A stretch of DNA of 40,103 bases from assembly GCA_003990765.1 (NCBI GenBank), contig RBNJ01000127.1, forward strand, positions 1 to 40,103, read 5' to 3'. The stretch comes from Jimgerdemannia flammicorona (Eukaryota). The translations under genes and the position numbers were made by a program. Position 1 is the stretch's first letter; the number at the start of each line of letters is the position of its first letter. The notes beneath the pieces were generated by a model. That model was not told where the DNA came from. It did no database searches and saw nothing but the letters and a program-made list of their open reading frames with translations. Positions 1 through 40,103 of the stretch are shown here, one piece after another.

Positions 1-110
1 AAAAAAAAAAAATAATGTTCCCGACCGACGATATGATCATTTACCGGATGGCGAAACCTTAGGGACCCTTCACGACAGTTACTTGGAATAACATATCTGA
101 CTATATTTAC

Positions 111-357
111 CCTTCAATCGAGCAATCTCGTTCATAATTTTCGTTACAGGCCCACCTAGTAAGTTATACGGAGGTTTCAATAGGGTACTTTCGGTGAGTA
201 AAATGAGGGTGGCTCCGTCTGTTTCCTGATCACGCAAGAGCGCTATATGGTCGGGGTTCAATCGGAGAGCAGGGTGTTGAAGGTGCTCAAAGACTCTGTG
301 TTCATCCCAGGTCTTGATTTCGTCGAGCGAGGGGGTTGGAAGTTTGGAGGAGAACAT
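111..357 (-). CDS. First exon of a SAM-like-domain protein (CRN-type N-terminal header); gene continues toward/off the left edge
   Basis: ORF MFSSKLPTPSLDEIKTWDEHRVFEHL...LLRDQETDGATLILLTESTLLKPPYNLLGGPVTKIMNEIARLK fits the SAM pattern W....V..L, l..qeiDG..Ll.Lt...L, l.gGp..ki...i..L; GTAAAT donor at 110-105. Confidence 0.7.
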
Positions 358-621
358 TGCGACGGAGGTAGAGTTGTACTGCGGAACTGTATTTGGTCTA
401 AACCCGAAATCTCTCAGTGAGAACGGTATCGGTCGGAGCTTTAAGCAGGAAACAAAACCAAATTCATGGTAGCAAATTATAAACGAGGCTCCCGGAGTTT
501 TCTGTTTGTTTATTTAGGCTCCGAAATAACATGCGGACCCTGAATTAGCTCGCAACAAAACGAGAACAGAATATGACAGGGCTGTGGCGCATCACATCGG
601 GTCGGTATCCGATAACTGGTT

Positions 622-1442
622 CGTTTTTCGAAATGAGGCATGGGGTCAATGTCATGACTCCGATGATTCCATAGAACCAGCCATCAGACAGTGGCGGAAG
701 GTCCATCTGACTGTCCGGATCTTGTTAGTATACAGAAGAACAATTTGGAATTAAGTCTTTTTTTTTTTTTTTTTTTTTTTTTTGGTGATGGTGGCGCGTT
801 GACGGCTGCGGCGGTATACCATGTAAGGTCCTTGTTGATATTAATAGGTCCCGAGATGCAGCGACGCTTTCCCGGACGTCTAGACGGGTGTGAGCGCTGC
901 GGCTGGTACAACAGTCTGGTTCTCGTTTGGATGGGATCTTCCCCAATAAGCTTGAATCTGAACGCACTTCGTTGACATTCTCGTTTTTCCGGCCGCGATT
1001 TCCGTAGGCTGCGAGTTGTTGAACGTGAATATTCTTCACCAACTGACTCGTCGGGCCTTTTGGGAACCAAAATTCGCGTCTGTCTAGTCATATTACCAAC
1101 GTATTGGCCTACACCGTGGTTTTCATTCGAGGAGGTGGTATGAGTACTGAGCGACGCACTTGCTATCTCGGCAGTCTGGCGATCTGATGAATCAACCTGA
1201 TCAACAATGTCTAAATAAGAGATCAGCGTCATAAGCGCTGCGGTGTCGTTATCTGATCAATGGCTTTTACGGAAGGGGCTCGGCAACCAAAATCAAAGGC
1301 GGTGGTATTCCCGAAGCATATGCGGAATATAACTTTTTACATACTCCGAAAACAAATAGCTTTTACATATGATATTATTGTTCCTATCTTGTGGGTACAG
1401 AATTGACTTCAATATTTGGAGGCCAGAACAAAATCATGCTGA
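622..1442. repeat. Segmental duplication, copy A1 (degenerate minus-strand ORF remnant)
   Basis: Aligns by eye with 2149-2863, from gtttttcgaa(a)tgag..catgactccga to caatatttggaggccagaac.aaatcatgctg; ORFs 684..1232 and 2204..2686 share YS.STTRSLRKS...KR.CQ. Confidence 0.85.
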
Positions 1443-1727
1443 CATATAAGACCACTTTTAAAAGCTGCCGCATCATTCTCTGACAAATCTTCATTGGGGA
1501 GCATAAATGACATGACGTTGGGTGAGATGGCTTAGCGTTATCCCGACAACGAAAGGTTGTTTAAGGACATACATTTCTTCTATGACAATCGGATCTGAAG
1601 AGATGACTGAGACATGATATTTAGCGTAGCCCTGTGCGTATTCTTCCCAGTTTTTCGCAAGAATATGTGAGATGTCAATCCCGTCATGGTCCATGACCAT
1701 TTTGCAGAGCCGAGCATGAGAAGCATT

Positions 1728-2100
1728 CAGTTCTCGTTTTGAAGGTTGACGAACGATCTTCCTCTTTCCTTTCCCAAATAAGATTGAGTTTGAATCTGAA
1801 CACACTCCACCACGTTGAGAAATGTTTGGCAATGCTCGTTTTGCCGGCCTCCGATTTCCGTCGGCCGCGAGTGTTTGATGTGAATATTTTCGCCGACCGA
1901 CGCGTATTTCCCTCTTCCTCATATTGCAGGATCTCTTTGCCAGTGCTTGGGCGGTCAGTAATACATAAGGCGCTGTATTTTCCGTTTCTGCAGGACGCGA
2001 ACAGCTGATAAAGGCTATGGGCGAGAACGTCTTTGCTCGGCTGTAGAACAGGATGGCTATTGTTTTTAAAATATATTTCGCGGTTTGTCGATCGCCCTTA
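1728..2100. repeat. Partial third copy of segment A plus segment B1
   Basis: 1838-1905 matches 2507-2580 (tcgttttgcc..ccgatttccgt.ggc.gcgagt...tgtgaatatttt..accgacgcgt); 1967-2100 matches 2897-3062 (ggcgctgtattttccgtt..ctgcaggacgc, ctatgggcgag.acgt..ttgctcggctgtagaa). Confidence 0.75.
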
Positions 2101-2148
2101 GGTAGAAAGTTGACGGCGTGATTGCTGCGGTTGGAGCGTCAAAACAAT

Positions 2149-3062
2149 TGTTTTTCGAATGAGACACGGGATCAATATCATGACTCCGAACCAGCCATCA
2201 TGCTTAAGAAAAGAAGATTCCAGAGGACAGTGGAGGAAGCTCCATATGACTCTCCGGATCTTGTTTAGTATCCAGAAAACCCATTTGGAATTGTGCGGAA
2301 AATATCTTTTTTGGTTTTATGGCGCGTTGACGGCCGTGGTGCAAGGACCGTGTTGATGGTAAAGTTATTAATAGGTCCCGAGATGCAGTGACGCTTTCCC
2401 GGACGTCTAGACGGGCGTGAGTGCTGCGGCCGGTACGACAGTCTAGTTCTCGTTTGGAAGGCCGACGAACCAATAAGGCTGGCTGAATCTCACCCTGTTG
2501 ACAATTTCGTTTTGCCAGCCCCGATTTCCGTAGGCTGCGAGTTGTTGAATGTGAATATTTTTCACTAACCGACGCGTCGAGCCCATGGCCTTTTGCTTTT
2601 TGGGAGTCAAAATTCGCGTCTATCCCCAGCGCACTGTGGTTTTCTTTCGAGGAGTGTGCCGCCACTAAATAAGAGATCGGCGTCATAAGCGCTGCGGAAA
2701 CTTGTTGCGGAGTTATCTTATCAATGGCTTGAAGCTATTATGTCAAAATCAAAGTGGTGGTATTCCCTAAACCTATGTGTAATATAGCTTTTTACACATT
2801 CCCAAAAAGAAATACTTTAGAGAAATTGACTACAATATTTGGAGGCCAGAACCAAATCATGCTGTTAGCAGTCCGTAGTATATAGTATATACGTACGGCG
2901 CTGTATTTTCCGTTCTGCAGGACGCACCAATCTAGGACTACCAGGCTGGTAATAGGCATGGGAATGGCTAACAGAGACTATGGGCGAGGACGTTGTTGCT
3001 CGGCTGTAGAATGGAATGGCCATTGTTTTAGACCATATTTTCGCGGCTTATCGATGACCTTC
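2149..3062. repeat. Segmental duplication, copy A2 + B2
   Basis: Direct-repeat partner of 622-1442 and 1967-2100. Confidence 0.85.
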
Positions 3063-4107
3063 GTTGTCGTCGACACAGCAAAACCTTTTGAGCCACCCGG
3101 CAAAATTGCCAGCGCAAAAAACTTCTCCCATCGTCAGGGGCTAGCAGTTTTTCAAAACGTCGATACAGTTTGCTCGATATCTGCAGCGGCGACATCTTGC
3201 ACGGCTGGATACCCTGCCATTGGCAAAGGGCTTTGGGTCAGCGTCAGAGCCAGTCGTTTTGGGTTCGTCGGCGTAGTTCCAACTGTCCTAGTTGAAAGGC
3301 CTCGAGAGTACTGATTGATAGCTCGTGCTCGTACCGTCTTTACTCGACTCGTTATCCAAACCCCATGGCTTCGTAAGCGCTTCGGACGATTTGGTACCAT
3401 CTTTGAAAAGAAATTGCACACCCCCCTTGGCCTACCGTCCATTTAAACATGACGCGAGAGAGAACATAGTGGATTTGCCGAGGGACACCAGGCGTGGCTT
3501 CATCAGGCGTGGCCTGGGTGATCTCCAGAATTTTGTGAGCCAAGGCATTTCGACGGACTCTGATAAAAACCTAAACCAGCGGGCGTGATCTTGAGAGGCT
3601 CTTTAGCCTGGCGACAGTGCTCTTCGTGGTCCATGTGATTCTCTCACTTTATATCTGCCCGAAAATTCGTGGCCTAATGACCCATCATCGGGAAAGAGGG
3701 CTGAGTGCGGATTAATCCCAAGGGGTGTCAAATTCGTAGTGCGACATGTATAACATTGCACATATGTGCCCCGTATGCGAGAAACACAATCAAATGATGG
3801 TAGAGAGTTTTCACTATCCTGTTTGTTTGTTTAGATGACGTTTAGTGACATGCTACATCAGGTCAATACGCATCAGCGTCAAACTAGATTCTAATTATGA
3901 TTGATCAGTTGGTGGATGGTGTTAGACAAACGCCAAAGAGTTATTTTTTGAAAATGAAACAAAGAGTAATGTCCAAATACCGTCTGGTATTGGTCACGTT
4001 GGTTAAAAGGTTGGACCACAAGGGAGGAAACAATACAAGCTTTTTGGTTATAATTTTTTTATCACAAATTATGCGTCGTCAGTTCAATACTCACACAACA
4101 CTTCGCC

Positions 4108-5100
4108 TTAATACTCCACCAGGCTTCCAATACTCAATTCCTCCGCCCTCCCGAGGCAATCGCACAATCCTGCACACTAATCCCAACGCTCTTAAAGATT
4201 GTCACATCCTCCTCTTCCTCCCTCACCCCTCTACCACCCTCTCAACGATCCCGCCCTCTGCATTCACCAATCTCCCAATCTCGATCCACCCGTCAGCATG
4301 CGTCCTCCTCCCTTCATTCACTTCACGCATAAATCCCTTGCCTCTAACTTGCACGCCTCCATCGAATCAACCACAACCATCCGCGCCTTCCCAACCGTCA
4401 CTTGGTCCACCTCCTCTGTATGAACCAACCGCAATTCAGATGCGCACCAGGTTTTACGTCCGCACCGTTGAAAAGCGGGGTCGACGTGTTGGTGCACGTG
4501 CAGATAATGTCCGTCTGGCGAACGGCGGAGGCGATGTACGCGCTGCCGGACCCCGCGATTGTGCGAAGGGATGCAGAGCGCAGAGCTCCAATACCACGAC
4601 CATCGGTGCGGTTCCAGATCGTCACGTGTGTGAGCGTGGGGCGGATCGCGAGGATTGGGTCGATATGTGAGCGCCAGAGCCGAAGATCAGGAGTTACGTC
4701 GAGGTCGGTGGAGGGTTGCGAGGGCGGAGCCTGGAGTGAAATAGAGCACGGTAGGGAAAGTGGGTTGTGAGGTCAGTATCACAGTATAATAATTGATCTC
4801 GCCAGTGTAATGTCAATCATGTTTTAGTTGAGCTCAAGCTCACCCGCCGCCGTCCTCGCCGCCGTCAACGCTCTGGCGTTTACTTCGTCAATTTCCTTGT
4901 CAATGACCAACGTCGTGGCCTGTATACCCTTTGTCTGGCATTTGGTCGGTACACTGACGACCTTCCCACGCCCTGCAGGCTCGACGGCATAAACGGTACT
5001 TTGTGGGCGTCCGTCTTCATGGTCGTCCGGTGCGGGACCTGGGCGGTCCCAGGACGTTGCTAAAGGTGTGGAAGCATTGGTGGCGGGTTCAGCGAAGACA
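4108..5100 (-). pseudogene. Ornithine cyclodeaminase / mu-crystallin family pseudogene, copy 1
   Basis: Motifs in order across frameshifts: QVPHRTTMKTDAHKVPFMPS, KVVSVP..KGIQATTLVID, ALTAARTAAG|intron (GTGAGC..CCAG)|SALAT, LIFGSGAH, VTIWNRT, DIICTCTNTSTPLFNGADVKPGAHLNC, VVDSMEACKLEA, DVTIFKSVGISVQDCAIA, stop at 4108-4110. Confidence 0.85.
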
Positions 5101-5517
5101 TGTATATAAATGAGGGCGTGTGAATTCTGGCATAATCGGACCTGTTTATCCATCTAAAAGACTTGACTTTGAATATGTGCTGTGAATGGAATTTAACAAG
5201 ATGAACAGGAACCGTAGGGTCAGCGCGAAGCCTTGGCAGCCAAGCTACACTCAGACGGTAGGTCTTCTTTGCTCCCGGTTCGGTACTGCGATGAAGTCTA
5301 GGTAACTGCAGGTTCCGAAATACTTCAATGTTCACCATAGCTTTAACGCGATGAAAAATAAATCATTTGCTAGTATGCCTGTATAGCATAAAAATAAAAG
5401 GTAGCGCAAGTCTAATTTGAACAAATAATTGTCATTATGATATATATATACGCTAAAAGCAGTTGAGCATGTATATAATTACAACTCGTTAATTCCTGCC
5501 GAACGATTGGCCCGTAA

Positions 5518-5915
5518 GTGAAGAACCGAAAACGCTGGGGTAGCTTCATGGTCCTTCCCAAACTCAGAGCCGGAGAGGCTGGTGACCGCCAAAGCAAAGA
5601 GTCCCACAGAAAGTAAGAATCGAAAGGAGATGTTGAAGAACCTCAAATCTGTGGAGCGCAGCGCCTGCGACCGCCTAAACTGGGGAACCTTCTGGGACTT
5701 CGTCGAGGAGCAATTTGACCAGGCGGAGGAGTTCGAAGTGAGAATCACATCATTACAAAGGCAAATCCCTCAGTCTATTGGCCTTCGAACGACCCCGAAA
5801 TGCTCTTGATTCGCTTTCAGCTCCAATTCCACGACTTCGAATAGATACTTTGTATATATCCCACGCTATATCTTTCTGATATTTCCTATATGTTACAAGT
5901 GCAGGGTCATTGACT
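5518..5915 (+). pseudogene. 5'-truncated, internally deleted copy of the 8990-9508 orphan gene including its 3' UTR
   Basis: KNRKEMLKNLKSVERSACDRLNWGTFWDFVEEQFDQAEEFE ... IRFQLQFHDFE* nearly identical to the 8990-9380 minus-strand sequence; homology continues past the stop codon. Confidence 0.8.
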
Positions 5916-6789
5916 ATGAGTCGGAAGGTGGTCTGATAAAGTGCACATTTCCAAAATCAGTTGGAGCGCATCCAATGAAAAACAAGCGTGCAAAAACACG
6001 TGTATGACATTACCGAAGCGATCTCGTCCCGTTCGAACACTAGTCCTTATTGGTAAAGTTGATCTAGGTTCTCAACTGACGGGTGCGATGACGACCGACT
6101 CTTCTTTCACCTTTGCGAACTATGTAACGATAAAATAGAGCTGGATAAAGCATTATGACATGGGAAATAAAAGTGCTCTCGAATATCAGCCGTTGACATC
6201 TCCCTATAGTCAAAAGAATCGCCATCCAGTTCAAGTCCTTCCCCTCAGCGGACAGTTCATCTTTACAATCTAACAGTAAGTGCGCGACGAAGTGTTTATG
6301 CAGTGATAACTCCAAAATAAATAGGAAAATGAAACAAACATTATGATTATTGGCCAACGGCGCAGTCGTGAAACAAAAGAACGAATCAACTGTGCATGTA
6401 TAAAATTACATTCACGTCAACAACTGGCCCAATGTGCATTATAATGACCTTCGCCATTTGCTGGTATGCGTACATGTAACACGTCAATGGAATCGCTAGT
6501 CGTGATATTCGAGAGCTCTAGTATGCCGGCATTCAATTGCAAAGTCTACACTTACCAAACAAACAAACAATAAACAAAAAAAAAAAAAAGCAGAATACCA
6601 TAGATCGCCCTCACATAGTTTTCTACACCCATCCATAGCTCACCACAAACATTCATCACAAACCATTCACCACAGGCCTACTCCACCAACCCACACTACA
6701 CCCACACGCTCCGGCTGTGCCTAAATGAAGCCATCATCCTCGCCGACGACCTCCACCCTCAAGGCACCGTTGTCCTCGACCTCGTCGTC

Positions 6790-7480
6790 ATGCGTCATTC
6801 ACTTCACGCATAAATTCCCCTGCCTCTAACTTGCACGCCTCCACCGAATCAACCACAACTATCCGCCCTTCCCAACCGTCATTTGGTCCACCTCCATGCG
6901 TGTACGAACCAACGCAATTCGGATGTGCACCAGGGTTTACGTCCGCGCCGTTGAAGAGCGGGGTCGAGGTATTGGTGCACGTGCAGATAATGTCCGCCTG
7001 GCAAACGGCGGGGGCGATGTACGCGCTGCCGGGCCCGACGATTGTGCGAAAGGTAACTGAAGGATGCAGAGCGCGGAGCCCCGATACCATAGAGTCGAGA
7101 CGACCAGCAGAACGGCTCCAGATCGTCACGTGGGGCGGATCGCGAGGATTCGGTCGATATGTGAGCGCCAGAGCCGAAGGTCATGAGGTGCGTCGAGAGG
7201 TGGAAGTTGCGAGGGCGGAGCCTGGAGTGAAATGGAGTCACAGTATTATAATTGATCTCGCCAGCGTAATGTCAATCATGTGGTTTTTAGTTGAGCTCAA
7301 GCTCACCCGCCGCGATCTTCACCGTCGTCAACGCTCCAGCGTTAACAACGGCCTTCACCTCGCCGGTTTCCTCGCCAATGACCAACGTCGTAGCCGGTAT
7401 ACCCTTTGTCTGGCCTTTGGTCGATACGCTGACGACCTTGGTGGATGTTCCCACTGAAACTCCAATCGGGCCAAAACGTT
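6790..7480 (-). pseudogene. Ornithine cyclodeaminase / mu-crystallin family pseudogene, copy 2 (truncated at both ends)
   Basis: KVVSVS.KGQTKGIPATTLVIGEETGEVKAVVNAGALT..IAAG, same intron as copy 1, ADIICTCTNTSTPLFNGADVNPGAHPNCVGSYT, VVVDSVEACKLEAGE; aligns with 4300-4965. Confidence 0.85.
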
Positions 7481-7573
7481 TTGGTCAAGGCACATGACAT
7501 GACATGTGATTGTATATAACATATAGACTTTGAACCCGAAAAATGGCCAACCCGACTTGACTCAACCCGTCGA

Positions 7574-7816
7574 AATTTAAATCAAACGAAAACATGTCCA
7601 ATTTTGATGTATATACTTTAGTTTGTTGGATTTGCAAATCCAGCACAATAAAGAGGACACGTTTTGGTCGAGTAACAGAATTTCAAAATTTCCAATTTTG
7701 ATGTATATATATACTTGTTGGATTTGCCTCATTTAGAAAAATCCAGCACAACAAAGATCATAAAATTTGGACATGTTTTCGTTGAGTAACTGAATTTCAA
7801 CGTTTGATTTAAATTT
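7574..7816. repeat. Compound repeat: ~100-bp tandem duplication with inverted ends (foldback/MITE-like)
   Basis: ccaattttgatgtatata..ttgttggatttgc..aaatccagcacaa.aaaga occurs at ~7598 and ~7692; atttaaatcaaacgaaaacatgtcca (7575) is inverted relative to tggacatgttttcgtt..cgtttgatttaaat (7768-7814). Confidence 0.65.
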
Positions 7817-7866
7817 TGAGCGTAAAGCTCCAAATGACCTGAATCATTTATGATCATGTGCCTGGA

Positions 7867-8023
7867 CCGAAGATTTCGGAACCAAAGATTTCGGGTTGAG
7901 ACCAGTTGGGAAGATTTCGGGTTGGGACCAAAGATTTCGGGTTGGGACCAAAGATTTCGGGTTGGGACCAAAGATTTCGGGTTGGGGCCACACGGAACCA
8001 AACAAAGATTTCGGGTTGGGACC
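7867..8023. repeat. Minisatellite, 20-bp unit accaaagatttcgggttggg (three perfect tandem units plus degenerate flanking units)
   Basis: Exact 20-bp periodicity over 7911-7986; partial units at 7867-7900 and 8003-8023. Confidence 0.95.
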
Positions 8024-8989
8024 CACGTCCTGCAGGCTCCGACCTTGCATGACTTTTGAAAACTCCCCGGAAAGGAATTATAGTATAAAAGGAGCCTCAA
8101 TGTAGTGAATACAACTTCCCAGAAATAGAATCCAGCCCCTGATTAATGGTTAATTCGTCGATAGAGTAACCCGTGTTAAAGCCATTAGGCACAGTCTTGA
8201 TGTGTTCCAAATACTCAAATATAAATAGTGGTCACGTCACGTAATATGCCTTCACGCTTATCTCTCTCACCGAAACTCGTTGACTATCTCGCCTAGTTTC
8301 CCGCCGAAAAGTTCATCAATATGTGAGCATTTGTCGAAACTCCTACGCACCAAACAACCGAATGGTACCAGATCGCGCACAAGTCCACAACCCTGCTCTG
8401 GCAGCTCGTCACGAGGGTGCTACCATGGAATATCGCGTCCATAACTGTCGCGAAGAACCCAAATCGATCGGGTGTTGGTGTGATTGGAAGAGTGCGGTCA
8501 TTCCGTTTCGGCGCGGACCATGTGGTAATTAAGATAAATGAAAATAAATAAGACTAAAATGATGAAGAAGCTGTACTCGGGCCCCTATAGACCCAACCAA
8601 TCACGAGGCCGCGCATTCATTCTGTAGCTTAGTAGAGATTTCATTTGTCACAGTCACAATTATCGTGATCATCATTTGTCATATGTTGTTATATACTGAT
8701 AGAATGATACATGACATCCAGAGGAGGACATGAGGAAAAAGGAGGACGAAGGCCGCCCCGTACTCTCGTACTATGCAGATTACGAATGCTTCTGGAGTTG
8801 CGTGTCGACATATCTTTATTTCTGTTAACAAAACTACAAATTGTGAACGAAAATTCTGGTTTTACATATTCTTGGCATATGACATTTTCATAGAGGCATA
8901 AAGATTCATGGTGCTTGCACCTGTTACATATAAGAAATACATATCAGAAGACATAAGGGAAGATATAGCGCGGGATATATACAAAATAT

Positions 8990-9508
8990 CTATTCGAAGT
9001 CATGGAATTGGAGCTGAAAGCGAATCAAACGCATTCCGGGATCGTTCGAAGGCCAATAGATTGAGGGGTTTGCCTTTGTGATGATGTGATCCACACTGAG
9101 ACGGCCCCTATTAACCTTTGTCGCGAGCTCTAACTTGAATCTTTCGAACTCCTCCGCCTGGTCAAATCGCTCCTCGACGAATTTCCAGAAGGTTCCCCAG
9201 TTCAGGCGGTCGCAGGCGCTGCGCTCCACGGATTTGAGGTTCTTCAACACCTCCTTTCGGTTCTTACTGTCCGTGAGGTTCTTTGCTTTGGCGGCCACCA
9301 GCCTCTCCGGCTCTGAATTTGGGAATCGCAAGTCAAGGACCACGAAGTTGCCCCAGCGTTTTCGGTTCTTCACCAGGACCTGATCGTGGAACATCTGGAT
9401 GAAGCGCACTATGAACACTCCGTACACCTCCATCATAGGGCTGGGGCGGGATACTGGTGCGCGGGACCACAGTTTTGAGGGATGACGACGAGAGGATATG
9501 TTGCCCAT
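8990..9508 (-). CDS. Hypothetical protein (~172 aa) with N-myristoylation-like start MGNISS
   Basis: Intact ORF; ATG at 9508-9506 with TATATAAA ~60 bp upstream on the minus strand; a second degenerate copy at 5518-5843 conserves the frame. Confidence 0.5.
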   Translation of the reverse strand: MGNISSRRHPSKLWSRAPVSRPSPMMEVYGVFIVRFIQMFHDQVLVKNRKRWGNFVVLDLRFPNSEPERLVAAKAKNLTDSKNRKEVLKNLKSVERSACDRLNWGTFWKFVEERFDQAEEFERFKLELATKVNRGRLSVDHIITKANPSIYWPSNDPGMRLIRFQLQFHDFE

Positions 9509-12500
9509 GTTGGGGAGAGTGTGTTGGGCTAAGGGGTAAAATTTAGGACAATGTGTATAGAGTTTATATAAGTGTGTTGCCGTCCATCTCGGACCATCAC
9601 TGAATCCGGAAAGATAAAATAGAACCATGAGGTCAAGGAGAACTGAGTTCACTTCATTACCTACATTCGGATTTACATCGCATTACGGTAACCCCTCGAC
9701 GGTTTTTATAGCGTTAGTCACGTCAATCCCTTAAGTCGCACCTTAGTCCTGTGCGCCGGAAGGGCTTCGGCAACGACCTCCCGTACGAGGGTGGCAGCTC
9801 ACGCTCGCGATAATCTCATCAAGCTTCTGCTTCCTGCTGGCGACGCGTTGGGCAGCTTGCAATGTGTCTCATCGCCGGGCTATATGCAACCTCGACCTTG
9901 TATCGCGATTAACGACGAAGGATTCGAATCACGGGTCGGATAGTTAGCGAGAGAAGATGCGGCGCTTCATCAGATAGAGAAAGCCGTGATGCTCAGTGGT
10001 GTGGTGCTTAGTGCGGGTGGTGATGGTGAATTCGAGGGTACAGGAAGGTTTCGAATGAGTCGAGCCGGCGGTTAGCGTCGACATGGGGTCGAGGTAGGTG
10101 ACGATGGTGCGGCCACGGGATTCGGCGTTCTTGTAGGATGTGCGGTTGAGGAGGGGCCATTGTACTGGTGGTAGCGTTGGTTTGAATTCGGGAGAGAGGT
10201 TGTTTTTTGTTGTGAGAAAGGAGTGCAGGGTACTTATAGAGTACGCAAATTTGGGGGGCTTGGCTTTGATCAAAACATCAAACCTTGTCTCAGGAAGAGT
10301 ATGTAGTGGTCTATGTGGAGGAATCCAAGACGGCCTTGCGTGGGATGACTCAGTTAGACAAGAAATCCCGTATAATGGATCCCTTGGATTGTAATAAAGG
10401 GCAGTCTTGAAATATCAATATCTGCAAATGATAGGTTGCTTTTTAGGCTCCCCTGGTGGCTTCACTTAGTGAATACATTAGCCAGAGGGTACTATGATAG
10501 GGGAAGTCTTATAACCGATTTTTACGGTAGCATCATTCATCAGTCTCTGCAAGAGCATCTTTTATTTCTTCTCAAGGCCAACAGCATTGGTTGTTTGTAC
10601 TCTGTTCTGTCATTCTGGTGTTACGGTCCTGGGGTTGTGGTCATGCGAGTCACGAAAATGAACGCATCGGGCTTGTGTGACCGATCGGAAGGTCAATCAA
10701 GGGTGCTAGGGTATCGTCAGGGCTCGCGCACGTTTGCTGGCCCGAGCCATCGCCATCTGCATCGTGCATTTAAGAATAGAGCAGAGAGCATTACCAATTC
10801 TCCCACAAACACAAATACCGTTTGCCGCACCCACCAAGATATAATGTGTTATGTAATCACTGGGAATGTTGAAAAAAAAAAAAAAAAAAAAAAAAAACTT
10901 GCAAAAGGCTCGATCCCTTCACGCCCCGAGACCGCTATCGCACGAACTCCAATCGTATTTCAGAGTTCCAAGAGTAGATGTATTCGATGTACAATGAATA
11001 CCAAGTATGATAATGGAGGCCTACATTGAAGAACGGAGGATAATTATATGTAAGTGGATCCCGCCGTTGGAGGGAGGTGGAATGTACAAAAAAAGAAAGA
11101 AAAAAAAAAGCTCGGTATTTCGAAGTCGGAAAAAAAAGTTACTTTTCATATGCTACTGTACATATCCATAAAAATATAATTGGTACGTTGGTATGTCAAC
11201 CAGTCGCGCACCCTACTGTGCTGATGCATTTTAGCTTTCCACAAAGATTGTACAAACATTTACAATTTCATTACAATAACAACTACTCGAAGGAGTACCT
11301 TCGCAATGTTCGATTGCGAAAGAAAGAGTGACAGTGTGTCGCTTTTTGCAGCGTTCGCCAACAGCTAAAGTCCCGATGAGAGGAAAAATCGGGACCGGAC
11401 GGGTGAGCGAAGAGTGAAATCGTCCAGCTCGCCTGTCGGCGATAGCCAATATACCTACTTTGATTCACAATGCCCTCGAAACTCTCTTGGGATCATAGGA
11501 CCGAAAAGAAGAACGTGCGAGTTCGTAACCACCACATCCTGTTGATGCCTCTCTTTCCTACGCGCGTTATAGCAAACAGTTTTTCGGCTACAACGTTTCT
11601 CTCTTTTTTTTATTGTGAAGTCAGCAAGAATGTTTAGCTTGGAACACGAGTAATGCCATCAAGAAAACGACGTTTGGAAAATAGCTCATTCATCCGAAGA
11701 CAGATATTCTTCTCATTAGCAAACAGAGAATTGTCTGATCAGTCTTTTTTTTTTTAACACCTTCAGGTTATTCGGGTGCCATTCATTCATACATCGGCTT
11801 TCATCTTTTATCTGCCTTCATGTATATACCGTCCGTCTTAATAGGCCGTCACAATCCTTGTGGTGAGGGTATATACTCGCCTTCGTATCTATCCGCTTGC
11901 CATAGTCATATCCATCCCTTCGTGCACCCATTTCCTTACGATCACGTCAATGCTTGTATGTACACAAACAACACTGATGCATCCTGAGCTATATGTATAA
12001 TTCAAAGGGTGTGTATTATATTCGCTTAGCGTCGTTTTTTTTTTTTTAATGCCTCGTGTGTTACCACGCTACGATAGCCATGCGCTCGGCCGCTCGACCG
12101 CGGCCGTGCCGGGTAAATCAATGGAAGCATATTTCAACGTGAGATTGGTGAGAGAGTTACATCGCTCTGAAAACGGCGCGGACTATTTAGAGGGACATCC
12201 ATAATTACAAGCCGCATAAATCGGACATCTAAAACACTTGACTTTGAATACCCGCTGACAAACAAGCTGTTCCGAACGCATAATGATCTTTTATTTGACA
12301 CCTAGATTGTTACTTTTCTGCCGTCATAAAGGTATGGTCGCTTTTGGTCACACTCATCGGGACGAGTACGGAGCATTAAACAGACTATGATTGCAAAACA
12401 ACAAAAGCGCAAAATTATAAAGATCGGGTCCTCGAATAGCAGGTCACTGTTAAAATTAAGCTTATGTCATCGATTTCTACACTTTTCACCGAGAAACCAT

Positions 12501-12590
12501 AACATGTGGGATTCTCAAAGTAATTAGCAGTATGCGGTTTTCCTTTTTCTGTAGTCTTCGAGGCAGATATTTGATCCTTTTACTGCCAAA

Positions 12591-13883
12591 ATGAATACTC
12601 CTTTATTTGATACCCCCTCGCCTGCTGCTATTGATTCCTCCTCACCACCTATCTCCCTTTATGTAGACGAACCTCCCACATATTCCTACACACAATTGTT
12701 CACCATTATTGATTCTGCTATGCGGGTTGCTGCGGCGATGGGGTGGCTGGCCAACCTTCTGCCAGATATCCTCCTGTTGGCCAAAGAGCTCGAAAACATT
12801 CCAAAGCCATCAACTATGCCTACAGATGATGATCTTGATTACCTCTTCACCGACTCCCTGCTTGGTACACCAATAATGCCACCGGAAGCATTGTCTCCAG
12901 CCTCCCTAGCCGTCTTTGGTGAAGACCTGGTGTCATCAGAGCCACCATCCGGAAGTGGTCTAGAGCCTCTCTTTGGCGGTATTGCCTTGGATGAAAGAGA
13001 TTCTTCCCACAAGAGATATCGTGAAGATGATGAAGGCGAATCCAGGCACCACAAGACAATTGCCGCATCGGGCCCCGAAGAACTGCCAGTGCCTGTACCC
13101 ATCTCCCATCTACCAAGCATCAATATCCACGAGCATACACCCCCTCTTCCTCCCTCTCCAGAGCCTGGCAATAACAAGGGCAACAAAAAGACAGATAGAA
13201 ATGGCAGCAAAAGGAAACGTGATGGGGGTGACAAAACAGTGGACAGTTCGGATGAAATAGATCATGTGGTCAATGACTCTGATATAGATGAAGGTATGAT
13301 ATATATATCTCTCACTCTCACAGGCTGCAAGTTCTCTTTTATAGAAATATAATAAAAATTGTATTTTATTGTTATAGCCATCCAACAGAGAATATTTGAC
13401 CATGATGAGTTTTTGGCTATAATTGCTAATGCTCGAACTCTCGCCTGGGATCCAAAGTTCAAACCCACCTTCCTACCGATAGGCTCTATTACTGCAGCAA
13501 CAAATCTTAGCGAGATGCTGCAGATGCTATCGCAATGTAAACAAAATCGTGAACAGGGTAGGGCCTATGAATGTCTTGTTAGGTACTGGATGGGTAATCG
13601 TATTGAACGGATCAATCAAGAGCTGGACCAGGCAGGGTTTATTGGTAAAAGAGGGCGTGCAGCCGAGTTTACAAATTGTTATCGTTTAGAAGCTGGTCTT
13701 AAAAGAACAGTGAATATCTGAACGCATGTACAGAGATCTCAGAATATTTATACTATTTTAAAGTCTCTCACCAACCGCGAAATTCTAGCTATGCATGGCA
13801 TTCATGTATCTTCATTATATAAGCTTTCCTGTGACAAAGTAGCAGATATTGCTAACACAGTTTCCTTGATGATCGAACAATAA
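12591..13883 (+). pseudogene. Two-exon gene: Pro/acidic low-complexity N-terminus with basic NLS-like patch, helical C-terminal domain; one premature stop
   Basis: Exon 12591-13293, intron GTATGA..TTATAG 13294-13377 in matching phase, exon 2 open except TGA at 13719 (CGA>TGA); ends RSQNIYTILKSLTNREILAMHGIHVSSLYKLSCDKV..TAA. Confidence 0.65.
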
Positions 13884-14318
13884 ATGTAGGAGATTTTGAA
13901 ATAGTATAAACATCAGAAGACCCCTGTACATGCGCTTGGATATTCACGGAGGATGGAGATGGGGGCAGGGTTGGTATATTATCCTTTTCGATCCCGGTCA
14001 CATGATCTGCCGATATAACTGTGCCATGCGGCATTTTGGCTGTGATGTTATTCAACCAGTCATTGGTCGGTCAGCCTATTGGTTCAGCAGTCTTGATATC
14101 TCTCCAGTATCGCGTTTTTGCTTGTGTCTCTCTGCCTTCATTACAAGATCCTGACCAACTTCAAATGCATGTTTGGTCCTAGCCAGACGTGTTTTTGTCC
14201 AGAGATTCCCATGGGTTTGCCTGGTAGGTTCATCTGTCTTCAACAGATGTCTATAGATCTTCGGCATTTCTCTTCCTAATCCTAATAGCTACTATCGATC
14301 GCTATTATTGACATTGAA

Positions 14319-14967
14319 ATGACATGCACCAGACAGACTGCAAAAAGGTTGACCTTTGGGCCTGCAAAACGAAGGCATCTGCCATCTACGCCAGTCACAG
14401 GGTCCATCATGACTCCACCAATGTGAACGACGACGTATGCAACTACGACTCTCAGGACCAGGTTATCTGTTCAGGTATGCTATGGTGTTGGGCTGATAAG
14501 GATAAGAGAAAAGTATACAACACTAGAGAGAGGGTCAGTAGACGTCTCTGTGACTGAAGCCATATGACCATTTATTATTTTCTTGGTGAACGTCTCTGTG
14601 ACATACAGTATATCAAAGCATTCACCTGTTTATCAAAAAGTATTTAAAACAAACCCTGATTATATTATACAGATCAAACATTGGGAAGGTCCTTCTCTTT
14701 ACCTGTCATGACCTTCAACTGGATTTAATTGCTGGTGATGTCCTAGCAGCTTGCAGATGCTGTATGCCAGTGGAGAACTTTGTCAAGTCCTGTCTGAATA
14801 CTGGAGGGTGGCAAGGGACATATATTCATAGGTTGCATGCACTATGTTCAGTTTATCCACAAGTATACAATATCAGCCAGCACTATACAATGGTTAATTG
14901 TGGCGAGGGTAGCAGTTATGTTGTACAGGTAGTAGGATGCAAGGCTCCTCAAAAAAACATAGACTGA
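14319..14967 (+). pseudogene. Putative gene starting with a histone H3 N-tail-like peptide
   Basis: ATG at 14319: MTCTRQTAKRLTFGPAKRRHL; undoing TG>CG changes gives MTRTRQTAKRSTFGPAKRRHL, similar to H3 [27 protein letters not shown] donor at 14475; open frame 14673-14967 after a TACAG acceptor. Confidence 0.45.
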
Positions 14968-15131
14968 TGTTTCTCCAATAAAAGTTATCTATGTTGTGTT
15001 GTATAATTGGGTGCACGGGTCAGAAAATTGGGCTGTCGAAAAACATCCAAATGAGAACCTGGATGACTGATAGCAGCAGAACTTTATTACAGGTCTAGCC
15101 AACAAGAAAATAGATTGACAGACTTCAATGG

Positions 15132-17185
15132 TCACTTCTCTGTGCTAATTGCTACCCGAATTTCATATGGCCAGTTATGTGTCGCATCCTTCACCGAAAA
15201 CCAATCCATGTGCTCGATCGTATTATTTGGGATGTCCCTGAAGAGGGCATATACCCACTTTGCTCACATGAGCATATTATTCGCAACCCCTCGGTCTTTT
15301 ATCCCAGGAATGGCAGCAATTTTGTCCACAAGTCTCATGGCCTTGGTCCGAAATAGTATGTCATCTCTCATTGTCAGTGCCATGGAGTTAATTTCGCGTC
15401 TAAGGTTAAGATAGCATATCAGGTTTGTATTATTCGCAATTTTTACATTAGTATCGCTCAAGGTAGCCCTTTTTATGAGGGCCTTGAGTGCGTTGCATAG
15501 AGGAGATGGAGTGGATTATGTGGAATCCTCAGCTTTGCTGGTCCCTGCCCGGCGTCTGGCCCTGTCGATCATTTTCCAGAAGGCCTCGACCTAAAATGAT
15601 CATACAGAAATTTTAACATCTCGGAAACCCTATCTAAATACCAGAATACAGTATGTTTGCCTACTGTCTTTGGAGGGTCACTGTCTCTGACTGTGTCCAC
15701 TGCTGACTTCTTGGTTTTGGTGCATTTGGCTGGTCTACTCTCTGCATATACACTGGCAGGTCGTTTGACTGGGGGGCTTATCACCACCTCGGGCATTGCC
15801 TTCTCCTTCCCTTTTCTAGATCTGGTCTCTATAACCCTCAAATCAGTGGGTTCTGGCGGTACGGTAGTGGGATTGGATGCAACGGGTTCATCGTTGCTTG
15901 GCATTATGGCATATTGTCTTTAAATCACCTCCCAATATGGATACACATATTAGAGATAGCTGGTTCTTCATCCTCCCACACAGAGATGTCTGTATTTTCC
16001 TATGTATCAGGCAAAATAGAATCAGGACCTGTTATGCAAGAATGGCATCATATCCAGTTAAGATATATTTACATGTAAAATTCTGCAATAGTGGTCCAGA
16101 TCAGAGAGAAATGTTTTTGCAAATTTCAATATAAAGACTCTGCAATCAGATGCATTTTTTTGCTGAGGGATCTAATGGTCAGATATCTTAATTGGAATCT
16201 GTGCTCTAGTATACCCTCTGACAAAATTAATATCCCATCATACCTTGGCTGTGATGATCCTTAGTTCAGATGTATGTGGAGTGCTGATTCTATATTTAGC
16301 CTCTGTTGCCAGATATTCCACAATTATCTTGATGTTCTCCTGCTGGCAGCAACCCTTCAGGGAGTCTAAGACCATGATGAATGGCCTGTATATATACATC
16401 AGCAATTAAATGAATAAAACATCGATAATTTATATATATATAGAAAAAAAAAAAAAAAAACAAACCTCCACAAGGAATCCTTGACCTTGGAGCTGTTGAT
16501 CCATGAGTCTATATTGCAAAGGACTACTAGAAACCAGTGATATCTGTGAGGCAGTGAGGATATATCATTGTCCACCATGATAAACTATCTAAATAAATAC
16601 TTACTCCTCATGTACTGGAATGAGAGAGAATCTGTTGCTATATGGATTGAATTTCTCAATGATTTTGGCAGGATCCTTTCTCCAAAGTACACAAAAAAAC
16701 GGTATTGAATATGGTAATAGGTGTGGATTTCTGTGGAATACTGGTAGACATAGAATAAAATAAGAATTGCTGGATTTAACTCTAGTAATAATATCACACC
16801 CAGCACATATATATTTATCAATAATGATGTTATTGAGACATTTCCCCAGACATAGACAATCCAGATCATTCTCACAGACCTGGCATCAATTGTATTGATG
16901 CTTGTGAGCATAATCCTCAATATCTAAAACATCTGCTGGTGTGTTTCTGCTCCATGTGATAATTGTGCCTATGCTGGCCTCACCTGGTGAGACCAGGTAG
17001 CAAATATTGTATAGAGCTTAGAAGGTGGTTCAAAAGAATCTATAAACTGGTCACTGATAAATCTCTGAATGCAAGATCTGTATCAGTGTAGAATAATCAG
17101 TATGGCCTGTCCCATCATAGAATAAGTGTTTGGCTGTTGGTGCATGCTGTGGATGCTACTGCTAGTAGATCTGGCATATGCATTT
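15132..17185 (-). pseudogene. Ulp1/SENP (peptidase C48) SUMO protease with C-terminal helical extension
   Basis: Spliced reconstruction: NDLDCLCLGKCLNNIIIDKYI, FSLIPVHE|YHWFLVVLCN (catalytic His), FIMVLDSL (Asp), IPQQKNASDCRVF (Gln/Cys; canonical PQQxNxxDCGVF), then a Pro/Lys-rich linker (15660-15904) and a final helical exon 15590-15132; 5' end approximate. Confidence 0.85.
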
Positions 17186-17495
17186 GGAGTATTTATAGGA
17201 GAGATATATATACCTGCTTACGTATTTTATAATTCCAGTCACATATAATAGAGGAATAGCAGTCTCACCCAATGAGTCTGGACAGATGAGTCACTGGCTT
17301 GCATAACTGCAGTCACATGATTACACAATCATAAGGAATCACAGTCCATATATAAGCCACTCTATATAATAGTCACGCTAAGTGCAAACAATGAAATTGC
17401 ACTACGATCATGTGACAGCGTCTAAGCCACAGAATACATCATTATCATAAATAGAGAAAATCATATTACCCTCATCTGAAATTTCTATTATCAAA

Positions 17496-17933
17496 ATGCT
17501 CAAGAGATATATGCAAAATACTCAGAACTGCTTCTGTAAACCTAGTATATACTAGGAGAAGGAAGATGAAAGCAATAGTGGAGAGGGTTCATTTATTCCT
17601 AAATATATTCAATTTAATAAGGTAAAATAATTACAGTCTTATTTGGTTCTTTATTATATTGGCTATTAGTAATACTTATATATTTTTATAGAGTTTACCA
17701 GTACTCACTAATGGCCATCCACCATCTTATGGTATTCTAAAGAAGTTAGAGAGGTTTAAGGCTGCTATTTCAAATAGCTTGCCCAATTACTCATTAACAA
17801 AGCTTTCTATGGAATATTGTATTCATTATATATAGTTTGACCTATATACTATCAACAATGCCCCATTATGCTATAGTAAAATAGAAACTCTGTTTGAGTA
17901 TAATGAAATATATTCAGATATTTATTTTTATAT
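17496..17933 (+). pseudogene. Degraded two-exon hypothetical gene
   Basis: ATG at 17496, GTAAAA donor ~17622, TATAG acceptor ~17691, mostly open frame with TAG stops; no family recognised. Confidence 0.3.
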
Positions 17934-17967
17934 AATGAATTGATCAAATGGTTAAGTATATAAATTT

Positions 17968-19760
17968 TCAACTTGGTACTTTTATTGGACTATAGAATAT
18001 TTGCCTGGTCATTCTCATCTTTTCCAATTTAGTCTGACCAGTATTAGTCTATATTGCAGACTGATACTGAATAGTACCATCATCAATGATATTCTAGAAT
18101 AGAGAGTTAAGATTAATAACCATGACTATTAACAGAATGATACATGCAAATAACAAAAATGCCTATATCAACCTGAATAGTTCTCAGTACTTGGTAGCAT
18201 CCTAGTATAGTACTCCATAATGTTGCCTCTTATGGAAACTCAAATTCCCCAATTATTATTATGTGATAAATTCCATCAAAATGAAGATCCATTATATATG
18301 CTCTTCCTAAAAAAACCTGGTAATAAATATTGTCAGTATCAATAATATCAATATATTGTTAATGAGATTTTCAAAGACCACTTACCAACTATATGTATAC
18401 CACAAATGATAAGATTTGGTACACCATCCTCAATTGACTTATCTATGGCATTTTTCATTACCTTGCCAAGACTAACTAGATCCTATTTAACTAATTTATT
18501 TTTTGCATTGGGTGGTTTTATCTCACCAACTAGCAGCTCAATATGTTTTTTATCATATACCATCCTAATGATGAAATCTGGCTTTGTGCCCCAGAGGGCT
18601 GGATCAAATCTCTTTTTTATCATTGATGATGATTTGGATGTACTATTTGCCCTTTTGAATCAATAGAATAGTGTTTATATTGTATTGGTACTACTATATC
18701 ATAGAGTATATTCTATATCTACCATTCAAATATAGTTCTCTTGTTTTTAAAGAATGGACTCAATACCGGTATGACAATAGAGTGAATATGAGTGTCTTCA
18801 ATATTATGGTTTTATATAAATGATGGCCACTCATTATTGACCCTTATATATTATGAGCAGTATGAGGAGTAAATATGTTAATTAAGTGAATATCATTACA
18901 TATAACTTAGCATACATACAGATTTTGAATAATCTCCATCATCACTTCACTATTGTTTGTAGTTTTTAAGCCTTGAAAGTAGTTGTGTATAGCAGCCTTT
19001 CATTTGGGATAATTTGGATTCTTACATACAATCTAAAAAATCATTATTAAATTAGACCAGAGTATATATGTTAAAAATAGAACTTTTTATACCCCCACCT
19101 TGATGGTATTGGCGAATATCTGAATGATATCATCTGAGATAGATATATATGGGTATAGTTTTCAAAATTCAATGAACAATGTACCCCAGAGCTCATCATC
19201 AAAATATCTATCCAGATCATATGGATTCTCTTTCTGAAAAATGAATACATAGCTTAAAGCTCTGTAAAAGAAATCAGGTGGCTGTATTATTCAATATTCA
19301 TTATAATTTTATATAGCAAAACAAATAAATGCAGATAACATATAGTTCTTTGAGAGCTGTCAGATGAGTCTGCATAGTCTCACACTTCTTGATGATTGCT
19401 ATTCAATATTTATAGCATTTACTAGAGATGTCATTTTTTCATATCATCCACTGGTTTTGAAAGATAGATGACAATATAAATATATATACTGGTCTGTTAT
19501 AACATATGGTGCAAAATATAACATCATTTACCCAAGAGAGACAATCATCCAGATTCTATTCAATAATGCCAGGACTGATGAAATAGTCTATACAACTATC
19601 ATTGCTTGCCTTAGAGATAGTTGCATCACTGTGAGGTGAAGAGGAGACATAGGATGAATTGGTAACTGTTGCTGCCCCTGGGCTGCTGTTTGGAATCATA
19701 TAGTCAACTCTCGATGAGTTATTTCTTAGCACCATAACACTTGAAGAATGTACCTATATA
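17968..19760 (-). pseudogene. Multi-exon PD-(D/E)XK restriction-endonuclease-fold protein (CR-REase/Crinkler C-terminal type)
   Basis: Exons give IEDTHIHSIVIPVLSPF, ANSTSKSS..GTKPDFII..IELLVGEIKPP..DLVSLGKVMKNAID..ICGIHIVG, AYIMDLHFDGIYHI..GEFEFP; PD and ExK catalytic motifs visible at ~18580-18520. Confidence 0.75.
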
Positions 19761-20469
19761 GATATATGCAGTTATTAATACTAGACCCTTTGCATAAATT
19801 AGAATGGTAATAATCTTACATCATTTCATTTAGAAATGATATCTAGCAGATAGCCAGATGTATCATCTTTCTGAGAGTAAATATCTGATATTTTAGAGTA
19901 TATAAAAGGAAATGTATAAAGCTATATCTGTTAAATAGGCTATTTGACTGAAAGGTATCAATAATAACTATGAATAGGCATGTCTTTTATTTTTCACTCA
20001 GTCATCATTCATATCATCCCATTTTTGCTTATGCCTTAGCATAGTTTCACATACCACTATCATACTAACAATCAACAATTGTTTACACAAATCCACCTCT
20101 TTACATATCAAATGTAGTGAATAGATCTTGCTATAGGAAATGAGCAAAGCTCTTCTACCTGTAGCCTCGGTACCCCTTGAACATTTTGATGGTGATAATG
20201 TAGCTGATATCATATAATCTATTTTGAACTAATATAATACATTTATATATATTCATAATACTTGTGGGTGAATTACAGATTTTCAAATATATATACTGGG
20301 AGTTAATGTTGTATCACATAATGCTTACTTCAATATATTTGATCTAATGGGTGGTATATTGAGGTCTGAACACCAAAAAAATATCTGTTAGATAATAGAT
20401 ATTGAAGGAAATGAATGTTATAGCAAATAATATACATTGAAATGGTGGTGGTGTGATATCTGGTGGGTT

Positions 20470-20828
20470 CATTTGCTGGTACGAGGGCATTCAATAATGA
20501 CATGGATGTGTCCATTATCAAGGAGTTCAGGAAAATACTTCTGGACCTTGTGGGCTACTGGCAGATTAACTCTCTTTAACACCATATCAATAGCAGCCAT
20601 TGGATCAGCTTCAAGTGTGGTCTACAGATCATTGGGGTTATCAAGTAGAATATCAACCATCTATAGTTTAAGATTTTTTGCTGTAATATAATCAAGTTCT
20701 GATGAACATTTTTCCTTGATGAGGTCCTTCAGTGTACTGAAACTTTTAGTCTTCCTAATCTCCACAGGAAAGTTTTGGCGTAATGGGCTGGGATCACTGT
20801 GGATAAGGTAGTTGAGAGTGATGGACAT
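20470..20828 (-). pseudogene. Crinkler (CRN) N-terminal ubiquitin-like header domain; possibly the 5' end of the REase gene downstream
   Basis: MSITLNYLIHSDPSP..NFPVEIRKTKSFSTLKDLIKEK..ITAKNLKL*MVDI..QKYFPE..GHIHVIIECP: CRN pattern with LxLWxV (W>stop) and HIHVIV. Confidence 0.85.
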
Positions 20829-21846
20829 ATCAAAAGCTGTATAAATGATCTAGTGAGACAATAGTGCTGGTAGCAGTGGATCCAAGATGTGGTATTATTA
20901 CTTATAGTTAGGTAGGCTCACTATTACAAGTAAGAGTAAGAGAGGAAAACAATGTGTATTATATTTTTAATTGAACAGTGGATCTAAGACCCTGGTAAAT
21001 GATGTTACACATTAGCTACCAAATTTTGCCTGTTTAGATACTAGCACAGCATACAGTAAAGACCATCCCTTAATCTATCATATATCTTGTAATGGTTCAG
21101 AAAAACTTTTCCAAGAATCTTACCATCAGGCAATTTATCCACCAGCATATTCATCATTCATAGACTATATGTGGGAATTGTTTTATTACCATCAAATAAA
21201 TTATCTGATATCTGATGCCATAATCTTGATCTAATCATAATTTTTACAGAATATATGCTGTATCTGGAATGAGGCATATTTGTATAAGATCTTTAATATA
21301 TATACTGGCCAATAAGGAATCCCCATATTCAACTGCATTCCTAGTACACATTCTTTACTATGATTATATGCAAAGGTGTTACAGCCCGAATTTTAGTGCC
21401 AATATTTTGTACGACCATTCTCAAAAAATGGTAGTACAGAATATTGATGCTTGAATCTGAGCAGAGCTCATACTATTTAAAAAACACCAACATGGCTAGT
21501 ACTCTCTGTATAATTCCTGAGAAAGTAATTTATTATATAGACCCATATTCAAATAAAAGTGTAGTCATAGTATGCTTTATACTCCAATCTACAATCTGGC
21601 TACCCAGAGACAGAATGACATCATTTATATATCCATAGATATTTGCAAATCTCAAATCTCATAATTCCACCCCTTAATGAAATTCTATAATATATAACAT
21701 GCTATCAAACTATATATATAACTTTGCTGGTATTGCTTTTTTGCAATAAACAATCCACTACATCAAGGATCCTACTAGACCACTAGTTATATACAACTTG
21801 GCTCTAGTATAGCAAACAATTTTCACATGTTATTACAGCTGGATCT

Positions 21847-23930
21847 CTACTCATCCATGACAACAGAGACCATTGACATGATCATGCTCTGCAGTAGCTG
21901 GCTCGCTGATACATATTTGGCCCTGATGCTGATAGTATATGTTTTACCAACTATGTTGCGAAATATATCATCATATACACTGAGTGTTTCAGTCTATAAA
22001 AGAGAAGGAGAATAAATTAACTTAAAAAAACTTGACAAACAATAAAATGATGAATATATATCAATATACTGCAAGATTGGCCAATTCATTGACACTCATC
22101 TTGAACAAAGATTTGCCAACCAACTCAAATGCCGTTGTATTCATCTGGTTGTCAGCTTCACCTATTATGATTTTAAGAAAGTATCTGAAAACAAACCTGT
22201 ATGTCAATATACACAAAAAAGAGGGGTGGCTGATTTATAGTCAATTTCAATTTTTTATACTTTGTATACATATATCTCACCAATATCATACCTATGTTCA
22301 AGACACTCTCTGCTGTCTTTAATTTTCTTTTTGCACATGCCACAAGATATATATGATATTTCACTATCATTGATACTGATCATGATAGCTTCCGACTTGA
22401 AGCAGATATCTTCATTTTTGTTGCTACAGGTCTTTTCAACTACATTCACCAATGTCATCAATGGGTACTCAACTGAATATACAAGGCTCTTGGGTATACC
22501 ATTTATCTTTACAGAGTCTTTGTGCTACCTGTGTAGCTCTTCACATTCCAGAAAGGCAGGATCCAGAAGTATATATGGATAGCTTGGCAACTATAGAGAT
22601 ATAACTGCATGTAGTGAATTAATAAATATCTCCATATCCAAAAGTCAATTCAAAATTGGAGTACTTGACTACACTTACATCCTTTATATTCCTGGATGGA
22701 TACCCCATAGAGCAAGGCTACATTTTCGACTGAGCCCTTGAATAACTCCACAGTGCTGCCCCATAAAGTGACCACAATCTTTCCATCAGTATTGGCGATG
22801 GTGAACTTCTGTTACACCCACTTATTCCCATTCTTTGTACCATATATAGCATTTTCATCACATTGAATGATAACCCCAATGACATCTGGAGAAACAAAAA
22901 GGATGTCAATCATCTCTGAATTTGCTAAAAAAAATCCCAACACTTCATATTATCATACTCACTTAGATCCTTCTGACCAGTATATAGGTCAGATAATAGT
23001 GTAAGATCAAGCAACAGTTCTGCTGACTTCTCCTCAGATTTTTCAATAACTGTGTCTGAGTTGATGGTGTATTCCTGTGGTTTGCCTGGGATTGTGGTGA
23101 TTTTGAGACCATTGATGCTATAGTGCTGTCCAGCTACAATATGTCTAAGCTTCGATACATTATCACCAAAGACCTTGATTGAAATTGGACAGCTCTGCAG
23201 AATAATGAAATATGTGAATACAAGTACCTGTGAAATACAGTCACTCTGTTGAGTGTCATCATTATCTCCACCTTTTTAACAGAGCACCAAGCTTCAGCAT
23301 ATTCCTTCTCCTTGTTAGCCCACTTTAACTTTGTCAGTTTTATTAACAATATAAAGGCAGTATTGAAGGCAGCAACCCTGGGTGTCACTGCAACTGAGGA
23401 GTGGCCAGCAATAAACATCTTGTTAGGGCATTGATCAGAAGTAATCTGCTCAGTACAGGTATGCTTACAGATGATCTCTTTAAACTCTACTGGATTCCTG
23501 ATCATTTTTGGAGGGGTGGATGTGATTCTATATGTCTGTATGTCCATATGTCTGGGGCAGTATATTGAAACAAATAAAATCTCCTCTTTATAATGAAATC
23601 TGCATCCAAGTCTATAATACTCAATCAGTAGAATGACCATCCTACTTAAATTTTATGACAGAGATGATTGAAAACATCTTCAGTGTCTGAGGGGTATTTG
23701 GAATAACAGCTGTTACCAAAATAATAGATTAGACTGACTTTACTACTGGTTACTGACAAGGGGTCCCTGTTCCCAAACATGCCTGATATCTAATGCTCTC
23801 TATCAGAAATATGCAGCTCATATCCATGTCCTTTAGGCATAACTTTGGTTATCTGCAGGTTGGGCTTGTAAGTAGTTATATGGTCTGGAGAACTATAGTT
23901 TGCAATAAAGTTAATTGACAGGGTCACCAT
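21847..23930 (-). pseudogene. RPA1: RPA1/RPA70-like ssDNA-binding protein, paralog 1 (intron-containing; N, A, B, C OB folds)
   Basis: N: MVTLS..KPNLQITKV..YELHISDREH; A: ISIKVFGDNVSKL..GQHYSINGLK..EYTINSDTVIE; B: DVIGVII..TKNG..FTIANTDGKIVVTLWG..GVSIQEYKG; C: ISYISCGMCKKKI, TTAFELVGKSLFKMSVNEL, GKTYTISIRAK. Confidence 0.85.
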
Positions 23931-24137
23931 TGTAGATATAGGTGTGGAGCAGTATAATAAGATAATTGCATATCTTTTATATTTAGCTCTTCATATATTG
24001 AATCAGATGCAGATAGCCATCCTGATACAGAAAGTACAGAACACATGACATTGCTGGGCCAGACAGGTTTTCTCATGTAATTGTCCATGATGCATTGATC
24101 TGTCTTGAACCCACTAAACCACAATAAGCATGCCTAC

Positions 24138-25267
24138 TATTCAATGGATTCAAATCTCCACACAGACCTCTACACTGCCTTCTGCTATATTATTTCCTTT
24201 TCAATATATTTTTATTCTTTGTCTATGGTTGCAAGTGAATTATCAACCTCTTCAAAGAATGCTTTAATCAATTAAACTATTCTCTATTGAAAGCCTGATT
24301 TTGGCTTCACTATAATGAAATGAATATCTACAAGCTTATATGGCATAATCCCTACATATCTATAACTGCCCAAACCATGCTATAGAGGATACTGTATGAT
24401 CATACTATCCCTAAGACTAATGCTGGCCAGAGATATAGTATAGGTCCTTTCCCTCTCACTTATCACAGCCAATGTAAAATCAATAGACTTAATTTCTACA
24501 GTACCAAAGTCCACCAAGAGGCTATTGTGTTGGTCCTCTGGGCCAACCTTCTTAAATACATTTAGTATTCCCCATACTCTAGGCCATGCTGCCTGTATTG
24601 CTGCACTATCACCAGAGTGAAATGATATATTGTACTCAGATATATTACTAAGATCATCCACCTTATACAGCTGAAAAACTATATTAATGAAGATATATCA
24701 CTACGCAAGCCCTTCAGTAGCAACCAGTCCACCCCATATTTGTGGCTCATACTTTCGGGGAACTGCACCATCTGGTTCACATGTTATGGGGCACTTGATC
24801 TCAAAGAGATTACATTCAGCAGAGACTCTAGTCTGTCAGCTATTTTGCATAGCTGTCATCTACAATGCATCATTGGCAGTATGCTATACCACACCAATGC
24901 CATCAGGTGAGTATCTGAACTGATCCACATCTAGAATATCCACTATGCAGATCTCATAACAGTATATCCAGTACCCCAGCTGCAGCTCAGCAAATGCAAT
25001 AGTGACTGACTCGAATGCTGTCCCAAATCCACATGCTGCACTTCTGAATGACTTGCCCTGACCAAGCAGCCTTTCCATAAAGTTCTCCATGAATTTGACA
25101 AAAGAATCATATCAGTTCAAACCCCACATAGTTCCAAGGTCTGAACTACTGATGGTGATATTTAGAAGCTTGTACCATCTTGGATCATGCTGTTTGATGG
25201 CACTATATCAGTGCTGGAACTCTTCAACTGATCTCACCAGCTCTCTTATATTTGTAATGGCTGACAT
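24138..25267 (-). pseudogene. YqaJ/lambda-exonuclease family nuclease, asfarvirus D345L-like; intronless, single frame with in-frame stops
   Basis: KQHDPRWY..TISSSDLGTMWGLN*YDS, SAACGFGTAFE, RYSPDG, LFEIKCP, VPRKYEPQIWGGL, FINIVFQLY, PRVWGI, VDFGT, VGIMPYKL; 3' end approximate. Confidence 0.85.
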
Positions 25268-25354
25268 ATTATCCAAAATAATACTAAAGGAGTTATGGAA
25301 TACCTTTATAGTGATTGAAGACGAACCTAATATTCAGGATGGTGTCTGAGTTAT

Positions 25355-26348
25355 AGTATCTACAATTGTCACTGATATAATTGTATATTCTACATCTATA
25401 ATATTACAGTATGAGCTGTGCATATGATATGATAATAGTGATCAGTGATAGATTTAAACAATATACTGTACTGATCTTCATCCAGATGCATCCAATCATC
25501 TGCTGAGACCTCTAATAATGTAACAGCAGCCTTCTCAAATACTATTACAGTAACCATTATCTATGCAAATATGTAGTACATATTGAAGAGATGGACTAGA
25601 ACACACAACATCACATTTGTTATACATCCACTATCCAACATATTCTGTGAGCTGTCTATTGCACAGGCTGTATGCATTATATGTAATATTCTCTTATTCG
25701 ATAATAGTGATATAGCCTGCGATAGTACTATAGTAGAGCTCATCCAGTGGAATCTCCATATCCAGAAGAGTTCACAGTGTTGAGATTGCCATAACTCTCT
25801 GATAATCAGTCTTGTCATAGCTCTGCATAGTCCACTATAGCTACAGAGCATTACTCTCAGTATTGTCAAGATTCTGTCCAACACAGTTGATATCAGTATA
25901 TGTCAGAGTATACTGAGCACAGAATACCTTTGGTAGTATATTACTAATCACTAGGATATCACCTGTTGCAACTGTCAGATCAATGGCCTGCTGCCCCCAG
26001 AATATAACTGAAACAATACAACCATCTCTACCAACTACCTCAAGTGAACATCAACTTGTGGTACCACCTCTAACATCTGTAGTGACCAGCTCACCACTAT
26101 CTATCACCACACAAAGGATGTCAACAGATGTCTTTCCACAAATATCATCTAATAGTATATAGGAATATACTATCTCTAGATAGTCATCAGGCCCACATGT
26201 TATTATGATTGCAGCATCTCTCATATCCAGAAATTAGTACTTTGGCACATGCTGTAGCCTGGTACCAGTGATGTAGCAACTGCACTCTGATACTAGCTCT
26301 CTAAATACTGCATTACTATTATTTCACTGATATGTATTTTTATAATAT
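25355..26348 (-). pseudogene. RPA1: RPA1-like paralog 2, 3' part (OB folds A-end, B, C), separated from its 5' part by the Ngaro insertion
   Basis: VDILCVVIDSGELVT..GGTTS*CSLEVVGRDGCIVSVIFWGQQA, NLDNTESNAL*L*W, ITYNAYSLCNRQLTE..G*WMYNKC (eroded Zn finger), QYVLHICI, VFEKAAVTLLEVSADD. Confidence 0.8.
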
Positions 26349-26648
26349 ATATAGTTATGAATGCAATTCAAACTTCAGCAAAGTGGCCGAGAGCTGCTTA
26401 ACATTATGTGGAACAATCATGCAATTTCCCCTTGGCAGACTTAGTTTAGCTCATTTCATGCAGTTTTTGTCCCTTTCTATGCCAAAGATAACTTAGCTAG
26501 TGGTGTTTTGAAAAATACGCCAACCATTAATGCAAGTTAGTAACAATGTAATCGGTCCAGCGACTGAGTATTCGTTGCATCTCAGCTAGTCAGGCATATA
26601 TTACGCCAAGTTGCAATTAGTCGCTAGTATTTACAATCAGTTCACATA
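26349..26648 (+). repeat. Ngaro repeat A1
   Basis: atatagttatgaatg.aattcaaacttcagcaaagtggccgagagc ... tttacaatcagttc duplicated at 30825-31125. Confidence 0.95.
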
Positions 26649-26659
26649 TCACATTCACA

Positions 26660-27978
26660 ATGCCCCCAATTCACACTCGGTCTCATGGTTCTTTGGAACC
26701 AGCTATAGCCCCAAGACCAGTTGCCCCCCTAGCCCCCTTACATGAACCTCACCCCTCCCCCATTCCTAATCTATCTGGCCTATGCACTTGTTGCAAAGAA
26801 CAGCTAGTCGCACTGTGTCACGAACATCATCTGCCAGTCGAAGGTCAAAAAGCTGCACTAGTTACGCATCTCAACTTGTACCATCCAAGTCCCAACCCTC
26901 CACCTCAGCTGATTATTGGAGAGCAAGCTGAAGATGCCCTTATTGAATGCTTAATCCCCACTTTAGTTGGGCGCCTTGCAACACATCCATCCATCATACC
27001 GATGGGCCCCAACTTAATTACTCTGCCAGTATCAGGGCTACCGGTGGGCTTGTCACAGGTAATTCCTCTACCGGCCACTACTCCTCTCTCAGCTATGGCC
27101 CCCTTCATGCCGCCACCTCCCATGACAAGGTTGATGTCACAATCGCTGCCAATCTGCAAAGTGGTGAGTCTTCCTTGTCTCTCATTTCAGATGCTGTGCT
27201 TCGACGGAATTGGGTACCGCCTGACTTGCTGGCATCACTAGATGCGGGCGACTATCAGATTCTATCCGAATGGACCGGCAGTGCTCTTATTTCGCGATCA
27301 AGCAGCTGCAAAAAAGCAGATATACACATGCCTGACTGCGACCTAGATCTACCACTGTGGCTCAAAGCCATCTTTAACATCCGAGGTGCTCTACTGGCTC
27401 TGGGTACCACCCGATCGACCTTGCTTGCATCCCATGCTCCTCAACTTCTTACCCATGCAATCTTTATCGTTAAAGCGATAAATGATCATTATGACTGGGT
27501 GGCACTTCAACGCTTTGACTGTCAAGTTCGTACACTCAAGGTCTCCTTCCCTGACTTGGACATCAGCAATCCAGACATGGTTTGCCATACATTCGAGACA
27601 ATTGTCGGCCAACCTTCCTCAGCACCCTTAGTATACCAATGTCACTCTACATTCTCCTATGCTGGATCTCATGCAGTGGGAAGTTCATCAACTGCCCACC
27701 CAGCTGGTGGCCCAAAACCGGTCTCATCCACCAACCTCTTGTGCTTTCGATGTGGGGTGTGGGGACATGCCATCAGCTCCTACACCCAAACCCCACTCCA
27801 GCGTCCTACTTTCCCATCCAAGCCAGACGATCCTATCTACCCAGATGGTGCAGCAAGCTCGGTCTGTCATAACTTTAACAGCTCTGGTTGCTCCTATCGA
27901 AACTGTGGTCAAGTGCACATATGCCTCTTCTGCTATAGACCTCACACAGCCCCGGCTTGCTCTGCTCGCCATGGCTAA
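26660..27978 (+). pseudogene. Ngaro ORF1 (gag-like) with SAP-like motif, CCHC knuckle and C-terminal Cys/His finger; frameshifted
   Basis: KEQLVALCHEHHLPVEGQKAALVTHL; CFRCGVWGHAISS; CHNFNSSGCSYRNCGQVHICLFCYRPHTAPAC; split between ORFs 26660..27241 and 26947..27978. Confidence 0.85.
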
Positions 27979-29713
27979 TCTCTTGATTCCCCCCACTTCT
28001 AGTCACCCAACCACCCTGTACCATATTAAGGAGTGGAAAAGGGTACTGCGTTCGCATCCAAACCAATCACTCGTTCAGTACCACCTAACAGGTCTCTACC
28101 ACGATTATCAGCACGGAAATCACTCTCACCCTGAGCTTCGCATCAACCTCATATCCGACAACCTTACCTCCACTTACCAGCACCAAGAAGTTCTCTCCAC
28201 CAACATTCTCACTGAGCTAGCTGCGGGTGGCTATCTTGGCCCATTTTCGTCTCTCTCCTCCATACTACCAGAATTCCGCCCCTTTTGCAATGCACCCCTT
28301 GGTGCCATTCCTAAAAAGCACTCGTCCAAATTTCATACTATACAACATCTATCCTTTCCCTACGGGAGTTCAGTCAATGACAGAATCAATCCTGAGGAGT
28401 TCTCAATCCAGTACCAGTCTATTCAAGCCGTCATTCTCCTTCTCCTCTCAGTCAGCTCTACTGCGCTCTTCTGGAAGGCCGATGTGGCTGATGCCTTCCG
28501 CACCATCCCAGTACACCGCTCCGATTGGGCTATGCAGGATATCTGCTGGCTTGGTCTTTTCTTCCTCGACATGTTCCTCCCCTTTGGTCTTTGCTCTGCT
28601 CCCTTTATCTTCATATCTCTCATGGACCTCTTTACCTGGATCTGTATTTAACTATACATTCTTCCTAACTTGGGCCATTTCATTGATGACTTTATTTACG
28701 TCGCACCTCCGTCCAGCACATTCTCCTCCTATAATCAATTTCATGCTACCGCATCTCGATTCGGCCTCCCACTCAAACCCTCCAAAGATATTCCTCCTAC
28801 TCCAACTATAGAGTATGTTGGCTTCATTCTCGACGCTCCGACAATGACGATTAGTCTCCCAATGGAGAAACGCACATGTATTCTCACCTTACTAGCATCA
28901 TGGCTTACACCGGCTCAGCAGACTCAATCATACCATCTATGTCCACATTCACACCATGAAGCTCAATCACTCTCGGGCCATCTTATGCACATTGTTCAAA
29001 TACTTCCAGATGGGAAGGTGTTTTGCGACAGCATCATTCACTTTGCTTCCTCTTGGAAACTGCCCTATGCGGGGCAGCGTTTTCCACCTCCTTGACTAGC
29101 CACTGACTTACAGTGGTGGTATGATATTCTACACTCATGGCCAGATCATCGCCTGCTCTGCCATTCCAAGTGGCTCGATTGTAGTCTGTTTACAGATGTA
29201 TCTGGGACACTTGGTGCCAGTGGCCTGCTGGGCCAACGCTGGTGGAGTACTCGTTGGGCTCCCTCCTTCTTAGATCTGAATGGCTATGACATATTCTGGA
29301 AAGAAATGTTTGCCATTTGGGTCTCATTGGTGCTCTGGGGCCCCTTGTTTTGTTCTCAACGTATTATTCTCTAGTGTGATAGCCAGCCCTGTGTCAAATC
29401 ATTGACCAGTGGTCGGGCATGCCATCATCCTCTTGTCAATGACTTACTTCATCGTATCATTCTCTTACATCTCGAAATCGGATTCGAAATTCAAGCTCGT
29501 TACATCCCTTCAGCATCTAACCCTGTAGACCCCTTATCTCGCCATATACTTCCTCCATATCCCCAGGACCCATTGCCTACATTAATCACATCCCTCTTTG
29601 GCTTCGCCATCAATTCGACACCTGCCTCTACCAACGCACCCACACTCGAACGGGTAACTTCTGGTCAGGCACCAATTCTCTACACTGATTTCTCAACTCC
29701 TGCAATATCGTAG
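27971..29713 (+). pseudogene. Ngaro ORF2 reverse transcriptase + RNase H (in-frame stops)
   Basis: PLGAIPKK..HLSFP.GSSVND, KADVADAFR, LPFGLCSAPFIF, HFIDDF, IEYVGF; RNase H FTDVSG, IFWKEMFA, CDSQ, YIPSASNPVDPLSR. Confidence 0.92.
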
Positions 29714-30636
29714 AGACTGCTGCTTTCTCTCTTCAAGATGAATTACTCAGTTATTGGGCTCTTTGGCTTGTCCAAGATGGCAAGCCCTACTCCACCATCA
29801 AGAACTACTTTGATGATCTCACAGCCTATCAGATCACTCACTGATATGGTCCTCCACTCCAGCACCTTTCTCTACCCCTCTTCAACATCATTATGAAGTC
29901 TATTCAGACTCACCCACCACCTTCCAGTTCACTTGACCAGCTTTCTATTATGTGCCAACACCTCTGGTCTATCTGTCTCTCTCTCCACATAGACACTCCT
30001 TTTGGTGCTACTATTTGGGCAGTGGCGTGCTCTGCTTTTTATGGCTTAATGCGTGTTGGTGAATTTACTACTCAAGATGGCTCCATATTCAATCCGAATT
30101 GGCAAATTTGTCATCACCATCTTCATTGCCAACAGGATGACACCCTTTCTTGACCATTCTGGGCTCTACATCTTCCCCGAACAAAAATAGGCAGAGCAGG
30201 CGACGTCTTCCTTGGCTTCTCTGGTGCCTTCGATTGCCCGTGCACTGCAATTGACAACATGGTCCATATTCACCCAGCACAACCTCATGACCCCACCTTC
30301 TGCCTTGGCCTGGGCCAACCACTTTCTTGATCTACATTCATTGAAACGATTCGATCTTCGCTCACAGGCACCTCTCTAGCTGTCGGTATTTATGGTCACT
30401 CCTTTCGAATTGGTGGTGCCACGCTTCTGGTAGCTGGGGGCTATCCTGATCATGTCATTCAACTTACTGGTCGATGGAAATCCACCGTATTTCTCTGCTA
30501 CATTCGACACCTTGACCACATTCTCCCCAAAACCATGGCAACACTAGTAGGACTCTCTCTACCTGATCTTCAGCAGGCCATGGGTTTGGCCGGTAATGGC
30601 CGAATTTTGCCCATAAGTGGTTTATGGCACCATTAG
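29560..30636 (+). pseudogene. Ngaro ORF3 tyrosine recombinase (in-frame stops; start approximate)
   Basis: AFYGLMRVGEFT, LHLPRTK, GHSFRIGGAT, IQLTGRWKSTVFLCYIR (R-K-HxxR-W-Y set). Confidence 0.92.
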
Positions 30637-30669
30637 GAGCCTAAAACCACTTCCCAGGCCCACAGTTTT

Positions 30670-31322
30670 GGCCCCCTTCGCTAATGCGAATGGCGGGCCT
30701 TGGAGGCATATGCTTCCATATAGCCAAACCTACCCCACTTCATCCCCTATACACATTCTACATTTTACGCTTCATAATCCCCCCTTTTCTACTTCGTTGA
30801 ATTGGTCACTCGATAGACACTTTGATATAGTTATGAATGTAATTCAAACTTCAGCAAAGTGGCCGAGAGCTGCTTAACATTATGCGGAACAATCATGCAA
30901 TTTCCCCTTGGCGGACTTAGTTTAGCTCATTTCATGCAGTTTCTTGTCCCTTTCTATGCCAAAGATAACTTAGCTAGTGGTGTTTTGAAAAATATGCCAA
31001 CCATTAATACGAGTTAGTAACAATGTAATTGGTCCAACGACTGAGTATTCATCGCATCTCAGCTAGTCAGGCGTATACTATGCCAAGTTGCAATTAGTCG
31101 CTAGTATTTACAATCAGTTCGTGTAACTCTCCCACCCATCCCCTTTTAGTAGTATATAATAAAAGAAGGCCCCCTTCACTAATGCGAATGGCGGGCCTTG
31201 GAGGCATATGCTTCCATATAGCCAAATCTACCCCGCTTCATCCCCTATACACATTCTATATTTTATGCTTCATAATTCCCCCTTTTCTACTTTGTTGAAT
31301 TGGTCACTTGATAGATACTTTG
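30670..31322 (+). repeat. Ngaro 3' repeats B1 (30670-30824), A2 (30825-31125), 42-bp spacer, B2 (31168-31322)
   Basis: ggcccccttc.ctaatgcgaatggcgggcc...gataga.actttg present twice, flanking A2. Confidence 0.95.
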
Positions 31323-32606
31323 CCTATCATTATAGAGACAGTTAGGAAAGCCATTACAGGTGTTTAGCATAATACTATCTACTGAATACTCACCCCACTC
31401 TGATCACAGACCGTTAGACTGAACTTCTCATTCATAATACTAGTTTGGCTTATAACTAGCACATGAACTGTAATACCAGATGTATGTGGTATTAACTTGC
31501 TGATAGAGGTGATTTTGGAGAATGATATTACCTTCTGGTGCTTGACCTTTGTCATTATATTATCCTAGAGACTACTTTGGAGACCTGGGAGCTTCACCCA
31601 TCACTATTTTGTTGAATTCTCGAATCACAAGGTGGCTGTTATATATATAAAATACTGATTATGCTTATATATAATACAATTACAAAGGCCAACACATATA
31701 GGATATATATGTAGATTCACACTTAGTCTTATACTCATAATCACTGATGCAAATAATTGTGAATTCCTCTATATCAATAGAATTCATAGATATTGCTATA
31801 TACAAAAATCTCATATTAGTCACCAAAATACCACTGCAGTCTTTATCTACAAGTCAGGCATACATATCCAGCATAGTTTGGTCACCATCAGAGATAATGC
31901 ATATTGTTTCAGTAAGGACTAGAACCTGGTCCCTATAGCTTGACACATCATCCACTGAAACCTATTCAACCTTAAGTACCTGTAGAATAATATTGTTGGA
32001 TAGAGTGAACTGCTCCTTTCCAATGCCTGCAACAAAACCTTTAGTGAGAGCAGGTGGGATAGAGAAGGTAGAAGAGATATTTGTGAGAGGCAGAGTCTCA
32101 GTACTGATACTAAGAGGTGCTGACTCATCTTGAACAAAGACTGACTGACTTGTTAATCCTCTTAGCTGGAGTTCAGATTACAGTGAATTCAAGAATTAAA
32201 CAGAAACTACAGTTTTTCATGAACAGTAGAATATTGTTAATTCTAGTGTCAAAAAATGTCAGAACAGTAGAAATGGCATACATACACATGGCCATCAATC
32301 ACCAAAGGTTCAAATTCATCAATACAAATAACTGAATTCAAGGCAACTCCATCTAGAATAGTATAAGTTGTTGCATGTATATAATGCATACCATCCGAGA
32401 TAACCAGACTATGGAAGTTATATGACACTTGTAAATAGACATCATGGTATATAATTTTGAACAAAAAAACTGAAAATATAATAGAAGACTCACATTGGCA
32501 GCTATATTTTTAATATCTGTACAATAGGTGTCAATACTACACTCAAATTATGATATAGAATATATACTGAAGAATTATCAAGTGGAGAATCAGAAGCAGA
32601 AACCAT
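31323..32606 (-). pseudogene. RPA1: RPA1-like paralog 2, 5' part (two tandem RPA70N-like OB domains and start of DBD-A), intron-containing
   Basis: ATG 32606: LTPIVQILKI|..HSLVISDGMHYIHA..LNSVICIDEF; second copy ALTKGFV..IILQVLKVE..CIISDGDQTML..FTIICISDY; then ITSISKLIPHTSGITVHVLV..FSLTVCDQSG|GTGAGT..CTAAC..GATAG. Confidence 0.75.
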
Positions 32607-32714
32607 AATATAAAGAAAAGACCAACCAGATTGAAAAAGAAAGAAAGAGATAGTATATATATCAAATTGTGACTGTGAGTGACTATATTAAGTACTGAAT
32701 GGATCTTAGCAATC

Positions 32715-32954
32715 GATTATATTAGTATAATTAATAGTATATAGGAGCAAACACATCTTTTGCTCAAAAACCTCCTAAGTGACTTCGAATTTTTTATCTG
32801 GCCAATGAAATCACATTTAGCATAACCCTTTTCATTGAAAGGATTACACTAAATGACAGCTCATTAGCTGGGCAAAAAATTTGAAGTCACTTAGGAGGTT
32901 TTTGAGCAAAAGATGTGTTTGCTCCTATATACTATTAACTATACTAATATAACC
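32715..32954. repeat. Long inverted repeat (~94-bp arms, ~52-bp loop); MITE or hairpin
   Basis: ttatattagtata.ttaatagtatataggagcaaacacatcttttgctcaaaaacctcctaagtgacttc.aattttt is the reverse complement of 32861-32954. Confidence 0.9.
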
Positions 32955-33149
32955 TATTCTCTTTGATCATTCTAGGAGAATTGTCAGATATATATTCTAT
33001 AATTTGTTGAACCCCAATATATATAAAGTATCTCCCAAACTATACCTGCTTTCATTTTATTTATAAAATATTACAATAGCTGATGATTTTAAAATCTCTT
33101 ACATTCTAGCTGCAACTATAGGTAAGCTTGACTGATTTTTACTAGAGCA

Positions 33150-34728
33150 AAGATATGGCAACAATCTGAGTATGGAGCAGAATAATATATTATATGCTGT
33201 AGTAGACAATGGTCAGAATATATTCTGTATAGGCTCTGCAGGTAAACTATATTTCTTGTCTGAGTTTGTTTGGGATCATATAATATATTATATACAAAGC
33301 TGATATACTCTTTATCAGGGACAGGGAAAACATGGCTACTCCTGTGAATGATTGCTCTTCTCGCAGAGAAGCATGATGAAGAGAATATTGCTATAACTGT
33401 AACAACTGGTATAGCAGCCTCCCATATCAATGGTCAAATGATCCACAGCTTTACAGAGATTAGCAATGGTGCAAAAAGTGTAGAAGAGCTTATATCCAGC
33501 ATAATGAAAAATGCTACAGTGCAAGATCAATGGAAGACTGCTGTAGTGCTTATTATTGATGAGATATCAATATTGAGTCATAAGCTATTTCAAAAGCTTG
33601 AGAAAATTGTGTGAAATATTTGTGGAAGAGATGTACCATAGAGTGGTCTCAAAATTATCATTATGGGTGATTTCTATCAACTCCCCCCTGTTGTGGTTGA
33701 ACAAGATTCCAGAGGAATATATGCTTTCCAGGCTATATTATGGGCAGCATCTATTCACCTAACATTTGTTCTCAAAGAGGTATATAGGCAAAGGGATCCT
33801 GGTATATATGTATTTCTATTGGCCATTCTAGTATTTATTGAGTCTCTTGTTAATAGCTATCTTTGTAGACTTTATCCAGATATTAAATAAATTGCATGTT
33901 GGCCAAGTGACCAAAAAAACAGAGGATATAATGAAGTCTTTGAAACATCCACTAGCCCTTCCTGACCAAAGAATCATTCTGGTATCACTATAAGTATCTC
34001 ATTTTCTTATAGTCCTTCTTTGAATCTATCTGAGATTTAGGACTCTTTACCTTAATGAAATTTGCTTTGTCTAGCTTTCCAATCCATAAGAAGGTATAAG
34101 AAATAAATTGTCATCAGCTCTAAAAGTTGATGGGCAAAGCCCATCGCTATGTTGCAATTGACAGTGGAGATATAACAATGGTTGAGAAGCTGTGTTTGTT
34201 TCCTCAGATATTAGACTTAAAGGTGGGTGCATGGGTAATCCTGCTGAAAAATATGATAGAAAACCTGGTAAATAGCAGTGCAGGAATCATCGAGAGTTTT
34301 GTCAAGGACCAGAGTGAGAGCATATCATACCCCAAAGTATGGTTTGACAATGGAATAATCCAAACAATCTGGCCAGAAGTATGGAAAAATGAAGACAGGT
34401 ATATATAAAAATTATTGTTTTTGTCATCTGTTTTGTTTACAAAACTCTGACTGATAAACTACTCTCAAACACATCAGATGGACTAATCCTGGCCAGATAT
34501 GTACAGCTGTCACTAGATCTGACATGGACATTATCAATACATAAATCACAAGGAATGACCATTGAATATATTGTAATTGATTATATACAGATATTTGCAG
34601 CTGGGCAGTTATATATAGGTATATCTTGTACAAAGTCTCCCAATGGATTGCAGGTACTGAACTTCAGTCATACAAAATGTATTGTAGATACTACTGTCAC
34701 AGCCTTCTATAAAAGATTGAACAGCTGA
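33150..34728 (+). pseudogene. PIF1: PIF1/RRM3-family 5'-3' DNA helicase (intron-containing, core only)
   Basis: LSMEQ..QNIFCIGSAG|TGKT, ITVTTGIAASHINGQMIHSF, LIIDEISIL, GDFYQLPPV, LKEVYRQRD, LKVGAWVILLKN..LVNSSAGII, IHKSQGMT, FAAGQLYIGIS, GLQVLNF..VTAFY. Confidence 0.93.
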
Positions 34729-34734
34729 TTTGAT

Positions 34735-36235
34735 TTATTTATCAGCTTTAAAGTATATCTCATAAATTCTTGCACTTATTCCTACTATAACCTTTGGTCC
34801 CATTGCATTGTGTATCATTATCTGTTGTTTGTCATCACCATTTAAAATGCTATATACTGCAAACAGATTGCTGGATATATGGTAATATGTAGCTATCTCC
34901 TGTGTCTTGGTAAATGAAACCCCCTGCACAGTTGTGAGCATTGCTATAAAGATATGCTGGAGATGGCAGCATTGGACTTGTTGTTCAGTGTACAGTATGC
35001 CTGATAGATAATAAAGTATGGTGTTGTGAGATATTTCTGGAGTGCAAGATATGTAGCTCAGTTGATATATTCATCTGAGATGTCATTCAGTTGCTGGATC
35101 TCTATCTTCTTCAGCTCATTGTGCATGGTAAGATAGATAATGGTGTAATCAGTGCTGGATATATACTTGACAAAGAAGCCATCTCTGATATATGTGGTGG
35201 AGATTGCCGATATTATTGCCTGTGGATTGAATGCATTGACCACTACAGAATCGTATTCCTCAATAATATACACAACCTGGTCTGCACCAGAGCACCTTAG
35301 TCATACCTTCTGCTCTACAAAGCATCCATCCTTCATGCTGGTCACCAGATCATCCATGTGCTTCCATTCAATGATCCAGTTTAGCACCAGCTCCATCTTG
35401 TCACTATGCCGACATGTGACCCATACAATGTCTCCAAGCTCCAGTGCATGTACCTCTACCTCAATATGATGTTTCTGCAATTGTGCACAGATGTAGTCAT
35501 GGTTGGCGATGGACCTAATCTCACAGGAATCGAGAATGAGCACCACATCAAAGGTACCAGGGTAGAATATAGTGGGTGTGATAGATGGAAATGATGGTTT
35601 GTCTTCCTCTCCTACTTTTGTCCTTTCTGCTACTTGGAGTGGTCTGGACAGGTGATGTGCCAGTAGTGCTCCAGCATCTGTCAGAAAATACTTAGCTGGA
35701 TTGCTATCCTTATTAATCAATCTCTTTATCACCAAGGTATTTAGTTCTGACAATGTAGCTCTATCGCAATATGGCTGTGCAAGAGGTTTGAGGTCCTTCC
35801 TGGCAATGTGGACATCAGCAGCATGCAGGGCCATGAGAATGACATATGGACTACTACGTAGCCTGGGGGTGTAGGAATGGGGTATGCTACCAGTGGTAGG
35901 TGAATTGGAGTTGTATTTATTGTGTTCTGATAGCTATTTAATTAGCTTGCTGACTATCTGTAGACCAATACCCTTTAGATGGCATGCATCTTGTGGTGAT
36001 GTGAAGGGAATCAGATAGTGTAGAATGGCATTGTAGGCCTGTAGAGTTTGAAGAATATCAGCTCTAAAGATTATATTAAAAATAATAACATCTTTGCAGC
36101 ATGGGTAATGACCTTTTGATATGAATAATATACCTTAGATCCAGTGGCCTGTACTTTATACATGTGCTCTGCAAGACATGCCAGATAGAGTGGGTTTGCA
36201 CAGGATGCATGTTTTGATTTTGATATTGATGGCAT
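34735..36235 (-). pseudogene. MUS81: MUS81 structure-specific endonuclease (HhH, winged helix, ERCC4, HhH2)
   Basis: SCANPLYL..YQK|AY..HLKGIG; YTPRLRSSPYVILMAL; VVLILDSCEIRS, LELGDIVWV, IIEWKHMDDLVTSMKDGCFVEQK (canonical ERK..DDL..SIKDGRF.EQK), VYIIEE, MLTTVQGVS. Confidence 0.92.
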
Positions 36236-36915
36236 GCTGATTATTGTACAAGAGTCTGGCCACTACAACTATTTAAATACTGTAAGTATCCTCACTATAT
36301 CTGTACCCAATATGTATCCATATTTCTGCCACCCCTTAGAGTCTATTACCTGTCCCCCTTGCAATCAACTGCACACTCTAAAGAGTGGCTATACAAGTGG
36401 CAATGTTCAGAGCTACCCTATACTTTACATAATACTAAAGACAAAATATACATTTAATAGCTCTGAATCCATTATAATCAACCCATATACACAAGCCCAT
36501 ATTACAATTAAAACTACTGTCAGCATTCCAGACAATCACTATGAATGTATTATATCACTCCTGGGTTACCACCACACATTGAGATGAGAACTACAACTAT
36601 CTGCTTGGGATATACAGGTGTACTGGGCTTGGAAATATATAATAACCATACTACTCTATATATCATTGACATAGGGGTTGTTCTCTGTGAGCTTGTCACT
36701 AAGCGTATATATAGTAAGGTTATATTTCCCTTTTCTCATCTTTCTTTAATTACATGATATATCTATCTCACTCACTAATATAGTCTATAAGACAGAGGCC
36801 CATCAAGTCACAAAGGCAACTACACAGAATGCCACCTATCTTAAAGCTCTGCTAGAAGCAGTATATATCCCATCTACTATATTTATTTGATCACCAATAA
36901 AATCAAAAGGTACTA

Positions 36916-37347
36916 CTATTTATTTACATATGGCATCTCACTACGAATGTAGTAGGCAAGAATTATATCCTTTGTTACAAGTGTAATACATTTGGCATGG
37001 ATTGTAGCCAGGTAAGAATCTTCAAAAAGCTCAATAATATATGTCTCCACTGTCTCCTACAATATACCAAAAGCAGAGGTCTGGATACAGAGCCCCATCT
37101 TGATGTCTTCTAGTACCTTGTAAACCAAGCATATAAAGGGAGCCTTTTTTATGAGCAGTTCTGTAGATCTTTGGTATTTTTGGATCTCTCGAAAGGCAAC
37201 TATCCCAGAATGATAACAATGGGGTCTCTTGATTCTGCCTCTTACAAGGATTATTTCACATGGAGCTAGGATCATTTTGTGTAGAGCTGGGACCATTTTG
37301 TATGGTATCTTATTATGCTTCTGAGGGTTGGGTTGCTTTTGACACAT
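36916..37347 (-). pseudogene. H3: Divergent intronless histone H3
   Basis: KRPHCYHSGIVAFREIQKYQRSTELLIKKAPFICLV..IQTSAFGIL*ETVETYIIELFEDSYLATIHAKCITLVTKDIILAYYIRSE covers the whole H3 fold; N-tail non-canonical. Confidence 0.92.
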
Positions 37348-38016
37348 TTGTAATCATTTTTGGAGTGTGATATAATGTGTGGGATAGATAGATACTTCTT
37401 GACAGTTTAAATAGCATTTGGCTGGCTAGTATCATGCTGTGTTCTCTATTCATATGATAGTATACAGGTGATCTCCATTTCTAAGTATTTATTAATTCAC
37501 AGCTAGTATCATATAGAGGAGTGCATAGTTGTGATTTTTATAACAGCAGCCATCAAACTGGATACAATATATATCTTTTATCAGAATATGTATGGTCAGG
37601 TATGAAATAATATATTACTTTATATGTCTTTGTATTTTCTGTACATTGATTCTTACCAGCTATTGTTTATATGTTATTAATGTGCCATGGTCTGTAGGAT
37701 CCATTTCTCCAGCAACTACTGTAATGCATTCTACCAGAGAGGTTGTAGTATATGTACAATCAACCTAGTCCTTGGAGGGAACAAGTGGCATATTTTCAGC
37801 AAACTATGTAGATACTTTCAAATGCTGGTTCAATATATGTGTGCAACACAGTCCAGTTATTTTCCACAGGTGTCTGGATATGCAGAATATATCTATAAGT
37901 TTGTTTTCCATATCCAGATTTGAAAATATAATGAAATATATACTATTTACTGTCATTTCAAATTAGTTGGCCATATCTTTCACACTGTGGATATTTCAAT
38001 TTCTTCACTCTGGACA

Positions 38017-39345
38017 TTTTTTTTTTTATAGTCACTTAGACTCTGCCATTTATTACCAGTCTATTAATAAGTTTACAGTATATCCTCCCACTACCTGATC
38101 CCCATAGAGGGGCTACTCCCCACACCTTTATGAACAAAGACCACTCTCTCACCTGCAACTCCAATCCTCCCCCCACTCTGCTCACAGATTTTCTCCACTA
38201 ACTAATGCCTTTGACCACTCTGCAACTCCCAACCAAGCCACCAGCCTGTCAAGATGTCTTCCATAAGGCTACACTACCACAACAGCCAGATCTCTAAGCC
38301 TAGTCTCCTCCCATCCTCAAAAACAAATAACCAGTGACTTGTCAGCTCCACCCAAATGACCAAAGCCCAGCCTAATGTAAGTCATTCCTTCCCCACCCCC
38401 CCCCACCAATCTATCCCTCAAATTCTTCTACTGCCCCCGCATGCCAACTCCCCTACACTCTATCTCCAAATGATCTCCAACAGTCTGCCAAAAGGCACTA
38501 AGTACCTTACACTCTCCTAGCCAATGTTCAGGTGTCTACACATATCCCCCTTCTTGCTCTACATTATAATACTCTTTACAGTCAAAGCAACCCCCCTCAA
38601 TAAGGTGACCTGAGTGGAAGTTGAGCATGACATTCTGCCTCAGCATGCACCACCAGGCCACCCAGTACTTTGGCGGTATCCATCTCCTCACCTCAGCACT
38701 CCAGGCCCAAATGCTATGCCAGTCCCACTCCTCACTAATTCCAACTCCTTGCCAACTGCTAGGCCACAGATCCTGGCCTGGTCCCCATTGGCATTCTATC
38801 CCATCACTAATATCAAACTCAATTAAGGAAATGCCTCCCAGCAACACTCAGTCCCATCTCCACATTACCGGGTCCCAAGCCACCTCCCCTTCATTTCCCT
38901 GCCACCAAATTCCAATGCAGTGCACCCCCTCTGCCACCCTCCACCAGAAGCCTTTGTATTACAATTGTTCAGTATTCTGAAGGCCAACAAATGCTAGGAG
39001 ATCGCCAGTCAAACCTCTCAGTGAGGACCTCATCTCCCAGATTTTCTGCAATAGGGGGACCCAATCTCTCCCTCTCAACTCCACTACTCTCTTCAGCCAC
39101 CATGCTCTCAAGCAGTGCAGCCTCTTAGAAAAGTCAACCAGCCTAAGTCCACCACTTGCCACCAGTAAGGACAAGATCTCTCAGCTGATCTAACTCCATA
39201 TTCCAGCCCAGATCCACCCCTTGGCCAGCTTCATCAATCACTTCACCACCCAAGCTGGGAAGTCCAAATGATAAGTCATATACCACAACTTCAGCAGCCA
39301 ATAGATGTTCAGAATCAAAACATGCCCTGCTAGAGACAATTGGTG
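38017..39345 (-). mobile_element. 5'-truncated L1/Tx1-like LINE (post-RT region, CCHC finger, 3' UTR, poly(A))
   Basis: QLSLAGHVLILN..KLWY..WIWAG..GGLRLVDF..CLRAWWL; CFDC..TPEHWLGEC..FW; AATAAA then poly(A) (poly-T at 38017-38028 on +). Confidence 0.8.
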
Positions 39346-39452
39346 CAGGGGGGGGCCCCCCTAGGGGAATTGGATAGGGGTTGGGATCATTGTAATTATA
39401 TAGACTAGTTCGGTAATAAAGGGCAGTCCAAGAGACTATAAAAAAAAAAAAA
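39346..39452 (+). mobile_element. Short 3' stub of a related LINE ending in poly(A)
   Basis: ggtaataaagggcagtccaagagactataaaaaaaaaaaaa resembles the minus-strand LINE end ggtaataaatggcagagtctaagtgactataaaaaaaaaaaa. Confidence 0.55.
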
Positions 39453-40103
39453 GATATTCTTAAGTCTCATCCTATTGAACTACAAATATTATCTCATATC
39501 AATTTCATTATCCTTAGTTAATTTGGCAGATAACAAATATGAAATTGAATTTAAGCATACTCTAGTCAATCTGATATTTGAAACTAATATAATATTTAAT
39601 ATCTCTTTCCTCCTTTCTTCTCTTTATAAGATTATCAATATTGACTCAATTAATGGAATAATCTGTATAATGTTTGGATTTAGAGATTATATTCTGAAGA
39701 TTTACCAAATGACTAATTGTTGTAATAGTATCTATATATAATTTAATAATAGGAAAAAGGCTTGTGCTCTGGATATTATAAAATAGCTCTGTTCTCTCTA
39801 TAATAGAAATCAATATTCTATAGGAGTTAGTTTGAAAACAATATATTTGGATTGTATATCTATTGATTTCATTATTTAAGAATACTAATATATGGATTTT
39901 TAATTCAAAAACAGAAATATTAATATGATATCAATGCAAAGATTAATATTTGAGTACTTAAGCTGACCTCATTTACATTATAAAATATAGTATATTCAGC
40001 TATAAAGTTAGTAATAAGTAATTACAGTATATATATATATTCAAATATTTTTCTTTCTTTTTAGTCATAAAAAAATAATAATAGACCTATTTTTTCCAAA
40101 AAA

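Follow-up and report, generated by a model that had tools for sequence, protein, structure and literature searches.

Remains of a compact cluster of recombination and chromatin genes in Jimgerdemannia flammicorona, possibly part of a silenced selfish element

The window, that is the whole 40,103-nucleotide stretch of DNA analysed, covers positions 1-40,103 of the forward strand of contig RBNJ01000127.1 of Jimgerdemannia flammicorona (assembly GCA_003990765.1). A cluster of six pseudogenes at 21.85-37.35 kb lies inside a decayed block and is accompanied by a long palindrome and a retrotransposon (Table 1). The first-pass annotation had listed two RPA1-like genes (RPA#1 and RPA#2), a YqaJ exonuclease, the palindrome, PIF1, MUS81, histone H3 and an Ngaro element, all of which are found at about the positions it gave. 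Outside the Ngaro element, six-frame Pfam scans of the decayed block (ORFs of at least 45 aa throughout, with read-through of stops confined to certain stretches and strands) detected Ulp1, Crinkler and the six genes, and nothing else.

Table 1. Features of the decayed block, in order of position in the window.
Feature	Position	Strand	Basis and remarks
CpG-depleted, AT-enriched block	15900-40103	.	CpG counts and composition; contains all six genes, Ngaro, Ulp1 and Crinkler remnants
RPA1-like pseudogene #1	about 21850-22949	-	OB domain, zinc-ribbon region and C-terminal domain in three different frames
YqaJ-type exonuclease pseudogene	24230-25240	-	phmmer to P0002, E=9.4e-55, 39% identity
RPA1-like pseudogene #2, last exon	25337-26329	-	OB domain, zinc ribbon, C-terminal domain; P0001 residues 105-442, 63.6% identity
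Ngaro-type (DIRS-like) tyrosine-recombinase retrotransposon	26349-31322	+	Split direct repeats, RVT_1, Phage_integrase; 4.97 kb
RPA1-like pseudogene #2, exons 1 and 2	31394-31787	-	tblastn with P0001 and the sequence itself
Long palindrome (hairpin), 240 bp	32717-32955	.	Between divergent RPA#2 and PIF1
PIF1-family helicase pseudogene, helicase core only	33163-34728	+	Pfam PIF1 E=2e-12, Pif1_2B E=8.8e-6
MUS81-type endonuclease pseudogene	about 34952-36269	-	HhH, winged helix, ERCC4
Histone H3 pseudogene	36919-37347	-	E=2.5e-29 to H3 chains; 143 codons

RPA#1 retains matches to REPA_OB_2 (E=6.1e-8 at 22650-22949, read through stops) and Rep_fac-A_C (E=3.7e-4 at 22064-22234), its segments carrying 2, 3 and 7 stops. 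Its N-terminal end is undefined and may extend to about 23650. RPA#2, whose last exon gives hits to Rep_fac-A_C (E=2.5e-4) and REPA_OB_2 (E=6.7e-4) and has out-and-back frameshifts near its 3' end, is 65% identical (E=2.4e-112) to P0001, a protein of 442 aa encoded on a 1997-bp contig of J. flammicorona (Endogonales) by an intact copy that has decayed far less. Since this closest named relative is a J. flammicorona protein, RPA#2 is a repeated gene, the only one of the six for which repetition is established. tblastn places P0001 at 31787-31566, 31579-31394 and 26329-25337 of the minus strand, on both sides of the Ngaro element, so RPA#2 has been split by that insertion. The gene has its ATG at 31787 and contains short spliceosomal GT-AG introns: intron 1 spans about 31710-31636, its donor now being AT, and a GTGAGT donor follows exon 2 at 31393; a 1-nt frameshift lies near 31570. 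Extra upstream exons are possible at 31869-32407, a region matched by the N-terminal part of P0030 (32407-31869). The nearest Atlas clusters of P0001 are 100% eukaryotic cellular RPA1. RPA#2 and P0001 lack the N-terminal domain of cellular RPA1 (442 aa vs about 600 aa), and the structural match spans residues 58-439 only. No cross-match between RPA#1 and RPA#2 was detected by tblastn.

Some 100 bp after the RPA#2 stop, the YqaJ gene begins on the same strand. It occupies a single 337-codon frame with 10 in-frame stops, 8 of them inside the domain alignment, and no frameshift. tblastn positions residues 144-463 of P0002 at 25237-24239. The direct Pfam match of the window copy is weak (E=0.08, 13.7 vs the 22-bit cut-off) and covers profile positions 2-147 of 150; the YqaJ domain is carried by P0002 and by 102 of its 107 scanned relatives, and the SPDG and EIKCP motifs of the window copy sit at near-invariant columns of the family. 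On the strength of its sequence, the pseudogene at 24230-25240 is a member of the YqaJ/PD-(D/E)XK exonuclease family. A PDB search gave no match at E<=1. Among the Atlas feature matches of P0002, 28 of 30 are YqaJ clusters, the top three being 94-100% viral and mostly Nucleocytoviricota, and the structural Atlas rows agree with this viral affinity (TM 0.61 over 322 residues). The nuclease looks to be of viral type with giant-virus affinity, as first proposed, a label that comes via a 39%-identical relative and from taxon records covering a minority of cluster members.

The palindrome has 121-nt arms that are 87% complementary, and its predicted DNA fold of -93.7 kcal/mol (z=-21.5) was equalled by 0 of 200 shuffles. 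The adjacent PIF1 gene, read in five segments and three frames, maps by tblastn to residues 151-588 of a 590-aa fungal PIF1 and has a 77-nt intron (GTAAAC..CAG) within the Walker A motif. The match begins at the helicase core, with no recognisable N-terminal extension in the tblastn map. Its best relatives among the matches listed are cellular fungal PIF1 proteins (41% identical). RPA-like genes are part of the Helitron repertoire, and Helitrons pick up host genes along with their introns. A PIF1-family helicase adjoining two RPA1-like genes, with introns retained, could be what is left of a decayed Helitron or Helitron-like element whose Rep/helicase provided PIF1, whose companions were the RPA-like genes and which captured MUS81, H3 and YqaJ. 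However, the plus strand at 31323-33320, upstream of PIF1, gave no match to Helitron_like_N or any other Pfam domain in three frames read through stops, and this space is occupied by the palindrome and the opposite-strand exons of RPA#2. The core-only PIF1 with its cellular best matches also differs from what is expected of a Helitron. PF14214 was found in 0 of 120 PIF1 relatives among the matches listed (precomputed domains; 293-933 aa), a length filter that would have hidden long Rep/helicase proteins. We consider a Helitron origin very improbable.

MUS81 ends about 220 bp from the PIF1 stop (stop to stop). Its 439 codons lie in a single frame, free of frameshifts but interrupted by 5 in-frame stops. 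Pfam hits to HHH_8 (E=7.8e-4), MUS81-like_WH (E=3.9e-4) and ERCC4 (E=6e-12 and E=1.5e-4) reproduce the eukaryotic MUS81 layout, an N-terminal HhH followed by the winged helix and then the ERCC4 nuclease, and the match to human MUS81 in the PDB has E=3.7e-9. The H3 pseudogene has one in-frame stop (37057-37059), a near-canonical histone fold and a recognisable N-terminal tail with small insertions. Judged by introns, cellular relatives, MUS81 layout and H3 fold, four of the five gene kinds thus resemble host genes and one resembles a viral gene: relatives point to giant-virus clusters for YqaJ (via P0002), only to eukaryotes for the RPA-like genes and, among the matches listed, to cellular fungi for PIF1. 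This accords with the earlier view that a viral nuclease is mixed with intron-containing genes of cellular type, short GT-AG introns being found at least in RPA#2 and PIF1. All being broken, none of the six can serve as the host's working orthologue, and RPA#2 has another Jimgerdemannia copy. They could instead stem from a segmental duplication of neighbouring ordinary host genes, the duplicate having been silenced and having decayed because it was repeated. The cellular look of RPA#2, PIF1, MUS81 and H3, two of them with introns, and the intact RPA1-like copy in Jimgerdemannia would fit this origin. Against it, we know of no linkage of these genes in known fungal genomes, the YqaJ family looks viral, RPA#2/P0001 is devoid of the cellular RPA1 N-terminal domain and PIF1 of a recognisable N-terminal extension. 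It is the least probable of the explanations weighed.

The Ngaro element displays the split repeats A1 (26349-26643), B1 (30670-30824), A2 (30825-31120) and B2 (31168-31322), which are 94-97% identical, together with RVT_1 (E=6.9e-5) and Phage_integrase (E=2.6e-3) matches. Reverse transcriptase, tyrosine recombinase and the A1..B1-A2-B2 arrangement are shared with Ngaro/DIRS elements. The 5-kb insertion noticed in the first reading is present; rather than standing between genes, it sits within the second intron of RPA#2, as an invader of the block outside the gene cluster proper. Its composition is GC 48% with a CpG observed/expected ratio of 0.52, and by sequence it is judged younger than the decayed block.

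In the decayed block, by comparison, CpG observed/expected is 0.05-0.16 in every sub-region, vs 0.97 in 1-16 kb, bearing out the claim that the six genes, all of them broken, were eroded the same way. In absolute numbers, CpG occurs 808 times in 1-15500, 27 times in 16001-26348 and 23 times in 31323-40103. The left edge is sharp, the last CpG cluster before it lying at 15892, and the right edge is beyond the window; ~24 kb of decayed DNA is visible and the block measures at least 19 kb without Ngaro. Decay consists of directional C>T/G>A point changes with few frameshifts, neither MUS81 (439 codons) nor YqaJ (337 codons) showing a frameshift despite their in-frame stops. Among 135 mismatches between RPA#2 and P0001, 72 would be reversed by a single T>C or A>G change on the window side, and 8 by the opposite change. 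The CpG loss and C>T bias are compatible with past cytosine methylation, which presumably affected the block. Neurospora-type RIP, judged by the usual indices, was rejected (TpA/ApT 0.74-0.98; (CpA+TpG)/(ApC+GpT) 1.29-1.67).

Such a region might be a graveyard of pseudogenes and repeats, where the genes arrived separately as transposon passengers, retro- or DNA-level duplicates or viral scraps in a methylated repeat-rich region and resemble each other in decay only through the shared silencing process. Helicases resembling PIF1 and proteins resembling RPA occur among the known genes of Helitrons, and transposons are known to carry Ulp1 as a passenger. The Crinkler and Ulp1 remnants close by are of selfish type, RPA#1 and RPA#2 are not close paralogues, and Ngaro has inserted in the block. 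YqaJ is also the second ORF of ISL2EU transposons according to the accessible part of one report (PMC4482050). A repeat search, with one block edge in the window, found no terminal repeat or target duplication and no element ends. Yet Pfam scans of the ~19 kb apart from Ngaro revealed no reverse transcriptase, integrase, transposase or Rep, all six genes belong to one functional class and lie short distances apart, and MUS81 and H3 are, to our knowledge, not transposon genes. Moreover, decay is equally deep throughout the block, a pattern more consistent with a single arrival than with several. Separate arrivals are rather unlikely, though they are the strongest competitor.

We tentatively privilege, at somewhat less than even confidence, the hypothesis that the 10.5 kb remaining after removal of Ngaro was part of a single large element, foreign or selfish and silenced by methylation, either endogenous giant-virus-like or giant mobile, with genes for recombination-dependent replication. 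In our best reading, it is the best-preserved part of a larger block in an Endogonales-type fungus; only 24 kb is visible and the element may extend further. In fungi these six gene kinds are normally unlinked loci. We infer a common origin because all six genes within 10.5 kb are related to DNA or chromatin and normally unlinked, because they are tightly spaced (~100 bp between RPA#2 and YqaJ, ~220 bp between PIF1 and MUS81), because typical repeat debris is absent from the decayed block outside Ngaro, and because decay is uniform and directional with a sharp edge. The viral look of YqaJ, the repetition of RPA#2 and the endogenous giant-virus precedents in print argue in the same direction. 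The view that these are genuine genes, tightly packed, coherent in function and evenly decayed, is upheld, and the interpretation of the cluster as a selfish-element toolkit is partly supported. This reading is weakened by the cellular look of four of the five gene kinds, with spliceosomal introns in RPA#2 and PIF1, and by a viral label that passes through a 39%-identical relative. In addition, the 24 kb holds no giant-virus hallmark gene and, Ngaro's aside, no transposase or recombinase; only one block edge is visible, a search for terminal repeats or a target duplication found none, the gene linkage is known from this one locus, and RPA#1 and RPA#2 show no match to one another.

In the living block, a YqaJ 5'-3' exonuclease gene of giant-virus type would have followed immediately on an RPA1-like gene for single-strand binding. 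The other members would have been another RPA1-like gene, a PIF1 helicase consisting of the core only, the junction nuclease MUS81 and H3. YqaJ would resect DNA ends, the RPA-like proteins would coat or anneal single strands, PIF1 would extend the D-loop and MUS81 would cut junctions, so that the element would replicate or repair itself via recombination. The host would then have silenced the block, presumably through cytosine methylation, C>T/G>A hypermutation would have destroyed it, and the Ngaro retrotransposon would have entered the decaying DNA later. A bolder version, which we regard as improbable, is an undescribed giant virus-like or mobile element of Endogonales relying on a private kit for break-induced, recombination-dependent replication, without a conventional polymerase-centred replication module here. 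The kit would combine the giant-virus YqaJ with truncated RPA1-like binders, core-only PIF1, MUS81 and its own H3, and the palindrome, at the centre of the arrangement, would have served as origin or resolution site.

If the six genes belong to one element, they would document that Endogonales, a lineage of early land-plant symbionts, harboured a large element of virus-like or mobile type; a literature search found no report of such elements in this lineage. The gene set for recombination-driven replication would join a giant-virus nuclease to intron-retaining host-type genes, with a bearing on how giant viruses or giant transposons acquire host replication and chromatin genes and on how fungi outside Dikarya disarm invading DNA. 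Even as a graveyard, the locus would cleanly exemplify, for a Mucoromycota genome, C>T decay that is directional and sharply bounded.

Among known systems, ISL2EU transposons (PHIS superfamily) resemble the block in that a eukaryotic genome carries a YqaJ exonuclease gene in a repeat-like setting (PMC4482050, accessible part). The block differs in that the Atlas neighbours of P0002 are giant-virus clusters; no DDE, THAP or HTH transposase was found around 21.8-26.6 kb, no inverted repeats flank YqaJ, and DDE, THAP or HTH domains occur in 0 of 107 scanned YqaJ relatives. The marker search recommended in the first-pass annotation (NCLDV hallmarks, transposases, Helitron Rep, DUF3435) returned only Ngaro's own genes from the 24 kb of decayed DNA: no Starship DUF3435 'captain' is present, the sole tyrosine recombinase signal being Ngaro's (one block edge in the window), and Pfam detects no major capsid protein, PolB, A32 ATPase, VLTF3 or RNA polymerase in 16-40.1 kb. 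Viral two-part recombinases combine an exonuclease with a single-strand-binding or annealing protein, as in lambda Exo/Beta, herpesvirus UL12/ICP8 and baculovirus AN/LEF-3. The block likewise pairs a nuclease of YqaJ/alkaline-exonuclease type with a same-strand single-strand-binding gene ~100 bp away, a pairing known from the genes alone, whose partner is a eukaryotic RPA1-like OB-fold protein rather than a known annealase.

Giant endogenous viral elements differ from the block, a fragment without any hallmark gene in 24 kb and with four of its five gene kinds cellular in appearance. Full-layout MUS81, RPA1-like genes and near-canonical H3 are not mentioned for the Rhizophagus or brown-alga elements in the accessible parts of the two reports (PMC10640383, PMC11890097). 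The same part of the Rhizophagus irregularis report describes a 1.5-Mb viral region with 37 replication, recombination and repair ORFs, some intron-bearing genes, later repeat invasion and loss of capsid genes (PMC10640383), and fungal giant viruses count YqaJ among their core genes (PMC13533422, accessible part). The statement that no described element has this combination goes somewhat too far: a published figure shows Pif1 helicase, YqaJ recombinase and Ulp1 protease in phaeovirus-type endogenous elements of a brown alga (PMC11890097, accessible part), all three shared with the block. Giant endogenous viral elements are large gene-dense foreign DNA silenced by the host, as the block presumably was.

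The six genes of the cluster in the CpG-depleted block are all dead. Pfam, phmmer, structure matches and fold confirm the parts named in the first-pass annotation, namely two RPA1-like genes, a YqaJ nuclease gene, a palindrome, PIF1, MUS81 and histone H3. Composition counts give a GC content of ~46% and a CpG observed/expected ratio of 0.97 from 1 to 15.9 kb, and a GC content of 31-43% with a ratio of 0.05-0.16 from ~15.9 kb to the window end, the stretch of the Ngaro retrotransposon excepted. CpGs number 808 over the first 15.5 kb, against 27 over 16.0-26.3 kb and 23 over 31.3-40.1 kb. Position 15892 has the last CpG cluster, and around 15900 CpG-normal DNA of 46% GC passes into CpG-free, AT-rich DNA inside a few hundred bases. 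This edge may correspond to one end of an inserted segment or to a boundary of methylation.

Features of the window, with position, strand and supporting evidence
Feature	Position	Strand	Evidence
Ornithine cyclodeaminase/mu-crystallin fragment	4401-4772	-	Pfam; CpG-normal part
Ornithine cyclodeaminase/mu-crystallin fragment	6791-7180	-	Pfam; CpG-normal part, ~2.4 kb from the other fragment
Ulp1/SUMO-protease (Peptidase_C48) remnant, weak	~16090-16375	-	Read-through Pfam scan, E=1.1e-3; at the decayed-block edge
Crinkler N-terminal domain pseudogene	~20489-20819, runs on leftwards	-	Read-through scan, E=9.4e-13
RPA1-like #1	22.0-22.9 kb	-	Pfam ORF scan; with stops read through (X), REPA_OB_2 E=6.1e-8
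YqaJ nuclease	24230-25240	-	Weak, full-length Pfam match (read-through), E=0.08, profile positions 2-147 of 150
RPA1-like #2	25.4-26.25 kb	-	Read-through scan: Rep_fac-A_C E=2.5e-4, REPA_OB_2 E=6.7e-4
Ngaro insertion	26349-31322		Pfam: reverse transcriptase E=6.9e-5, tyrosine recombinase E=2.6e-3
Palindrome	32717-32955		121-nt arms, 87% complementary; DNA fold -93.7 kcal/mol, z=-21.5
PIF1	33.3-34.7 kb	+	Pfam ORF scan
MUS81	35.0-36.1 kb	-	Pfam ORF scan: ERCC4, MUS81 winged helix, HhH domain
Histone H3	36.9-37.35 kb	-	Pfam ORF scan

The surroundings of the cluster are poor in recognizable domains. The Ulp1 and Crinkler remnants are the sole matches of the read-through scans in 16.0-21.85 kb. Downstream of the Crinkler domain and in the same frame, the residues GEIKP resemble, as judged by eye alone, a PD-(D/E)XK nuclease motif. 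Pfam finds no additional domains on the minus strand in 22950-24300 and 31323-32710, and none in six frames of 37354-40103. Within 38000-39000 the strand is markedly C-rich (GC skew -0.49) and the plus frames give low-complexity sequence rich in proline and serine that matches no family. Throughout the part of the decayed block inside the window the Pfam scans show no transposase, Rep, non-Ngaro reverse transcriptase or giant-virus hallmark gene. The two ornithine cyclodeaminase/mu-crystallin fragments suggest a tandem pair; no Pfam family matches the remaining ORFs of at least 55 aa in 1-15.9 kb.

The second RPA1-like gene (RPA#2) has a well-preserved relative. A 650-residue read-through of 24299-26248 on the minus strand, covering RPA#2 and YqaJ, gives 485 phmmer matches at E<=0.001 against 1.84 billion representative proteins. 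Its RPA half shares 65% identity (E=2.4e-112) with P0001, a 442-aa 'hypothetical protein BC938DRAFT_477116 [Jimgerdemannia flammicorona]' encoded on a 1997-bp contig. The sole further match is a 538-aa protein of the same species (P0030) with 36% identity. At least one additional, much less decayed copy of RPA#2 therefore exists. The nearest clusters of P0001 in the protein cluster atlas are all cellular eukaryotic RPA1. Its structural match is limited to residues 58-439, which makes P0001 an RPA1 that lacks the N-terminal domain. RPA#2 itself has yeast Rfa1 as its sole match among solved structures (E=0.029). A fusion of RPA and YqaJ into one protein, as their common frame could imply, is rejected: none of the 150 listed matches runs from one half into the other, and P0001 stops at the same point as RPA#2.

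YqaJ lies between both RPA1-like genes. Its closest relative, P0002, is 39% identical to the YqaJ half of the read-through (phmmer, E=9.4e-55), and many others are at ~30%; the search of solved structures gave no match at E<=1. Among the 107 of 147 YqaJ relatives that were scanned with Pfam, 102 carry the YqaJ domain, none a transposase domain and one a dUTPase fusion. This dUTPase-YqaJ fusion is P0012, a 490-aa database relative from outside the window. Atlas feature matches of P0002 are YqaJ clusters in 28 of 30 cases, the top three being 94-100% viral and most often from Nucleocytoviricota, and the structural rows agree with these viral matches. They provide a lead, not proof, that the window nuclease may be of giant-virus type, read through a stand-in of 39% identity and through taxon records for few cluster members. 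The YqaJ gene follows the RPA-like gene at ~100 bp on the same strand. Viral pairs of an exonuclease and a single-strand binder are known, and the layout found here recalls them by analogy.

The other genes look host-like. The closest PIF1 relatives, among the matches listed, are cellular PIF1 proteins of fungi (Lasiodiplodia, Brettanomyces, Tremellales, Ambispora) that share 41% identity with it. The window gene spans residues 151-588 of the 590-aa Ambispora protein and has a 77-nt GT..AG intron within the Walker A motif. No Helitron Rep was found upstream of PIF1, where 1.8 kb has no Pfam match on the plus strand. The Rep domain is also found in none of the best 120 of 3630 PIF1 relatives, a set taken with a length filter of 293-933 aa that would hide long Rep/helicase proteins. 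MUS81 matches the solved structure of human MUS81 (E=3.7e-9) and H3 matches H3 chains (E=2.5e-29). A word-index search for MUS81 relatives returned 676 candidates and none at E<=0.001, a result that is uninformative because decayed sequence has few exact words in common. As to gene origins, these assignments support the proposed mixture, in which a single nuclease of giant-virus type stands beside intron-bearing genes of host type.

The 5-kb stretch at 26.3-31.3 kb stands out from the block by its GC content of 48% and its CpG observed/expected ratio of 0.52. Its split direct repeats are of the kind typical of Ngaro: A1 opens the stretch, B1, A2 and B2 close it, and the copies are 94-97% identical. 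P0001 aligns with three separate parts of the window (31787-31566, 31579-31394 and 26329-25337), and Ngaro thus interrupts RPA#2. Since exon 2 ends directly before a GTGAGT donor at 31393, the element sits in an RPA#2 intron that would measure ~90 nt without the insertion. Ngaro has few in-frame stops at that intermediate CpG level. It arrived after most of the decay, and its own CpG loss is now beginning. The palindrome is flanked by the divergently oriented RPA#2 and PIF1; it may be a small transposon of the foldback type or a hairpin with a function. Its arms differ by TTCGAA, with the CpG kept, against TTTGAA (positions 32785 and 32886), showing that at least one CpG>TpG change followed palindrome formation.

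The genes are eroded mostly by stops. Over its 143 codons, H3 has a single in-frame stop. MUS81 (1.3 kb, 34952-36269) has five in 439 codons, and YqaJ (1 kb) ten over a 337-codon frame, eight of them inside the domain alignment; both keep a single frame with no frameshift, and their decay is almost purely base substitution. PIF1 is in five pieces and three frames, and RPA#2 has 14 stops and at least three frameshifts in its alignment with P0001. That alignment has 302 identities in 437 residues and 135 mismatches. Among the latter, a single change of the window sequence, T>C or A>G, reverts 72, and the opposite change reverts eight; 23 need a different single change, five several transitions, and 27 are unexplained, in part because frameshifted sequence is misaligned. 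At the 72 sites the base now found 3' of the C inferred to have mutated is A in 35, G in 21, C in 11 and T in 5, which indicates directional C>T/G>A damage centred on CpG and CpA. Such damage would fit deamination of methylated cytosine or a RIP-like process; the latter is possible given these A and G neighbours, and Neurospora-type RIP is rejected on the classical RIP indices. The combination of many stops with few frameshifts would point to hypermutation and not to slow neutral decay.

The genes are functionally coherent and closely spaced, ordinary repeat genes are lacking, there is a single sharp edge and the decay is equally deep throughout; together these features fit a single large stretch of foreign or selfish DNA, silenced as a unit. 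A random pile fits the same features less well. The overall reading of the first-pass annotation, a recombination/replication module in a silenced giant element, is partly supported: it stands as to gene origins (YqaJ viral-type, the others host-type), and the genes may have formed one element, perhaps mobile or viral, with a linkage that may recur elsewhere. In such an element YqaJ would perform resection, the RPA-like proteins coating or annealing, PIF1 D-loop migration and MUS81 cutting, and H3 would have a chromatin role; we infer these steps throughout from what the protein families do elsewhere.

The literature searched holds no description of such elements in Endogonales and no published case of YqaJ, RPA and a helicase together in a transposon. 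In the passages covered, no described element combines YqaJ and PIF1 with MUS81, RPA1-like and H3 genes either. Among the matches listed, publications on at least three of Mus81, YqaJ, giant virus, Pif1, histone H3 and replication protein A are repair reviews and one brown-alga paper. Parts of the picture have counterparts in several papers. Endogenous giant-virus elements of a brown alga are drawn with a Pif1 helicase, YqaJ recombinase, Ulp1 protease and dUTPase (PMC11890097). In Rhizophagus irregularis, a viral region of 1.5 Mb carries 37 ORFs for replication, recombination and repair, shows intron-like sequences in 22 genes, and is described as being without capsid genes and several other markers (PMC10640383). 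YqaJ belongs to the core genes of the giant viruses of zoosporic fungi (PMC13533422) and is the second ORF of ISL2EU transposons (PMC4482050). Methylation of viral insertions is the topic of PMC11244446 and PMC12344493. Silenced large foreign DNA with replication and recombination genes is the known kind to compare with here; the observation in the window is confirmed, and its interpretation as such DNA is partly supported.

Follow-up and report, generated by a model that had tools for sequence, protein, structure and literature searches.

A decayed two-domain YqaJ-type exonuclease gene with giant-virus-type relatives within a CpG-depleted block

Introduction

How did an exonuclease-like sequence come to lie between two RPA70-like relics in the 40,103-nt stretch of DNA analyzed here (the window), and what is left of it? 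The past hosts of giant viruses are recorded mainly by viral genes fossilized in the genomes of eukaryotes, and the core giant-virus orthologue groups include a YqaJ recombinase (PMC13533422). The initial annotation described the locus as an asfarvirus D345L-like lambda exonuclease and invoked asfarvirus-like endogenous regions in Rhizophagus, which are indeed published (PMC10640383, PMC7017919). We analyzed the reading frame, relatives, predicted structure, and neighborhood of the sequence, distinguishing the following features.

24239..25267, minus strand: pseudogene of a D345L/R354-type two-domain YqaJ (lambda-exonuclease-like) protein, from translation, phmmer, tblastn, and a structure model compared with Foldseek
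24653..25207, minus strand: N-terminal nuclease domain of the PD-(D/E)XK / YqaJ fold (residues ~31–215 of the translation, P0001), from PF09588 in relatives and alignments to lambda exonuclease, LHK-Exo, and phage YqaJ
24794..24904, minus strand: codons of the catalytic motifs, D132 (in RYSPDG) and E166 and K168 (in EIKCP), from invariant columns of alignments A1 and A2
24239..24652, minus strand: family-specific C-terminal domain of giant-virus type (residues ~216–353), from family motifs and full-length structure alignments

A pseudogene in a single minus-strand frame

Translation of the window placed all of the motif strings that had been listed for this locus in one frame of the minus strand: KQHDPRWY, SSSDLGTMWGLN*Y, AACGFGTAFE, RYSPDG, and EIKCP, together with VPRKYEPQIWGGL, PRVWGI, VDFGT, and GIMPYK. 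The interval assigned earlier, 24138..25267, contains these motifs, but its lower bound overshoots the homology by ~100 nt: the ATG start codon is at 25267–25265, and the stretch similar to relatives extends from 25237 down to 24239. The gene had also been called intronless, and we found that each of the intact relatives (9/9) aligned to it as a single tblastn high-scoring segment pair with no frameshift or intron-like break, the best reaching an E value of 2e-60 over 333 aa. Similarity searches with the intact relatives revealed no second exonuclease copy within the window.

The frame is not open, with all three types of stop codon occurring in it. Thirteen in-frame stops are spread across 24138–25297 (TGA 5, TAG 6, TAA 2), and 10 of them fall within the 333-codon homologous core. 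The remaining five frames hold 10, 11, 19, 31, and 40 stops, compared with 10 in the relic frame. Stop density by itself does not single this frame out; its coding signal is entirely one of homology, which is far beyond chance. A variant genetic code was considered and rejected, given that TGA, TAG, and TAA are all in frame and that the stops align with no consistent residue of the relatives. With 10 in-frame stops in the core, no product is expected from the relic. The exonuclease locus is a long-dead pseudogene, probably a viral fossil of the ordinary kind, without present function. The title of the initial annotation leaves out that the gene is dead.

Family membership and predicted structure

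A phmmer search of the relic translation against 1.84 billion representatives returned a best match at E 5e-58 covering query residues 21–353, with 551 relatives at E ≤ 1e-3, 202 at E ≤ 1e-10, and nine at E ≤ 1e-30. PF09588 was present at E ≤ 0.01 in all 30 relatives scanned, out of 150 listed matches, and 28 of the 30 reached the 22-bit curated cut-off, in agreement with the earlier assignment to the lambda-exonuclease/YqaJ type. The relic translation itself, with X at the stops, drew no Pfam match at E ≤ 1 and no PDB sequence match at E ≤ 10, so its family assignment is transitive, passing through the relatives and a model made from their alignment. The columns of D132, E166, and K168 are invariant in both the 21-row alignment A1 and the 65-row alignment A2, and the three residues, which correspond to the D, E, and K mutated in pD345L (PMC9034082), are retained in the relic, where the D..E.K catalytic set remains readable. 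The C-terminal domain of ~140 residues is likewise conserved among relatives across A1 and A2, with the motifs VDAVFRxC, PxAWG, IDxG, and GxxPFKL kept across the family in A1.

A structure model of the relic protein, which leans on the alignment of relatives, had a pLDDT of 90.8 and a pTM of 0.88, and the fold that it predicts is lambda-exonuclease-like. Its top match in BFVD was D345L of abalone asfa-like virus (E 2.9e-22, TM 0.70/0.77, 354 columns), followed by D345L of ASFV (E 1.1e-21, TM 0.69/0.75, 336 columns), and as the best labelled structural matches these two uphold the D345L likeness noted for the locus. Ranks 3–5 we take to be possibly of faustovirus or pacmanvirus type. The D345L proteins of ASFV and abalone asfa-like virus have the same two-domain architecture as the relic, with the D..E.K motif and the C-terminal domain in common, and match it over their full length (TM 0.69–0.77 over 336–354 columns; 337–345 aa against about 330 aa in the relic core).

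Among PDB entries, mimivirus R354 (5yet/5yeu), the Cas4-like nuclease of the MIMIVIRE locus, ranked first by sequence profile (E 2.4e-9, significant over the N-terminal ~165 residues only) as well as by fold (TM ~0.52). It has the nuclease and the C-terminal domain in common with the relic over 376–394 columns, but with an identity of 13–14% and a TM below those of the D345L models. Phage YqaJ aligned to the model over ~170–220 columns (TMq ~0.3), and lambda exonuclease (1avq; E 1.8e-5, TMt 0.53) and LHK-Exo (3syy/3sz4; TMt 0.55–0.56) over 176–196 columns, in every case through the N-terminal half alone. The lambda exonuclease/YqaJ/LHK-Exo group (PF09588) has the nuclease fold and the catalytic residues of the relic but is without the C-terminal domain, and the relic translation falls below every Pfam threshold. 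Full-length alignments (336–394 columns) were obtained with D345L-type and R354 structures only, confirming the earlier claim that the similarity extends through the C-terminal half, in a domain missing from phage YqaJ and lambda exonuclease. Because the D345L proteins match full-length, whereas phage YqaJ and lambda exonuclease match the N-terminal half only, the D345L-type, giant-virus-type reading holds.

The sequence relatives were placed by cluster, contig, and tree. For the closest one, P0002, 28 of the 30 nearest Atlas clusters are YqaJ clusters, and the top three are 94–100% viruses, most commonly Nucleocytoviricota. A search of 185,579 bacterial and archaeal genomes gave nine pattern matches, one of which was confirmed; this relative has genes for RNA polymerase Rpb5 and a NUDIX protein beside it on a 402-kb contig that looks like a giant-virus contig. 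Several relatives of the relic lie on contigs of 80–253 kb. The closest ones, P0002–P0007, lie on short contigs (1.5–28 kb) and could themselves be housed in the genomes of eukaryotes or carried by transposons. In the tree of the family, the relic falls in a 7-row clade (SH-aLRT 99) nested in an 18-row clade (99). The relic is a member of a well-supported branch of environmental sequences and not demonstrably of the Asfarviridae.

Relationship to asfarviral D345L

The similarity to D345L raises the narrower proposal that the relic descends specifically from a virus of the Asfarviridae/Asfuvirales, like the endogenous region of Rhizophagus. In its favor, the top two labelled BFVD matches of the model are the D345L proteins of abalone asfa-like virus and ASFV. 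However, P0115, a family member on the tree's 47-row side that served as a control, outscored the relic on the same five BFVD entries (TMq 0.73–0.85 and identity 21–32%, compared with 0.62–0.70 and 18–22% for the relic), and on the two D345L entries alone it gave a TMq of 0.77–0.83 and an identity of 21–24%, against 0.69–0.70 and 22%. As P0115 beats the relic on the same entries, the ranking depends on which compact members of full length are present in BFVD rather than on any special closeness of the relic to D345L. P0115 was itself considered as a member of the ASFV D345L cluster and ruled out, at 24% identity.

Sequence comparisons point the same way. The relic, a pseudogene in a cellular genome, is only 22% identical to D345L, compared with 38% to environmental proteins. 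None of the retrieved relatives has the D108/E144/K146 numbering of pD345L (PMC9034082), and in no case was there more than one of the ASFV D345L motifs given in the initial annotation; ASFV D345L was not identified among >150 cluster representatives at E ≤ 8.5e-13. The GC content of the undecayed part of the window is 42–54%, unlike the 28% given for R. irregularis (PMC10640383). A specifically asfarviral ancestry is not borne out by these comparisons, and we consider it very unlikely.

A decayed neighborhood

The relic lies among other decayed genes in a block with a distinct dinucleotide composition, interrupted by a retroelement.

14501..40103, no strand: CpG-depleted block holding the relic and other decayed genes, the retroelement excepted, from CpG observed/expected
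26349..31322, plus strand: younger retroelement inserted into the old block, from split direct repeats, relatives with RVT_1/RNase H, and a CpG observed/expected of 0.52
25334..26233, minus strand: RPA70-like relic A (RPA-A; DBD-B and DBD-C), from Pfam REPA_OB_2 (1.3e-3) and Rep_fac-A_C (4.5e-4) in the read-through translation P0255 with X at the stops
22073..23275, minus strand: RPA70-like relic B (RPA-B), from Pfam REPA_OB_2 (3.2e-6) and Rep_fac-A_C (0.02), in different frames

CpG observed/expected is 0.15 at 14501–26348 and 0.08 at 31323–40103, compared with 1.07 at 1–12000 and 0.52 in the retroelement, and TpG+CpA is in excess within the block. Repeat-induced point mutation (RIP) was rejected as the cause of decay: the (CpA+TpG)/(ApC+GpT) ratio of the block is 1.4–1.9 and TpA/ApT is below 1, which is not RIP-like. 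CpG depletion accounts for the decay of the block better than RIP does. The retroelement, which splits the block, carries the repeats A1 (26349–26643), B1 (30670–30824), A2 (30825–31120), and B2 (31168–31322), identified as repeat families D1–D3 of 94–97% identity; the relatives of its 339-aa ORF carry RVT_1/RNase H.

Both genes flanking the exonuclease had been described as RPA1 genes with introns. This is right for the downstream copy, RPA-B, in which splice-site reading gave at least two GT..AG introns (about 22677–22591 and 22290–22198), but not for the upstream copy, RPA-A, which runs in one frame through DBD-B and DBD-C. RPA-A shares the strand and frame of the exonuclease relic and has lost its 5′ part to the retroelement; from the inferred spacing, ~66 nt separate its putative stop from the ATG of the exonuclease downstream. 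No similarity between RPA-A and RPA-B was detected by tblastx at E ≤ 1e-3.

Further along, a PIF1-like helicase relic (33211–34725; PF05970, E 3.3e-27) is oriented divergently from RPA-A. A MUS81-like relic extends in a single frame over 500 codons with 5 stops; its nearest Atlas clusters are cellular MUS81 (plants, chordates, arthropods, ascomycetes), all with scores under 0.9, and its nearest PDB entries are human and zebrafish MUS81. An H3-like relic is nearest to ordinary H3, and a Ulp1 protease relic lies near the exonuclease relic. Rfam and tRNA scans gave no matches. Giant-virus hallmark domains (capsid, PolB, A32, VLTF3, D5, RNA polymerase) were absent from the 125 ORFs of ≥75 aa and the low-stop read-through frames of the window, the read-through scans being directed at frames with few stops. 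The neighbors of the relic look cellular, with introns in RPA-B and with MUS81 and H3 of cellular type, an observation that counts against a viral origin.

Discussion

We regard it as probable that the relic is a giant-virus-type two-domain exonuclease gene that was captured by a eukaryotic genome and then silenced and eroded. Its N-terminal half is a YqaJ/lambda-exonuclease-type PD-(D/E)XK nuclease and its C-terminal ~140 residues are the domain of the Nucleocytoviricota versions (ASFV D345L, mimivirus R354). By analogy with lambda exonuclease and pD345L, the intact protein was most likely a Mg-dependent 5′→3′ exonuclease that would turn dsDNA ends into 3′ single-stranded tails, and such resection may have served DNA repair, recombination, or replication that depends on it. 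Most likely the gene was brought in as DNA of a giant virus or of a large DNA element akin to one, as suggested by its lack of introns and its overwhelmingly viral relatives. The relic and its surroundings would then have been silenced and eroded by methylated-CpG deamination, to which the CpG observed/expected of 0.08 with TpG/CpA excess points, plus general AT-biased decay.

The event may have been larger than the capture of a gene. The relic might be one gene left over from a large endogenous giant-virus element (GEVE) that underwent heavy erosion and methylation and took in host genes and retroelements. The closely linked RPA70-like gene without introns, and perhaps also the relics of PIF1, MUS81, and H3 type, would then belong to the same viral insert. 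The CpG-depleted block of >20 kb holds only decayed DNA-metabolism genes, the MUS81 relic keeps one frame, and RPA-A, without introns over DBD-B and DBD-C, ends just ahead of the exonuclease on the same strand. The Rhizophagus GEVE offers a parallel, as its coding density is low and it contains pseudogenes, introns, and eukaryotic genes that were inserted into it (PMC10640383). Another is the methylation reported for giant viruses integrated in Amoebidium (PMC11244446). Against such an element stand the hallmark genes missing from the ORFs and frames scanned, the spliceosomal introns of RPA-B, the cellular type of MUS81 and H3, and the dissimilarity of the two RPA relics; in addition, the accessible text of the Rhizophagus supplement mentions no YqaJ, exonuclease, D345L, RPA, MUS81, or histone (PMC10640383). 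On balance we think this origin unlikely.

Cargo of a eukaryotic transposon, either of ISL2EU type (with YqaJ as the second ORF) or Helitron-like, would place the same gene in a different vehicle. Helitrons commonly encode RPA-like proteins, and a PIF1-type helicase is typical of them; here, RPA70-like relics lie on both sides of the exonuclease gene, with a PIF1-like helicase relic nearby and other transposon-associated relics (Ulp1 protease, retroelement) close by. The Helitron Rep domain (Helitron_like_N), however, is absent from the three frames upstream of the helicase (30900–33200, E ≤ 0.1) and from all ORFs of ≥75 aa, and the helicase and RPA-A are divergent. ISL2EU elements, compared by description only, likewise provide a YqaJ-domain gene in eukaryotic genomes (PMC4122938), but no DDE transposase or THAP domain was detected in the ORFs of ≥75 aa or the read-through frames scanned, and there are no terminal inverted repeats around the exonuclease gene, the only inverted repeat in the window being at 32711–32958. 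The labelled structural neighbors of the model, moreover, are giant-virus proteins. A transposon origin seems to us hardly probable.

If the reading that we favor, capture of a giant-virus-type gene, is correct, the closest published parallel is the 1.5-Mb endogenous region of Rhizophagus irregularis, where decayed giant-virus-type genes likewise sit in a block that is distinct in composition, seems to be silenced, and has mobile elements inserted in it (PMC10640383). The present locus differs from that region in having a single viral-type gene, no hallmark genes found in 40 kb, and an unlike base composition. A single dead gene without hallmark neighbors proves little alone, and its value is as a flag for the rest of the scaffold. 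The relic adds a member to one branch, itself well supported, of the D345L-type exonuclease family and, should the host be a fungus other than Rhizophagus, a data point to the sparse record of large fungal DNA viruses. It also illustrates how such inserts die, through methylation-type CpG decay and retroelement invasion.

The one feature that may lead to something new is the tight pairing of the exonuclease with an intronless RPA70-like gene. In a bolder version, which we think quite unlikely, the region from ~22 kb to 37.5 kb would be what is left of a large DNA virus, or an element resembling one, that belonged to an unsampled lineage and integrated here with a recombination and replication kit of its own. 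The kit would comprise the RPA70-like single-stranded DNA-binding protein gene, ~66 nt ahead of the D345L-type exonuclease, along with genes for a helicase of PIF1 type, a resolvase of MUS81 type, and a histone resembling H3. The 7-row clade would then represent such elements resident in eukaryotic genomes, and the intronless RPA70-like gene plus exonuclease would be to a virus of eukaryotes what the pair of exonuclease and annealase is to phages.

Frame, extent and homology of the exonuclease relic

The motifs from which an asfarvirus D345L-like lambda exonuclease had been proposed at 24138..25267 are all present in the translation of a single minus-strand frame, confirming the observation behind the initial annotation, whose interpretation is partly supported. 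The frame has an ATG at 25267 (-), and the relatives' similarity spans 25237 to 24239 on the minus strand. All nine intact relatives used in tblastn gave one unbroken segment at the relic (best E 2e-60, 333 residues) and no further exonuclease copy elsewhere in the window, indicating that there is no frameshift, intron or second copy. The frame is closed by 13 stops over 24138-25297 (5 TGA, 6 TAG and 2 TAA), 10 of them inside the 333-codon core; two opposite-strand frames hold 10 and 11, so stop density is not discriminating and the case for a relic rests on homology. That homology is overwhelming. Searching 1.84 billion cluster representatives by phmmer with the read-through translation (X per stop) recovered 551 proteins at E≤1e-3, of which 202 reached ≤1e-10 and 9 reached ≤1e-30; the top hit scored 5e-58 with 38% identity over residues 21-353.

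The relic's own translation matched nothing in Pfam, with hits allowed up to E≤1, and no PDB sequence. Among 150 listed relatives, the 30 scanned all match PF09588 (YqaJ) at E≤0.01, with 28 reaching the curated cut-off. Across alignments of 21 and of 65 sequences, the Asp of SPDG and the Glu-x-Lys of E.KCP never vary, and the relic keeps them as D132, E166 and K168; a further C-terminal region of ~140 residues bears family-wide motifs of its own. [quoted passage not shown] If it worked like lambda exonuclease and pD345L, the intact protein would have carried out 5'->3' resection of DNA ends in recombination or repair.

Fold comparison and the question of asfarviral ancestry

The AlphaFold2 model of the relic translation is confident (pLDDT 90.8, pTM 0.88) but, having been built on a 65-row alignment, says as much about the family as about this copy. 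Among solved structures the best match was mimivirus R354, at full length (TM about 0.52, 376-394 columns), whereas lambda exonuclease and LHK-Exo matched only over the N-terminal ~176-196 columns; a PDB sequence-profile search returned the same order. In BFVD, a library of predicted viral structures, Protein D345L of abalone asfa-like virus ranked first (E 2.9e-22, TM 0.70/0.77, 354 columns, 22% identity) and that of ASFV second (E 1.1e-21, TM 0.69/0.75, 336 columns, 22% identity), followed by three unnamed entries and then longer mimivirus-type proteins (TMq 0.45-0.56). Phage YqaJ proteins aligned over only ~170-220 columns (TMq about 0.3). Because phage and lambda matches are partial while those to D345L and R354 are full-length, the central point of the initial annotation, similarity that continues into a C-terminal half absent from generic YqaJ proteins, holds.

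The further claim of a specifically asfarviral origin, which the D345L ranking might seem to favor, was not borne out by a control. A maximum-likelihood tree of 65 unlabelled rows places the relic as sister of six proteins in a 7-row clade (SH-aLRT 99) nested in an 18-row clade (SH-aLRT 99), with the remaining 47 rows on the other side. A member of that other side, P0115, was folded (pLDDT 93.5) and matched the same five BFVD entries first, with better scores than the relic (TMq 0.73-0.85, identity 21-32%). The ranking thus reflects which compact full-length members BFVD contains and is no sign of special affinity of the relic gene. No ASFV D345L was recognised among the retrieved relatives by the D345L motifs given in the initial annotation or by the published catalytic numbering, and we regard a specifically asfarviral origin as improbable. 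One member of the 18-row clade, P0010 (490 aa), is a dUTPase domain fused to the exonuclease.

Probable viral residence of the relatives

Evidence on where the relatives reside points to viruses. For the closest relative, P0002, 28 of the 30 nearest clusters in the Atlas protein cluster set are YqaJ clusters, and viruses make up 94-100% of the top three, with Nucleocytoviricota the commonest group. Several relatives lie on contigs of 80-253 kb, although the six closest (P0002-P0007) lie on contigs of 1.5-28 kb, which counts against viral residence. A pattern scan of one genome from each of 185,579 species of bacteria and archaea gave nine matches, one of them confirmed: a 396-aa two-domain YqaJ gene in the region 71443-82018 of CAZZCR010000001.1, a 402-kb contig assigned to a Flavipsychrobacter (Bacteroidota) MAG. 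Its flanking NUDIX and RNA polymerase Rpb5 genes make the contig look like a mis-binned giant virus. Published work counts YqaJ-like recombinase among the core giant-virus orthologue groups (PMC13533422).

A CpG-depleted block of decayed genes

CpG observed/expected is 1.07 over 1-12000, 0.74 over 12001-14500 and then 0.08-0.15 to the end of the window, with TpG+CpA in excess in the depleted block. This is the signature that methylated-CpG deamination, the inferred cause, would leave, and the sharp boundary at ~12000-14500 resembles the margin of a methylated domain. RIP was considered as the cause of decay and rejected, as indices in the block are not RIP-like. The undecayed part has a GC content of 42-54%, which does not match that of Rhizophagus irregularis, given as 28% (PMC10640383).

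The CpG-normal part holds a SAM-domain fragment at 82-513 (-) and, in two places, weak similarity to part of the ornithine cyclodeaminase/mu-crystallin family, at 4401-4772 (-) and 6791-7180 (-), both below cut-off; ~2.4 kb apart on one strand, they suggest a local duplication.

All genes found in the depleted block are decayed, a younger retroelement apart.

Features neighbouring the exonuclease relic (coordinates, strand, description)
~16097-16378, -, Ulp1-type protease (Peptidase_C48) relic, E 9.8e-5 with read-through
20394-20873, -, Crinkler effector N-terminal domain relic (PF20147), E 1.5e-14
22073-23275, -, RPA-B, RPA70-like relic on the downstream side of the exonuclease relic, two or more GT..AG introns
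25334-26233, -, RPA-A, RPA70-like relic upstream of the exonuclease relic, one frame
26349-31322, +, ~5-kb retroelement, split direct repeats, long ORFs with RVT_1/RNase H relatives
33211-34725, +, PIF1-like helicase relic (PF05970), E 3.3e-27 with read-through
34824-36323, -, MUS81-like relic with HHH, winged-helix and ERCC4 domains
36937-37242, -, histone H3-like relic, histone fold against H3 variants E 4.5e-29

RPA-A is intronless over DBD-B/C, in frame with the exonuclease relic, and appears to end ~66 nt before its ATG; tblastx detected no similarity between RPA-A and RPA-B. RPA-A is interrupted by the retroelement, beyond which an RPA70 N-terminal-like stretch is seen by eye near 31700-32100, without Pfam confirmation. 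The retroelement's repeats (A1 26349-26643, B1 30670-30824, A2 30825-31120, B2 31168-31322) share 94-97% identity in a layout like that of Ngaro/PAT-type DIRS-order elements, and its CpG observed/expected of 0.52 marks it as younger than its surroundings. The PIF1-like relic, frameshifted and spread over three frames, is divergent in orientation to RPA-A; between the RPA-like and PIF1-like relics stands a near-perfect hairpin (32711-32831/32838-32958, 121-nt arms, 87% complementary, 6 nt apart). The MUS81-like relic runs for 500 codons in one apparently intronless frame with 5 stops and is cellular-type by Atlas and PDB comparison. The histone H3-like relic has one in-frame stop and an N-terminal tail unlike that of canonical H3.

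Origin of the relic

Together, these observations are probably best explained by a fossil of a giant-virus-type exonuclease gene: foreign DNA carrying the gene would have entered a eukaryotic genome, where the gene would have been silenced and then decayed. An endogenous relic of this type is of a kind already known, and this copy is dead. The relic might instead be the only recognisable viral gene of a heavily eroded giant endogenous element, which we consider unlikely; a window ORF scan, with few-stop frames read through, found no capsid, PolB, packaging ATPase, VLTF3, primase-helicase or viral RNA polymerase domain. Cargo of an ISL2EU or Helitron-like transposon is less likely still: Ulp1-type protease domains are often transposon-borne and a PIF1-like helicase relic is present, but no transposase, Rep domain or terminal repeats were found, nor was a Helitron Rep domain upstream of the helicase relic. 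The tight pairing of the exonuclease relic with an intronless RPA70-like gene is the one lead worth pursuing in the full genome.

Follow-up and report, generated by a model that had tools for sequence, protein, structure and literature searches.

An eroded histone H3 relic with an in-frame triplicated 21-nt tail unit in CpG-depleted DNA of Jimgerdemannia flammicorona

What kind of gene leaves behind a histone H3 tail that is built in part from three tandem units of 21 nt? The locus that raises this question lies on the minus strand of a stretch of 40,103 nucleotides from Jimgerdemannia flammicorona (assembly GCA_003990765.1, contig RBNJ01000127.1, positions 1 to 40,103), which we refer to as the window. 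The initial annotation read the locus as an element-encoded H3 variant whose tail is rebuilt from a triplicated unit resembling the K27 motif, which lacks the K9 context and which could resist or decoy heterochromatin writers. We examined the coding relic itself, the array, the rest of the tail, the surrounding DNA and its neighbouring genes, and then weighed the possible explanations against each other.

The H3-like coding relic covers positions 36919..37347 on the minus strand and comprises 143 codons from the ATG to the last sense codon, with one in-frame stop, no frameshift and no intron. The terminal TAA is found at 36916..36918 of the same strand and is followed by a TAG. The canonical stop position is occupied by a Tyr codon, which gives a C-terminal extension of four residues. 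The relic belongs to the H3 family and has a fold of ordinary length, as the initial annotation had supposed for its identity: the Pfam Histone family (PF00125) matched with E=7e-23 and 81.6 bits (cutoff 26.4), and the best of the solved H3 chains matched with E=5e-30, gapless across query residues 38-139. The best 60 solved chains listed were all H3 or H3 variants. Read by eye, the stretches A-F-G-I-L and E-T-V-E are closer to the fungal-type H3 P0024 than to the animal-type matches.

We compared each codon of the aN/fold part with four H3 proteins from the searches that served as references. Across the 104 positions we observed 55 that are identical to the reference H3s and 27 where the difference is explained by C>T/G>A changes alone, including a TAG derived from CAG. 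The remaining differences involve another transition in 5 cases and a transversion in 17 cases; some of these 22 could be specific to the host, as the reference H3s come from other organisms. The TAG is codon 97 of the relic (37057..37059, minus strand) and replaces a conserved Gln (CAG>TAG). Of the 14 reference Arg positions only R53 and R135 are kept; the other 12 carry Cys, His, Tyr, Gln, Lys or Met. Because of the stop at codon 97 and the loss of Arg at 12/14 positions the relic is a pseudogene and does nothing in its present state.

All three units of the array are located in the tail. Unit 1 (U1; 37285..37305, minus strand) reads CCA TAC AAA ATG GTC CCA GCT and translates to P Y K M V P A, unit 2 (U2; 37264..37284, minus strand) reads CTA CAC AAA ATG ATC CTA GCT and translates to L H K M I L A, and unit 3 (U3; 37243..37263, minus strand) reads CCA TGT GAA ATA ATC CTT GTA and translates to P C E I I L V. 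Directly 3' of U3 we find AGA GGC AGA ATC AAG AGA CCC CAT (R-G-R-I-K-R-P-H). U1 and U2 agree at 17 of 21 bases, and all 4 differences are transitions, such that the two units are identical (21/21) when the bases are collapsed to purines and pyrimidines. U3 is more distant and in equal measure from both: the base identity is 12/21 for U1/U3 and for U2/U3, transitions account for 7 of the 9 differences in either pair, and the collapsed identity is 19/21.

At a lag of 21, the array has 29 base matches out of 42; after collapsing, the count rises to 40 of 42, and to 41 at a nearby offset. We scanned 40,041 positions of the window at this lag, and the array was the sole cluster to reach 40 collapsed or 29 base matches. 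For comparison we used 300 first-order Markov simulations of 40,103 bases each: none of them (0/300) reached 40, with a mean maximum of 33.06 and a highest value of 36. The three tandem units reported on the minus strand at 37305-37243, just before GRIKRPH, are exact as quoted, and the triplication is confirmed as real and in frame, with chance excluded. We also scanned periods of 7-60 for a collapsed identity of at least 95.2%. Other loci were found at periods 7, 8 and 9 (9, 6 and 2 loci, respectively), mostly simple-sequence runs by eye, and one further locus was found at period 20 (7909-7933). Tandem Repeats Finder with a minimum score of 30 reported no row at the array; it is blind to it because transitions have pushed the base identity of the units below its threshold.

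For the reconstruction of the ancestral unit we assumed C or G wherever the units disagree by a transition, which gives CCA CGC [G/A]AA A[T/C]G G[T/C]C CCA GCT. At the protein level this would correspond to P-R-(K/E)-(T/M)-(A/V)-P-A, so that several reconstructions are permitted and the result is not unique. Position 7 of the unit is G in U3 and A in U1 and U2, with a C preceding. Both bases are expected outcomes of one CpG, and Glu is therefore allowed equally with Lys. All three units carry T at positions 11 and 14, so that Thr and Ala are guesses; Met and Val could be ancestral or could have arisen before the duplications. The motif near P-R-K-T-x-P-A that had been proposed by reversing C>T/G>A erosion is thus one of the permitted forms, and the erosion that it presupposes did occur, but Glu, Met and Val are possible at the respective positions.

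The first three codons of U1 align with canonical P16-R17-K18, and U3 takes exactly the place of A25-A31, the K27 motif, relative to GGVKKPH, in line with the earlier comparison with K27. The first 14 codons of the relic (37306..37347, minus strand; M C Q K Q P N P Q K H N K I) align to canonical M-A1..A15 with three small in-frame gaps, located near A1, T6/A7 and G12-G13. For the tail as a whole we computed global alignments that score identity as well as codons explained by C>T/G>A changes, with gap penalties of 2-8 and of 10. All penalties of 2-8 gave one colinear picture: M-[A1 lost]-C(R2)-Q-K4-Q5, then P-Q(R8)-K9, and onward N(G13)-K14-I(A15)-P16-Y(R17)-K18, extra residues, the K27 motif and G-G-V-K-K-P-H. 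At a penalty of 10 the N-terminal part was realigned otherwise and K9 was still placed opposite K9. K4, K9, K14 and K18 are kept in the erosion-aware alignment, K27 stands opposite Lys (U1, U2) or Glu (U3), and the K23 region of the canonical tail is replaced.

The tail before K-R-P-H has 39 residues compared to 36 in the reference, and between K18 and T32 we counted 18 residues compared to 13 (net +5). The units account for 21 of the 39 residues. A rebuilding of the tail from the unit, as first described, is correct for the K18-K27 part with its five additional residues and does not extend to the whole tail. The second halves of U1 and U2 (ATG GTC CCA GCT and ATG ATC CTA GCT) are of the S/T-A-P-A type and not of the Q-L-A-T type. 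With this likeness, a swap of P16-A31 for three heptads of the P-R-K-S/T-A-P-A type would be the simplest account.

The whole-tail alignment scored 26.5. As a control we scored stretches of 36 codons drawn at random from the eroded block around the relic, which gave a background of 13.25 ± 3.29, and 2 out of 1000 stretches reached the score. Taken alone, the first 13 codons after the ATG gave weak support, with the score being reached by 102 of 2000 codon shuffles and by 63 of 2000 random stretches. MAFFT gives a rival alignment with a single deletion of 11 residues (T3-G13). K9 is probably present, as the better-scoring alignment keeps it. The absence of the K9 context, a central part of the original proposal, was not established: the alignment retains K9 behind an R8>Q change, at 2/1000 for the whole tail and with the weak support for the first codons given above. 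We also considered an upstream exon with a canonical tail and rejected it, as the alternatives scored 21.5 and 13 compared to 26.5 for the tail in place, and the alignment with the score of 21.5 was riddled with gaps. Among the proteins that align with the tail, the named match was an H3-like protein of the axolotl.

The relic is part of an AT-rich, CpG-depleted block at 31323..38000, which also contains a Mus81-like and a Pif1-like relic. Over this block we observed a CpG o/e of 0.08, a TpG+CpA ratio of 1.32 and a GC content of 0.357, and for the H3 coding sequence itself a CpG o/e of 0.13, compared to 0.97 for positions 1-16000 of the window. C>T/G>A erosion concentrated at CpG sites has hit the H3 relic. 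Neurospora-type RIP is set apart from such a CpG-centred pattern by the behaviour of TpA. In the eroded block the o/e of TpA is about 1.0 and hence not enriched, which identifies the erosion as CpG-centred deamination of the kind seen in methylated repeats. Its cause was likely cytosine methylation of repeats. A palindrome of 240 bp at 32715-32954 has arms that are 85% identical, or 96.7% after collapsing.

A younger retroelement at 26349-31322 interrupts the old block; its terminal repeats are split, and its matches to RT, RNase H and a tyrosine recombinase are weak. Beyond this element the region of 16-26.3 kb is CpG-depleted to the same degree. Here Pfam detected RPA-type relics (Rep_fac-A_C, 1.8e-6; REPA_OB_2, 1.6e-5), a Crinkler N-terminal domain (1.9e-12) and a Peptidase_C48 relic (0.0023). 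A self-comparison of the window, both plain and purine/pyrimidine-collapsed, found no terminal repeats flanking the block. Pfam searches of 31323-33322 on the plus strand and 37348-38549 on the minus strand at E up to 5 found no Rep, H4 or transposase match, and the remainder of 16-40 kb gave none to Helitron_like_N or Rep with E limited to 0.01, where erosion may hide such domains. The genome of J. flammicorona is described as about 240 Mb in size with more than 77% repeats (PMC10386755).

The Mus81-like relic (34735..36235, minus strand) shares the strand of the H3 relic, is located 680 bp downstream of it and has Pfam matches to HhH, a winged helix and ERCC4 (5.1e-20). It has retained an intron of 74 nt with GT-AG borders (36112-36039), and it contains at least one in-frame stop and a deletion of 1 nt at 34963-34964. 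In the ESM Atlas the Mus81-like ORF was placed with MUS81 clusters at 0.76-0.81, a result that we rate as a lead only. The Pif1-like helicase relic (33306..34728, plus strand; Pfam PIF1 1.2e-26, Pif1_2B 7.9e-4, UvrD_C_2 0.0095) is convergent with the Mus81-like gene, contains in-frame stops and has its domains spread over three frames.

The Mus81-like ORF shows 78-84% identity to three J. flammicorona proteins, P0151, P0152 and P0153. The contigs that encode them have lengths of 1468, 39591 and 1688 bases, respectively. All three are distinct and differently eroded, each with its own Arg>His/Cys-type changes. In the comparison of the window with P0151 we counted 157 identical positions out of 205, together with 31 forward changes, 5 reverse changes and 12 transversions. 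For P0152, 159 of 194 positions were the same, 20 showed forward and 10 reverse changes, and there were 3 other transitions and 2 transversions. Overall, C>T-type changes running in both directions account for most of the differences among the copies and between the copies and the window. Over its ∼1.5 kb the Mus81-like relic shows about 2-5 gap openings relative to the copies, one of which is a frameshift of 1 nt. The gene model of P0153 passes from Mus81 sequence into the 3' end of Pif1 in antisense orientation, the same layout as in the window. As the Mus81-like relic occurs in differently eroded copies, at least the Mus81 part of the block is repeated DNA, and judging from these sequences the Mus81/Pif1 segment appears to be repeated in the Jimgerdemannia lineage.

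For the H3 relic itself we found no such copies. A word-indexed protein search gave 5 candidates of near length, none with E<=1e-5, and 91 candidates of greater length, none with E<=1e-3. HMMER against 1.84 billion representatives returned 9786 matches at E<=0.001, a set of cluster representatives in which relatives closer than 50% to canonical H3 are hidden inside clusters. The best 150 of these 9786 matches were ordinary or fused H3s with 40-54% identity, and the heptad array was absent from the 12 that we inspected among them. A second H3 copy was also not found by self-comparison of the window, plain or collapsed. A degenerate purine/pyrimidine pattern of the array retrieved a single locus from metagenome contigs, which we rejected as an AT-rich 21-nt tandem repeat without histone context.

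On balance, and with modest confidence, we favour the reading that a divergent H3-like gene left this dead copy within old, silenced repeated DNA and that its tail was remodelled before silencing. Under this reading P16-A31 would have been replaced in frame, while the gene was not yet silenced, by three seven-codon units of the form P-R-(K/E)-(T/M)-(A/V)-P-A. The likeliest route would start from unequal pairing of A-P-R-K18 with A-A-R-K27, or from replication slippage between these two similar motifs, and continue with re-duplication; on balance about 9 residues would have been lost and 14 added. The K4, K9 and K14 landmarks would have stayed in place throughout. The CpG-centred C>T/G>A erosion that came afterwards destroyed nearly all Arg codons, turned a Gln codon into TAG and let the units drift by transitions. 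The living ancestor would have been, more probably than a drifting duplicate, a repeat-borne H3-like gene, comparable by analogy to the transduplicated H3L of Pyrenophora tritici-repentis.

The closest competitor, which we consider rather unlikely though well short of negligible, holds that a host H3 left an ordinary pseudogene here, for example as part of a segmental duplicate of an H3/Mus81/Pif1 neighbourhood, and that the array arose by neutral slippage after the death of the gene and never had a functional history. The copy is clearly dead, and Pif1, Mus81 and H3 are all common host genes; the Mus81-like relic keeps its intron as a genomic copy would. On the other hand, relative to canonical H3 all length changes are multiples of three and confined to the tail: we observed at least three gaps in 117 nt of tail and none in the 312 nt of the fold. 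This speaks, though on small numbers, for a tail that was remodelled while selection or use still kept its reading frame open. The substitutions in the fold point in the same direction. About a third of the fold differences require transversions (17/49), a larger share than in the Mus81 copies (2/35 and 12/48), which suggests that the gene diverged before erosion set in. A single segmental duplicate is also difficult to reconcile with at least three further, differently eroded versions of the Mus81-like gene.

The units themselves give evidence on both sides. U3 differs from the other two at 9 of 21 positions, which is more than the difference between the palindrome arms and places the origin of the array no later than much of the erosion; it is also the amount that independent erosion from the start would give. 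In contrast, U1 and U2 are only 4 transitions apart, and they share T at positions 11 and 14 with U3. This fits a duplication of an already eroded template, and the last duplication may have happened during erosion, in the pseudogene. Zero frameshifts in 429 nt are only mildly unexpected at the indel rate of the neighbouring gene, and we count this among the points against the favoured reading. Further points against it are that no second H3 copy was found in the searches made and that neither transposon termini nor a transposase or Rep domain was found around the H3 relic; the failure of the window self-comparison to find the termini of a mobile element is likewise what an ordinary pseudogene would predict.

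The processed H3 pseudogene, a product of retroposition, was among the alternatives that the initial annotation had set against its own proposal. The H3 relic has no intron, but no poly(A) tract follows it: there is no A-run in roughly 200 bases after the stop. Erosion is not the reason for this, because C>T/G>A changes leave A-runs intact. The missing A-run and the intron kept by the neighbouring gene both count against retroposition.

An improbable reading is that the block represents a repeated multi-gene element of the Endogonales, possibly derived from a Helitron, which would combine an H3 with three heptads, a Mus81-like nuclease and a Pif1-like helicase. Intact and expressed copies of the H3 may exist or may have existed, and they may mark or shield the chromatin of the element. 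On this reading the relic would be the fossil of a histone encoded by a transposon, with its modification motif amplified. In Helitron-like elements the RepHel protein is an HUH Rep domain fused to a Pif1-like helicase, and Helitron termini have 5'-TC and 3'-CTRR ends, a subterminal hairpin and an insertion site between A and T. The window shares with these elements a Pif1-like helicase, RPA-type OB-fold relics (REPA_OB_2, Rep_fac-A_C) and a Peptidase_C48 relic; Pif1, RPA and Peptidase_C48 are described as recurrent in Helitron-like elements by Li et al. 2024 (PMC11417382). Unlike in these elements, Rep (Helitron_like_N) was not detected beside the Pif1-like helicase. The RPA and Ulp1 relics are located 7-17 kb away, across the younger retroelement. 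In one supplement of PMC11417382 the term 'histone' occurs once, in a PHD description, and 'ERCC4' never. We treat the Helitron derivation of the block as a lead.

Less probable still, and in our view very doubtful, is the functional proposal of the initial annotation, according to which a mobile element carried an H3 variant whose multiplied R-K-T motifs and missing K9 resisted or titrated heterochromatin writers, with the window containing a decayed member of the family. The in-frame triplication of a K27-type heptad is in line with this proposal. The same applies to the Pif1-like, RPA-like and Ulp1-like relics, whose domains are recurrent in Helitron-like elements (PMC11417382), and to the existence in another fungus of a transposon-borne H3L with tail insertions (PMC3538342). 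However, K9 is probably not missing, and the Lys of the unit is insecure, since Glu is equally allowed. The CpG o/e of 0.13 is a full silencing signature, which indicates that this copy did not resist silencing-type erosion, and we found no support for a decoy function as such. Neither an intact nor an additional copy was found in the searches made, no Rep or transposase was detected by Pfam in 16-40 kb, and the Histone and ERCC4 domains are missing from the captured-domain list of the Helitron survey (PMC11417382).

CenH3/CENP-A differs from H3 by a longer loop 1 and a tail that cannot be aligned to that of H3. A host centromeric H3 or a relic of it, which had also been mentioned as an alternative at the outset, is contradicted and deserves next to no credence: the relic is likewise an H3-family member with a non-canonical tail, divergent and 3 residues longer than canonical, but its fold is gapless over 102-104 positions against canonical H3 and so has no loop-1 insertion and an unchanged loop-1 length, its tail is alignable to the canonical tail with 2/1000 controls reaching the score, and the gene is dead, with CpG erosion and an in-frame stop, and is part of eroded repeat DNA.

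Returning to the reading that we favour, a dead, divergent H3-like gene remodelled before silencing, we can compare the relic with the known members of the family. With canonical H3 of the replication-dependent/H3.3 type it shares the gapless fold and, in the erosion-aware alignment, a colinear tail with a recognisable G-G-V-K-K-P-H junction. It differs from canonical H3 by three K27-type heptads in place of Q19-A31, the stop at codon 97, the C-terminal extension of four residues and the 22 fold differences that erosion leaves unexplained. The nearest parallel is the hAT-carried, transduplicated H3L of P. tritici-repentis described by Manning et al. 2013 (PMC3538342). The H3L family has tail insertions and variable fold helices and is characterised there as neither bona fide H3 nor CenH3, and a rust fungus is mentioned that has extra H3 copies without a link to transposons (PMC3538342). 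In both P. tritici-repentis and J. flammicorona an extra H3-family gene with a non-canonical tail and fold is tied to repeated or mobile DNA of a fungus (PMC3538342). H3L, however, occurs in an ascomycete as 26 copies that are almost identical, for the most part intact and transcribed, and bounded by defined hAT terminal repeats (PMC3538342), whereas the H3 relic is one heavily eroded, dead copy in a member of the Mucoromycota, with Mus81-like and Pif1-like neighbours and with no termini or transposase found near it. A tandem heptad array is present in the H3 relic, and none is part of the description of H3L drawn on here (PMC3538342).

The locus is a fossil, and it is a clean example of how CpG-driven erosion can mask a tandem repeat from standard repeat finders. 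Repeat-borne H3 copies are rare, and the best-described case is one transposon family of an ascomycete. Another one, from an early-diverging and very repeat-rich lineage of fungi, would be a sign that mobile or amplified DNA has acquired histones repeatedly. The locus is thus a lead towards a targeted search in Endogonales assemblies, and if living copies exist, they would provide a natural tail variant for testing writers and readers on multiplied A/P-R-K-S/T motifs.

When we searched the solved chains with the H3 relic, the eroded histone H3-like pseudogene on the minus strand, the top-scoring chain was mouse H3mm18. This variant carries Arg to Cys-type changes of its own (HCY and LC in the alignment), and its top rank probably reflects CpG-type substitutions in common with the relic rather than kinship.

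A retroelement with split terminal repeats and weak Pfam matches lies at 26349-31322. Self-comparison of the window paired 26349-26643 with 30825-31120 (95%) and 30670-30824 with 31168-31322 (94%). All of the Pfam matches are weak, and their order of RVT_1 (0.013), hepadnavirus-type RNase H (0.097) and Phage_integrase (0.0014) marks the element as DIRS-like. The observed/expected CpG ratio is 0.52 and the erosion is thus milder than in the surrounding DNA. The retroelement is an insertion into an old eroded block and is younger than that block.

Between the retroelement on one side and the Pif1-like relic, an eroded helicase gene, on the other, the self-comparison also revealed a palindrome of 240 bp without a spacer (32715-32954). 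Its arms are 85% identical in a plain comparison versus 96.7% when purines and pyrimidines are collapsed, so the arms were originally near-perfect and later drifted by transitions. It could represent a foldback, or an element of the MITE-like kind.

The stretch 16094-25732 is CpG-depleted (observed/expected 0.09) and holds four relics, all on the minus strand. Two are RPA-type OB folds, Rep_fac-A_C at 25732-25560 (Pfam 1.8e-6) and REPA_OB_2 at 22886-22668 (1.6e-5). The third is the N-terminal domain of a Crinkler effector at 20822-20490 (1.9e-12), and the fourth is an Ulp1-type protease at 16378-16094 (0.0023). These four and the Pif1-like relic jointly resemble the accessory set of Helitron-like elements, but the Pfam search found no Rep domain alongside them.

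Positions 1-16000 have a normal CpG content (0.97) and contain diverged internal repeats, pairing 6795-7439 with 4314-4964 (79%), 2150-2624 with 623-1084 (72%) and, inverted, 8916-9373 with 5903-5518 (77%). In the long ORFs there, the only Pfam family is a SAM domain, weakly matched, at 79-513 (minus strand). This part looks like repeated DNA without CpG erosion. At 38001-39400 the plus strand is C-rich (GC skew about -0.34), CpG is depleted (0.06) and the proline-rich ORFs gave no Pfam match; this is probably another old element, adjoining the AT-rich block with the H3 relic.

For the Mus81-like relic (34735-36235, minus strand) we found three differently eroded relatives among the J. flammicorona proteins, one of them bearing the annotation crossover junction endonuclease MUS81. 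It thus appears that a DNA-repair nuclease has been amplified as repeated DNA in the J. flammicorona lineage. The gene models of these relatives may be pseudogenes annotated as genes.
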